Assembly: GCA_964551925.1 (NCBI GenBank)
Contig: CAZKFA010000007.1
Coordinates: 1-55,695 of the forward strand
DNA from: an uncultured Gammaproteobacteria bacterium
Lineage (GTDB): Bacteria > Cyanobacteriota > Vampirovibrionia > LMEP-6097
Length of the DNA stretch: 55,695 nt
Direction of reading: 5' to 3'
Part shown: in pieces, positions 1-55,695 of the stretch
How positions within the stretch are numbered: the first letter of the stretch is position 1
Layout: each line of letters starts with the position of its first letter
The notes under the pieces: generated by a model
What the model was told of the DNA's origin: nothing
What the model saw: the letters and a program-made list of their open reading frames with translations, nothing else
The model's database searches: none
Program-made: the position numbers and the translations under genes

Positions 1-53
1 TGATACGGCTCGATTAGCACGAATTCAAAACTCTATGCGCTTTGCTGATAAAG

Positions 54-917
54 CTAGACCTTAGCTAGACTTGCCGTGTACAACTCCGCCGTCTGCTGCG
101 CCACTGCCCTAATCTCAAGAATAAATTTTTGTCTTTCGTCTTTGCTAATGGCACCGCGTGCATCAAGCAAATTAAAAGTATGCGAACATTTGAGCACATA
201 ATCAAAAGCTGGTATCGCTAAACCCGCTTCTAGACAAGTTCCTACTTCTTGCAAGAATTCTTTATATAAAACAAACAAACGCTCAGCCGTACTAATTTCA
301 AAATTATACTTACTCTGTTCATATTCATTACGCTTATAAATATCAGCATAAGTTATCTTCTTGCCATCATGCTCATGCCAAAGCAAGTCAAAGACTGAAT
401 CCACTCCCTGCAAGTACATAGCGATACGCTCAAGTCCATAAGTGAGTTCGACGGCGACTGGTTTAATCTCTATACCACCAGCTTGCTGGAAGTAAGTGAA
501 TTGAGTAATCTCCATTCCATTCAACCAGACCTCCCAACCGCAGCCCCAGGCGCCAAGAGTTGGGCTCTCCCAATTGTCTTCAACGAAACGAATATCATGC
601 TCTAACGGATTGACACCAAGCGCGCGCAAACTATCTAAATAAAGATCCTGAGTATTACTAGGATTGGGTTGCATGATAACCTGATACTGAAAATAATGCT
701 GCAAGCGATTTGGGTTCTCTCCATAACGTCCATCAGTCGGACGCCTGCAAGGTTCTATACAAGCCATACGCCAATCTTTGTTCTCTAGCACTCGCAAAAA
801 AGTCGCTGGATTCATGGTACTCGCACCCTTCTCAGTGTCGTAAGGCTGCATGATAATACAACCCTGATCAGACCAATATTGGTTTAGCTTAAAAATAATC
901 TGCTGAAAACTAAGCAT
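54..917 (-). CDS. glyQ: glycine--tRNA ligase alpha subunit
   Basis: 287-aa [24 protein letters not shown]-terminus and [20 protein letters not shown] core are typical of GlyQ. Confidence 0.95.
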
Positions 918-924
918 ATTTAAT

Positions 925-930
925 AGTATA
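925..930 (-). promoter_or_regulatory. -10 box TATACT, 7 nt upstream of the glyQ ATG
   Basis: No Shine-Dalgarno in between. Leaderless-type geometry. Confidence 0.4.
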
Positions 931-963
931 ACGGTAATTCTTGCTAACTTTTGGGAATAAAAA

Positions 964-972
964 TGCTAGAAT
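964..972 (+). promoter_or_regulatory. extended -10 TGcTAGAAT, 12 nt upstream of the prs ATG
   Basis: TGn extension plus a 5/6 match to TATAAT. Confidence 0.4.
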
Positions 973-984
973 GAAATACAGATT

Positions 985-1986
985 ATGGATGTTTTAGGTT
1001 TGCCAGAGAAACTCACTCAAATAAATCAAAGCCAAGAGAAACAAATTAAAATTTTTTCTGGTAGAGCTAACCCTCTCTTGAGCAAAGAGATAGCCAAAGA
1101 ATTGGGGTTAGAACTCGGCAAAATCAAAATCAAGCCTTTTGCCGACGGCGAGCTTTATGTACAAGTCCAGGAAAGCGTTAGAGGCTGTGAAGTATTTTTG
1201 GTACAACCAACGAACCCACCTGTTAACGAGAATCTCGTTGAACTTTTAATTATCATTGACGCCCTTAAACGTGCTTCAGCACACACCATCAACGTCATCA
1301 TGCCTTACTATGGCTATGCCCGCCAAGATCGCAAAGCAGCTGGTAGAGAGCCTATCACGAGTAAGTTGATGGCTAAATTAATTGGTGAGGCTGGTGCTGA
1401 TAGAGTGGTTTGTTTGGATTTACATTCTGAACAAATTATCGGGTTCTTTGATACCCTCATTGACCACGTCCACGCGACTCCAGTGCTTATTGATTACATC
1501 AAAAGATTTATTGGTACTGAGAATCTAGTTATAGTCTCACCAGATGTCGGTGGTGTTACTCGCGCACGCGCTTATGCTAAACGACTAGATGGTGCGCCAA
1601 TTGCGATCGTAGACAAGCGCCGCATGCACGAACAACAGAACATGGTTGAAGTCATGAACGTTATTGGTGATGTTGAGGGCAAAATTGCAATTCTAATAGA
1701 CGACTTAATTGACACTGCTGGCACTATGACCAAAGCCGCTCAGCTACTGAAAGATCAAGGCGCTTTGAAGATTTATGCCTGTGCTACTCATGGCGTACTC
1801 TCTGAGCCTGCTTATGAAAGAATCGAGGCCTCACCAATCGAGGAGCTAGTTATAACTGATTCGATTCCACTAGCGCCGATGTGGGTACAATCCAAAAAAG
1901 TTAAACAGGTTTCAGTGGCGCCGTTTCTTGCTGAAGCCATCCGCCGTATCTATACTGGTGATTCAGTTTCAGGGCTTTTTATTTAA
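985..1986 (+). CDS. prs: ribose-phosphate pyrophosphokinase
   Basis: 333-aa ORF with PRPP synthetase motifs (KIFSGRANPLLSKEIA, DLHSEQIIGFF, VSPDVGGVTRA, DDLIDTAGT). Confidence 0.95.
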   Translation: MDVLGLPEKLTQINQSQEKQIKIFSGRANPLLSKEIAKELGLELGKIKIKPFADGELYVQVQESVRGCEVFLVQPTNPPVNENLVELLIIIDALKRASAHTINVIMPYYGYARQDRKAAGREPITSKLMAKLIGEAGADRVVCLDLHSEQIIGFFDTLIDHVHATPVLIDYIKRFIGTENLVIVSPDVGGVTRARAYAKRLDGAPIAIVDKRRMHEQQNMVEVMNVIGDVEGKIAILIDDLIDTAGTMTKAAQLLKDQGALKIYACATHGVLSEPAYERIEASPIEELVITDSIPLAPMWVQSKKVKQVSVAPFLAEAIRRIYTGDSVSGLFI

Positions 1987-2104
1987 GCGTTTTTGTTCTG
2001 TCGCATCAGGGCCAAGAGTCCAGCCATCTTTAATTAATATGAAATAAAATAAGTAAGGGATTAATCCGATACAAATGGACCAAAAAATATATCCGACGTT
2101 GTTT

Positions 2105-2359
2105 TTAATTAAATCTATTATTATTGGGTCTATTAAGTTTTGCATCAATCTCTCCTGTTAAAACAAAAGCCTTACAAAGCATTTCGTAACCAATTCTCGC
2201 AGCAACAATTGCAATTACCAATCTGAAAAGGAGAGTAGCATCAAAGCCACTCCCTGTCAAGATAAAGTGCAATATTAGGGCGGCCAATGGTGTTATCAAT
2301 GTGTAGCCAGTTGTTTTTAAAACTTCAACCTTAAATTTAAACTGTTCATAGCTCCACAT
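2105..2359 (-). CDS. hypothetical small membrane protein
   Basis: 84-aa ORF with two hydrophobic helices. No recognisable family. Confidence 0.4.
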   Translation of the reverse strand: MWSYEQFKFKVEVLKTTGYTLITPLAALILHFILTGSGFDATLLFRLVIAIVAARIGYEMLCKAFVLTGEIDAKLNRPNNNRFN

Positions 2360-2433
2360 GCTCCAAGCAATCTTATCCCATTCACTCTTTAGTCAAGCAG
2401 GCCAAGTGGTAACCGAATGCTAAGATTAGAAAG

Positions 2434-3525
2434 TTGAACAACTCAATTGCTAATCAAATACGTGAAGCCGCCTTAGAGATTGGCTTTAATGATGTTAAGT
2501 TTATCGCGGCTAAGCCTTTATTAGAATCTGAAGCTAAGTTTCTTGAATGGCGCGCGAAGGGTTATGCTGCTGATATGAATTATCTCTTGCGCGATGATCC
2601 TGTCAATGCTCGTCCCCAAGCACTATTGGCTGAAGCTAAGACTATTATAATGCTCACCGCTAATTACTATAGCCCCTGTCCGCCTAAGCCTGGGGATGAT
2701 TATGGTCGTATCGCGGCTTATGCAACTGGACTTGATTATCATAAAGTACTTAAACAAAAAATCCAAACTCTAGTTAATCACCCTGAGCTAAAAAATATTT
2801 TCAGTAAATCAAAATTCTTTACCGATGCTGTTCCATTATTGGAGAAGTCTTTTGCTAAACAGTCAGGGCTTGGCTTTCGCGGCAAGAATACTTTGTTGAT
2901 TTCCAAAGGCACTGGTAGTTTTAATTTCATCGCCGAGATTCTAACAGACTTAGAGTTAGAGCCCGATGCCAAGCTTGTGGTAGATTATGGTTGTGCCAAA
3001 TGCACTCGCTGCCTAGATATCTGTCCCACTAACGCACTACCCAGTCCTTACCAATTAGACGCACGTAAATGTATTAGTTACCAGACTATCGAGAATCGCG
3101 GTGACATCCCCATTGAACTGCACTCAGGGATTGGAGATTGGCTTTTTGGTTGTGATCTTTGCCAAACAATTTGTCCCTATAACAAAATCTCTGCTCCGCA
3201 AACTTTCCCAGAATTCAAGCCAGAGTCTGGTTTTGGGCATTGGTTAAATTTAGATGAGATTCTTGATTTGGAACTTAATACTTATAACAAAAACGACCTT
3301 ATTAATAAACTTGAGACACATATATTTATTGATCCACAAGCACTTGCCACTATCAAAAAAATCCTCACCAAAGCAAATATCATTACAGATGAGCTTCTGG
3401 ATCAAATTTTCCAGATCAAATTTGCTCGCACGCCATTATTAAGAGCCAAGCGGCAAGGCTTGATTAGGAACGCTAAAATAATTAGATCTAATATATCCCC
3501 ACCAAGCCATGCTCACCAAGCTTAG
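2434..3525 (+). CDS. queG: tRNA epoxyqueuosine(34) reductase
   Basis: 363-aa ORF with TTG start. Two 4Fe-4S motifs (CAKCTRCLDICP, CDLCQTICP), CISYQTIE motif and a HEAT-like C-terminal tail, as in QueG. Confidence 0.85.
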   Translation: MNNSIANQIREAALEIGFNDVKFIAAKPLLESEAKFLEWRAKGYAADMNYLLRDDPVNARPQALLAEAKTIIMLTANYYSPCPPKPGDDYGRIAAYATGLDYHKVLKQKIQTLVNHPELKNIFSKSKFFTDAVPLLEKSFAKQSGLGFRGKNTLLISKGTGSFNFIAEILTDLELEPDAKLVVDYGCAKCTRCLDICPTNALPSPYQLDARKCISYQTIENRGDIPIELHSGIGDWLFGCDLCQTICPYNKISAPQTFPEFKPESGFGHWLNLDEILDLELNTYNKNDLINKLETHIFIDPQALATIKKILTKANIITDELLDQIFQIKFARTPLLRAKRQGLIRNAKIIRSNISPPSHAHQA

Positions 3526-4903
3526 ATTGAATTTCTGGGCTGCGCATGAAGTCAATTAGCTTCGCTTCTGTATCGCCCAGTGAACCTGCTGTAACAAAAT
3601 ATAAATATCTAGTAAGTGGGTACTCGCCGCGTTTCACTCGCTCGGCATCAAGAGTTCCGCGATCATTTACTGGTTTAGTGCCAGTCTCATCAAAGACTGA
3701 AGCAATTTTGATTACCTTGACTTTATTGTTCTCTAATAAAGCACTAATACTAGCAAAACCAATTGCATTAGAGTCTGCAGCTATCATATCAATCATCTTA
3801 ATTGGATCGTATATATGCACCACTTCGTCAGAAATCTTCTCTGAGAACATCACTCTATCAACGAAATAGGCGTAAGTACCACTTTGTTTAGAGAGCGCGA
3901 AACGCTTAATCGTTGCAGCGGAATCCAAACCCAAATCCTGCCAGCTAATATTGTCAGCCGTGTAAATTTTACGTAGATCATCAACCGTCAAAGAGTCTAA
4001 AGGATTATTCTTACTAACAAAAACCACCACCGAATCTATAGCAATCTTATGATCTACAATCCCCTCTCCAAGCCTAATAGCTTTCTTACGATCATCAACA
4101 CTCGGTATCTTAGAACTAGCAGCCAGCTGCACTCTGCCATCAATTAATTCATTAATAGCTAATCCACTGTCTCCTCCCTGTATATCAAGATTTAAGCTAG
4201 GATATTTAGCCTTAAATAAATCCTGATTCTCCCTAAGAATATTTAACAAAGAATCCGTACCAAAAACTTTTACAGCACCATTAGAGCTTGGTCTAGAGAC
4301 TGAGCTTAATTGCTGATCTGATCTATATTCTTTAATTAGGTTAGTTACGCGCGTAGCGCTATTATTAAAAAACATATTATAGACGGTGATTCCAGCAATC
4401 GCCAAAAAAACCAAAAACATTAAATTTACCATACAGCCCAAAGAGCCTTTCTTTTTCTGGGTTGGTTGATTTTGAACAGATGCTCGTTGTTTTATTTCTT
4501 GCTTAATAGGCTTTTGCTGAGACAGATTAACTTTATGATCTTTTCTTTTCAGATTATCAAAAATAAAATCAACGCCTTTTTGTAGATATCTATTAGTACT
4601 AGAAAGGTTTTCGCCGATATCAATAGCTACCGAGTTAAGATCAGATTCATATTTAAAAACCAATTCTAGAACGCGTTTGATCTTCTTTAACTCTTCAACT
4701 GAATATTGGGGCTTGATAATTTTATTGCCAAGATCTTTATCAAGAAAATTAATTAGATTATTTATTTCTATTGCAAGCGATAAAAACTCACTAATTTGCT
4801 CAAAACTATATTCATCAGATTTCTTGTAAGAATCAGCATTTAAAGAAAATTCTAAGATCTCATGGATTATATTTTTTTTGATGTCAAAACTACTTAATAC
4901 CAT
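3488..4903 (-). CDS. membrane-anchored protein with C-terminal PstS-like periplasmic phosphate-binding domain
   Basis: 471-aa ORF. About 165-aa hydrophilic N-terminal region, one TM helix (MVNLMFLVFLAIAGITVY), then a PBP-like domain (GGDSGLAINELIDGRVQLAASS, SGTYAYF, GEYPLTRYLYFV) resembling the PstS family. Confidence 0.6.
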   Translation of the reverse strand: MVLSSFDIKKNIIHEILEFSLNADSYKKSDEYSFEQISEFLSLAIEINNLINFLDKDLGNKIIKPQYSVEELKKIKRVLELVFKYESDLNSVAIDIGENLSSTNRYLQKGVDFIFDNLKRKDHKVNLSQQKPIKQEIKQRASVQNQPTQKKKGSLGCMVNLMFLVFLAIAGITVYNMFFNNSATRVTNLIKEYRSDQQLSSVSRPSSNGAVKVFGTDSLLNILRENQDLFKAKYPSLNLDIQGGDSGLAINELIDGRVQLAASSKIPSVDDRKKAIRLGEGIVDHKIAIDSVVVFVSKNNPLDSLTVDDLRKIYTADNISWQDLGLDSAATIKRFALSKQSGTYAYFVDRVMFSEKISDEVVHIYDPIKMIDMIAADSNAIGFASISALLENNKVKVIKIASVFDETGTKPVNDRGTLDAERVKRGEYPLTRYLYFVTAGSLGDTEAKLIDFMRSPEIQSKLGEHGLVGIY

Positions 4904-4904
4904 T

Positions 4905-5015
4905 CTATTTCTTTAATAGTAATTCAAAAATCAAATCCTTAGTTTCTGGACTTATTGAATTAGAAAACAGCTCCTCAATTAAGTTTCTGACCTTTACCTT
5001 AGTATCCTCATCCAT
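4905..5015 (-). CDS. candidate 36-aa small ORF (MDEDTKVKVRNLIEELFSNSISPETKDLIFELLLKK)
   Basis: Not in the ORF track (below length cutoff). ATG lies 3 nt after the dnaN stop and is preceded by GAGGG 7 nt upstream. Its stop is 1 nt before the next ATG at 4903. Confidence 0.3.
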   Translation of the reverse strand: MDEDTKVKVRNLIEELFSNSISPETKDLIFELLLKK

Positions 5016-5018
5016 AAA

Positions 5019-6167
5019 TTAACCCTCATGCTTGATTGGCATAACCAAGTGAATATAATTTTCCTGAGATATTGGTCTAATAAGAACAGGATTAACAGAG
5101 CTAGTAAGGGCTATTTGGATCTTCTCAGAGTCTATGTATTTAAGAGGTTCTGTCAAATATTTAACATTAAAATATATCTCTAATGGCTCGCCTATATATT
5201 CAATAGTTACTTTATCATCAGCCTTACCAAAATCCTGATTTTTGGATTCAATTGTTAATAGATTTTCGGCAAACGATAACTTAACAAGATTTGTAATCTC
5301 ATTAGCCATCACAGCTACTCTTTCTAACACCGTCAGTAAGTCCTTACGATTAATCTGAGCAATTTTGTCTTGATTGCTTGGAATTAATTGTTTGTAACGT
5401 GGATAAGTACCGTCTAGTAAACGAGAAACAATAAATCTATCTTCAGTTGCAAAAACTATTTGTCTATCAATAAAAGATATTTTGATAGTATCATCAACAC
5501 TGGTATCTAATATTTTTTGTACATCAGTTATAACTCTAGCTGGTACAACAGCTTCCTTAGAACTGAATTTAGGAAAGGATTCTAGACCTTTAAGTTCTAA
5601 CTGATAACTAGATAAACGATTACCATCTGTAGAAGCAATCTCAAGGAAATATTTCACATCACCATCTTCCTTAATCTCAGATATTCCCAAATAAATTCCA
5701 CCAAGAATATTATTCAAATCATATTTAGAAGATGAGAAATGAACCAAATTAATAATTCTAGAAAATTCTGCTTTATTAATAGAAATAAAAGCAGCTAATT
5801 CTGGTTTATCTTGTTTAGGAAAATCCTCTGATGGTAAACCAACTAAATCAAAATTAGACTCTTTACAAAGTAAATTTGCTTTATTTGTAAGCCTATCAAC
5901 AGTGATATAAATATCATCGTCATCAAGTTTACTAACGACTTCTTCAAGTTTCTGAGCTGAGATAGTTATACTTCCTGAAACCTCATTTATTGAAGGTATT
6001 GTTGCTTCAATTGTGAAATCTAAATCAGTTGCATTTAACTTTAAGTAACCTTCGTTAGTTTCTAGAAGAATATTTTTTAAAATAGGTTGGATTCCTTTAC
6101 TTGGAACTGCTTTGGATACAGATTTAATAGCCTTATCTAGAGTTGATTTTGGAACCTTAAACTTCAT
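5019..6167 (-). CDS. dnaN: DNA polymerase III beta sliding clamp
   Basis: MKFKVPKSTLDKAIKSVSKAVPSKGIQPILKNILLE is a typical DnaN N-terminus. The ORF-track start at 6182 adds 5 residues. Either start is possible. Confidence 0.9.
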   Translation of the reverse strand: MKFKVPKSTLDKAIKSVSKAVPSKGIQPILKNILLETNEGYLKLNATDLDFTIEATIPSINEVSGSITISAQKLEEVVSKLDDDDIYITVDRLTNKANLLCKESNFDLVGLPSEDFPKQDKPELAAFISINKAEFSRIINLVHFSSSKYDLNNILGGIYLGISEIKEDGDVKYFLEIASTDGNRLSSYQLELKGLESFPKFSSKEAVVPARVITDVQKILDTSVDDTIKISFIDRQIVFATEDRFIVSRLLDGTYPRYKQLIPSNQDKIAQINRKDLLTVLERVAVMANEITNLVKLSFAENLLTIESKNQDFGKADDKVTIEYIGEPLEIYFNVKYLTEPLKYIDSEKIQIALTSSVNPVLIRPISQENYIHLVMPIKHEG

Positions 6168-6202
6168 AATACTAATAATCATAACTGTTTTATGCTCAAA
6201 TG

Positions 6203-6418
6203 TGTAGAGTTTACAATACCCTCTAATAATATGTATATTAATAATATATAGAAATAGTAGTAGTAGAGAGTTAGTTTTGTGTAGAAAATGGGAATAATCT
6301 ATATGTAGACTAAGTTTTTACTGTTTATTTAATGTAGAAAGTTTTCTACATTTCTACATTGACTTTGATTTTTAATCTCAATAGCAGAGTTTTCTACATT
6401 TCTAAAAAGTTTTCTACA
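6203..6418. other. candidate chromosomal replication origin (cluster of eight DnaA-box-like TTTTCTACA elements)
   Basis: Reverse-orientation boxes at 6203-6209, 6280-6288, 6304-6310 and 6333-6341. Forward boxes at 6342-6350, 6351-6358, 6390-6398 and 6410-6418. A/T stretch at 6224-6250. Immediately upstream of dnaN. Confidence 0.55.
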
Positions 6419-6953
6419 TCTTACTAACATAGTTATGAACATCTAAGAAATTGATGATCTTGGACACAGAATCACTAATAGTTGTATTCTCTGTATCAAT
6501 TATTAGGTCAGCATTAACAGGAGCTTCATAAGGATCTTGGATACCAGTGAAGTTTGTAATTTCATTATTCAAAGCTTTTTTGTATAAACCTTTGACATCA
6601 CGTTTAATAACTTCTTCTAAACTTGCCTTTATATAAACTAGTACAAAGTTCTCGCTAAGAGTTTTTGCAAGCTGTCGCGCTTCTTCATAAGGGGCTATTA
6701 CTGGCACTATTACTAATACTTGGTGTTTAGAGATTTTGCCAGCAAGGAAAGCAATACGTTCGATATTTTTAATTCGATCTTCTTTGTTGAAACCCAGATC
6801 CTTACAAAGATGCTCACGAATTTCATCACCATCTAAAATTTCTATATCAATACCAGAAAGTGTTTTACCAAGTTGATTTGCTATTGTTGTTTTGCCTGAA
6901 CCTGATAAGCCTGTTAGCCATAGTGTTAGACCTTTTTGTAACTTATACTGCAT
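6414..6953 (-). CDS. cysC: adenylyl-sulfate kinase
   Basis: 179-aa ORF with P-loop LTGLSGSGKTTIA and the APS kinase motif DGDEIREHL. Confidence 0.9.
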   Translation of the reverse strand: MQYKLQKGLTLWLTGLSGSGKTTIANQLGKTLSGIDIEILDGDEIREHLCKDLGFNKEDRIKNIERIAFLAGKISKHQVLVIVPVIAPYEEARQLAKTLSENFVLVYIKASLEEVIKRDVKGLYKKALNNEITNFTGIQDPYEAPVNADLIIDTENTTISDSVSKIINFLDVHNYVSKM

Positions 6954-6960
6954 TAGTTTA

Positions 6961-6966
6961 ATTATA
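6961..6966 (-). promoter_or_regulatory. -10 box TATAAT, 7 nt upstream of the cysC ATG
   Basis: Perfect consensus in a 33-nt divergent spacer. Confidence 0.5.
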
Positions 6967-6971
6967 TACCC

Positions 6972-6980
6972 TGCTATTAT
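6972..6980 (+). promoter_or_regulatory. extended -10 TGcTATTAT, 6 nt upstream of the tlyA ATG
   Basis: Same 33-nt spacer, opposite strand. Confidence 0.5.
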
Positions 6981-6986
6981 TTACTT

Positions 6987-7775
6987 ATGAAATCGCGACT
7001 AGATGAATTGTTGCTTGATTTAGGATTGTTTGCAAGCCGTAAACAAGCTCAGAGCTGCATTATGACCAATGGCGTCACTGTTGCAGGCAAACTAATTAAT
7101 AAGCCAGGGTTCATGTTTAACACAGAGAAGTTTCTTGCCAGTTACGAAGAAGATCCTGGTTTTCTTGAGATCACAGATAGTTTTAGTCAATATGTTAGCC
7201 GCGGAGCTTATAAATTAGAAGCTGCGCATCAACAATTTCAACTAGATTTTACTGGTACGACAGTTCTTGATATCGGAGCTTCAACCGGCGGTTTTGTAGA
7301 TTTTGTTTTACAGCATGGCGCCAAGCAGGTCATAGCACTAGATGTAGGCAAAGGTCAGCTGCATTATAAATTACAAAAAGACGCACGCGTCATCAATCTA
7401 GAAGAAGTTAATTTTAGATTTTTTGATCCAGAAACTCTAGGGCAAGCACTAGTAGTGGATTTTGTGGTGATTGATGTTTCTTTTATTTCTTTAATAACAA
7501 TACTTGAGAGATTAAAAGTACTTAGCAACCAAAAGACTAAGTTAAATTTTAGCCAGGGCTTACAGATCATTGCCTTATTGAAGCCACAATTTGAAGCTGG
7601 TAAGGCAATAATGGATAAATGCAAAGGCGTGATTAAAGACGATGAGATTCGTCAGTCTATCCTAATTCAATCCACAAGCAACATAGAAGAACTTGGTTAT
7701 AAGATAGTTAATAATATTGAATCGCCACTTAGGGGTGCTAAGGGTAATGTAGAGTATCTCTTACAATTGCTATAA
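6987..7775 (+). CDS. tlyA: TlyA-family rRNA (cytidine-2'-O)-methyltransferase
   Basis: 262-aa ORF with an S4-like N-terminus (RLDELLLDLGLFASRKQA) and an FtsJ fold (SRGAYKLEAA, LDIGASTGGFVD). Confidence 0.9.
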   Translation: MKSRLDELLLDLGLFASRKQAQSCIMTNGVTVAGKLINKPGFMFNTEKFLASYEEDPGFLEITDSFSQYVSRGAYKLEAAHQQFQLDFTGTTVLDIGASTGGFVDFVLQHGAKQVIALDVGKGQLHYKLQKDARVINLEEVNFRFFDPETLGQALVVDFVVIDVSFISLITILERLKVLSNQKTKLNFSQGLQIIALLKPQFEAGKAIMDKCKGVIKDDEIRQSILIQSTSNIEELGYKIVNNIESPLRGAKGNVEYLLQLL

Positions 7776-7776
7776 T
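7768..7776 (+). promoter_or_regulatory. extended -10 TGcTATAAT, 8 nt upstream of the nadK ATG
   Basis: Perfect extended -10 overlapping the tlyA stop codon. Confidence 0.5.
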
Positions 7777-7784
7777 AAGCAAGT

Positions 7785-8624
7785 ATGAAGGTGGTAGTTT
7801 TCTACAATCCCAACAAAGAAACAGCTAGTGCTAAAGCTGAGGATTTGGCAGAGATTCTGCGCAAGAAAGACGTAACGGTTTTGGTTACACCGACTCAGAA
7901 TCATGGTTTTGAAGATTGGGGATTGTTAGACGAGTCAACAGACTTTGCCATAGCGCTTGGTGGCGACGGGACCTTTCTGTTGGCTGCTAAACAAGTCTTA
8001 GCTTATGGCATCCCTTTGCTGGGTGTGAATTTTGGACATCTTGGTTTTTTGTCTGAGTATGGTGATATCAGCATGGAAGAACTTGCCACGAAGATTATCC
8101 AAAAAGATTATACGATTGAGCAGAGAACGGTCTTAAGAGCAGAGGTTGATGATCGCAAGCTTTATGCTATTAATGATATAACCGTCAATCGTTCTATTAA
8201 TTCTAATTTGCTTTACACCGATCTTTATATAGATGATAATTTATTACATTCTTTTCGCTCTGATGGCATTGTAGTATGCACCCCGACAGGATCAACTGCT
8301 TATGCACTCAGTGCTGGTGGAGCAGTAATGGATCCTCAGATCAAGGCTTTTCAGATAGTGCCTATTGCAGCTCATTCGCTCAATTCCAGACCCCATGTGG
8401 TTTTGGACACGCAGACTATAATGCTAGCCAGTAAAGGCAAGGATCAAAACAAACCTTTCTATTTACTTGCCGATGGTCATGATATGCTTAGTATCGAACC
8501 TGGCACACAGATCAAAATCAATAAAGCGGCTGCCTCTCTTAAATTAGCGAAACTGAAGAATAAGGATAGAAATTTTTATAGTATTTTGCGCGATAAAATG
8601 AAATGGGGCTCAATAAATAATTAA
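7785..8624 (+). CDS. nadK: NAD kinase
   Basis: 279-aa ORF with GGDGTFL, NFGHLGFL and TPTGSTAYALSAGG motifs. Confidence 0.9.
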   Translation: MKVVVFYNPNKETASAKAEDLAEILRKKDVTVLVTPTQNHGFEDWGLLDESTDFAIALGGDGTFLLAAKQVLAYGIPLLGVNFGHLGFLSEYGDISMEELATKIIQKDYTIEQRTVLRAEVDDRKLYAINDITVNRSINSNLLYTDLYIDDNLLHSFRSDGIVVCTPTGSTAYALSAGGAVMDPQIKAFQIVPIAAHSLNSRPHVVLDTQTIMLASKGKDQNKPFYLLADGHDMLSIEPGTQIKINKAAASLKLAKLKNKDRNFYSILRDKMKWGSINN

Positions 8625-9296
8625 ATGAAAACAAAATCACCAGAAATCACAATAAAAAAAGTTATAGACGACCTTAATGGACCCTGTGATGTGCTCTATG
8701 ACCCGCGTTCATTATCCCCTGATGATCTTAAGGATGCTTGTAATAACATAGAAATTTTTATTCCAACCAAGGTCTCTTTAGTGAGTGAGTTAGTCATACA
8801 CTACTTGCTGAAAAACTTTTTTTATATGCAACATCAGACTGGCTTGTATAATCCACAAAAAAAATTATGGTCAAGTCTCGCGCAAACAAAATCTATTCAA
8901 ATCAAACCATATAGATTATTGTTAGACTTCAAAAAAGAAAATCAAATAGAAGACATTTATTTTATAAATCAAAATGGACGCTATATAAAAGCTCGGGTTG
9001 TGCTACCGGGAGCTAAGCAGGATTATCCAGGGCTAGATGATTTGATGTCCAGGGTTTCTGGTAAATGTAGTGGAGTATTTTACTTCTGTGAAAAAGAGCC
9101 AGATCCTATATTATTGAACAAAATCCTTATAAAAACTAACGCCAAAGACCCCTTTGATCGTTACCTTTCACCAATAGCTAAAAACTGCAGTTTAAATTTT
9201 CTGCAATATGGGCATAACGAGGATAGGTACTTTTTTAGGTTAATTCATCCTAACCTAGGAAGAAAAGTTGAGGCGGAGTTATGTTTGGGGCAATAA
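8625..9296 (+). CDS. hypothetical protein
   Basis: 223-aa ORF whose ATG directly abuts the nadK stop (TAAATG). No recognisable family. Confidence 0.55.
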   Translation: MKTKSPEITIKKVIDDLNGPCDVLYDPRSLSPDDLKDACNNIEIFIPTKVSLVSELVIHYLLKNFFYMQHQTGLYNPQKKLWSSLAQTKSIQIKPYRLLLDFKKENQIEDIYFINQNGRYIKARVVLPGAKQDYPGLDDLMSRVSGKCSGVFYFCEKEPDPILLNKILIKTNAKDPFDRYLSPIAKNCSLNFLQYGHNEDRYFFRLIHPNLGRKVEAELCLGQ

Positions 9297-9360
9297 TTAA
9301 GGGATTTATTTTTGGCTTTTTGACTTTAGTGGTCATGACTAAGCTTAATGAATAAATTTA

Positions 9361-10041
9361 TTAAACAAGTTTTGCAATAACCATACCAATTAAAGCATTG
9401 GTCAGAATAATTTCCTCATTCTCTAATAAATCTTTTTTACTTACAGTTACTTCTTGAGCGCCTAATAACTTTATTACTTTTTGTCGCATAGTACCCGCTA
9501 TTAGATTGGATTCCAGGCTTGGGGTTATCCATTGACCGTTAGAATTCTTAATAAAAATATTAGTGAAACTACCTTCGCAAACCTCCTGCCGCTCATTGGT
9601 CCAAATTAATTCATCACAAAAATATCGCAAAAAATATTGCGAGAAATCTTCCCTAGGCAAGAATTTATATCTCCATTGTCTGTCAGAAGAATTGATATGA
9701 AATTCATTAGTTGACAGCAGCTTTATGGTAAAAGCTTTGTTCAAAGATCTAGGATAGGGCTGGAACCTTGTCTCAAAGTGAGTTCTATGCAGAAGTAAGC
9801 GCAATTTAAATATTTTTTGTCTGGTCTTGTTACCAGGTATGTCATTTACTTCTATGACTTGATGATCTGGGAAAAAATCCTGAACGGCTTCCAAAACCTC
9901 AGCTTCGCTGCAGCAAGAAGAGAAGTTTAACTCCTTTGCACTGAGTTTGAGCCTTGATAAATGATTCGTAAGGTTATAGATGGCAACCTGTTCACCAGAC
10001 ACTTCTAATCGGATACTTTCTATTAAGCTGTTTATTATCAT
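9361..10041 (-). CDS. pabC: aminotransferase class IV family protein, probable aminodeoxychorismate lyase
   Basis: 226-aa ORF overlapping the pabB stop by 4 nt. The C-terminal half (GSFTNIFIKN, LIAGTMRQKVI, ILTNALIGMV) resembles the class IV fold. Assignment rests largely on context. Confidence 0.55.
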   Translation of the reverse strand: MIINSLIESIRLEVSGEQVAIYNLTNHLSRLKLSAKELNFSSCCSEAEVLEAVQDFFPDHQVIEVNDIPGNKTRQKIFKLRLLLHRTHFETRFQPYPRSLNKAFTIKLLSTNEFHINSSDRQWRYKFLPREDFSQYFLRYFCDELIWTNERQEVCEGSFTNIFIKNSNGQWITPSLESNLIAGTMRQKVIKLLGAQEVTVSKKDLLENEEIILTNALIGMVIAKLV

Positions 10042-11156
10042 GAAAATACCTCAAGAATTTTTTGTGCTTTAAGCAAAGTCTCCTGATATTCTTTCTCAGG
10101 ATCTGAATAAGCTGTGATCCCAGCGCCGCTATGTAATGATAACTCTCCTGATGTTTTATCTAAGACTAGTGTCCTAATAAGAATACTAAACTCACCACCA
10201 TCTTTAAATCTAAAATAACCCATAGCTCCAGTATAAGGCCCTCTAGGATTGGCTTCTAGCTCTTTGATTATCTCCATTGCTCGGATCTTTGGTGCGCCAG
10301 TAATAGATCCTCCAGGAAACAAGCTAGAAAAAATTTTACTAAAATTTAATTCTACTAATAACCCCTCAACGACTGAGACTAAGTGATAAAGATTGCTAAA
10401 TTTATGTGCACCCAACATCTCTAGTACATTAACGGAACCAGTTTTACAGATTTTGCTAAGGTCATTGCGAATAAGATCGACAATCATTATATGCTCAGCT
10501 TTTTCTTTGGCTGATAAAGTTAGATCTCTAAGCTCGTTTAGAGTAGCAGTGCCTTTAATGGGAGAGCTTGTAATATGCCAGTCGCTATTGTTGCGATAGA
10601 TCTTGATAAAAGATTCTGGCGAGCTACTGATAATTTGATAGCGGGAATAGTCCATGAACCCCATATAAGGAGCGGGGTTGAGCGATTTCAGTTTATGATA
10701 AATTTCTTTGCCTGAGTTTTTTGATTCTATGATGAACTTATGTGCGAGATTGGCTTGATAGACATCGCCTTCTTTTATATATTCTTGACAACGTTTGACA
10801 TTGTTAATAAAGTTTTGAGCGTCAGGCTGCTGAATAGAGCCTGTTACGACAATGTCTTCATAAGAAGGAGTGAGGTTTTTATTGAGAATTTTTTCAAAGA
10901 TTACCCACTCCATATCGCCTTCATAGCTGATATATCCAGCAAAGCCCGCATCTCTTTCTAACAAAGCCTGATTGTCCTTGATAAAGTTATCTAGCTCCTC
11001 AAAGCTATAACAAACCTTAATCGGATTCACCCCTGTAATTGAATTATAGGAGGAGCCCAGAGTTTCAAAAATAAAACTATGCTCGCGTGCGATAGATTCT
11101 GATGCTTGGGGTGCCAGAGAATTGAGGGGCGTTGATAATGCTTTTGTGGATTTCAA
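10038..11156 (-). CDS. pabB: aminodeoxychorismate synthase component I (chorismate-binding enzyme)
   Basis: 372-aa ORF with PGGSITGAPKIRAMEII, PRGPYTGAMGYF and GAGITAYSDPEKEYQE motifs. No ATG, GTG or TTG start lies downstream of the folB stop, so the 80-nt overlap stands. Confidence 0.8.
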   Translation of the reverse strand: MKSTKALSTPLNSLAPQASESIAREHSFIFETLGSSYNSITGVNPIKVCYSFEELDNFIKDNQALLERDAGFAGYISYEGDMEWVIFEKILNKNLTPSYEDIVVTGSIQQPDAQNFINNVKRCQEYIKEGDVYQANLAHKFIIESKNSGKEIYHKLKSLNPAPYMGFMDYSRYQIISSSPESFIKIYRNNSDWHITSSPIKGTATLNELRDLTLSAKEKAEHIMIVDLIRNDLSKICKTGSVNVLEMLGAHKFSNLYHLVSVVEGLLVELNFSKIFSSLFPGGSITGAPKIRAMEIIKELEANPRGPYTGAMGYFRFKDGGEFSILIRTLVLDKTSGELSLHSGAGITAYSDPEKEYQETLLKAQKILEVFS

Positions 11157-11442
11157 TTTTTACAGCTTCTATTTTATCAAATTCACTAAAGAGCTTATCT
11201 ATGATTGTTGTAGCCAGCTCTTCGACAAGGGGATAGATTTTGGCTTGAGCGACCTGCCTTACTAGAATAGCAGCTTCAACGTAATTGATAGTATCTTCTA
11301 TATTATTAGAATACCCAGCTTTACCCAGGTCTAGCTCAAGCTCAAGATCTACATAGACGGCTTGTCCTAATATCAATTCTTCTTCGTAAATTCCAAGCTT
11401 AGTATTAGCTTGGACTCCACGTATTATAACGGCGTCTCTCAT
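11077..11442 (-). CDS. folB: dihydroneopterin aldolase
   Basis: 121-aa ORF. IIRGVQANTKLGIYEEELILGQAVYVDLELELD is a typical FolB N-terminus. Confidence 0.85.
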   Translation of the reverse strand: MRDAVIIRGVQANTKLGIYEEELILGQAVYVDLELELDLGKAGYSNNIEDTINYVEAAILVRQVAQAKIYPLVEELATTIIDKLFSEFDKIEAVKIEIHKSIINAPQFSGTPSIRIYRTRA

Positions 11443-12011
11443 TTGCTAGTAATTTCAGATTTGATGCGTTTAATTCTTTGCGAGAATTCAACGGTCATTT
11501 CTTGTGATCTACGTAGGTCTTCTTGAGAAGCTTTGAAGCGATTCTCTACTTCTCTGTGAGCGTCTTCAAGAGCTTGAATCTTTGCTTTGAAGTCTTCTTC
11601 TAACTTTTGCTCGTTAATTTTAGCCGAATCAACTTCTGTGCTAATAGACTGTTCTTTTAACCGAGTGACTTCCTGCTCATAGAATCTAATTCTGTCGCGC
11701 AACTCACTAGATTCTTTGCCACTGCGTTCAAACTGTTCTTCCAGTTTTTTGATTACGCTAGCTTTGTCATTAAGATGATTTTGCAATTTACTAACCATGC
11801 CGTTATCATCAGCACCAATCTTTTTGAGTTGATTCAATGCCTTACTAATATGAGACTGTACTTGCTGTAAGTTATTGGTTTCTTTGTTGCTAAACAAGCG
11901 TACAAAAAAGCTGCGCTTAGTGTTAATCTCTTGTAAAACCTCTCTCTGAGCGTTTTCAAGTAATTCTCGAGTTTCATTTACTATAGAATTGTGATTATTA
12001 TTGGTTGACAT
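11439..12011 (-). CDS. hypothetical coiled-coil protein
   Basis: 190-aa ORF, strongly charged with heptad-like sequence. Overlaps neighbours at both ends (operon rpsA-x-folB-pabB-pabC). Confidence 0.55.
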   Translation of the reverse strand: MSTNNNHNSIVNETRELLENAQREVLQEINTKRSFFVRLFSNKETNNLQQVQSHISKALNQLKKIGADDNGMVSKLQNHLNDKASVIKKLEEQFERSGKESSELRDRIRFYEQEVTRLKEQSISTEVDSAKINEQKLEEDFKAKIQALEDAHREVENRFKASQEDLRRSQEMTVEFSQRIKRIKSEITSK

Positions 12012-13131
12012 GTTCTAACTCCTTTGTGTCATTAATTAATGAGCTGATTAAGAGGGGATCTGTTATTTCCTCTATTTTTGGTTCCAGGTCGTTGTTGAAT
12101 TTGACACCCATCCGTCTTTTCTCGGCATCAATGTTAACAACAGTTACGTTAATAGTAGAATCAATCTCAGGTGCTGTGTCATTGATAAATTGAGATTTAT
12201 GCAATAGAGCCTCTATGCCTGGTAATACTTCTACGAAAGCACCAAACTCAGCATGGCTAACTACTTTAACGGCTCTAGAGAAACCAGGTGCTATTTCCAA
12301 CGTCGTCCATGGATCCGCGGACATTTGCTTGAGACTGAGAGCGATTTTTTGTTTATCAGTATCAATTCTAAAAACCTTAGCTTGAACAGTTTGCCCAACC
12401 TGAACAATTTCAGAGGCTTGTTTGAAACGACGCCAAGCAAGTTCAGAGTAAGGAATAAGAGCATCAAAACTACCAAGATCGACAAAGACCCCAAAAGCAG
12501 TCAAGCGTACGACTTTACCTTCGATGACTCGTCCCAGTTCAAGAGAAGCTAAGACTTCTTTTGCTCTAGCTGCCTTTAGTTCTTCAGATATAACTTTATT
12601 GTTTAATATGATTTTATTTTTCGATTGATCAAGTTCGTGAATTCTTGCTGGGATCTTCGTTCCTAGCCAATCTTCGCGCTTTTCGTTACGCAAACCTTCT
12701 TGTTGATTATCCAAATAACCAAAAGGAATAAAAGCAATTTGTTTTGTCTGAGGGATTAAAGCCTCGACACCGCTTTTAAGTATTTTAGTAATAGAGACTT
12801 CTAAATCTTGGTTTTGTAGAGAGATTAAACTTTCCCATTTACCAGCTTCTTCAAGTTGTTTGATCGAAGCTTTAAATACACCACTTGCGTTACGATCTTC
12901 TTGTACTACAAAAATTTCGATACTATCACCAACTTGATATTCATCACGACTTCTGTCGCCAAGTTCATTGTTTGCTACATGAGCTTCGTAGCATTTATTA
13001 ATGTCAAGGTAGAGTCCTTGGGAGTTTTTGGCCAGTATAGTTGCTTTAACTATAGATTTGTTTTCTGGCTTACTTTCTTTGCGCTCTAGTATTATTGCTG
13101 CTTCCTGGTCTACTGTTGATTTATTTGACAT
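11998..13131 (-). CDS. rpsA: 30S ribosomal protein S1-like (multiple S1 RNA-binding domains)
   Basis: 377-aa ORF with repeated S1 domains (GRVIEGKVVRLTAFGVFVDLG, VQAKVFRIDTDKQKIALSLKQ, AVKVVSHAEFGAFVEV). GGAG Shine-Dalgarno lies upstream. Confidence 0.8.
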   Translation of the reverse strand: MSNKSTVDQEAAIILERKESKPENKSIVKATILAKNSQGLYLDINKCYEAHVANNELGDRSRDEYQVGDSIEIFVVQEDRNASGVFKASIKQLEEAGKWESLISLQNQDLEVSITKILKSGVEALIPQTKQIAFIPFGYLDNQQEGLRNEKREDWLGTKIPARIHELDQSKNKIILNNKVISEELKAARAKEVLASLELGRVIEGKVVRLTAFGVFVDLGSFDALIPYSELAWRRFKQASEIVQVGQTVQAKVFRIDTDKQKIALSLKQMSADPWTTLEIAPGFSRAVKVVSHAEFGAFVEVLPGIEALLHKSQFINDTAPEIDSTINVTVVNIDAEKRRMGVKFNNDLEPKIEEITDPLLISSLINDTKELEHVNQ

Positions 13132-13258
13132 TAATTTCTCCGTTGTATGAACAATGTAGTCCTCTAATCCAGATCTACCAGATTGAGACTACTCCAAATT
13201 ATATATGCCCCTCTATTTAGCATTGTATCACAATTTAAGGTTTTCTTTATAATTATAA

Positions 13259-13693
13259 TTAGGCTTTAATGTTTTGGAAGTAAAAGCGCGAGGCAAGTGC
13301 TAAGGCTAAAGCCACGCCTAAGTAAAGAAAAGGTAGTAAATTGAAAGGATCGCAACCAAGGTCGCGCAAATATCTTAAACCGAAGCCTAGTCCAATCATT
13401 CCAAGAATAAGTACAACGCCTTTGACCCCAAACATTTTAGCCCAGCCAAAGCAATAATTTATTGGAGTATTTGCTAATTCGTGGATATTCTCTAATTTGC
13501 GGCAAACAGCTTTTTTGAGAACAGTATTTGATTTACCAACGCCAATTGCTACGGATATTAATAATAAAGCCAAATGCCAATCTGGATTCTGAAAATAATT
13601 ATCCATCCAGCTTAATGCTCTAGTTGCAATACGGAGACCAACTAGGATCCACATTAAACCAGCAATTATTAATGAAAAATTTTTAGCGCTCAT
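13259..13693 (-). CDS. hypothetical integral membrane protein
   Basis: ORF-track start 13810 would overlap the divergent pfp gene. The internal ATG at 13693 (MSAKNFSLIIAGLMW) is preceded by TGcTATAAA 6 nt upstream. Four predicted TM helices. Confidence 0.55.
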   Translation of the reverse strand: MSAKNFSLIIAGLMWILVGLRIATRALSWMDNYFQNPDWHLALLLISVAIGVGKSNTVLKKAVCRKLENIHELANTPINYCFGWAKMFGVKGVVLILGMIGLGFGLRYLRDLGCDPFNLLPFLYLGVALALALASRFYFQNIKA

Positions 13694-13699
13694 GTTTCT

Positions 13700-13708
13700 T
13701 TTATAGCA
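13700..13708 (-). promoter_or_regulatory. extended -10 TGcTATAAA, 6 nt upstream of the ATG at 13693
   Basis: Back-to-back with the pfp -10 box. Confidence 0.45.
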
Positions 13709-13711
13709 CGC

Positions 13712-13717
13712 TACAAT
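13712..13717 (+). promoter_or_regulatory. -10 box TACAAT, 7 nt upstream of the pfp ATG
   Basis: 5/6 match. No Shine-Dalgarno. Confidence 0.45.
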
Positions 13718-13724
13718 TAACCAT

Positions 13725-14780
13725 ATGGTGAAAAGAATTGGTGTATTAACAGGTGGTGGGGATTGTCCGGGTTTGAATGCGGTGATCAGAGGTTTATTGT
13801 ACAAAGCCACAAAAGAATATGGTTATGAAGTCGTTGGTATTAAATATGGCTGGAAAGGTGCTATTGAGAATATCACCACTGAGATTAATCTTGAGAACAC
13901 CGAAGATATAGTCCGCGAAGGCGGTACTATTCTCAAATCTTCTAGAACAAACCCTTACAAAATTGAAAATGGTCCAGAGAAAGTAGTTGAAACTATGAAA
14001 GCCTTGAGATTAGATGCTTTAGTGGCAATTGGTGGCGAGGATACCTGTGGCGTGGCTTCTAAGCTTTATCGCGATAAAAAAATTAATGTTATTGGTGTAC
14101 CAAAAACGATTGATAATGATCTCTCTGGTACTGATGTAACTTTTGGTTTTGATACTTGCGTTAATATCGCAACTGAGATGATTGATAATCTGCATACTAC
14201 GGCTAAGTCGCACGAGCGCGTGCTTGTCTGTGAAGTGATGGGGCGTCACGCTGGTTGGATCGCAAGTTTTGCTGGTATTGCTGGAAATGCTGACTATATC
14301 TTAGTTCCAGAGCAAGAAGTTGATGTAAATGAACTTTGTCAAGTAGTCAAAGATGCTTATGATTGCCAAGATTACGCTATTGTTGTCGCTGCTGAAGGTG
14401 CGAAACTTGGTGGCATAGATGTAACGAAAGATGCGGAGCTAGATGCTTTTGGGCATGTGAAGCTTGGTGGTATTGGTGAAAGGCTTGCTGAGATTATTGA
14501 AGAGAAGACTGGCTGTGAAACTCGCTCTACCGTACTTGGTCATATCCAGCGTGGTGGCAGACCATCAGCTTTTGATAGAGTTTTGGGTACGCGTCTTGGT
14601 TGCAAAGCTGCTGATATGATTGCAGTTGGCGAGTGGGGCAAGATGGCTGCCATTATTGGCAATAAGACAGAGTCTGTGCCATTAGAAGTTGCCGTAGGCT
14701 CTTTGAAAACTCTTGATATGAGTATCCACAAAGACTCTAAGCTATTTTTTGGTGCCAATAAACTTAAAGCTCGTTGCTAA
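13725..14780 (+). CDS. pfp: 6-phosphofructokinase, PPi-dependent-type signature
   Basis: 351-aa ORF with GVLTGGGDCPGLNAVIRG. GGED replaces GGDG and PKTIDND replaces PGTIDND, the acidic+Lys pair associated with PPi-dependent enzymes. Confidence 0.8.
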   Translation: MVKRIGVLTGGGDCPGLNAVIRGLLYKATKEYGYEVVGIKYGWKGAIENITTEINLENTEDIVREGGTILKSSRTNPYKIENGPEKVVETMKALRLDALVAIGGEDTCGVASKLYRDKKINVIGVPKTIDNDLSGTDVTFGFDTCVNIATEMIDNLHTTAKSHERVLVCEVMGRHAGWIASFAGIAGNADYILVPEQEVDVNELCQVVKDAYDCQDYAIVVAAEGAKLGGIDVTKDAELDAFGHVKLGGIGERLAEIIEEKTGCETRSTVLGHIQRGGRPSAFDRVLGTRLGCKAADMIAVGEWGKMAAIIGNKTESVPLEVAVGSLKTLDMSIHKDSKLFFGANKLKARC

Positions 14781-14879
14781 AATTTAAATATTACTAGACG
14801 CTTTTGCTGTTAATATCTATAGCTTAATGGGCTTCGTTTTAGATCTGATTTTTCATAGAGGATTGCGTTAGGCGCGTTG

Positions 14880-16304
14880 ATGTTGGATTTGCAACTAAGA
14901 CCTAATTTAAATCTTGTTGGTAATAATTCCGTTGCAATTTCTCGTCCATCTTTAACTAAGATAAATATAAAAGAATTGGTTGCCCAAGCTCAGGAAGAAG
15001 CTTTGACTGCAGCGTATAAACCTAATACATGGCTTGCTAAATTGATGGATTATTCCAAAGTAGTTTTTCCTAGAGAGTCTACTTATAGGGGCTTTGTTAG
15101 TATTTTTGCTGATGATTTACCTACTCTTCTTGCTGAAGCTTTCCGTGGCAGCAAAGCCTTTGTAGAAGCGCTTTTCAAGGAAGCCGCAACAACGGCAGCG
15201 GTGTTTGTTTCACCGATTATAACCAAGATTATTGCTGCAGCTAAAGCCAAAGGAATTTTTGGTGACTATGGAGTAGAGAATCTTTCTAATTTAATGCTTT
15301 TCTCGCGTGAGGATCTTGAGACTCTTGAAAATTTTGATAAGGCAAGAGAGAAAATAGTTGCGCATGAAATTCAAGATCAAATGAATTTGATTAAATTTCA
15401 TGGAGTCGACTCAGTTAAGGCCAAAGAATGTATCGCTAACGCGGAGAAGATGCAGAAATTTATGGGTGATTATCAAGCTACAGAAAGCTTACGCCAACAG
15501 CTTCTTAAGCTAAAGGATGAAACAATAATTACTCAATCTTGGGTTGAAAGTGCTTTCTGGGGAGGTATCCCCTTCTTGGTGCGCTTGTTTCGCAAATATG
15601 GTTTGGGAGTGGATCGTTTTGTTGGCTCAATTAATTACCTAGATGATAAGAGCGCTGAGAAGCTTGGTAATCAAAAGCATTTCACTTTTAAGCAGATCTT
15701 TGGCACAGTTCTTGGCATAGTTCTTAATCCGTTGCTAGTTGGGCACGTTGTAAAGCAGCCAAGTTCTTCTGAGGCGACTTCTGCAAAAACAAGTTGGCTA
15801 AAAGAACAGCTCGATACTCAACATGGGTTCTATCCAAAATTAGGATTGTTTGTTTCTTTTGGTGAATTGCCCTATATAATTTCTCGATTATTTAATTCAC
15901 AAGATGTATTTGAATTAGTGGAGAATTTCGTTAAGTTCTGTACTAGCAGTGGCTCTTTACTATTTGGTGACAGGATTACTAATGGCTGGCTTGCCAAAAA
16001 AGCGGATAAGGAATTTAGTTTGAAGCATGATTTAGAGCCAGGTACTTTCTATTATAGGGAACCTCAGAATCCTAGTAGTTTATGGTCAACGCTTTGTAAC
16101 AGCTTCCCGGCTGCCGCTAAATTCCAGCATGTGTTAAATAGTATTAAGCACAAGCCTCAGCTTAAACAAGAAGCTAGTGATATTTATCAGAAGACTTTCT
16201 ATAAAGGATTTGGATTACATTCTCTAGGAGCCTTTGCCATAAATACATTTATCAACTGGACTACTAGAGCAAGAGTACAGCGTGCTCTTAAGACGGTTAG
16301 TTAA
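14880..16304 (+). CDS. hypothetical protein with several hydrophobic segments
   Basis: About 474-aa ORF (ATG at 14880, one codon after the TTG used by the track). No recognisable family. Confidence 0.55.
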   Translation: MLDLQLRPNLNLVGNNSVAISRPSLTKINIKELVAQAQEEALTAAYKPNTWLAKLMDYSKVVFPRESTYRGFVSIFADDLPTLLAEAFRGSKAFVEALFKEAATTAAVFVSPIITKIIAAAKAKGIFGDYGVENLSNLMLFSREDLETLENFDKAREKIVAHEIQDQMNLIKFHGVDSVKAKECIANAEKMQKFMGDYQATESLRQQLLKLKDETIITQSWVESAFWGGIPFLVRLFRKYGLGVDRFVGSINYLDDKSAEKLGNQKHFTFKQIFGTVLGIVLNPLLVGHVVKQPSSSEATSAKTSWLKEQLDTQHGFYPKLGLFVSFGELPYIISRLFNSQDVFELVENFVKFCTSSGSLLFGDRITNGWLAKKADKEFSLKHDLEPGTFYYREPQNPSSLWSTLCNSFPAAAKFQHVLNSIKHKPQLKQEASDIYQKTFYKGFGLHSLGAFAINTFINWTTRARVQRALKTVS

Positions 16305-16764
16305 TCATTGCTAAAATTTCTTTCCATTCTTGCTCTAATACTGGCTGGACTGATAACCTTGAGCCCGGTTGTACTAAAGTCATTTTTTTAAGTTTATGGT
16401 TTGATTTTATCTGCTCTAAAGTCAAAGGCGATTTGAACTTCTTGATTAATTTGACATCTACCAGAAACCATCTTGGCTTGTCTGATGAACTTTTTGGGTC
16501 ATAATATTGAGACTTAGGGTCAAATTGTGTTGGATCTGGATATGCTGTTACTGAGCTGATTTCAGCGATACCTGCGATATGAGGACTAGGCTTGGCATTG
16601 GAATGATAGAAAAAAACTTTATCACCCTTAGACATTTCTTTATGCATAATATTGCGCGCTTGATAATTGCGCACCCCGTCCCACATAGAGGTTTGTTTGG
16701 GGCAGCGAGCTAGATCGTCAATAGAAAAAGCGTCGGGTTCTGATTTCATTAACCAATATTTCAT
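16297..16764 (-). CDS. EVE domain (PUA-like) protein
   Basis: 155-aa ORF. MKYWLMKSEPDAFSIDDL, WDGVRNYQARN and GDKVFFYHSN are typical of the EVE/Thy28 family. Confidence 0.8.
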   Translation of the reverse strand: MKYWLMKSEPDAFSIDDLARCPKQTSMWDGVRNYQARNIMHKEMSKGDKVFFYHSNAKPSPHIAGIAEISSVTAYPDPTQFDPKSQYYDPKSSSDKPRWFLVDVKLIKKFKSPLTLEQIKSNHKLKKMTLVQPGSRLSVQPVLEQEWKEILAMIN

Positions 16765-17675
16765 AAGTCAACTAAGCATAGTGTGTCATTTTGTACTGCG
16801 ATAGATTTAAGACTTGCCCCAGTTAAAATAGAGTCAATCGCCATGATTGCCATGTTGTGGGCAAGTATTCTATCCCGCGCTGTTGGGCTGCCTCCGCGCT
16901 GTGTATGACCTAAGACACAGACTCTGAAATTTAACAAAGGAATATTTTTTTCTTTACAGTGTAAATTTATTTTCTCGGCAATCTCATAAGCACCACCTAG
17001 TTCATCGCCTTCTGCAACAACTATAATATTATGTCCTTTGGTTTTTAGAGCTTTGACGATATCTACTATTTTACTTTCAGTCTCTGGTACTAAGATGCAA
17101 GTCGCGCCAGAAGCGATACCTACAGCTGTAGCAATATCACCAGAGTGCCGTCCCATAACTTCAACTATAAAATGTAAATTATGAGAGTCGCCAGTATCTC
17201 TTAATTTATCAACAGCAGCGATACCGGTGTTAATCGCTGTATCAAAACCAATAGTATAATCGGTTCCAGCGACATCATTGTCAATAGTGCCCGGTGTGCC
17301 TATTACTTGTCCCTGCCATTGTCCATCGACCGGATTAGCAAGTGCTTTCAAGCCTGCGTAGCTACCGTCTCCTCCACAACAAATTAGGGCTTTGATCCCG
17401 AGTGCATTAAGATTATTTGCTGCTTTAACTCTACCAGCCACAGTCATGAACTCCGCTGAGCGAGAGGTTTTGAGTATAGTGCCCCCTCGTTGAATAATAT
17501 TAGCCACCGAGTCATAGTTCATTTCTTGCAGATTATTTTCTATAAGACCCTGATAGCCTCCATGGATACCATAAATTTGGCAACGTTTACTTAATCCATA
17601 GCGAACTAAGGTTCTGATATGAGCATTCATCCCTGGTGAATCACCACCGCTGGTCATTATGGCAATTTTTTTCAT
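16761..17675 (-). CDS. pfkA: ATP-dependent 6-phosphofructokinase
   Basis: 304-aa ORF with IAIMTSGGDSPGMNAHIR, GGDGSYAG and PGTIDNDV, the Gly/Gly signature of ATP-dependent enzymes. Confidence 0.9.
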   Translation of the reverse strand: MKKIAIMTSGGDSPGMNAHIRTLVRYGLSKRCQIYGIHGGYQGLIENNLQEMNYDSVANIIQRGGTILKTSRSAEFMTVAGRVKAANNLNALGIKALICCGGDGSYAGLKALANPVDGQWQGQVIGTPGTIDNDVAGTDYTIGFDTAINTGIAAVDKLRDTGDSHNLHFIVEVMGRHSGDIATAVGIASGATCILVPETESKIVDIVKALKTKGHNIIVVAEGDELGGAYEIAEKINLHCKEKNIPLLNFRVCVLGHTQRGGSPTARDRILAHNMAIMAIDSILTGASLKSIAVQNDTLCLVDL

Positions 17676-19219
17676 GCGAGGTTCAAGGCTTCTTGTTTAT
17701 GTTCTATTAACATAGCCTTCTGTTTATCAGTAGTAATTATATCCCAAGGATAATTCTCTTGTTGCCAGTTCTCAAAAACACAATGTTTATAGTCCTCTGG
17801 GCGAGCAAGTTTACGATAAATATTAAAGCCAGTGTCACCAGACTGAAAAGCGCGCAATAAAATATCATTAGTGCTGCGATCGCCCCTACTAATGAGAGCC
17901 TGTACTTGAGCCCATTTAAAGCTCTCAGCTCGAACTTCTATTCCAAGCGGTTTGAGTGCTTTCGTTAAGGTTTTGACCTTATGCTCAGCATTCTTATCAA
18001 TACCATAATCTTGGAAAGGAGTCTGCGCTTTGGGAGTGAAAATACTACAGCCCCAAGTGATTTTCAATTTAGGGCTTTGTTTTTTGAGCTTACCAAGCAA
18101 TTCAATGGTTAATTCTATATCCTCGTCAGTCTCATGCGGCAATCCGACCATACCATAAAGTTTTAGAGATCTAATCCCTGCTTTAGCAGCAAACCGGGCG
18201 GCACTAAAAATATATTCTTCTGGTAGTTTTTTGTTGATAATGTTTCTGAGTCTCTCTGAACCAGATTCAATCGCGATAGTGAGGTTTTTGACACCACACT
18301 TGACTAAGAGCTCGCACATTTCTTGCGTAACGGTACTGGCCCGCACAGAAGCCACTTGTAGTTTGGGTTGTTTGGGATGCTCTGATAAATAATGGAGCAA
18401 GTCTATAAATTCGGGGTGTTGGGTAACACTAGCTCCTAGCAAGCCAAGATTGTTAGTCTGTTCTAATAATTTATCAACCTTAGGTATAAGATCGCTATTA
18501 AGGTCAGGTGTGCGAAAAGGCAAGGAAGCGTAACTCGCTAAGCAAAAACGACAAAGCTCGGGGCAACTTCTAGCTACTTCTAATAATCCAGTATCTTGCC
18601 ATGCTGAGTCAGGTGCAATTACAGAGCTCATTTGCATTTGTTTAGCTGTAGATTTTTGCCGTTCTACTTTATTGTGGAGTTGCGGGACATAGATTCCTGG
18701 TATCTCTGTAAAAATATTTAGATTACGTTTACTTGAAGCCTCTGATGCAAAATAGCTCAGGGATTGCTCTATGATCATATCTGTGTTGTTCTCCGCATCT
18801 CCAATAGCAATAAGATCAAAGAAATCAGCCCAAGGTTCTGGATTAGCAGTGAGTACGGGACCTCCGCCAAGGATTAGAGGATGCTCGCTAGTTCTCTGGC
18901 TTGTTTTAAAAGGGATATTAAGCTGTTTGAAAATTTCGAGTAAATTAAAAAAATCCAACTCCCATGAAATAGAAAAAGTCATTAGATGAAATTCTTTTGG
19001 GTGAATTTCATGAAAATTCGTGAAGTACCTAAATGTATGAGTGCTCTCGTTGCTGGCATAGAGCCTAAAAATACTTTGATAACCTAGGCTTGCCATTGCT
19101 ACTTCATAAGTATTAGGAAAAGCATTTAATACTATCAAAGGCCCGCCACTAGAGCGTTTAAATAAAAAACGTTCTTTACTAAGATCTATCGAAGTATTTT
19201 CGTTATATCTTGACTTCAT
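17672..19219 (-). CDS. radical SAM protein of unknown function (B12-binding-like N-terminal domain)
   Basis: 515-aa ORF with the CxxxCxxC motif SCPELCRFC. Specific function not assignable. Confidence 0.75.
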
Positions 19220-19686
19220 GCGAGCGAAGAAAAGTCTATACTAGCACTATTGCCTTGGTTGTTGTCTATGAATGCTTTTAACGCTAGTATATAACTTTGT
19301 TCTCCAAAGCCGCAGATTTGCCCTTTGCAAACAGCTACAGTAAGTGATTTATGGCGAAACTCTTCGCGTTTATAAACATTAGAAAGATGAACTTCTATGG
19401 TATCGATCTTGACAGCAGAGATGGCGTCCCTGATCGCAACACTAGTATGAGTATAGGCTGCTGGGTTAATAATAATGCCATTTACTTTGGCTTGTCCAGC
19501 TTCATGAATGCGATTAACTATTTCGCCTTCAACGTTGGATTGAAAGAAATCTATTTCAATATTATGCAGCTCGGCTAATTGTTTAAGATGATTATTGATT
19601 TGCTCCAAGGATACAACTCCATAGGTTTCGGTTTCCCTAGTGCCTAGTAGATTTAAATTAGGTCCATTGATAATTACAATTTTCAT
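19216..19686 (-). CDS. aroQ: type II 3-dehydroquinate dehydratase
   Basis: 156-aa ORF with [18 protein letters not shown] and [11 protein letters not shown] motifs. Confidence 0.92.
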
Positions 19687-20072
19687 TGAGCCGTACTATA
19701 CAGACTTTGGACTAAATCTAACAGTTCAATTGGGCTAAAAGGCTTGCTGAGAAAATAATCTGCACCAACTGACTTTGCCCACTCTTTATCTGTTTCTTGT
19801 CCTTTAGCTGTAAGTATTATAGTTATTATATCTTTTAAGTCAGGATTTTTTTTGATTTTTTCGCAGACCTCAAAACCAGACTGCCCAGGCATCATAACAT
19901 CAAGCAGCACAAGATCTGGTTTGTTTTTTTGGATTGCAATCATCGCTTCGTTGCCATCAGCAGCTTCTTCTATTTGGTATTTATTTTCAGATAGAAAAAT
20001 AGCCTTAAGTAAAGTCCTTAAAGAACTTTCGTCATCAACAACCAAGATTTTTATTTTTTTTGCTTCTTCCAT
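19683..20072 (-). CDS. single-domain response regulator (CheY-like receiver)
   Basis: 129-aa ORF with [18 protein letters not shown] and TAKG. No output domain. Confidence 0.85.
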
Positions 20073-20079
20073 CTCTATT

Positions 20080-20085
20080 ACTATA
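20080..20085 (-). promoter_or_regulatory. -10 box TATAGT, 7 nt upstream of the response-regulator ATG
   Basis: Head of the five-gene operon spanning 20072 to 16297. Confidence 0.4.
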
Positions 20086-20158
20086 TTATGCCCATTTTGC
20101 TAATTTTTAAACAGAGGAACTTATTTTGATTAAGAGCTTTTGGTGTATCTTTATAGAG

Positions 20159-20761
20159 ATGCTTAAAATCTCTACCGGCCTTCTTCGGGGGCGTAATTTA
20201 CTGACTACGACAGCAATAAAGACTATGCGACCAACCCAGAGTTTGGTTAAGGAAGCTTTGATTAATACGCTGAATTCTTATTTTATTGGCAATGAAGTAG
20301 TTTGGGATGATCTAAAAATTTTGGATTTGTTTGCTGGATCTGGTTCAGTGGGTTTTGAATTTCTGAGTAATGGGGCTAGTTCTGTCACTTTTGTTGAAAG
20401 TGAGCGCGCTTGCCTTAAGACCCTCAAAGCCAATATTCAAGCACTTGGGCTTCAAGATCAAACTCGGGTTATCGCTGCTAGTTTGCCTTTAGCCTTAAAA
20501 AGAATAACTCAGAAACCTTTTGATTTGATATTTTTAGATCCCCCTTATTTGCAGGTAAGCCGGGATTTTGACTTAGTTCTAGCTACAATTACAAAGCTTA
20601 TCAGCGGTACTTTTGTGAAGCCCGGTGGGCTATTGATCCTAGAATACAATGATATGTCTTGCGGAAATGCCCTAATTGAGAGCTTTTCACAGCAACTAGA
20701 ATTAGTCAAAAGTAAAAGGTTCGGGGACAGTTTTTTGTTTTTCTATCGAGTGGTAAGCTGA
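20159..20761 (+). CDS. rsmD: 16S rRNA (guanine966-N2)-methyltransferase
   Basis: GRNLLTTTAIKTMRPTQSLVKEALIN, LDLFAGSGSVGFE and LDPPY motifs. The ATG at 20159 is preferred over the upstream TTG at 20126. Confidence 0.82.
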   Translation: MLKISTGLLRGRNLLTTTAIKTMRPTQSLVKEALINTLNSYFIGNEVVWDDLKILDLFAGSGSVGFEFLSNGASSVTFVESERACLKTLKANIQALGLQDQTRVIAASLPLALKRITQKPFDLIFLDPPYLQVSRDFDLVLATITKLISGTFVKPGGLLILEYNDMSCGNALIESFSQQLELVKSKRFGDSFLFFYRVVS

Positions 20762-20833
20762 AACCATTTTGCTCACCTAGATCTAGAACTTTAAAAATTA
20801 ACAAAGAATTTTCAAAAATCTTTTATAAAAAGG

Positions 20834-20862
20834 TTTACATTTTGGCAAGAAGCGGTTAAACT
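20834..20862 (+). promoter_or_regulatory. sigma70-type promoter of hup (TTTACA-N17-TAAACT)
   Basis: Hexamers with 17-nt spacing. Predicts a 5' UTR of about 100 nt. Confidence 0.4.
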
Positions 20863-20973
20863 TTACTATACCGCTGAATCAAAGTCAGGCAGTGGTTTAC
20901 AAAAAGCTAGCAAACGATTCAATCAGGAAGGCAGTTTGAGAGCACTCTGGCTAATTTAAATAGGAGAAAATAA

Positions 20974-21351
20974 ATGAATAAAGCAGAACTAATTGACGCA
21001 GTTTCAGGACAAACTGGTCTGTCAAAGACTCAAGTGGATGACGCGTTAAAAGCAATTTTGGCGACTATCACTCAAGAGTTGACTAAAGGTAACAAAATCA
21101 CCCTAGTTGGTTTTGGTACTTTCGAGAGACGTAAGCGCAAAGGTCGTATTGGTGTTAACCCACAAAATCCGACTCAAAAAATCAAGATTCCTCCAAAGAA
21201 TGCTCCTGCGTTCTCAGCTGGATCTGAACTTAAACAAGCAGTTCAAACTGGTAAAGCACCTCAACTTGCTAAGAAAAAGATCGCTGCTAAAAGACAAGCA
21301 GTATCTAAAGTTAAATCAAGCAAAGGTGGAAAGAAAAAAGCTACAAGATAG
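20974..21351 (+). CDS. hup: HU-family DNA-binding protein with Lys-rich C-terminal extension
   Basis: MNKAELIDAVSGQTGLSKTQVDDALKAIL and GFGTFERRKRKGRIGVNPQNP form an HU fold (residues 1-90). A 35-aa basic tail follows. AGGAG Shine-Dalgarno. Confidence 0.9.
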   Translation: MNKAELIDAVSGQTGLSKTQVDDALKAILATITQELTKGNKITLVGFGTFERRKRKGRIGVNPQNPTQKIKIPPKNAPAFSAGSELKQAVQTGKAPQLAKKKIAAKRQAVSKVKSSKGGKKKATR

Positions 21352-21378
21352 TTTTTCTCTAACAACTTAAGTTTAAAA

Positions 21379-21404
21379 AGCAGCTCTTCGGGGCTGCTTT
21401 TTTT
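21379..21404. terminator. bidirectional intrinsic terminator between hup and gpsA
   Basis: AGCAGCTC-TTCG-GGGCTGCT stem with a UUCG loop. A T-run follows on the plus strand and an A-run precedes it (T-run on the minus strand). Confidence 0.8.
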
Positions 21405-22383
21405 ATCTACCTCTACTCATTAAGGCAAGAACAGCGTCGACAGCTGTGATCTCACCATCGACTAGTTTTTTAATTTGTTCAACTATTGGTAATTGTAAAT
21501 TTTGTTCTTTACATATCTGATAAACAGCTCTAGCAGTGTTCACGCCTTCTGCAACTTCACCAAGTTTGCCAATGATATTTTCTAGTTTTTTCCCTTCGGC
21601 TAAAGAATAGCCAACACGATAGTTCCGACTTAAGTCACAAGAACAAGTCGCAATAAGATCGCCAATGCCGGCGGGTCCTAAAATCGTCTCTGGCTTGCAT
21701 TGATAAACGCTGAGCAGTTTGCTGATTTCGTGCAGTCCGCGAGTTATTAGGCTGGCCTTAGCACTTTCGCCTAATTTCAAAGCATCGGCTGCACCTGCTG
21801 CAATTGCAATTACATTCTTGAGGGCTCCACATAGCTCGACGCCTTTAATATCAGTATTAGTGTAGATTCTCAGAATAGGATTAGATAGTTGTTCTTTAAG
21901 GAATTCAGCAGTTATAACGTTATTCGCTGCGATTTCAGTAACCATGGGCTTGCCTTTGATTAACTCTTTTGCCAAATTGGGTCCCGATATTATCGCAATT
22001 GGATTCTCCGGACAAAATTTTCTAATTATCTCAGAAGGTGTTTGTAGATTGAGAGAGTCGATACCCTTAGCAGCATTCACTATGATGGTCTCGGAATTCA
22101 GACCTAGTTTACGTACTTGGATAAACACATCAGTCATCCCCTTAAGTGAAATTGCACTGATGATAATTTTACTAGAGAGAGCTTTTTCTAGATCGCTAGT
22201 AATGGTTACGTTGTCTGGGTATTTTTGTACTATTGGTTTCTTGAAGCGTCTCGTTTTATTGGCGCGACGAACACGACTAGCATCGTGGTCCCATAAGATA
22301 ATTTTATGGTTTTGTCCATATAAAAAAGCCAGAGTATTACCCCAGCTACCAGCCCCGAGAATTGAAATTTGTTCTTCTTCCAT
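21403..22383 (-). CDS. gpsA: NAD(P)H-dependent glycerol-3-phosphate dehydrogenase
   Basis: 326-aa ORF with ILGAGSWGNTLA, GPNLAKE and LKNVIAIAAG motifs. Confidence 0.92.
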   Translation of the reverse strand: MEEEQISILGAGSWGNTLAFLYGQNHKIILWDHDASRVRRANKTRRFKKPIVQKYPDNVTITSDLEKALSSKIIISAISLKGMTDVFIQVRKLGLNSETIIVNAAKGIDSLNLQTPSEIIRKFCPENPIAIISGPNLAKELIKGKPMVTEIAANNVITAEFLKEQLSNPILRIYTNTDIKGVELCGALKNVIAIAAGAADALKLGESAKASLITRGLHEISKLLSVYQCKPETILGPAGIGDLIATCSCDLSRNYRVGYSLAEGKKLENIIGKLGEVAEGVNTARAVYQICKEQNLQLPIVEQIKKLVDGEITAVDAVLALMSRGR

Positions 22384-22434
22384 CTAAGCCATCTTTTTCA
22401 TGGCATAATCTTATCACGCCATAGATTTATCCTT

Positions 22435-23157
22435 ATGATTAGCCGCAAGAGCTTTCTAAATGTACTAAAAGTTGATTTTTGGGAGCCAATGGAGCTGCTA
22501 GACCTTGACCCAGGTGACTTGATTTTTAGTCTTAATATGGAGCAGGTCGTTTGTGCTTTTGCTGATTTAGAGTTTCAAGAGAGGCTTAATTCTGCTCAAG
22601 TGATCTTGCCAGATGGTATTAGTGTTGTGTTAGTAGATAATTTTTTTACCTGGCTAGGCTTAATGGGGGATGAAAAACGGCGATTAAAAAAAATTACTGG
22701 TATTGATTTAGCAGAACAACTACTTAAAAAATATCAAAATATTGCAATTATTGGTAGTAAAGAGCAAGAAATTGAAAAATTAAGAGTAAAGTTTGCTGGA
22801 CAAATGATTTATTCTCATCATGGATTTTTAAATTCTAAGCAAGAACAAAGAATTTTTCGGCAGCTAGAAATTTTGCAGCCAACTCTGCTCATCATTGGAA
22901 TGGGATCGCCTCGACAAGAGAAATTTGCTTGTAATATCAAGGCTTTTTTGCCTAACACGATTATCATTGTTGTTGGCGGAGCTTTAGATATTTGGTCCGA
23001 TTCTTTATCAAGAGCTCCGATTTTGATGAGGAAATTTAACTTAGAATGGTTATTTCGTATTTCTCAGGAACCTTCTAGGCTGATCCGCTTCTTTAATAAC
23101 GTACGTAAATATGTTTATCTCTTATTAAAATTTTTGGTAAGAGAGTTAGTCGACTAA
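22435..23157 (+). CDS. WecB/TagA/CpsF family glycosyltransferase
   Basis: GMGSPRQEKF and LEWLFRISQEPSRL motifs. The ATG at 22435 is preferred over the track start 22369, which overlaps gpsA. Confidence 0.8.
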   Translation: MISRKSFLNVLKVDFWEPMELLDLDPGDLIFSLNMEQVVCAFADLEFQERLNSAQVILPDGISVVLVDNFFTWLGLMGDEKRRLKKITGIDLAEQLLKKYQNIAIIGSKEQEIEKLRVKFAGQMIYSHHGFLNSKQEQRIFRQLEILQPTLLIIGMGSPRQEKFACNIKAFLPNTIIIVVGGALDIWSDSLSRAPILMRKFNLEWLFRISQEPSRLIRFFNNVRKYVYLLLKFLVRELVD

Positions 23158-23197
23158 CATATCTGGGTACAAAGATCTTATTGTCGAAGAGCAAAAT

Positions 23198-23226
23198 TTG
23201 CCTAATTTGAAAATTTAATTTATATT
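23198..23226 (+). promoter_or_regulatory. sigma70-type promoter of the Lys/Ala-rich gene (TTGCCT-N17-TATATT)
   Basis: Hexamers with 17-nt spacing, about 50 nt upstream of the ATG. Confidence 0.45.
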
Positions 23227-23275
23227 CATAGGGTAGTGCAATTTAGTTATCGATAAAAATTTGGAGGAATTAAAA

Positions 23276-23434
23276 ATGGCAACAAAGAAAAAAGCTACGA
23301 AAAAAACAACCGCTAAAAAAGCGCCTGCTAAAAAAGCAGCTGCTAAGAAAGCACCTGCTAAGAAAAAAGCAGTTAAGAAAGTAGCTAAGAAAGCGCCTGC
23401 TAAGAAGAAAGCAGCTGCTAAGAAAAAGAAATAA
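23276..23434 (+). CDS. 52-aa Lys/Ala-rich histone-H1-like basic protein (MATKKKATKKTTAKKAPAKKAAAKKAPAKKKAVKKVAKKAPAKKKAAAKKKK)
   Basis: Absent from the ORF track (too short). GGAGG lies 8 nt upstream of the ATG, a TTGCCT-N17-TATATT promoter upstream, and an intrinsic terminator immediately downstream. Confidence 0.65.
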   Translation: MATKKKATKKTTAKKAPAKKAAAKKAPAKKKAVKKVAKKAPAKKKAAAKKKK

Positions 23435-23460
23435 GCTTTAGCTTAAATCATATCTTTTAG

Positions 23461-23488
23461 AGGACGGGCTTGCCTGTCCTTTTTTTTT
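23461..23488 (+). terminator. intrinsic terminator after the Lys/Ala-rich gene
   Basis: AGGACGGG-CTTG-CCTGTCCT stem (one G-U pair) followed by T8. Confidence 0.8.
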
Positions 23489-23517
23489 GTGGCCACAAAA
23501 TTTTCCAACAATTGTTC

Positions 23518-23523
23518 TATAAT
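23518..23523 (+). promoter_or_regulatory. -10 box TATAAT, 7 nt upstream of the pepA ATG (23531)
   Basis: Perfect consensus. Supports the shorter pepA start. Confidence 0.5.
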
Positions 23524-23530
23524 GATGCAT

Positions 23531-25072
23531 ATGAAAATTAAAGTTGAGAAGAAAAAAACGTTAAAAAAATTTACTTTTGATACTTTAGCTCTATTCGAAT
23601 TTCAAACAGAAAGCCCTAACAAAGGTAAGACATATTCTTCTGTTTTTCAAAGAATCGATAAAACTTTTAAAGGATTACTGACAGAATTTATTGAAGCGGA
23701 GAAATTTGAATTTAAGTCAGCAAGTAATTTGGTTATTAAATTAAGTTCGCAAAACAAAATCCCAACTCAGTACAAAGGACTTAACAGAATTATTCTTATC
23801 GGTATGGGCAAAAAAGCTGATGATAAAGCTGAACCAGCTGTTATTAATAAGCAAGTTCGTGAAGCTAGCGCTCATTTAATAAGAACAGCGAAAGGGCTTA
23901 AAAGTAAAAGAATATTTGTTGAAACAGAGTTAGATAATATAGACCTTTTGGTGGAAGCTGCTATATTAGTTGATTATGATTTCAGTAAGTATAAAACTAC
24001 TGACGACAAGAAAACAAAAATAGAAGAAGTTTATATTCAAACTAGTGAGTTAAGTGCGGCAACTAAAAAGCAAATTAAAATAGTAGAGTCGATTGCAACA
24101 GCTACTTGTTTGGCGCGTGATCTAGTCTGGGAGCCAGCTTCAGAGGCGACCCCAAGTTATTTAGCCGAAGCTGCTAAAAAGATTAAAGCCGAGAATATTA
24201 AAGTTACAGTAAAGGGGCGAGCGGAATGTGAAAAATTGGGCATGGGGGCTTTTCTAGCTGTTGCACGCGGATCAATTCAAGAACCGCAATTTATTGAAAT
24301 AACTTATAAGCCTACTACTAAAGTAAAAAAACATTTGGCGTTGATTGGTAAGGGTGTTACCTTCGACTCTGGTGGTCTAAGTTTGAAGCCAGCCAAATCA
24401 ATGGAGATGATGAAAGAAGACATGTCTGGAGCTGCTGCAATTATTGGTATTATGACCGCTATTGCTGAGATACAGCCAACTAATGTTCAAATCACCGCGA
24501 TAATAGCGGCTACTGAAAATATGCCAAGCGGAGACGCCTATAAGCCAGGTGATGTAATAACTGCCATGAATGGTAAAACTATTGAGGTTAATAATACTGA
24601 TGCCGAAGGGCGCTTAACTCTTGCTGATGCTGTTACTTATGCATCTGGTAAGAATCCAGATGAAATTATTGATTTTGCCACTCTTACGGGCGCTTGTATG
24701 GTGGCTTTAGGCAATATTTGTGCTGGACTGATGGGTAATGATCAGGCTTTGATTGATCGTATTAAAGTCTCTGCTGATGCTAGTGGCGAATTGATGTGGC
24801 AATTGCCTTTGTATGAAGAATATAAGAAGAAGCTCAAATCTCCTATTGCGGATTTGATTAACGCAGGATCTGGTGGGCAGGCAGGCGCGCAAAATGGAGC
24901 ATTATTTATTCAAGAATTTGTGGGTAAACAGAAAGATAGTGATAAAGCTATTCCTTGGACTCATATTGATATAGCCGGACCTTGTTGGCTAGAAAAAGAA
25001 AATGAATGGTCTAATAAGGGCGCTTCTGGAATACCGGTGCGTACTATTCTAGATTATATTCTTAGAAACTAG
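23531..25072 (+). CDS. pepA: leucyl aminopeptidase (M17)
   Basis: NTDAEGRLTLADA signature and VTFDSGGLSLKP. The ATG at 23531 is preferred: TATAAT lies 7 nt upstream, and the track GTG start sits inside the upstream terminator T-run. Confidence 0.9.
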   Translation: MKIKVEKKKTLKKFTFDTLALFEFQTESPNKGKTYSSVFQRIDKTFKGLLTEFIEAEKFEFKSASNLVIKLSSQNKIPTQYKGLNRIILIGMGKKADDKAEPAVINKQVREASAHLIRTAKGLKSKRIFVETELDNIDLLVEAAILVDYDFSKYKTTDDKKTKIEEVYIQTSELSAATKKQIKIVESIATATCLARDLVWEPASEATPSYLAEAAKKIKAENIKVTVKGRAECEKLGMGAFLAVARGSIQEPQFIEITYKPTTKVKKHLALIGKGVTFDSGGLSLKPAKSMEMMKEDMSGAAAIIGIMTAIAEIQPTNVQITAIIAATENMPSGDAYKPGDVITAMNGKTIEVNNTDAEGRLTLADAVTYASGKNPDEIIDFATLTGACMVALGNICAGLMGNDQALIDRIKVSADASGELMWQLPLYEEYKKKLKSPIADLINAGSGGQAGAQNGALFIQEFVGKQKDSDKAIPWTHIDIAGPCWLEKENEWSNKGASGIPVRTILDYILRN

Positions 25073-25098
25073 TATTTTAGTAGAAATCTACCTTGGTA

Positions 25099-25104
25099 TA
25101 CAAT
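25099..25104 (+). promoter_or_regulatory. -10 box TACAAT, 6 nt upstream of the SPFH gene ATG (25111)
   Basis: 5/6 match. Supports ATG 25111 over TTG 25093. Confidence 0.45.
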
Positions 25105-25110
25105 AGTAGT

Positions 25111-25995
25111 ATGGTTATTTTTACTTTGATATTTTTTATTGGATTAGCATTTTTGCTTTTCTTTGGTGCTTTTATAATTGTTAAACAGGGACATTGTGCT
25201 TTGGTTACTAGGCTTGGTAGTTATCAGGCGACACTGAAACCTGGTTTGCATATAATAGTTCCATTTATAGATAGTGTTGATCGGGTTGTTGATTTACGTG
25301 AGCAGGTTTTGCCGCTTGCCTCTCAGTCTGTGATAACAACGGATAATGTCAATATTAAAGTCGATGCTGTAATTTATTATCAGATTATCAATCCTTATGC
25401 TGCAATCTATGAGATTAATAATTTGGTTTTTGCTATAGAACAACTTTCTTTGACTTCTTTGCGAAACATAATTGGCGAGATGACCCTAGATGCGACGCTG
25501 ACAGGTAGAGACCTGGTGAATACGCGATTGCAGCAGATTATGGATATCGCTGCTGGTAAATGGGGTGTGAAAACCAATCGAGTAGAACTTAAAGATATAG
25601 ATCCGCCAGCCGAAATCCAACGAGCAATGAATGTACAGATGGAAGCAGAGCGTAACCGTAGAGCAACTATTCTGACTGCTGATGGTGAGCGTGAGTCGCA
25701 AATCCTGAGAGCCGACGGTGAGAAGCAGGCAACGATTAAGCGCGCTGAAGCTGAGGCTCAGAAATTATATCTAGAAGTGGAAGCACAAGCAAACACTGCC
25801 AAAACCTATATTGAGAGTCTTAAGTCTGCTGATGCGACTAAAGAGGTCTTGCAGCTGATGTATATGGATACCTTACAAAAGCTAGCCCAGGGGCCTGCCA
25901 ATAAAATATTTATTCCAACAGAGTCTATGACTGCCTTAGGCAGCATTGCTGCTGCTGGCGAGATGTTTAATCCAGATAAAGTGAAAAATAACTAA
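25111..25995 (+). CDS. SPFH/band-7 (stomatin-like) protein
   Basis: IVKQGHCALVTRLGSYQATLKPGLHIIVPFID and the EAERNRRA region. The ATG at 25111 is preceded by TACAAT 6 nt upstream. Confidence 0.88.
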   Translation: MVIFTLIFFIGLAFLLFFGAFIIVKQGHCALVTRLGSYQATLKPGLHIIVPFIDSVDRVVDLREQVLPLASQSVITTDNVNIKVDAVIYYQIINPYAAIYEINNLVFAIEQLSLTSLRNIIGEMTLDATLTGRDLVNTRLQQIMDIAAGKWGVKTNRVELKDIDPPAEIQRAMNVQMEAERNRRATILTADGERESQILRADGEKQATIKRAEAEAQKLYLEVEAQANTAKTYIESLKSADATKEVLQLMYMDTLQKLAQGPANKIFIPTESMTALGSIAAAGEMFNPDKVKNN

Positions 25996-25996
25996 T

Positions 25997-26446
25997 ATGC
26001 AAACTTATTTACTACTCTATATCCTTGCGGGCTTGCTGCTTTTTGTAGAGGCTTTTACTCCAGGGACCTTTCTTTTTATTTGTTTTGCTCTAGGCACCGC
26101 TCTTGCTGGTGTTGCTGACCATGTTTGGGGATTAGATTTGAAGTTTCTGCTTGGCATTGACTTGATGGTTTCTTTGGCTGCGCTATTTACTGTTAGACCT
26201 TTTTTACAGATGGTGATTAAGGCGCCAGCAGAAAAAGATCCTAGTAATTATGGTATTTATAGTGAGCGTTTGATAGGCAAAGAAGCTATGGTCTTCAAGC
26301 CGATCACTAAATATGAGACTGGTTTAGTTAAGCTCTATGATTTTGACGAGACTTGGTTCGCTAAGTCTCAGTCAGGCACAGAGATTGGGCAGGGTACTAC
26401 AGTCAAAATCCTTAAAGTGGAGAATAATTTTTTAATTGTAGAATAG
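25997..26446 (+). CDS. NfeD-family membrane protein
   Basis: 149-aa ORF with two TM helices and a C-terminal OB-like domain (GKEAMVFKPI, VKILKVENNFLIVE). Canonical partner position after a stomatin gene. Confidence 0.75.
   Translation: MQTYLLLYILAGLLLFVEAFTPGTFLFICFALGTALAGVADHVWGLDLKFLLGIDLMVSLAALFTVRPFLQMVIKAPAEKDPSNYGIYSERLIGKEAMVFKPITKYETGLVKLYDFDETWFAKSQSGTEIGQGTTVKILKVENNFLIVE
26439..26444 (+). promoter_or_regulatory. -10 box TAGAAT, 8 nt upstream of the gmk ATG
   Basis: Overlaps the last codons of nfeD. Confidence 0.4.
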
Positions 26447-26452
26447 ATTTTC

Positions 26453-27019
26453 ATGTCCCCGAATAAAAACAACCTGATTATTTTTACCGGACCTTCTGGA
26501 GTAGGTAAGGGTACTATTGTTGATAAATTATTTCAAGAATTAACAGGAGTGGAGTTCTCAGTGAGTTGTACTACTCGTAAACAAAGACCTAAAGAAAAAG
26601 AAGGCGAAGATTATTTTTTTGTATCGGTGGAGCATTTTAAATCAATGATTGAGAATGATGATTTCTTAGAGTGGGCAGAATTTGTTGGTAACTATTATGG
26701 CACCCCAAAGTCTTTTGTTAAAAGGACTTTAGAGGCGGGTAAAGATGTTTTTTTAGAGATAGAAGTTCAAGGAGCTTTGCAAGTTATGGACAAATGTCCA
26801 GAAGCCATCAGTATTTTTTTAATACCACCAGGTTTTGATGAACTTGAGGCGCGTTTGCGAGGACGCGGGACAGAATCAGAAGAGATTTTACAACAACGCC
26901 TACAGAAGGCTCGTGAGGAGATGAACTATGTTGATAAGTTTCAACATGTGGTATTGAATGACAATATTGATAAAGCAGTAGAGAGCTTAAAGACAATAAT
27001 TCTTGGCGCTAGGCTTTAA
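26453..27019 (+). CDS. gmk: guanylate kinase
   Basis: 188-aa ORF with GPSGVGKGTI, TTRKQRPKEKEGEDYFF and NYYGT motifs. Confidence 0.93.
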   Translation: MSPNKNNLIIFTGPSGVGKGTIVDKLFQELTGVEFSVSCTTRKQRPKEKEGEDYFFVSVEHFKSMIENDDFLEWAEFVGNYYGTPKSFVKRTLEAGKDVFLEIEVQGALQVMDKCPEAISIFLIPPGFDELEARLRGRGTESEEILQQRLQKAREEMNYVDKFQHVVLNDNIDKAVESLKTIILGARL

Positions 27020-27953
27020 CCTCTTCTAAGCTTTCTACAAAAGCTATCGCCATAGTTGCAGCGATTGAACCATCAGAAGCTGCCGTAATGGCCTGTTTGA
27101 GAGGAGTATTGCGGATATCACCAGCAGCGAAGACTCCTGGAATATTCGTTTGCATTTTTTCATCAGCAATAACCTTGCCTTGTCCATCGATAGCTACAGA
27201 ACCATCAAGGTATTGAGTGTTAGGATCTAAGCCAACATAAATAAAAACACCCTCACAGGGGAAATCTTTTACTTCATTAGTCTTAATATTTTTGATTGTG
27301 ACTGAATTAACACCAAGCATATCACCGTTGATCTTCTCTACAACTGTATCCCAGATAGTATTTGTTTTGGGGTTATTGATAAATCTATTCTGTAATATCC
27401 TCTCTGCTCTTAGCTCATCACGTCGGTGAATCAAAGTTACCTTGCTTGCATATTTGGTTAGAAAATTACCTTCTTCGACTGCTGAAGAACCGCCACCAAC
27501 TACCACCAATTCTCGCCCCTTAAAAAAAGCTCCATCACAAACAGCGCAATAACTTACACCCTTACCCGATAACTCATGTTCACCAGGAACACCAAGTTTG
27601 CGGTGCTCAGAGCCGCTAGCAATAATTACAGTGTGGGCTTTGTATGTCGCACCAGTGTTAGTCTTGATTATTTTAGGCTGGGCTTTAAGGTTTATTTCTG
27701 TAACTGAACAATTTGTAACTATCTCACAGCCGAAGCGTTTAGTTTGAGCTTCCATAGCATCTGAAACCTGTGGACCTGTCATGTGATCCATGCCAGGATA
27801 ATTTTCTATCTCCTCGGTAACTTGTAATTGCCCGCCAACTATTCCTTTCTCTAGAATAATAGTTTTTAGATTACCGCGTGAAGCATAGAGCCCAGCAGAG
27901 AGCCCAGCTGGACCCGCACCGATAATAAGACAATCATAAACAGTGTCATTCAT
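27009..27953 (-). CDS. trxB: thioredoxin-disulfide reductase
   Basis: 314-aa ORF with GAGPAGLSAG, redox CAVCDG and GGGSSAVEEG motifs. Confidence 0.93.
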   Translation of the reverse strand: MNDTVYDCLIIGAGPAGLSAGLYASRGNLKTIILEKGIVGGQLQVTEEIENYPGMDHMTGPQVSDAMEAQTKRFGCEIVTNCSVTEINLKAQPKIIKTNTGATYKAHTVIIASGSEHRKLGVPGEHELSGKGVSYCAVCDGAFFKGRELVVVGGGSSAVEEGNFLTKYASKVTLIHRRDELRAERILQNRFINNPKTNTIWDTVVEKINGDMLGVNSVTIKNIKTNEVKDFPCEGVFIYVGLDPNTQYLDGSVAIDGQGKVIADEKMQTNIPGVFAAGDIRNTPLKQAITAASDGSIAATMAIAFVESLEEVKA

Positions 27954-27962
27954 ATTAATATT

Positions 27963-29672
27963 TTAGTTTAGCTTACTTCTTTTATATCCATAAACAAAAT
28001 AGATAACTAATCCTATCAATAACCAAACAAAAAATCTCTGCCAATTAGCGATACCAAGTTCAGTCATTAAATAAAAACAAGAAAGCAGACCAAGAACAGG
28101 AATTAAAGAAAGTTTTTTTATAAAACTCATAACAGTTACTAAAACAGTTAAAGCAAAGAAACTAAAATAAGGTAATTTTTGCATAAAAACCTCATACCCA
28201 GTGAGTTTAGCATCTGCTAAGCAGAAGAATTTATCGAAGAAAGCAACATCGTAAACAAATATCAACATCACTGCAATAGCAAATAAAGCTGGCATTGCAT
28301 ATCTACCGTTAATATAAGGAACTGTAAATTTAGCTTTGTTATCATTTTTTGGCAAGAACAAAATCCCTGCGCAGACTGAAACAAAAGCAAACAATGTCCC
28401 AATGCTATTCATATCAGTTGCTAATTCTGAATCAAGAAAGAGCACTGGTATCCCAACCATAAACCCCATAACAACAGTAGAAAAACTTGGGGTCTGAAAT
28501 TTAGGGTGTATAAAAGAGAATTTTTTGGGCAATAAGCCATCTCTGCTCATCGCCATCCAAATCCTTGGTTGAGCAATAGTAAAAACCAAAATCACACTAG
28601 TCGTCGCTACAATAGCACTAAGCGCTAATATACCGCCAAGCCAATCTAAGCCAACTTCACGAAACACAAAGGGCAAAAAATCCGCTACGTTTAATTTAGT
28701 GTAATTAACCATTCCAGTCAAAACTACTGCTACTGCAATATACAGCACTGTACAAATCAGTAAAGAATTAATCATGCCTTGCGGTAAATCTTTTTGTGGA
28801 TTCTTACATTCTTCTGCTGTTGTTGAAACAGCATCAAAACCAACATAAGCAAAAAACACCGCTGATACTCCCTGCATCACACCCGTCAAACCATTTGGAG
28901 CAAAGGGTTGCCAGTTCTCTGGATTGATATAGCAAGCACCAATTAAAATCACCAATATCACTACTACTACTTTAAAAATCACCATCCATACCGTGGCATT
29001 GCGGGATTCTTTGATACCAACATAGACTAAAGTTGTTATGAGGATAGTAGCGATAAAAGCAGGTAAATTTATGATAACGGGGATGGAATCGCAAATCCTC
29101 GGAGCAGTATTCCATAAAGTGTTCAGCTGCTCTATATGTAAAGGAATAGCCGCACCTTGAGCTTGTAAGCTTAAAAACTGTTCATGAGCCTTGCTGGCTG
29201 CAAGATAGCTCGTAGAGATCCATTCTGGAATATAGATCCCGAAGCCTTTAAGAAAACTACAGAGATTCGCTGACCAAGCGATAGTTACAGTAATGTTGCC
29301 AATGGCGTATTCCATGATCAGATTCCAACCAATGATCCATGCAGTTAGCTCACCAAAAGCAACATAGGCATAAGTGTAAGCACTACCAGCGATTGGCACT
29401 CGCGAAGCAAACTCGGCATAGCATAACGCACATAACGCACAAGTGATTGCGGTAAAAACAAACAATAAAGAAACCGCCGGTCCACCATTAAAGCAAGCCC
29501 TACCAATAGTAGAGAAAACACCAGCGCCAATAATCGCAGCAACACCAAGAGCGGTTAGATCCTTAGTAGTAAGAACTTTATTTAGGGAGATGTGACCGCC
29601 ACTATCTACTGGTTCTTCAGTTAAATTGTCAAGATTCTTTTTTCTAGAGATTGCCTTTAATAAACGCATCAT
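27963..29672 (-). CDS. APC-family amino acid permease
   Basis: 569-aa polytopic ORF with GAGVFSTIG and AEFASRVPIAGSAYTYAY motifs, typical of cationic amino acid transporters. Confidence 0.85.
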   Translation of the reverse strand: MMRLLKAISRKKNLDNLTEEPVDSGGHISLNKVLTTKDLTALGVAAIIGAGVFSTIGRACFNGGPAVSLLFVFTAITCALCALCYAEFASRVPIAGSAYTYAYVAFGELTAWIIGWNLIMEYAIGNITVTIAWSANLCSFLKGFGIYIPEWISTSYLAASKAHEQFLSLQAQGAAIPLHIEQLNTLWNTAPRICDSIPVIINLPAFIATILITTLVYVGIKESRNATVWMVIFKVVVVILVILIGACYINPENWQPFAPNGLTGVMQGVSAVFFAYVGFDAVSTTAEECKNPQKDLPQGMINSLLICTVLYIAVAVVLTGMVNYTKLNVADFLPFVFREVGLDWLGGILALSAIVATTSVILVFTIAQPRIWMAMSRDGLLPKKFSFIHPKFQTPSFSTVVMGFMVGIPVLFLDSELATDMNSIGTLFAFVSVCAGILFLPKNDNKAKFTVPYINGRYAMPALFAIAVMLIFVYDVAFFDKFFCLADAKLTGYEVFMQKLPYFSFFALTVLVTVMSFIKKLSLIPVLGLLSCFYLMTELGIANWQRFFVWLLIGLVIYFVYGYKRSKLN

Positions 29673-29693
29673 TTAATATAGTAAACTATCAAG

Positions 29694-29699
29694 TATAAT
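29694..29699 (+). promoter_or_regulatory. -10 box TATAAT, 6 nt upstream of the dedA ATG (29706)
   Basis: Perfect consensus. A divergent TACTAT (29678-29683) lies 5 nt from the first permease ATG and 8 nt from the second. Confidence 0.5.
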
Positions 29700-29705
29700 G
29701 TGGAT

Positions 29706-30290
29706 ATGGATTTACAGAATCTTATTCATTCTATTGGCTACTTAGGTGTTTTCGCCATTATTTTTATAGAATCAGGAATATTTTTTGGCTTCTTTTTGCC
29801 AGGGGATAGCCTCTTGTTTACTGCTGGATTTTTGGCTTCACAAGGATTAATGTCTTTGCCGATATTGTTGGTAGGTTGCTTTATTGCTGCAGTCTTAGGA
29901 GTCAATGTTGGTTATGCTTTTGGGCATAAAGTTGGGCGTAAATTATTTGAGAGAGAAGACTCAAGATTTTTCCACAGGGAAAATTTAATAGCGACAGAGA
30001 ATTTTTATCAGAAGTATGGTGCTAAAGCTATTGTACTGGCGCGTTTTGTGCCTATAGTCCGCACCTTTGCTCCGATTGTGGCAGGCATTGCTAAGATGGA
30101 TTACCCAGTCTTTATTAAATTCAATCTTATTGGTGCGTTGTTGTGGGCAGTGGGAGTAACTACAGCTGGCTATTTCTTAGGTAAATTAGTTCCTCATGCT
30201 GATCATTATCTCTTACCAATTGTTTTAGTTATTATTGTTATTTCTGTTATACCCGGCTTATTACATATGATTAAGGCACGCAGATCATAA
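29706..30290 (+). CDS. DedA/VTT-domain membrane protein
   Basis: FLPGDSLLFTAGFLA and ARFVPIVRTFAPIVAG motifs. The ATG at 29706 is preceded by TATAAT 6 nt upstream. Confidence 0.85.
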   Translation: MDLQNLIHSIGYLGVFAIIFIESGIFFGFFLPGDSLLFTAGFLASQGLMSLPILLVGCFIAAVLGVNVGYAFGHKVGRKLFEREDSRFFHRENLIATENFYQKYGAKAIVLARFVPIVRTFAPIVAGIAKMDYPVFIKFNLIGALLWAVGVTTAGYFLGKLVPHADHYLLPIVLVIIVISVIPGLLHMIKARRS

Positions 30291-30293
30291 ATT

Positions 30294-32354
30294 ATGCAAA
30301 CAAATCCTCTGGAGCAACAGAAATTTTTTTCTACAAAAATTATTCTAGTAGCGATCATAGGAACGGTTGTATTAGGTTTTATTGCTCTTAGTCGTAATGA
30401 AACAATTAGTGCGACTTGGTTTATTATAGCCGCGGTTTGTTCGTATCTTATTGGTTATCGCTTCTATGCTGCCTGGATTTGTGCCAAGGTTTTGGTGCTA
30501 GATCCAACAAGAGCCACCCCAGCAGAGCGTTTTAGTGATGGTAGGGATTTTGTGCCTACTAATAAGTGGGTGGTTTTTGGACATCATTTCGCTGCGATTG
30601 CTGGACCGGGTCCGTTGATTGGACCGACCCTTGCTGCTCAGTTTGGTTATCTACCGGCAACAATTTGGATACTTGTAGGTTCAGTGCTTGGTGGTGCTGT
30701 GCAGGATATGCTGATTCTATTTTTCTCGACTCGTCGTAATGGCAAAAGCATAGGACAGATGGCAAAAGACGAACTTGGTAATTTTGCTGGTTATGCTGCT
30801 TTGATTGGTACTTTGATGATAGTCATTATACTTATTTCGGTTCTAGGGCTGGTCGTGGTGAAAGCTATGAAACACAGTGCTTGGGCTACTTTTACGGTAG
30901 CTTCTACTATTCCTATTGCGATGTTAGTTGGCTTTTATTTGCGTTATCTGCGACCCGAGAAAATTCTAGAAGCATCATTGATTGGTTTAACTTTGATCTT
31001 GGCTGCTGTTGTCGGTGGTGAGTATGTTGCTAAAACAGAGAATTTGGCTTGCTATTTTAATCTGAGCGGAGAGGCTCTTGCTTGGGGTGTGATTATATAT
31101 GGTTTCCTTGCTGCAACTTTGCCAGTATGGCTACTGCTTGCACCGAGGGATTATTTATCAACCTATCTTAAGCTAGGGACTATTTTTTTACTTATTATTG
31201 CGGTGTTGTTGTTAAGACCAGAGCTGCAGATGCCAGCTCTGACTAGGTTTGTTGATGGCACTGGTCCAATTTTTGGTGGAAAGATTTTTCCTTTTATGTT
31301 TATTACTATTGCTTGCGGTGCGATTTCAGGTTTCCATTCGTTGATTGCTTCTGGCACTACACCGAAAATTTTATCTAATGAAAAAGATATTCGTTTAATT
31401 GCCTATGGCAGTATGTTGCTAGAATCTTTTGTTGCCATAATCGCTCTGCTTGCTGCTTGTATTCTGGAACCGGGTTTGTTTTTTGCTATTAATAGTCCTG
31501 CGGCTTTGGTCGGGGATAATGTCATTGATGTTTGTAAGACTATTAGTAGTTGGGGTTTTGTGATTCAACCACAAACAGTTATTGATTTATCTAAGGCTGT
31601 TGGAGAAGATAGTTTGCTAGGACGCACTGGTGGAGCCCCTTCGCTCGCTGTAGGCATGGCTTATATTTTTGCCAAGGTTTTTGGTAATGGTTTGCTTGCA
31701 ATTTGGTATCACTTTGCGATTATGTTTGAAGCTGTTTTTATACTTACTACTTTGGATGCTGGTACTAGAGTGGCGCGCTTTATGTTGCAAGATTTACTCG
31801 GTAATATTTATAAACCTTTAGGCAGGACTTCTTGGTATCCAGCTAATATTTTTGCCAGCGCCTTAGTTGTGGCGAGTTGGGGATATTTTTTATATATAGG
31901 CGTGATTGATCCAAATGGTGGCGTCAATATGCTTTGGCCGATTTTTGGTATAGCTAATCAAATGCTAGCTTCTATCGCGCTCTGTGTCTGTACTTGCATT
32001 TTGCTTAAAACTTCTAAAACCAAATATTTTCTAATTAGTTTTCTGCCTTTATTGTTTTTGGTTTTGATTACTAATTGCGCTGCCTATGAAAAATTTACTA
32101 GTATAGATCCGCGAATTGCTTTTGGTGATCAGCCGGTCTTGATACTACTTACAACATTATTCTTGCTTTGTTTATGGATAGTTTTTGCTGCTACGCTGAG
32201 GACTGTTCTTAAGTGTTTGCGCAACGAAGAATTACTTATTAGCAGTGAGTCTCAATATATCCCGAGTCAATTAAACAGTCTTACTGTAGCAAATATTGAC
32301 TCAATTTTTAAGAAAAATGACGACGCTTACGATAAGCCAAATCGTTGCTGTTAG
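30294..32354 (+). CDS. cstA: carbon starvation protein A (peptide/pyruvate transporter family)
   Basis: 686-aa polytopic ORF. FGHHFAAIAGPGPLIGPTLAAQFGYLP is diagnostic of CstA. Confidence 0.9.
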   Translation: MQTNPLEQQKFFSTKIILVAIIGTVVLGFIALSRNETISATWFIIAAVCSYLIGYRFYAAWICAKVLVLDPTRATPAERFSDGRDFVPTNKWVVFGHHFAAIAGPGPLIGPTLAAQFGYLPATIWILVGSVLGGAVQDMLILFFSTRRNGKSIGQMAKDELGNFAGYAALIGTLMIVIILISVLGLVVVKAMKHSAWATFTVASTIPIAMLVGFYLRYLRPEKILEASLIGLTLILAAVVGGEYVAKTENLACYFNLSGEALAWGVIIYGFLAATLPVWLLLAPRDYLSTYLKLGTIFLLIIAVLLLRPELQMPALTRFVDGTGPIFGGKIFPFMFITIACGAISGFHSLIASGTTPKILSNEKDIRLIAYGSMLLESFVAIIALLAACILEPGLFFAINSPAALVGDNVIDVCKTISSWGFVIQPQTVIDLSKAVGEDSLLGRTGGAPSLAVGMAYIFAKVFGNGLLAIWYHFAIMFEAVFILTTLDAGTRVARFMLQDLLGNIYKPLGRTSWYPANIFASALVVASWGYFLYIGVIDPNGGVNMLWPIFGIANQMLASIALCVCTCILLKTSKTKYFLISFLPLLFLVLITNCAAYEKFTSIDPRIAFGDQPVLILLTTLFLLCLWIVFAATLRTVLKCLRNEELLISSESQYIPSQLNSLTVANIDSIFKKNDDAYDKPNRCC

Positions 32355-32674
32355 TTTTTGCGGATACAGACTTGTCTACCAGTGCCAACTATTGTTAACT
32401 GATCAGCAAATTCTCTTGTAAACCGGTCAATAGCCACTTTTGGATTGTGCTCTGGATTATCATAAAAGATCTCATCATAATCATCAAAAATCATAACCCC
32501 GCCTTTGTTGAGTAATTGAAAAGAGCTAACACCATCACTATAAACGTCGTCAGCATGATGAGAGCCGTCTATATATATAAAATCAAATCTTTTATTTGCT
32601 GATCTAGAGAATTGGTCAAAGCTTGGAAATCTATTGATAGTACTGGAATTTGTCCTTGAGTTTTTCGAAGCGGA
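32351..32674 (-). pseudogene. C-terminal remnant of a class I SAM-dependent methyltransferase (Methyltransf_24-like)
   Basis: Open frame of 107 codons with no ATG, GTG or TTG giving an ORF that covers it. Encodes KRFDFIYIDGSHHADDVYSDGVSSFQLLNKGGVMIFDDYDEIFYDNPEHNPKVAIDRF, but the N-terminal SAM-binding half is missing. Its stop overlaps the cstA stop. Confidence 0.45.
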
Positions 32675-32754
32675 TTAAATAAAGGCATTTTATTATCTTG
32701 TCTCAAGGGACTTGGTTTTACCAGAAGATTTATTGCACAGCAGAAGGCTTTGTT

Positions 32755-32769
32755 TTAAGCTTGGCTTAA
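32755..32769 (+). promoter_or_regulatory. weaker TTAA-N7-TTAA site
   Basis: TTAAgcttggcTTAA upstream of the 32882 gene. Different distance to the nearest -10 (TAGAAT 32803-32808) and purines after each TTAA. Confidence 0.25.
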
Positions 32770-32780
32770 GATTTCACTAC

Positions 32781-32869
32781 TGCGAATCTTTCTCAATAAG
32801 TGTAGAATGATAGTAGTTATTGCGAATCTTTCTCAGTAACTAAGGTTACTTGCAAAGTTTTCTCAGTAA
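32781..32869 (+). repeat. three 19-nt direct repeats TGCGAATCTTTCTCA(A/G)TAA
   Basis: Copies at 32781-32799, 32821-32839 (18/19 identical to the first) and 32851-32869 (TGCAAAGTTTTCTCAGTAA). Spacings are 40 and 30 nt. They end 12 nt before the ATG at 32882. Confidence 0.8.
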
Positions 32870-32881
32870 ATTGTGGCCCAT

Positions 32882-33934
32882 ATGCAAATCAGCAATACCA
32901 TTAACAGCAGACCCATTGCTCTACCAGCAGCTGTAGAGCAAGTCGCAGTCAAAGCTCCTGTGATAGATCTAACTAATAAATTATTACAAAACTTAGCAAT
33001 AAACAAAGCTCAATTCACCAGTAAAGTTGCAGAGAAGTTTTCTTTATTGGAGATTGGTATGGGAGCTTTTTTGTCGATCGCCCGTTGGCGCTTAGATGAC
33101 TTTGCGTATTTTGTAACTTCTGCTCTGGAGTGGTTTGAAAATAAAATTCAAGATATTCAAGGTACCAAAAATTTCCCACCATTAATACAAAATGCCTTTA
33201 CTGCTTTATTTAAATTAATGAACCGTACTAATAAAGATGGCTCAGAGATTCAGGTTGCAGATCTGGATAAACATAGAGAAGCGATAGTTGGATCGGTAAA
33301 TTTTTTTAGTACACTACCGGTCTTGATTGCTTCTGTTTTTCGTGCCGTTAAAAATTTAATCTCATTAAAGGAACAAGTGCCAAGAGCGGAACCTAGTGGA
33401 CTTCTAATGAAAGCCTTCTTGTATTTAGCACCTCTATTAAATACAGGTGCTATGTGGCTTTCGGCGGCTGGTAAAGCAGCTCCTGCTGAAGCGATGCAGC
33501 AAGTTGTTAGTAAGTCTAAGACAGAGATTTATAACAGAGATTCTATGGTTGATGATTACAACACGACGCTTAATTCAGTGAATGAAGATAAATTATGTGG
33601 TTTGATGTCAGCAGGTTTAGCCGTGACTCCGATATTAGGTAAGATTTTCCCGCGTTTTGATAAAGCGATAGAAAATATTTATGCTACTTATATCTCAGCA
33701 AAGAGCCTAGCTAATGGTTGGCAGGGTATGGCAAGTGGACATCACGATGATAGCCCAAGATATAATTTATCTGCTTTTGATCATAACTTAATGCAGGCTT
33801 TAGAACCAGCGAAACAATTCGTTTGTAATCTAGCTGGCATCAAAGTTCCAGCACTAGAGACATTTACTAATTTAATGCAGAAGCCAACCGATAGAACGAC
33901 ACATCAGCAGGCATTACATGTGTTAGCCGTCTAA
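32882..33934 (+). CDS. hypothetical protein with several hydrophobic segments
   Basis: About 350-aa ORF (ATG at 32882). No recognisable family. Convergent with flgC. Confidence 0.55.
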   Translation: MQISNTINSRPIALPAAVEQVAVKAPVIDLTNKLLQNLAINKAQFTSKVAEKFSLLEIGMGAFLSIARWRLDDFAYFVTSALEWFENKIQDIQGTKNFPPLIQNAFTALFKLMNRTNKDGSEIQVADLDKHREAIVGSVNFFSTLPVLIASVFRAVKNLISLKEQVPRAEPSGLLMKAFLYLAPLLNTGAMWLSAAGKAAPAEAMQQVVSKSKTEIYNRDSMVDDYNTTLNSVNEDKLCGLMSAGLAVTPILGKIFPRFDKAIENIYATYISAKSLANGWQGMASGHHDDSPRYNLSAFDHNLMQALEPAKQFVCNLAGIKVPALETFTNLMQKPTDRTTHQQALHVLAV

Positions 33935-33941
33935 AGTTTGA

Positions 33942-34403
33942 CTAACTATTCTTCGTCATATTAAGAGCCTCTTGAGAAGCTTTTTTCGCCATTTCAACGA
34001 TACTTAAATTTGCCTTGTATTGTCTTACGGCATCCATCATTTTTAACATCTCACCAGCACCATCAACGTTAGACATCTCAACATTGCCGTTGGCGTCAGC
34101 CATTGGATGATCGGGCATAAAAACTTTTATTCCTGGAGTATTGTCAACCATTACCTTTGCGATTTGTACGCCTTCGCCTTTATGTTCGCCTTTGATGATT
34201 GAACCAATCTCACCATCTTCACTACCTAAGCTTGAAAGTAAAGTTGAGAAACTACTGTCATTAACCTTGGCTGCAAAAACAGGACTCTTTGCTTTATAAC
34301 CTGGAGTGAGCATGTTTGCTACGTTCTCGGCAGCAAGTTCCATCGCTCCCCGTGTAGCTTCTAATCCATTGTGTGCGGTGTCGTAGATATTGAATATGCT
34401 CAT
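33942..34403 (-). CDS. flgC: flagellar basal-body rod protein FlgC
   Basis: 153-aa ORF. N-terminal rod motif ENVANMLTPGYKA and C-terminal VDGAGEMLKMMDAVRQYKANLSIVE. Confidence 0.9.
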   Translation of the reverse strand: MSIFNIYDTAHNGLEATRGAMELAAENVANMLTPGYKAKSPVFAAKVNDSSFSTLLSSLGSEDGEIGSIIKGEHKGEGVQIAKVMVDNTPGIKVFMPDHPMADANGNVEMSNVDGAGEMLKMMDAVRQYKANLSIVEMAKKASQEALNMTKNS

Positions 34404-34750
34404 TATGCTGCCCTTCCTGATTGTGTCGCTTCTTCCATATGTTTATAAATATGACCGTTAATTCTTGTTAACAGCACATACTTAAGGTGATTCTCTGCCA
34501 TTTCAGCTAGTTCTTTCTCGTAGCTTGGTTTCTGGTTAGTATCTTCTATAACAGCTTTATTAATGATGGAGTCCATGCTTTGATTAACAGCCCCATGTTC
34601 TAAACCTTTCATCACTTGGCCAAAATCTAAATCTTGCCTAATGTAGCCGGGTGTATTAACGTTGGTTAGGTTATTTGCAAGGATTTGTTGCCTATCGCCA
34701 ACCGCGCTAATTAATGTATTTAAAACTTTTTCTTCGTGACTATGTAACAT
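34403..34750 (-). CDS. flgB: flagellar basal-body rod protein FlgB
   Basis: 115-aa ORF with the LANNLTNVNTPGY rod motif. TAATG overlap with flgC. Confidence 0.85.
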   Translation of the reverse strand: MLHSHEEKVLNTLISAVGDRQQILANNLTNVNTPGYIRQDLDFGQVMKGLEHGAVNQSMDSIINKAVIEDTNQKPSYEKELAEMAENHLKYVLLTRINGHIYKHMEEATQSGRAA

Positions 34751-34768
34751 ATGAATTTCTCTGCCATA

Positions 34769-34801
34769 GTTATATAAGATAAAGGTTAAGCCCTGGTTAA
34801 G
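34769..34801 (-). promoter_or_regulatory. TTAA-N7-TTAAC-N10-TATAAC promoter module upstream of flgB
   Basis: Minus strand reads CTTAACCAgggCTTAACCTttatcttaTATAAC. Two 8-mers spaced 11 bp apart. Confidence 0.55.
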
Positions 34802-34804
34802 CTT

Positions 34805-34813
34805 TGCTATAAT
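34805..34813 (+). promoter_or_regulatory. extended -10 TGcTATAAT, 7 nt upstream of the proA ATG
   Basis: Perfect extended -10. No Shine-Dalgarno. Confidence 0.5.
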
Positions 34814-34820
34814 TAAGGCA

Positions 34821-36128
34821 ATGAATTTTGAAAAAACATCTACAACTGGCTCTGAAATAGGTATAAATGACCAAAAGCAGGTATTAGAGCGTTTGCAAGA
34901 ACAAATAAAGTTAGCTAAGAGATCTGCTATTAATATGGCTGTTCTTTCTGAGGGACAAAAGAACTACGCTCTTGAACTCGTAGAAAGAGAGTTAAGAGAG
35001 TCTATTAATTATATTGTTGAAGCTAATAAACAAGATTTGGACAATCCCGAGAATGCGGACCTAACTCCAGCGATGCGGGACAGATTGTTATTAGATTCTC
35101 AGCGCATAATGTCTATGGCAAATGGTTTGCGTAAAATTATTAACAGTAAGGATCCTATTGGTAATGTGTTAGAAGGTTGGCAACATCCTAATGGTATGAA
35201 GATTACTAAAGTTAGGGTGCCACTCGGTGTAATTGGGATTATTTATGAAGCAAGACCAAACGTTACTACCGATGCGATCGGACTTGCAATTAAATCTGGC
35301 AACGCTGTTGTCTTGAGAGGTTCTAAGCAATCTTGGCACACAAATAATGCCATTATGGTTGTTGTCAATAGAGCGCTGTCACAGACAGCAGTATCTAAAG
35401 AAGCTATTCAATATTTAGGAGATAAAACTCGTGAGGGTTGTAAACTATTGTTGCGAGCAGTTGGTCTCATTGACTTGGTTATACCGCGTGGTGGTGAGAT
35501 ACTCAATAAATTTGTTACTGATAATGCTTTAGTGCCAGTACTCGGAGCTGGTGGCGGTACTTGCCATACTTACATTGACCAGTTTGCTGACCTTGATAAG
35601 GCAATTAAGATCGCGGTTAACGCCAAGGTTTCTAGACCAAGCGTCTGTAATTCTTGCGAGACTATTTTGATACACAACGACGTCAAAGACCAGGTTCTAC
35701 CAGAGTTAGCGGAAGCTTTGATTGCGCATAAAGTAGAAATAATTGGTGATCAAGGAGTCCAGAAGTTATTACCTTTTTGCACGGCTGCGACAGAAGAAGA
35801 TTGGTCTAAAGAATATTTAGATCTCAAAGTCTCAATTAAAATAGTTGATTCAATTGAGGAAGCAATTCAGCATATAAATTTCTATTCAACAAAGCACTCA
35901 GAAGCTATTATTACTGAGGATAGGGAGAATGCAGATTTATTTATGCGTATGATTGATTCAGCCTGTGTGTATATTAATGCTAGTACTCGTTTCACTGATG
36001 GTGAGGAGTTTGGCTTTGGGGCTGAGATGGGGATTAGCACTCAGAAGATGCACGCACGCGGGCCTATTGGGCTAAAAGAACTTTGTAGTTATAAATATAT
36101 TATCGAAGGTAATGGACAAGTGAGATGA
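34821..36128 (+). CDS. proA: glutamate-5-semialdehyde dehydrogenase
   Basis: 435-aa ORF with GVIGIIYEARPNVT, VVLRGSKQS, CNSCETILIH and FGFGAEMGISTQK motifs. Confidence 0.93.
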   Translation: MNFEKTSTTGSEIGINDQKQVLERLQEQIKLAKRSAINMAVLSEGQKNYALELVERELRESINYIVEANKQDLDNPENADLTPAMRDRLLLDSQRIMSMANGLRKIINSKDPIGNVLEGWQHPNGMKITKVRVPLGVIGIIYEARPNVTTDAIGLAIKSGNAVVLRGSKQSWHTNNAIMVVVNRALSQTAVSKEAIQYLGDKTREGCKLLLRAVGLIDLVIPRGGEILNKFVTDNALVPVLGAGGGTCHTYIDQFADLDKAIKIAVNAKVSRPSVCNSCETILIHNDVKDQVLPELAEALIAHKVEIIGDQGVQKLLPFCTAATEEDWSKEYLDLKVSIKIVDSIEEAIQHINFYSTKHSEAIITEDRENADLFMRMIDSACVYINASTRFTDGEEFGFGAEMGISTQKMHARGPIGLKELCSYKYIIEGNGQVR

Positions 36129-36712
36129 GGCTTGGCTTATTTGGCGGTACTTTTGATCCAATTCACTACGGTCATATAAATATTGCAATTGAAGCTCAAC
36201 GCAAATTTCAACTAGATAGAGTTGATTTTATTATTGCCAAATCTAGTCCGTTTGCTAAGCAGATTTTATTTACAGCTGAACAGCGTTTGAATTTAGTTAA
36301 GCAGTTCCTTGCAGAGAAACAAATTGAGAATTTTGCGGTTTCAAGAGTTGAATTAGATAGATCTGGCCCTTCTTATAGTTATCAAACTGTAGAGAATTAT
36401 CGCCAAGAATTCCCAGAAGCGGAGCTGTTTTGGATTATGGGGGCGGACGCTTGGAACTCTTTCTATGAATGGAAAAGCTATCAATATATTGCCGAGAATG
36501 TTACTTTTATTATTTTTGCTAGAGCTGGTTCTAAACCCAATAACCTAGTTAGTGACTGGGACTTACACTTTTTGGAGGATAACTTGTATCAAATATCTTC
36601 AACTGAAGTCAAAGCAGCACTTACTGGTGATCAAAATAATTTATCAAAATTCTTTCCAAATACAGTAAATGACCTATTGATAAAGTACTACGCAGATAGA
36701 ATTGTGGAATAA
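36125..36712 (+). CDS. nadD: nicotinate-nucleotide adenylyltransferase
   Basis: 195-aa ORF with GLFGGTFDPIHYGH and ISSTEVK motifs. 4-nt overlap with proA. Confidence 0.88.
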   Translation: MRLGLFGGTFDPIHYGHINIAIEAQRKFQLDRVDFIIAKSSPFAKQILFTAEQRLNLVKQFLAEKQIENFAVSRVELDRSGPSYSYQTVENYRQEFPEAELFWIMGADAWNSFYEWKSYQYIAENVTFIIFARAGSKPNNLVSDWDLHFLEDNLYQISSTEVKAALTGDQNNLSKFFPNTVNDLLIKYYADRIVE

Positions 36713-36719
36713 TCTAATT

Positions 36720-37268
36720 ATGGCAGAGAAAGAAAATAAAGAAATCAGACCGACTACGCCTGCATCTGGAGCTCCTAATATGATCATGGTCATATTGTTC
36801 ATTTTTATTGCAGCGTTTGGTGGTTGTTTGCTTGCTTTTCAATTGGCGCCAAAGACAATAACTGTAAACCAAACTCTTCATGAAGCGAAGGAGCCTAGCG
36901 AGGGAGATCATTTGCCGATCTATCCACTAGGAGATTTTGTTGTTAATTTAGCTGATGCGAGTGGAAATCGTTTTCTTAAAGTTTCAGTGACAGCAAAATT
37001 ATATTCCGAAGATTTTGAAGAGTATGGCAAACTTTCAGGTGAAGAGCAGCATGCTTATCATGTACGTATTGAAGGTGATTTACATCCAGTTATGCCGGCA
37101 ATTAAAGACGTTATTATTACGACTTTATCACGTAAAAAAGCAGATGAGGTTATTGGCTATGAAAACAAACTAGCATTAAAAACAGAACTCAAAGAACATT
37201 TGAGTCATGTAATGCATGGTGAGTTTCAAATTTATGATCTTTACTTCACTGACTTTATTGTTCAGTAA
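36720..37268 (+). CDS. fliL: flagellar basal body-associated protein FliL
   Basis: N-terminal TM helix, then LGDFVVNLADASGNRFLKVSVTAKL, typical of FliL. ATG at 36720 preferred. Confidence 0.75.
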   Translation: MAEKENKEIRPTTPASGAPNMIMVILFIFIAAFGGCLLAFQLAPKTITVNQTLHEAKEPSEGDHLPIYPLGDFVVNLADASGNRFLKVSVTAKLYSEDFEEYGKLSGEEQHAYHVRIEGDLHPVMPAIKDVIITTLSRKKADEVIGYENKLALKTELKEHLSHVMHGEFQIYDLYFTDFIVQ

Positions 37269-37292
37269 GACACAATAGGGAGTGTACTGACA

Positions 37293-39341
<2,049 letters not shown>

Positions 39342-39375
39342 AACAAAGGTCTTATGATAATATTTAGAGCGTATT

Positions 39376-41208
39376 ATGTCTATCAAGAATCTTAGAGCCG
39401 CTTTAAAGGATATTCCTTGTTCTCAAGGGGCTTTGGCTGCTAGGCAAATTCAGCATTATCAAGAGTTTAATAAATTTTGTCATTGGATAGATGATTTGTG
39501 CGGTAGTTTTTCTAGTAAGATTAATTCAGTAGAAGAGTTTCATAGAGCAGCTAAATTTTTTGGTTTAGATTTAGAGTCAGCAAGTTTTAATCGAGATTTA
39601 GGGAGACTATTAACACAAAGAGCAATTAATATACCTCGCTCAGACTCACAAGAAGTGAAGCGACAAAATTTTATTTTTGATTATCTAATTGCTAAAACAC
39701 CTTTGCGGCATTTAGTAGAGCCTAGTGATCTAGCTGGGGGACTTTTTAAGACTATTGCTGATCAACAGCGTTTTGAGAAATTATTAGATTTGATTTTTAG
39801 TCATAGTCTAATCCAGGTTTATCAATCTAGCACTGGCAACTTAAAAGAGGTTGCTGGAGCTGCTTTGCCGCAATTTGCGGATTTGTCTTTGGATAAAGCA
39901 GCTGAACAAGCTATGTGCAACCCTGTGGAAGTTGCTCTGTTAGCTAATTTTAACCCTATCCCATATAATGATGAGCGATATCAAATTGCTCAATCTGCTT
40001 TTAGAGCTCTTGCTGCCAGGAGAAATAAGATCGATATCTTCTCAAAGTTCTTGAATAAACCTGTAATGCAAGAGGTTAATCAACAATTAAGTATGTCTTT
40101 GCGCGTGCTATCTACTTTTACTGAGTTACCTCAAGATTCTGCCTTAGTTAGTCAATTACAAACTCTCTTGCAGAGTGATTTTGCTCGCCATAATAATTAT
40201 TATGCTGGGCTGCTGTTGCGTGTCTTAGCTAAGATGCCTGAGCTTGATTATGATTCTAGATTGGTTCACAATCTAGCTAAATATTTGGATTCTTCTGCTC
40301 CAGGTTTGCAAATAGCAGCCGCTAAAGCTTTAACTAAAATTGATTGGTTTAGTAATCAACCAGAGCCATGGCTGTTAGCTGCTATCTTCACTAGTCTTGA
40401 AAAGCCTTTTGGTCAACAAACTGATTTAACGAGAAAAATATATTTGGCTAGTTTGTTTGATAAGTTTGATCTTGCTGGTCAATCGATACCGAGAGCTGTT
40501 CAATTCCGTGCTAGCAGTAGTTCTGATCATCTTGAAATTGTTTTATGGCGCAACATTGCTTCTGCTTATAGGCATATTCCACAAACAGAGGGTAGGATTG
40601 TAAGTAAGAATGGGATATTTCTTCCATATGATTTTCGGCATCTTTGTAGCATCACCACAAAACGATTAGATCTAGATAGAGGTCTTCATCAGATGTTAGC
40701 GGATGACAGAGAGTCTTTGTTACTTTATTTAAGAGCTTTAGCCTATGCTGTTATGCCGTCTGAGCAGTTTATGGAACATCACCTGGTAGATTTTAATCAT
40801 GATTTGGTAGCTTTTAAGCTTGGCTATGATAGAACCAATGACACGCGTATAGAACGAGCCACTACTGCTCTGGAGATATTGTTAACAGCTTTTGAGAAAT
40901 TTAAACCAGAGATTCATTACTCAGAAAGGATTTTAGATCTAATAGTAAGTATTGGTGATCTTGCGGTGCAAAGCTTGTTTGAGGCTTTAACAAGAAAGGC
41001 AACAGACAAAGCAACTGTCGATAATATTTTTGCGGCTTTGGATCATATTGTTTTGAAAGAACCGAATTTAGTAGATAAGTTTTTTACTGAGCATACTGCA
41101 GATGCTCGTTATTTAGCAACTTTACAAAAAGAATTTGACGACAATCCACATTATGCACTAGTATATCAACGTTTAGCTAAATATCTTCACTTGAAGAATT
41201 TATTATAG
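39376..41208 (+). CDS. hypothetical all-helical protein (possible HEAT/ARM-like repeats)
   Basis: 610-aa ORF. Segments such as LLLRVLAKMPELDYDSRLVHNLAKYLDSSAPGLQIAAAKALTKI look HEAT-like. No firm family. Confidence 0.55.
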   Translation: MSIKNLRAALKDIPCSQGALAARQIQHYQEFNKFCHWIDDLCGSFSSKINSVEEFHRAAKFFGLDLESASFNRDLGRLLTQRAINIPRSDSQEVKRQNFIFDYLIAKTPLRHLVEPSDLAGGLFKTIADQQRFEKLLDLIFSHSLIQVYQSSTGNLKEVAGAALPQFADLSLDKAAEQAMCNPVEVALLANFNPIPYNDERYQIAQSAFRALAARRNKIDIFSKFLNKPVMQEVNQQLSMSLRVLSTFTELPQDSALVSQLQTLLQSDFARHNNYYAGLLLRVLAKMPELDYDSRLVHNLAKYLDSSAPGLQIAAAKALTKIDWFSNQPEPWLLAAIFTSLEKPFGQQTDLTRKIYLASLFDKFDLAGQSIPRAVQFRASSSSDHLEIVLWRNIASAYRHIPQTEGRIVSKNGIFLPYDFRHLCSITTKRLDLDRGLHQMLADDRESLLLYLRALAYAVMPSEQFMEHHLVDFNHDLVAFKLGYDRTNDTRIERATTALEILLTAFEKFKPEIHYSERILDLIVSIGDLAVQSLFEALTRKATDKATVDNIFAALDHIVLKEPNLVDKFFTEHTADARYLATLQKEFDDNPHYALVYQRLAKYLHLKNLL

Positions 41209-41436
41209 TAAGCTACTCGGAATATATTTGCGGTTCAATTCTTCAGTACCTAATCCAAATTTGCTTTTGAGTAAATAGATACCAGTGCCACTAGGAAAGA
41301 CTCCGTAAGTGTTTTTGTAAAGATTGGCGATGATTTTATAAGCTTCTTCCTCATCTTCAATTGCATTCACCAAGTCGATTTCCTCTTCGCTTAGCCCTTC
41401 GATAAAATTATTTATAATCCCCTCTGATAGAAACAT
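41203..41436 (-). CDS. hypothetical small acidic protein
   Basis: 77-aa ORF. TATATA lies 6 nt upstream of the ATG. No family recognised. Confidence 0.4.
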   Translation of the reverse strand: MFLSEGIINNFIEGLSEEEIDLVNAIEDEEEAYKIIANLYKNTYGVFPSGTGIYLLKSKFGLGTEELNRKYIPSSLL

Positions 41437-41524
41437 ATAGTTTATATATACCCATTCTTTTGGAATTTATATCAGAATTAAAATCAAGTTTTTAGATCAA
41501 GGGCCAATACCTAGATAGGGACCC

Positions 41525-41944
41525 CTAGCGCAATAGTAAATTAACTGCTTGAGAGATCTTTGGTATATAGGTGAAACGCCCTCTGAGAGTCCAAAGAAAG
41601 GCATATAGTATCAGTATATTCATGGCGATAGCGTAGACGTATAAGACAGCGTTTTGTAATAAACTAAGTAGCTTAACAGTGTTTGCAAAAACCACAAAAA
41701 TATCAAGTAAGTTCATGAGAAAGCTCATTAATAAGATAAAGAATTGTGGCAGAAAAAATACGATCATATTAATAATTAGAGCTTGATAGCAATGATATTT
41801 GATGAAATCCTTAAGATAGATTTTCTTGATGTTGGCTATAATCAGCCAGGCAATTGGGATCCATGCGACAAGTGGAATGAATTTCGCTGTATACAGAAAG
41901 GCACAAATAAATCTATCCCTTGTCGTTGATAAGTTGCTGTTCAT
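41525..41944 (-). CDS. small polytopic membrane protein, possibly Tic20/DUF4870-like
   Basis: 139-aa ORF with 3-4 TM helices. The KYHCYQALIIN motif resembles the conserved H..QA motif of Tic20-like proteins. 4-nt overlap with hisS. Confidence 0.45.
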   Translation of the reverse strand: MNSNLSTTRDRFICAFLYTAKFIPLVAWIPIAWLIIANIKKIYLKDFIKYHCYQALIINMIVFFLPQFFILLMSFLMNLLDIFVVFANTVKLLSLLQNAVLYVYAIAMNILILYAFLWTLRGRFTYIPKISQAVNLLLR

Positions 41945-43191
41945 GAAACTCCTTTTATAAGGGTTAACAAAGCTTCATAATTATCTAGTTCAAACTCCTT
42001 ATTCTGCATGAGATTTTTGGCTTTGAAGCGACCAGAGGTTCTCTCATCGATCAGATAAAATACCAGCCATTGATAATTTTTTTTCAAAGCTTTTTCAAAT
42101 TGTTTTTTGAACTTGTTGTTTTCATAATCATATTCAACGGTTAGATTTGTCTCGCCTCGTAATTTGATCGCTAATTGATGAGCATCGATAGCAGAGTCAG
42201 AGAGTATAAATAAAGAATTGGCAGCAGAAATTTTGATTTGTAATAATTGAGCAAGGCGCTCTTGTCCTAGAGCCCAACCAACAGCAGGGTTTGGAGCGCC
42301 ACCAAGGTTGTTAATTAATTCATCATAGCGACCACCAGCTAGTACTGTATTTTGAGTACCAAGTTCTTTGGAGCTACTTTTGATTTCAAACACGCAGTGC
42401 GAGTAATAATCTAAACCACGCACTAGTTGTTGATCTACTATATATTTTATGCCCAGTTGTTTAAGACCAGCTAACATTTCTTGCCAAATATCTTTAGACT
42501 CTTGATCAAAGAAGTCGTGAATATTTGGGGCTTGTTTGTATAGAACTTGGTCATCAGGTGATTTGCAATCAAGGCAGCGCAAAGGATTTGTTGTCAAACG
42601 GCGCTTACAATCATCACAAATACTAGCTTCATGAGATTGAATGAATTCGGTTAGTTTGCTGATATAGTTTTGGCGTGAAATATTATTGCCAATGGAGTTG
42701 ATATATAGAGTAAGATCTTCTAGACCTAATTTCTTGAGTAGTTGCAGCCCAAGGTCTATTACTTCTAGATCAATATAAGGAGCTTTGCAACCAATGGCTT
42801 CTATGCCGATCTGGTGAAATTGTCTGTAACGACCAGTTTGCGGGCGTTCATAGCGAAACATTGGTCCACGATACCAAAGCTTCTGAGGTTTACCCTTCTG
42901 CTCTAAATGATGCTCAATAAAAGCTCTTGCGATTCCAGCAGTTGCTTCTGGTCTTAAAGTTAGCGATCGTTCACTTTTATCAAGGAAGGTATACATCTCT
43001 TTGTTGACGATGTCGCTGCCCTCACCAACACTTCTAGCAAATAACTCAGTTGCTTCAAAAATAGGTGTGCGTAATTCTTGATAGCCTGCGCTATGGAAAA
43101 TTTCAGCAGCATAATTCTCTATTAATTGCCAGACCCTGGTTTCGGTTGGGAGTATGTCTTGAGTCCCTCTTGCTGCCTTGATTTGAGCCAT
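41941..43191 (-). CDS. hisS: histidine--tRNA ligase
   Basis: 416-aa ORF with FRYERPQTGRYRQFHQ and GGRYDEL class II motifs. Confidence 0.93.
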   Translation of the reverse strand: MAQIKAARGTQDILPTETRVWQLIENYAAEIFHSAGYQELRTPIFEATELFARSVGEGSDIVNKEMYTFLDKSERSLTLRPEATAGIARAFIEHHLEQKGKPQKLWYRGPMFRYERPQTGRYRQFHQIGIEAIGCKAPYIDLEVIDLGLQLLKKLGLEDLTLYINSIGNNISRQNYISKLTEFIQSHEASICDDCKRRLTTNPLRCLDCKSPDDQVLYKQAPNIHDFFDQESKDIWQEMLAGLKQLGIKYIVDQQLVRGLDYYSHCVFEIKSSSKELGTQNTVLAGGRYDELINNLGGAPNPAVGWALGQERLAQLLQIKISAANSLFILSDSAIDAHQLAIKLRGETNLTVEYDYENNKFKKQFEKALKKNYQWLVFYLIDERTSGRFKAKNLMQNKEFELDNYEALLTLIKGVS

Positions 43192-43874
43192 TAATGATCT
43201 AATCCCGTATAAGCAAGCAAAGTGAAGCTAACATTCAAGTCAGTGTTGCGAGCTTGTTCTAGAGGATCAGCTCCTCGTGTTGAACCTTGAGTGAATCTTT
43301 TATCTGAACCCATTCCTTTAGTTGCAGTGCTTTTAGACATGGCAATATCAGAGATTTCTACAGCACGATAATAGGCGATGACATCACGAAAGAAATTTGT
43401 GTATTGCTCGAATTTACCTTTAGAATCAATGCTGATAACTGTTTTGAGAACTTTAGCATGTTGTTCTTGAAGGTTTTTTTGTTTCTTATTAAATTTCGAA
43501 CGTTTATTGATTTCTTGTCCAGTAATAGTAATAGGCACTGCTTCTTTTGGCATAAAACTAATCAATTCAATTTTATTCTTACGAGCGAGTTCCTCAAGAT
43601 CTCTTACCAAAAAACCTCTATCCTCAGAATTAGGAATTTGATTGACCAAGCTGTCTATTTCTAATCTAATTGCATCAATTGATGCTCTAAAAGCAACGAG
43701 CTGTTCTCTACTAACTTCTGGTCTGCTTAATTCAGCCTTAACTGCTCTAAGTTCTTGGCGTAATTTTTTGCTTTCATCGCTAGTTGGTTTGTAAATCATA
43801 ATAAAACAAGCTGCAACTACGATTACACTTAGTACAACAAGTATATTTTTCTCTTTTTCTTGAATAACGAGCAT
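43191..43874 (-). CDS. PilO-like membrane-anchored coiled-coil protein
   Basis: 227-aa ORF with N-terminal TM helix, a coiled coil, then KTVISIDSKGKFEQYTNFFRDVIAYYRAVEISDIAMSK, matching the PilO-type pattern. No pilM/pilN nearby. Confidence 0.45.
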   Translation of the reverse strand: MLVIQEKEKNILVVLSVIVVAACFIMIYKPTSDESKKLRQELRAVKAELSRPEVSREQLVAFRASIDAIRLEIDSLVNQIPNSEDRGFLVRDLEELARKNKIELISFMPKEAVPITITGQEINKRSKFNKKQKNLQEQHAKVLKTVISIDSKGKFEQYTNFFRDVIAYYRAVEISDIAMSKSTATKGMGSDKRFTQGSTRGADPLEQARNTDLNVSFTLLAYTGLDH

Positions 43875-43901
43875 TATAGTTCGATTTTAACATCAATAAT
43901 C

Positions 43902-43921
43902 TTAAGGATCCACTGAAAAAT
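43902..43921 (+). repeat. conserved 20-mer TTAAGGATCCACTGAAAAAT (copy 1)
   Basis: 19/20 identical to 47441-47460. Both lie in divergent intergenic regions, upstream of a TTAA-N7-TTAAC module. Confidence 0.8.
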
Positions 43922-43943
43922 GGACTATAGTACCATTTTTCAG
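43913..43943. promoter_or_regulatory. perfect 11-bp inverted repeat CTGAAAAATGG-N9-CCATTTTTCAG
   Basis: The left arm is part of the conserved 20-mer. The loop ACTATAGTA is itself near-palindromic. No flanking T-run, so operator-like rather than terminator-like. Confidence 0.5.
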
Positions 43944-43980
43944 GGTGTCTTTAGCCGTCATCACTATTATCCTTCAGAGC

Positions 43981-44013
43981 CTTAACCGAAACTTAACGTA
44001 TTTTGTGTACTAT
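43981..44013 (+). promoter_or_regulatory. TTAA-N7-TTAAC-N10-TACTAT promoter module upstream of the M23 peptidase gene
   Basis: CTTAACCGaaaCTTAACGTattttgtgTACTAT, ending 8 nt before the ATG at 44022. Confidence 0.55.
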
Positions 44014-44021
44014 GGCGGCAG

Positions 44022-44861
44022 ATGGAAGGGTCACAAATCCCAGTTGAATACAGAATAAATCAGCTAAGCGCACGTTTAGATAGTCTAATTAATGATGGCC
44101 CAGCTCTAGGCTCGGCTCCAGTTAATATAAACGATCCACAAGATTTTCGTGCTCTTGCCATGATGATGCAGAGTAAAATGCTTGGTGACGCCTTAGGATC
44201 CAATGATGATGATAATTCTAATCCCATGGCTGCTTTTATGAATCCTATGATAATGGGAATGAACAACCCTATGACGGGTAATAATCCAATGCAAGCTATG
44301 AATAATCCCATGATGGGATCTAACCCTATGCTTGCTGCCATGATGATGGGTTCAAGCCCTTATGCAATGCCAAATAACTATATGCCTAATACACCGCAAA
44401 TTCAATCTGACTCTATGGTGTTTCCTTTGCAGGGAAGGGTGAGTAGTCCTTATGGTCATCGTCATCATCCTCTTGATAAGCATGAAGCTTTTCATTCAGG
44501 AGTTGATATTGCTGCCCCCCAGGGTTCTGCTATCCGTGCTCCATGGGCTGGTAGAGTGGTTTTTGTAGGTCATGCCGATGGCTTTGGTTCCAAAACGGTA
44601 ATAGTTGCTCACGAGAATAATAAACAAGCTGACGGTAAAATAGTTTATTCAGTATTTGGGCACAATCAAGACGTCTTTGTTAAAGAAGGCGACTATATCA
44701 ATCAGGGAGAGGTTTTTGCGACTGTTGGTAGTGATGGTCATTCGACTGGTCCACATTTACATTGGGAAACGCGCATCGCTAATCCTAATTTGCAAGCTAA
44801 AGAAGTTTTTGAGAAGCATGTGTCGATGACGGTAGATCCTTTAACTTTCACTACTGCTTAA
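44022..44861 (+). CDS. M23 family metallopeptidase with Met/Asn/Pro-rich linker
   Basis: 279-aa ORF with HxxxD (HSGVD) and HxH (HLH) M23 motifs. Six NPM repeats at residues 67-103. Confidence 0.85.
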   Translation: MEGSQIPVEYRINQLSARLDSLINDGPALGSAPVNINDPQDFRALAMMMQSKMLGDALGSNDDDNSNPMAAFMNPMIMGMNNPMTGNNPMQAMNNPMMGSNPMLAAMMMGSSPYAMPNNYMPNTPQIQSDSMVFPLQGRVSSPYGHRHHPLDKHEAFHSGVDIAAPQGSAIRAPWAGRVVFVGHADGFGSKTVIVAHENNKQADGKIVYSVFGHNQDVFVKEGDYINQGEVFATVGSDGHSTGPHLHWETRIANPNLQAKEVFEKHVSMTVDPLTFTTA

Positions 44862-45413
44862 AAATTTCTTTAATTCATTTATAGCTTTTGCTCTATGACT
44901 ATGTTGATTTTTATAATCATCGCCTAGTTCAGCGACTGTTAAATTCTGACCTTTGGGTATTACAATTGGATCATAGCCAAAACCATTATGTCCACGGGCT
45001 TCTAGGCTGATATCACCGTGCCAGTATTGTTCTGTTTGAAAAATTATTTCTCCATTCGGGTTCATTAATACTAGGCAGCAAACAAATCTACAACTGCGAT
45101 CTTCTTTGCCTTGCATTTCTGCGAGTATTGCTTGAATCCCGTGGCTCTTTAGAAAACGTCCGGCATAAATACCTGGTCTACCATCAAGCGCGTTGATTTC
45201 TATACCACTATCATCAGCCAATACGTAAGAATGACTGAATGTGACTCCCGCTTTAGCTTTGATGGTGGCGTTTTCTAGGAAGCTAGAACCAGTTTCTTCA
45301 ACATCAAAACTCTTATCAATGGCTTTGAATAAAAATCCGCTACTCGTTTTATTGAACTCGGCAATTTTGCCTTGATTGCTGGAGGCTATGATTATTAAGG
45401 GGATTCTGGGCAT
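44841..45413 (-). CDS. rdgB: dITP/XTP pyrophosphatase (HAM1/RdgB family)
   Basis: 190-aa ORF with IIASSNQGKIAEF, DDSGIEINALDGRPGIY and GFGYDPI motifs. Confidence 0.9.
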   Translation of the reverse strand: MPRIPLIIIASSNQGKIAEFNKTSSGFLFKAIDKSFDVEETGSSFLENATIKAKAGVTFSHSYVLADDSGIEINALDGRPGIYAGRFLKSHGIQAILAEMQGKEDRSCRFVCCLVLMNPNGEIIFQTEQYWHGDISLEARGHNGFGYDPIVIPKGQNLTVAELGDDYKNQHSHRAKAINELKKFLSSSES

Positions 45414-45420
45414 CTAATAT

Positions 45421-45426
45421 ATTATA
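45421..45426 (-). promoter_or_regulatory. -10 box TATAAT, 7 nt upstream of the rdgB ATG
   Basis: Overlaps the divergent cysE TATAAT within the palindromic ATTATAAT. Confidence 0.5.
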
Positions 45427-45428
45427 AT
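45423..45428 (+). promoter_or_regulatory. -10 box TATAAT, 8 nt upstream of the cysE ATG (45437)
   Basis: Perfect consensus. Supports the MFKLIKREV start. Confidence 0.5.
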
Positions 45429-45436
45429 TGAAGCAG

Positions 45437-46087
45437 ATGTTTAAATTAATTAAACGCGAAGTTTTAAATGTTTATCGCAAGGATCCTTCTTGTAATTCGA
45501 CTATTGGTATTTTTCTTTATTACCCAGGCTTTCAGGCGGTTTTGGCTCATAGAGTTTTTCATGTATTGTGGAAACTTAATCTTGGCATTTTGAATCATCC
45601 GAAGACTATATTGATTCGTTTTATGGCTCATCTAGTCAAAATCCTTACAGCAATTGAAATTCATCCTGCTGCTACCATCGGTAAGAATTTTTTTATTGAT
45701 CATGGCACCGGTGTTGTGATTGGTGAGACAACAGAGATTGGTGATAACGTAACTTTATATCAAGGAGTGACTTTGGGTGGGGTCTCTATCCAGAAAGCTA
45801 AACGTCATCCGACTTTGGGCTCTAATATTGTTATTGGTGCTGGTGCTAAAGTGCTTGGCAATATAGTTATTGGCGATTACGTGCAAGTAGGAGCTAATGC
45901 TGTCGTGCTTAAAGATGTACCTTCAAACAGTACGGTAGTCGGCATCCCAGGGCGCATTATCAAAATGAACGGTGATCTTAAAGATTGTATCGAGAATCTA
46001 GAGCACCACAAAACCCCAGATTATATTGGCGCTACCTTAGAGCTGCTCAGTGAGAGGCTTGCAGCGCTGGAGTCCAAAGACAAATAG
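45437..46087 (+). CDS. cysE: serine O-acetyltransferase
   Basis: [24 protein letters not shown] and hexapeptide repeats ([29 protein letters not shown]). ATG at 45437 preferred, with TATAAT 8 nt upstream. Confidence 0.9.
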
Positions 46088-46118
46088 ACTAATGTTGACA
46101 CTAATTTAGTGAATTACT

Positions 46119-47399
46119 CTATACCGTAACAGCTTTCGGCGACTCAAAAGAATTCTCTGGATAAATTAACCATGAACGTTTGAAATCATTCTCTACTAAA
46201 GACTTGACGACATGAGAGACTGTAGAGATTTCTTTAAGTCCACCATCTTGGGTTTGTATAAAGATTGCTTTGTTAGAATCACTAGGATCTGGATTGTAAA
46301 AGCTATAACTTTTAGCTGCAATATCGACTATATCAAGGAAGTATTCTGGTTCTAGTCCTGCCTTACGCACTTCCTCTGCTTTTTCTTCGTAGAGAGTTTC
46401 TGTGTTGATATTTGGTTCAAGAGCCTTTGCCTTAAATAGATCTCTAGTGATAAATCTTTTTGCCAAGTTTTTGAGAATATAATCTTTCTCATGACACCAA
46501 TGCTTGATGTGATGCAGTAGATTAACATCGTCAACTAGAAGATAATTTGCAACAGACATGCGCTCTGGCTCTATAAGCCAATCAAGGAGAGGCTTTTCGA
46601 TAAAGGACATTTTGCGATTGCGGATTAATAATTTAGCTCGTTTGAGTAGTTTGTATAACAATGTATCAGAAGCGAGTGATTTTTTGTGTTGATAAACTTG
46701 CAGGTACATAGAATATCTAGCGTATAGATAGTCTTCAACAGCAAGCATGCCTTTCTCGTTGCTGACAACAAGGCAATCTCTCTCGCGATTGACGCTGATG
46801 ACACTAATAACTCGTTCAAGATCAAACTTACCGTAGGAAGTGCCAGTGTAATAACTGTCTCTTAATAGATAATCAAAGCGATCACAGTCTATTTGGCTAT
46901 TAACAAAACTTGACAAGAATTTTTGTGGGTATGTTTTGTTTATGATCTGTACAACCTCTTTTGCTAAGCCAGTTTGATGGGCTTCAAGGATTTGATTGAT
47001 CTCGCTCTCTGGGCTGTTAATGAGCTTGATAGTCCAAGTCTCGTGTCTAATCTCATTTATCGATTCAGTACTATGGCTAAAAGGACCATGGCCAATATCG
47101 TGTAGGAGTGCTGCACTAAGAACTAATTTTTTATATTCATTTAGAGTCTCTTGATCCAGATTTAAATCTTTTGCAATTTTTTGTAGCATTAGTCTTGCGA
47201 TATGCATGGTTCCCAGTGAATGCTGGAAGCGGCTAGCTTCTGCTCCATGAAAAGTAAACCAACCAGTACCTAATTGTCTAATCCAGCGTAGTCGCTGTAC
47301 TTCTCTACTGTCAATTAATTTGATGATTAAGTCCTCAATTGGATCAGCGTCATCGAGAGTGATTTCTTTATGTATTGGATCTCTATAACTGCGGGGCAT
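46119..47399 (-). CDS. HD-domain phosphohydrolase (SAMHD1/COG1078-like)
   Basis: DPIHKEITL, EVQRLRWIRQLG and LLHDIGHGPFSH motifs. ATG at 47399 preferred over the GTG at 47417. Confidence 0.85.
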   Translation of the reverse strand: MPRSYRDPIHKEITLDDADPIEDLIIKLIDSREVQRLRWIRQLGTGWFTFHGAEASRFQHSLGTMHIARLMLQKIAKDLNLDQETLNEYKKLVLSAALLHDIGHGPFSHSTESINEIRHETWTIKLINSPESEINQILEAHQTGLAKEVVQIINKTYPQKFLSSFVNSQIDCDRFDYLLRDSYYTGTSYGKFDLERVISVISVNRERDCLVVSNEKGMLAVEDYLYARYSMYLQVYQHKKSLASDTLLYKLLKRAKLLIRNRKMSFIEKPLLDWLIEPERMSVANYLLVDDVNLLHHIKHWCHEKDYILKNLAKRFITRDLFKAKALEPNINTETLYEEKAEEVRKAGLEPEYFLDIVDIAAKSYSFYNPDPSDSNKAIFIQTQDGGLKEISTVSHVVKSLVENDFKRSWLIYPENSFESPKAVTV

Positions 47400-47440
47400 T
47401 ATATTATAAGGATACACTTAAAATACCGCCTAAATTAAAT

Positions 47441-47460
47441 TTAAGGATTCACTGAAAAAT
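47441..47460 (+). repeat. conserved 20-mer TTAAGGATTCACTGAAAAAT (copy 2)
   Basis: 19/20 identical to 43902-43921. Confidence 0.8.
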
Positions 47461-47471
47461 TCAAATTCTTC

Positions 47472-47504
47472 CTTAACCGCAATTTAACCAAAATATGTTA
47501 CTTA
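47472..47504 (+). promoter_or_regulatory. TTAA-N7-TTAAC-N10-TACTTA promoter module of the orphan short transcript
   Basis: CTTAACCGcaaTTTAACCAaaatatgtTACTTA. Same spacing as the flgB and M23 sites. Confidence 0.5.
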
Positions 47505-47511
47505 GAAGGCA

Positions 47512-47618
47512 GCTTAGTTAATGACTTGCCCAGGTTCATTAAATAAGCAAACTGTAGGACTAGGCCCAAGATTGCTGCCTGATGAGTTGTAAGTCAATCT
47601 TGGTACTAGTCTTTTTTT
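47512..47618 (+). ncRNA. candidate short orphan transcript (sRNA or 23-codon micro-ORF mRNA)
   Basis: Bounded by a TTAA-N7-TTAAC-N10-TACTTA promoter (47472-47504) and an intrinsic terminator (47558-47618). Contains ATG 47521 to TAA 47592 (MTCPGSLNKQTVGLGPRLLPDEL). 5' segment AGGCAGC (47507-13) is complementary to terminator-loop GCTGCCT (47574-80). The 5' end is an estimate. Confidence 0.35.
47558..47618 (+). terminator. intrinsic terminator of the orphan short transcript
   Basis: GACTAG/CTAGTC plus CCAAGATT/AATCTTGG (14 bp with a 2x2 internal loop and a 22-nt apical loop), followed by T7 (47612-47618). No plus-strand gene upstream could use it. Confidence 0.6.
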
Positions 47619-47708
47619 GTTATTATTTGGAGTAGCGCCGTTGGACATTAAGATTTGCTCATTTTGGGTGTGGTTCTTAACCTTTTTCGGGTATAAAACC
47701 AATATGGG

Positions 47709-47741
47709 TTTAACTTTTTGTTAAACTTTATATCAATAATC
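47709..47741 (+). promoter_or_regulatory. TTAA-N7-TTAAA-N10-ATAATC promoter module upstream of the 92-aa orphan gene
   Basis: TTTAACTTtttGTTAAACTttatatcaATAATC. A further CTTAACCT lies 33 nt upstream (47676-47683), in 11-bp phase. Confidence 0.4.
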
Positions 47742-47780
47742 TGATTAGTACACCGTTGTATTAGTTAAGGAGTATTCCGA

Positions 47781-48059
47781 ATGAACTTTGGCCCAATAGA
47801 TAATTTACCTACCAATAGACTTGGAGTACAAAAGAATCTAAGTCCTTTACATGCTGCAACAGAAGCAGCTGGTACTTTTGCTGCTAAGGTAACAGGATTT
47901 TTTAGTGAACCTGTTAAGGAACAGCGCGCTAGGACTGAGATAGAAAGCTGGCATAGAAATTTAACACCTGGTGCAAGACCGGGGACTTCTGATAGTTTGG
48001 GTTTGCTTAGTGATCGTTTAAGTAGAGCCTCGCGCTCATCTTTTAATACAGCAGCTTAA
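47781..48059 (+). CDS. hypothetical 92-aa protein
   Basis: AAGGAG Shine-Dalgarno 8 nt upstream. No family recognised. Confidence 0.5.
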   Translation: MNFGPIDNLPTNRLGVQKNLSPLHAATEAAGTFAAKVTGFFSEPVKEQRARTEIESWHRNLTPGARPGTSDSLGLLSDRLSRASRSSFNTAA

Positions 48060-48113
48060 TTTTTTATTTTTGATCTATCAAAAATCCAATCAAACTCACG
48101 TTATATAACTACG

Positions 48114-48427
48114 ATGAGTATCAATTCAGTAAACAGTCTTAGTGGTAGTGATTCGGGGGGCATTGAAAAACCATCTCAAGCGCAAGCTCCAGTATCAGAG
48201 TTTAAACCAGAAGCGCAAGTGATCCCAGCGACTGATAATGGTGCTGCTGGCAGAGTTAAGGTAAGTTTACACAAACCAATGCAATCGGCTCATCCAAGTG
48301 GAATTGATAATTTACGTCAAGCTTTAACAAGATTCGCTAAAGCCGAACGAACAGCAGAAGTTATTTCTGGTGGCAATTTATTCTTGCAAGAGACTATACT
48401 TGAGACTTTACTTTACAAACAAGCTGC

Positions 48428-48431
<4 letters not shown>
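48114..48431 (+). CDS. hypothetical 105-aa protein
   Basis: TATATA lies 6 nt upstream of the ATG. Ser/Asn-rich N-terminus. No family recognised. Confidence 0.5.
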
Positions 48432-50991
<2,560 letters not shown>

Positions 50992-51035
50992 CATATTGAC
51001 GAAATTACAGCGAGTATTATATTATTAGTCTTGAC

Positions 51036-52328
51036 ATGCTAGAGAGATTAGGTTTTGATCATAAATATTATGCCCCAGCTGATGATGGTGGCCAGGGCAG
51101 CGGCGGTATACCTGTTTTATCTCATCAATTAGCGAGCTTAACTGATAGAATTGCACAACTCCCTCCAATTAGGACTCCAGGGGGGCAAACTCTTGACAAG
51201 CTTCTACTTGCTTATATCGCAGATATCAGAAATGATAAATTTGATACTAAAAACTTAACTCAACTAGAGAAGATCGCTGATTCTTTAAGCTCACCTCAAG
51301 CGGCTTTATTTGCTAGTTTGATTGGTGACGCTTTTAAGGATTGTGTCTCAGTAATTAGAGAGCTTGTTAGTATTGTAAGACAGAGGTATGGTATGCCAGA
51401 CTTTACTAAGCATTTACCAGATGAGCTTGCTAAGCTTCATGCGACTTGTGATGATCAGGTAATGCAGGGCGCTCTAAGGGAGCTTTCTAGAGTTATTGAA
51501 AGTTTTTCTAGTATTGTAATTAATCCGGATTCTCACCAAAGAATTCAAGAGAGCGATAAATTATCTGATAAAGTCCGCCTAGTGCTCGAAAGAACTTTGC
51601 CACGTTTTTCGACAGATGGACGAGCAGCAATTATTAATTTACAAGGATTGGGTACAGAGCTGATTAATTTTATAGATGCCTTTCAATCAGTGGAACAGGC
51701 TCAAGCAGTTGCTAAATATTCTTTTTTGTTACTATCAACTTTAAGGCAGATGGATTTTGTTAAGCAGGAATGGGGCTCTAGTTTACCAAGTATTTTTGAT
51801 CAATTTGATGCAGTAGCTAAGAAGGCTTTAGAGTCAGTGCCAATTAAATATAAACGATTTGATTTGAAAAAAACCGATCAAATTGAATGTGTGATTTTAA
51901 GTGCTTTTATGCAGATGACTCAACTCAAAGGAGTTAAAACTCAGCAAATAGGACCTTTGTTGATAATGCGAGCGCCTTCTAGCACTGCTGATCATTGCCC
52001 ATGGAAATCTTTTGACAGAGAAAGTCAGTTGAGATTATTGTCTGAATCAATGCAAAGCTTATCCCTGATAGCTGACCCTAATAGTAAACGACAAGAATTA
52101 ATGGGTTTGTGTAGAGGACTTGAAGATTTTTTTGCGTTGTGTTGTGAGTTTAATGAAGAGCGTCCTTTTGATCAAGGAAGACCTCAAGCTCGGATTGAGA
52201 CTATTGGGGCTTTACAAAAACAAATTTATGAATATATTGAGGATTCTGAACTTTCACCTTTCTTTAAAGCAGCTGCTAAGGCTATATTAGATGATGTTTT
52301 AGTTTTGCGCTATGCGAGCCAGTCATAA
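51036..52328 (+). CDS. hypothetical all-helical protein
   Basis: 430-aa ORF. TTGACG-N16-TATATT lies upstream. No family recognised. Confidence 0.55.
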   Translation: MLERLGFDHKYYAPADDGGQGSGGIPVLSHQLASLTDRIAQLPPIRTPGGQTLDKLLLAYIADIRNDKFDTKNLTQLEKIADSLSSPQAALFASLIGDAFKDCVSVIRELVSIVRQRYGMPDFTKHLPDELAKLHATCDDQVMQGALRELSRVIESFSSIVINPDSHQRIQESDKLSDKVRLVLERTLPRFSTDGRAAIINLQGLGTELINFIDAFQSVEQAQAVAKYSFLLLSTLRQMDFVKQEWGSSLPSIFDQFDAVAKKALESVPIKYKRFDLKKTDQIECVILSAFMQMTQLKGVKTQQIGPLLIMRAPSSTADHCPWKSFDRESQLRLLSESMQSLSLIADPNSKRQELMGLCRGLEDFFALCCEFNEERPFDQGRPQARIETIGALQKQIYEYIEDSELSPFFKAAAKAILDDVLVLRYASQS

Positions 52329-52426
52329 AAGCTCGATAACTGCGTTACGCTCATTCCTCAGAACCATCATTGACGAGTAGTCAACTCAGGTTCTTCAGAA
52401 TTCGCAAGCCTTGTTCTCGAACTTTT
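52329..52426 (+). terminator. long imperfect hairpin between convergent genes (possible terminator)
   Basis: Nested pairs AAGCTCGA/TCGAACTT, GCTCATTC/GAATTCGC, AGAACC/GGTTCT and TTGAC/GTCAA, followed by TTTT. Confidence 0.3.
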
Positions 52427-52447
52427 CTGACTGGGCTTATCTGTTTA

Positions 52448-53971
52448 TCATAAAAGCTTATTAACATATCTTTGCCACTCTTGATACTTAGCATCTAAAT
52501 TACCCTTAGGCTCAAAAACTTTTTCTACAGTCAAAGTTAGTTCAACATCACCAGTCATGCGCGCTACTCCAAGAGCTGTCATCTCGCTCTCACTATGGCG
52601 CTTGATTGCTACTTGCAGTAGATCAGCTTGAAACTGCATCAGAGTATTATTCTTGCTGGCACCGCCATCAACATTAATCATAGAGAGATTTTGATCACTT
52701 ATGGCATCTTTGACTTGATAAGCGATAGATTCAAGAGCTGCTCTTGCTATGTGTGTACTATCAGTTCCTCTTGTGATGCCGAAGATTGCCCCTTGCACGT
52801 CACCACGCCAGTAAGGTGCCCCCAGTCCAGTTAGAGCGGGTATCAAATAAACCCCAGCATTATCATTAGCCGCGAGCTTTTCTATTTCTGAACTTTGCTT
52901 GATAAGTTTTAAGCCATCACGCAGCCACTGTACTATAGCACCGCCAGTAAAGATACTCGCTTCTAGTGTGTAAGCCTTGGTTTGATTGGTTTTGAAGGCT
53001 ATGCTTTCTAATAAGCCTTGTGGAGTTGTTGGTAGGTTGATAGAAATATTTTCTCTGTCTTCGTTTTGGATTTTTTTGATGGAGCTTTGGATTTCGTTGC
53101 TTAGGGTGCCGGCTTCATTAGTTATATAGTTAATAGTTTTGTTAGGCACTAAAATAAAAGTCCCAGTACCGTAAGTAATCTTGGCTTCATTGTTGTAAGC
53201 ATAGAGCGCGGCTTGCTGGTCTCCAAGTACGGCTTTGATCGGTAGCTCTCTATCAACTAGATCTTTAAATAGAGGACTAGAACCGAAATCACCATTACTC
53301 TCAATTACTCTTGGCAAGAGGCTTGTAGGAATATCTAGTTGTTTTAAAATATTGTTATCCCATTTATCTTCGTGGATATTGTAAAGCATAGTTCTAGAGG
53401 CGTTAGTCGCGTCAGTAAGATGTTCACGTCCCAGAGTTAGATTCCAAATTAACCAAGTATCTATAGTTCCGAAGCATAATTTATCAAGTTCTAGATTTTG
53501 GGGTTTGACTATATTCTCTAGCAACCAGTGAATTTTGGTGGCAGAGAAATAAGAGTCAAGGATAAGACCAGTCTTTGCTCGTGTATAATCTTTGAAATTA
53601 ACCTTTGCTGCAATCTCGATCTTGGAGAGCTCTTTACAGTAAGTATCAGTACGTTTACACTGCCATACAATCGCGTTGTAGACTGGCTTACCTGTGCGCG
53701 GATCCCAAATGATACTAGTCTCACGTTGATTGGTAATAGCGATACCCTTAATATCAGATTTCTGTATGCTTCCCTCAGAGAGTAGTTTGTTAATTAGCTC
53801 CCTGCAGCAGCTAAGAGTTTTATTCCAGATCTCAAGAGGATCGTGTTCAACCCAGCCAACTTGTGGATAAATTTGATTGATTTCTTTTTGGACAATTGCC
53901 AGAATCTCACCAGAGCTTGATATCATCAATGCTCTAGTGCTTGTCGTACCTTCATCAATGGTTATAATCAC
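52448..53971 (-). CDS. glpK: glycerol kinase
   Basis: 507-aa ORF with IITIDEGTTSTRA, ITNQRETSIIWD and GDQQAALY motifs. Confidence 0.93.
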   Translation of the reverse strand: MIITIDEGTTSTRALMISSSGEILAIVQKEINQIYPQVGWVEHDPLEIWNKTLSCCRELINKLLSEGSIQKSDIKGIAITNQRETSIIWDPRTGKPVYNAIVWQCKRTDTYCKELSKIEIAAKVNFKDYTRAKTGLILDSYFSATKIHWLLENIVKPQNLELDKLCFGTIDTWLIWNLTLGREHLTDATNASRTMLYNIHEDKWDNNILKQLDIPTSLLPRVIESNGDFGSSPLFKDLVDRELPIKAVLGDQQAALYAYNNEAKITYGTGTFILVPNKTINYITNEAGTLSNEIQSSIKKIQNEDRENISINLPTTPQGLLESIAFKTNQTKAYTLEASIFTGGAIVQWLRDGLKLIKQSSEIEKLAANDNAGVYLIPALTGLGAPYWRGDVQGAIFGITRGTDSTHIARAALESIAYQVKDAISDQNLSMINVDGGASKNNTLMQFQADLLQVAIKRHSESEMTALGVARMTGDVELTLTVEKVFEPKGNLDAKYQEWQRYVNKLL

Positions 53972-55643
53972 TGAACAAAACCTTTTCTATAATTTTATCG
54001 CGTTCTCTTAACACTAGTTCAAATTCTTCTTGCAGATAAGATTTAATTTTGGCGACAATATGAGTGCTGATATTATCCGTACAAAGTCCAATGCTCAAGC
54101 GTCTTCTGACTATATCATCAATAGTATAAGCAGCTTCATAGCGTATAGCATAGACTATCTGAGCTTCTATATCTTCATAGCCAACTTCAACTTTGTTTTT
54201 AAGTTTGGGATTAGTCAAGCAAAGTTCAAGAACTTTTTCTGCCTGAGTTCCATATATCATAATGAGATGTAATATTGTTTCTACATTGACGTCATACTTA
54301 TGACTATATTCTTTGACTACTTGTTTTAAGTATGAATAGAAATCTAAATTGCTAGGATACTGACAACCAATGGTTTTGGTGACTTCAGTTGAACATGATA
54401 CGGTGGTGAATAGATCGACTAATTCTTTAGAGAGATTGCGAAAAGTCGTTATTTTACCACCGACTATAGAATAATAATTTTTTATATATTCTTTACTATG
54501 GTTAACCACAAAGTGCCTACGCGTGATCTTGCCCTCGTTGCTTTTTTTGTTAGCTGATGGCAGAGGCCTCAATCCAGCAAAGGTTTTGACTATATGACTG
54601 CGATCTAACTGAGCTTGTGGAAATAATAAATTTACTTCATTGATTAAATAAGATATTTCTTTATCACTAATGGTTAATTTATCTATGTCACTATCTTTAT
54701 CAATAAAAATGTCAGTGGTTCCTATTAAATATAAATCTTCATTCATGCCAACTTTGTAGGGCAGGATAAAAAATGGCCTACCATCTGATTGCGCTTCATT
54801 ATAGATTCCAAATTGACTTGGTGCTCCACGAAACTTACGAACAACGATGTGACTACCTTTAGTGCCGCCGATTCTTTGTTTAAGTTTAACTTCTACGGGG
54901 AAATTGTCATTTTTTTTGATTCTCGTATTAAGCTGGTCAACCCAAGGCCCTGAGAGGTTTATAACATTATGAGCTTTAACTGTGTAAGGTAATTTACCAT
55001 TGAGTGAATCTTTAAATCGAACTTGTTTGACTTGATATTTATCACCAACTAGATCGCAAATAATATCGCTAACCTCGCAATGATTTAAGCAGATCGCACC
55101 GTGTTTCTGGGCGGTGAAAATATTTTCTAAGACCAATCTTTCGACCAGCGGCACTTGAGCATCAAAATAGTAAACGGCACCTTTAAGTTTATCTTTGCTT
55201 ATCCCAACATTAAGACCTTCTAGTTTATGCTTAGAGAAAGATTTATAATTCTCTAAACTTTTGCCTCGTGAAAGCCAATCATAGAGCCACATTCCGAGGT
55301 TCAATTGCATTAGTCCTCTTTTGCTTCTTTGATAAGCTGGGATCATTAGGCCAATTGGATTAACCAGATGAGGATATTGTTTGAGTAAAATTTCTCTTTC
55401 AGTTAAGCTTTCTTTAACTAAGCCAAATTCAAAAAACTCCAAATAGCGTAAACCGCCATGGATAAGCCTTGTTGAGTGGGCGGAACAGCCTGAGCCAAAA
55501 TCATTTTTTTCTAATAAAAGAACTTTTAGACCGCGCTCGGCAGCATCACGAGCGACGCCAGCACCATTGATACCAGCACCAATAATCACCAAATCAAAAA
55601 CTTGATCTAGTTTGAGGTCTTTGAGTCTATATTCAATACGCAT
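53955..55643 (-). CDS. glpD: FAD-dependent glycerol-3-phosphate dehydrogenase
   Basis: 562-aa ORF. DLVIIGAGINGAGVARDAAERGLKVLLLEKNDFGSGCSAHSTRLIHGGLRYLE is diagnostic of GlpD. Overlaps the glpK start. Confidence 0.9.
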   Translation of the reverse strand: MRIEYRLKDLKLDQVFDLVIIGAGINGAGVARDAAERGLKVLLLEKNDFGSGCSAHSTRLIHGGLRYLEFFEFGLVKESLTEREILLKQYPHLVNPIGLMIPAYQRSKRGLMQLNLGMWLYDWLSRGKSLENYKSFSKHKLEGLNVGISKDKLKGAVYYFDAQVPLVERLVLENIFTAQKHGAICLNHCEVSDIICDLVGDKYQVKQVRFKDSLNGKLPYTVKAHNVINLSGPWVDQLNTRIKKNDNFPVEVKLKQRIGGTKGSHIVVRKFRGAPSQFGIYNEAQSDGRPFFILPYKVGMNEDLYLIGTTDIFIDKDSDIDKLTISDKEISYLINEVNLLFPQAQLDRSHIVKTFAGLRPLPSANKKSNEGKITRRHFVVNHSKEYIKNYYSIVGGKITTFRNLSKELVDLFTTVSCSTEVTKTIGCQYPSNLDFYSYLKQVVKEYSHKYDVNVETILHLIMIYGTQAEKVLELCLTNPKLKNKVEVGYEDIEAQIVYAIRYEAAYTIDDIVRRRLSIGLCTDNISTHIVAKIKSYLQEEFELVLRERDKIIEKVLFSDYNH

Positions 55644-55695
55644 CCTAGTGGATAGCCCCTAAGAACATTATTCCCATAAATTTCTTTTTATCTCA

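Follow-up and report, generated by a model that had tools for sequence, protein, structure and literature searches.

The 55.7-kb window (the whole stretch of DNA analyzed here), from a Caenarcaniphilales member (Candidatus Caenarcanales) of the Melainabacteria, which are related to cyanobacteria but do not photosynthesize, carries on its minus strand a flagellar rod operon, flgB-flgC (33942..34750; flgB at 34403–34750, flgC at 33942–34403), recognized by the Pfam families Flg_bb_rod and Flg_bbr_C; homologues in Melainabacteria MAGs carry the name FlgB. On the plus strand lie a gene for an M23 peptidoglycan metallopeptidase (44022..44861; Pfam Peptidase_M23, 2.6e-24) and a conserved small RNA of ~108 nt (47511..47618). 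The intergenic sites preceding these three units are copies of one real, strongly conserved two-box promoter module.

The consensus layout of the module is [CT]TTAAC[CT]N-N3-CTTAAC-N10/11-TAnnnn. Two direct repeats, with consensus CTTAAC(C/T)N and starts 11 bp (one helical turn) apart, occupy approximately −39 to −21 in place of a −35 hexamer, and a weak −10 (TAnnnn) follows 8–9 bp downstream of box 2. A −35 consensus was looked for at the module promoters and was absent, and the −10 lacks the conserved T at −7, which is unusual among sigma70 promoters. Across ~59 sites from five gene families the box-to-box spacing was constant at 11 bp, whereas the distance from box 2 to the −10 was either 8 or 9 bp. 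At flgB (34769..34801, minus strand) the module consists of box 1 CTTAACCA (34801–34794), box 2 CTTAACCT (34790–34783) and the −10 TATAAC (34774–34769), with a predicted start at the A at 34762 and hence a 12-nt leader. The M23 copy (43981..44013, plus strand) comprises box 1 CTTAACCG (43981–43988), box 2 CTTAACGT (43992–43999) and TACTAT (44008–44013); its predicted start, the A at 44020, lies 2 nt ahead of the ATG, so that the transcript would be nearly leaderless. Upstream of the small RNA (47472..47504, plus strand), box 1 CTTAACCG (47472–47479) and box 2 TTTAACCA (47483–47490) precede TACTTA (47499–47504), which has an extended −10 TGt immediately upstream, with transcription predicted to begin at the A at 47511. 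The GGCAG that had been reported downstream of three sites begins 4 nt past the −10 in each of these copies and makes the predicted +1 an A (34762, 44020, and 47511); in relatives just ..CA(+1)G is conserved. The ATG lies exactly 7 nt past the −10 in 10 of 28 flgB loci, which supports the −10 assignment, and several M23 and fliE orthologues are arranged alike. The transcripts of many module targets are predicted to be leaderless or nearly so.

Exact matches to TTAAC-N6-TTAAC numbered three in the window (34785–34800 on the minus strand, 43982–43997 and 47473–47488 on the plus strand) compared with 0.20 expected, and none of 100 shuffles reached three. All three are intergenic and face the gene or transcript that follows. 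A 33-nt matrix trained on flgB orthologue sites only scored the window sites at 27.5, 23.2, and 18.7 bits, and at a threshold of ≥14 bits it returned 37 matches in the window plus flgB loci vs. 1.9 in shuffles. Across 516 kb of flgB- or HD432-anchored relatives there were 44 matches, vs. none in 908 kb of outgroup loci. A matrix reduced to the two boxes gave 49 matches, nearly all intergenic, vs. 3.2 in shuffles, and the 31 sites outside flgB independently yielded the same consensus. The comparison loci were all anchored on flgB, an HD-domain gene or fliF, and regulon membership was therefore sampled with bias.

The boxes were also retained at orthologous positions, as the earlier note had asked to be checked: the layout recurred at all 28 flgB orthologues, both boxes were kept in 13 of 14 M23 orthologues (the exception, locus L061, retains box 1 and the −10), and boxes plus TGn extended −10 were found in 11/11 small-RNA orthologues. 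In the flgB footprint from 28 species, whose FlgB proteins are 43–75% identical, the boxes carried 1.37 and 1.34 bits/position, compared with 0.41 in the linker, 0.29 in the spacer and 0.18 in the upstream flank; linkers and flanks of the module are unconserved. The small regulon proposed in that note, which joined the rod genes of the flagellum with an M23 peptidase and an orphan short transcript, is thereby borne out, with the module shared among them and kept at their orthologues.

A fourth site had been assigned to the same architecture, upstream of a 92-aa gene (47709..47741, plus strand). All four quoted strings do occur where they had been placed, but the shared architecture holds for flgB, M23, and the small RNA and fails at the 92-aa gene, where the matrix score is that of background: −5.6 bits, or −0.7 with a 9-nt spacer, ranking 170 among 111,320 window positions. 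The site requires one mismatch and also matches on the opposite strand. At the aligned position, relatives have CCTTAAKM-TTTnTG-TTATAAT, an extended −10 promoter, and the supposed box 2, GTTAAACT, thus corresponds to TG-n-TAAACT. The sequence is better read as a CTTAA-like half box (47709–47716) and, after it, an extended −10 made up of TG (47719–47720) and TAAACT (47722–47727). An additional copy of CTTAACCT at 47676, described as in phase, is unconserved in relatives. Among 5.8 billion sequences the 92-aa protein had only one homologue, near-identical; positional analogues of the gene exist and are too divergent for alignment. Three further candidates were set aside. A two-box-like site at 32738–32770 is made of palindromic CTTAAG, has no −10 and is unconserved; TTAAGGATYCACTGAAAAAT, which precedes two window sites and was considered as a second shared element, is a palindromic repeat that is dispersed over many contexts and does not belong to the module; and the conserved elements upstream of the 353-aa gene adjoining flgC are Fur-like 7-1-7 boxes.

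Inspection of the flgB promoter agreed with the earlier report of neither a sigma28- nor a sigma54-type promoter there. The upstream regions of all 28 flgB genes lacked a sigma28 (FliA) element, TAAA-N15-GCCGATAA. For sigma54, which calls for GG-N10-GC at −24/−12 and room for a leader, the window offers TGGCAG-N5-TTCAT, which has no GC at −12, directly adjoins the ATG and is unconserved. The boxes of the flgB module overlap the −35 and spacer of a divergent, leaderless proA promoter and lie 6 bp from the proA TATAAT; the distance between the boxes and the proA promoter differs in other species.

The M23 protein has a lineage-specific N-terminal region (GSQIPAEQR...FKAxAxMMQxQM in an N-terminal alignment) and a Met/Gly/Asn-rich linker, and an NCBIfam search gave M23 endopeptidase-type matches, every one under cutoff. 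The hydrolase had been suggested to be rod-associated, but no FlgJ rod-binding domain was detectable in it. Six N-termini had no Pfam match at E up to 10 (Rod-binding, PF10135), and hhalign of the M23 N-terminus against that of Salmonella FlgJ, for which an approximate sequence served, gave a probability of 0.1%.

The small RNA has a 5′ hairpin presenting GCCCAGRUU, together with a conserved UGUAGGACUAG and a long terminator hairpin that precedes a U run (MFE −36.3 kcal/mol, z = −4.2). Nine orthologues have the two-hairpin shape in common despite differing 5′ stem sequences, and 7 of 16 terminator pairs show compensatory changes. We found no conserved ORF within it, and no sigma70 consensus promoter in 47400–47800. 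Rfam 15 returned no matches at gathering score in the window and chance-level matches only at E up to 10, so assignment to a known RNA family was dropped. Complements of GCCCAGAUUC, searched across 572 kb of related loci, revealed no consistent target. A site overlapping the −35 could equally serve a repressor, especially at small-RNA promoters with their extended −10.

Beyond the three window targets, the module stands clearly ahead of fliE-fliF-fliH in five of six loci, and ahead of an operon of three coiled-coil genes at L134, L129, and L135. No Pfam family was found for the coiled-coil trio, a 354-aa protein (L129) or a 475-aa protein (L023). The fliE-fliF-fliH and coiled-coil operon sites lie on a different contig, from the metagenome sample that also yielded contigs with the window's exact FlgB, and both units are probably targets in the window species as well. 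A second melainabacterial lineage, with FlgB only 35% identical, has a degenerate copy of the module, which precedes not flgB but the first gene of a flgF..flgBC-SLT-fliE-fliF-fliH operon.

We consider it likely, on balance, that the module is the early-flagellar regulon site of an OmpR/PhoB-family activator acting in class II mode. It would define the regulon of early (basal-body) flagellar genes in Caenarcaniphilales and related Melainabacteria, and in the window species its targets are flgBC, the M23 peptidase and the ~108-nt small RNA. A response regulator of this family, a winged-helix dimer, would bind the two boxes head-to-tail and bring in RNA polymerase of the sigma70 type, in the manner of PhoB-type class II activation, and transcription would start ~7 nt past the −10. 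The comparisons establish the module itself, how well it is kept, its targets and where it lies with respect to the start codons; the family of the binding protein is deduced from site geometry and sequence, and activation rather than repression and the start sites are likewise inferred. The sites do have tandem direct repeats with a period of ~10–11 bp, standing in the −35 place ~10 bp upstream of a recognizable −10 (box 2 ends 8–9 bp before TAnnnn). No OmpR-type winged-helix gene turned up in the window or in the Caenarcaniphilales and lineage-2 melainabacterial loci examined, and tblastn with PhoB and OmpR against the window and ~1 Mb of related loci recovered stand-alone receiver domains only. 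Melainabacteria have been reported to encode cyanobacterial-type OmpR-family regulators, homologues of RpaA/RpaB, with role unknown (PMC3787301).

The geometry resembles that of E. coli PhoB class II promoters, in which two 7–8 bp repeats with a 3–4 bp linker (11-bp period) replace the −35; the direct repeats of the E. coli Pho box measure 8 bp, have 3 bp between them and stand 10 bp ahead of the −10 (PMC1906773). The gap to the −10 is 8–9 bp here vs. ~10 bp upstream of TAnnnT/A in E. coli (PMC1906773), the repeat is CTTAAC instead of CTGTCA, and the targets are flagellar, not phosphate genes.

A second likeness is to the CtrA box, correctly named in the earlier note, whose full site is TTAA-N7-TTAA, located near the −35 at activated promoters (PMC6180460). 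Each of the three window sites matches TTAA-N7-TTAA(C) literally, and the match lies near or over the −35 as at CtrA-activated promoters. CtrA full sites near the −35 activate flagellar promoters, and early flagellar genes are controlled in both cases, divergent flagellar promoters included on the CtrA side (PMC6180460). CtrA, however, is an alphaproteobacterial cell-cycle regulator and the host here belongs to the Melainabacteria; unlike the CtrA box, the module is conserved out to CTTAAC(C) in both halves. Membership in the alphaproteobacterial CckA-ChpT-CtrA pathway is unlikely on taxonomy alone.

FtcR is an OmpR-family regulator acting at early flagellar promoters. Known from Brucella, it has been called a master regulator that governs the expression of flagellar genes (PMC9456535) and differs from the present case in both lineage and binding sites. 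A literature search on flagellar gene regulation in Melainabacteria found nothing, including nothing comparable to FtcR.

A third likeness is to the SphR Pho box of Synechocystis PCC 6803, which has the same repeat unit and 3-nt linker; its form PyTTAAPyPy(T/A), given accurately in the earlier note, has the consensus CTTAACCT (PMC4195498, PMC1906773). The window boxes CTTAACCA, CTTAACCT, CTTAACCG, CTTAACGT, and TTTAACCA all fit this 8-mer. Melainabacteria being the sister group of Cyanobacteria (PMC3787301), and the two-box geometry beside the −10 being that of E. coli PhoB promoters (PMC1906773), the boxes might be true Pho boxes of a melainabacterial SphR or PhoB orthologue, through which phosphate starvation directly induces flagellum assembly within a Pho regulon. 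We regard this as unlikely. In Synechocystis, three or four repeats lie 61–182 nt upstream of the start and control pst, phoA, and sphX (PMC4195498), whereas two repeats abut the −10 here and control flgBC, fliEFH, the M23 peptidase and the small RNA; at no site were there at least three repeats ahead of phosphate-acquisition genes. All targets found are flagellar or flagellum-linked units and look like an early-flagellar rather than a phosphate regulon. The sole PstS-family-like gene in the window (3488–4903, under the NCBIfam cutoff) has no upstream box, and a search for pst and phoU genes in the Caenarcaniphilales loci examined found none.

Less probable still is that a transcription factor of another family, or a repressor occluding the −35 and spacer, binds the module in place of an OmpR/PhoB-type activator. 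The regulator gene was not found in the window or related loci, small-RNA promoters with TGn could fire without an activator, and the window boxes overlap the proA −35 and spacer, all of which would suit such a factor. Against it, tandem winged-helix binding is marked by just such direct repeats, of 11-bp period and 8–9 bp away from the −10 (PMC1906773), and most targets, with neither −35 nor extended −10 and with weak −10 sequences (TACCCT, TAGATA), look activator-dependent; the box-to-proA distance, moreover, is not conserved across species.

Dedicated sigma factors often drive flagellar genes, the −10 of the module is unlike the housekeeping TATAAT at neighboring leaderless genes, and sigma-70-family domains are encoded at two related loci, L132 and L136. 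We nevertheless judge it very improbable that the conserved blocks are recognition elements of an alternative flagellar sigma with unusual specificity, with no activator site. The distances to the −10 (~20 bp for box 1, 8–11 bp for box 2) are unworkable, sigma factors do not read promoters through two identical direct repeats, the blocks resemble neither TAAA-N15-GCCGATAA nor GG-N10-GC on inspection, and the gap that varies (8–9 bp) is the one between box 2 and the −10, the box-to-box gap being fixed. Chance similarity, or a dispersed repeat that regulates nothing, conceivable in an AT-rich genome where TTAA words are common, is refuted by the comparative data, given the shuffling result (0/100), orthologous positions conserved in 28 species while flanks are not, the lack of matches in 908 kb of outgroup DNA, and the different behavior of a true dispersed repeat nearby, TTAAGGATCCACTGAAAAAT.

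Melainabacteria are known mostly from metagenomes, and the module offers a sequence-level handle on their flagellar regulation. It predicts members of the early flagellar tier, unannotated ones included (the M23 peptidase, the conserved small RNA and three coiled-coil proteins), as well as transcription start sites, many of them leaderless, and candidates for the master regulator can be limited to proteins recognizing direct repeats of CTTAAC. Its identity in motif with both the cyanobacterial Pho box and the CtrA box raises the question of reuse or convergence of winged-helix recognition codes. A bolder proposal, which we advance only tentatively and think more apt to be wrong than right, is that the flagellar master switch of Melainabacteria is a regulator whose DNA specificity is that of the cyanobacterial Pho box (SphR-type), with a regulon including the small RNA and an M23 peptidase that replaces FlgJ/SLT wall-cutting. 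If so, the switch could be an SphR orthologue, tying flagellum assembly to phosphate starvation, or else a paralogue or an orphan OmpR-family protein, e.g., one like RpaA/RpaB. It would parallel CtrA control outside the Alphaproteobacteria, and would suggest that the phosphate regulator of cyanobacteria has an ancestral recognition code in common with a regulator of flagella.

The motif TTAAC-N6-TTAAC occurs exactly three times in the 55,695 bp of the window (0.20 expected; none of 100 shuffles reached three): at 34785–34800 (−) upstream of flgB, at 43982–43997 (+) upstream of an M23 peptidase gene, and at 47473–47488 (+) ahead of a stretch lacking an ORF. All three copies are intergenic and oriented toward the downstream unit; with one mismatch permitted, the over-representation is lost (13 matches vs. 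7.6 expected). The four promoter strings quoted in the earlier note are present and correctly placed, and the single architecture it proposed for them stands at flgB, the M23 gene, and the short transcript, the site at the 92-aa gene scoring at background. GGCAG does follow the −10 at the same offset at the first three sites, placing predicted +1 positions at A residues 34762 (flgB), 44020 (M23), and 47511 (small RNA).

Pfam searches identified FlgB (34403–34750, −), FlgC (33942–34403, −), and the M23 peptidase (44022–44861, +), as well as FliL, FliM, and a PilO-like protein; the remaining genes are housekeeping. FlgB homologues came from MAGs named Melainabacteria, “Cyanobacteria bacterium,” or Candidatus Caenarcanales, and several metagenomes contain the flgB region in identical copies. 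The window also encodes a 129-aa stand-alone receiver-domain protein (19683–20072, −; best NCBIfam match the PhoB receiver, 1.6e-32) without a DNA-binding domain, among aromatic amino-acid and radical-SAM genes. A 471-aa protein (3488–4903, −) has a PstS-family phosphate-binding domain, scoring under the NCBIfam cutoff, and an N-terminal extension of 200 aa; its gene adjoins dnaN and has no pstCAB genes nearby.

Taking one genome per species yielded 27 related loci with FlgB 43–75% identical to that of the window (28 loci in total). Conservation upstream of orthologues, a check proposed in the earlier note, was found at flgB in 27 of 27 related loci, as [CT]TTAACCN-N3-CTTAANNN-N8-TAnAnn with fixed internal spacing, box 1 being degenerate in L008 (TTTTACCA) and L013 (TATAACCA). 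Across the 28 loci, mean information per position was 1.37 bits in box 1, 1.34 in box 2, and 0.81 in the −10; the linker averaged 0.41, the spacer 0.29, and the 15 nt upstream 0.18. The flgB start codon follows the −10 after 6 to 121 nt, and after exactly 6 nt in 10 of 28 loci, so that there the predicted +1 is the A of the ATG and the mRNA would be leaderless. Because neighboring housekeeping genes likewise have TATAAT followed after 6–7 nt by ATG, leaderless transcripts seem usual in this Caenarcaniphilales lineage. In the window (34808–34821), the unit transcribed divergently, proA-nadD-fliL-fliM, has a consensus TATAAT 7 nt before its ATG and is also predicted to be leaderless. The flgB boxes are sandwiched between the divergent −10 elements, at distances of 8 and 6 bp, and binding there should therefore influence the proA promoter as well; other species do not keep this close spacing.

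Wider scans used a 33-nt matrix derived from the flgB sites and a threshold of ≥14 bits. The window and 27 loci contained 37 such sites vs. 1.9 in shuffles, each intergenic and directed at a gene; 516 kb of relatives anchored on flgB or an HD-domain gene (HD432) contained 44, and 908 kb of outgroup loci none. Thirty-one non-flgB sites independently yield the consensus CTTAAC(C/T)N-N3-CTTAAC. The module precedes the M23 orthologue, whose start codon lies 5–25 nt past the −10, in the window and in L007, L009, L010, L012, L015, L032, L033, L049, L050, L052, L054, and L055; conservation is incomplete only in L061, which retains box 1 and the −10 and has a degenerate box 2. In fliE-fliF-fliH loci of Caenarcaniphilales, reached with FliF of a distant relative, it stands immediately 5′ of fliE (L128, L129, L130, L134, and L135; spacer 8 or 9 bp), with a degenerate CATAA version in L136. 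L134, from the same sample as contigs bearing the window’s exact FlgB, has a 25-bit site at the head of a conserved operon encoding three coiled-coil proteins (212, 94, and 86 aa), an arrangement repeated in L129 and L135; none of the three matched a Pfam family. Module-like sites of 13–18 bits also precede lineage-specific proteins without known family, namely an acidic low-complexity protein of 475–480 aa (L023 17506–18933, −, and its L024 equivalent) and a 354-aa protein near flgH (L129 19432–20559, +), which are possible additional regulon members.

The “orphan short transcript” of the earlier note proved to be a predicted small RNA of ∼108 nt with eleven orthologues, recovered from loci fetched via the adjacent HD-domain gene. 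Both boxes, as well as a TGn extended −10, are kept in all eleven. Their shared features are GCCCAGAUUC (the window has GCCCAGGUUC), UGUAGGACUAG, and a long terminator hairpin; the loop is GCCCAGAUU. The window RNA folds at −36.3 kcal/mol (z = −4.2), nine orthologues adopt a common two-hairpin shape despite differing 5′ stem sequences, and compensatory changes occur at 7 of the 16 terminator pairs. Rfam returned no match. The small RNA is always trailed by two small, fast-evolving genes (window 47781–48431; L047–L062), the first (92 aa) recognizable by position only, the second (105 aa in the window) with weak homologues sharing NP.AQV(I/M)P; neither protein matched any family.

The site claimed for this 92-aa gene, whose product has a single, near-identical homologue, was rejected as a module member. 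It appears only at the one-mismatch level, matches on both strands, and scores −5.6 bits (−0.7 with a 9-nt spacer; rank 170 of 111,320 window positions). The equivalent position in L047–L052, L060, and L061 reads CCTTAAKM-TTTnTG-TTATAAT, one half box plus an extended −10 promoter, to which the window’s TTTAAC-TTTTTG-TTAAACT aligns. In L027–29, L053–55, and L057–58 the gene there has a TTGTCA-N18-TATATA promoter with two reversed boxes upstream of it. The factor that acts on the module may also act on the 92-aa gene, which lacks the shared architecture.

In a second melainabacterial lineage, with FlgB only 35% identical to its window counterpart, flgB sits within a single large operon (L127, L131–L133): flgF-like, flgG-like, two or three unknown genes, flgB, flgC, an SLT lytic transglycosylase gene (L127 10893–11429; equivalent position in L131, L132, and L133), fliE, fliF, one unknown gene, and fliH. 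At the head of this operon, ahead of its first gene rather than flgB, stands a degenerate module, [CT]TTAAC[GT]T-N3-[CT]ATAA-N11-TATA[TA]A; the module thus follows the promoter of the early flagellar unit, not a particular gene. Caenarcaniphilales have no SLT gene between flgC and fliE, a separate M23 peptidase being co-regulated instead. As for the proposed rod-associated hydrolase, the module shared with flgB suggests a flagellar link through co-regulation, and no FlgJ rod-binding domain was detectable in the M23 protein; the SLT hydrolase of the second lineage is consistent with a wall-cutting role for the M23 protein.

Two other elements were noted. Upstream of a 353-aa gene beside flgC (32873–33934), at 32790–32860, two conserved 7-1-7 palindromes of Fur/Zur/PerR type (TTGCGAATCTTTCTCA in the window, TTGAGAATnATTCTCAA in relatives) flank a TAGAAT −10 and recur before its orthologues in L007–L022; the gene looks metal-regulated and was rejected as a flagellar regulon member. 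A dispersed palindrome, TTAAGGATCCACTGAAAAAT...ATTTTTCAGTGGATCCTTAA, occurs as full hairpins or halves (window 43902–43950 and 47441–47460; five copies in L015, three in L017; upstream of flgB in L027, L028, and L058). Its frequent placement where a gene ends or an intergenic region is enlarged points to a repeat of REP, MITE, or terminator type, and its two window copies lie upstream of module sites by happenstance.

If +1 is placed 7 nt past the −10, box 1 spans −39 to −32 and box 2 −28 to −21; a −35 hexamer is absent, and a promoter scan found no sigma70 consensus. The geometry matches that published for PhoB at E. coli Pho promoters, where tandem direct repeats lie a helical turn apart and end ∼10 bp from the −10 (PMC1906773). 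The likenesses drawn in the earlier note also hold, the repeat unit being identical to that of the cyanobacterial SphR Pho box (PMC4195498, PMC1906773) and the module matching the full CtrA site, an element that acts near −35 to activate flagellar promoters (PMC6180460). Given this geometry and repeat, we favor the module as the putative site of a dimeric OmpR/PhoB-family activator, which would bind the two boxes in place of a −35. No OmpR/PhoB-type regulator gene was found in the window or ∼1 Mb of related loci; Melainabacteria are reported to have cyanobacterial-type OmpR-family regulators of unknown role (PMC3787301). That these are Pho boxes and the flagellar targets part of a Pho regulon is doubtful, since each target found in the flgB-, HD432-, and fliF-anchored loci is flagellar or flagellum-linked, the repeats number two rather than three or four, and the window’s PstS-like gene has no box. 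Binding by a repressor or by a protein of another family has a slimmer prospect. Elements of an alternative sigma factor are unlikely, as the distance to the −10 is unworkable for either box and the two blocks are identical direct repeats. Chance similarity among the sites is excluded.

Literature searches gave no account of how Melainabacteria control their flagellar genes. The kind of element is already known, namely a class II promoter of response-regulator type that defines a flagellar regulon; what is new is this regulon, together with its predicted small RNA and unannotated members.
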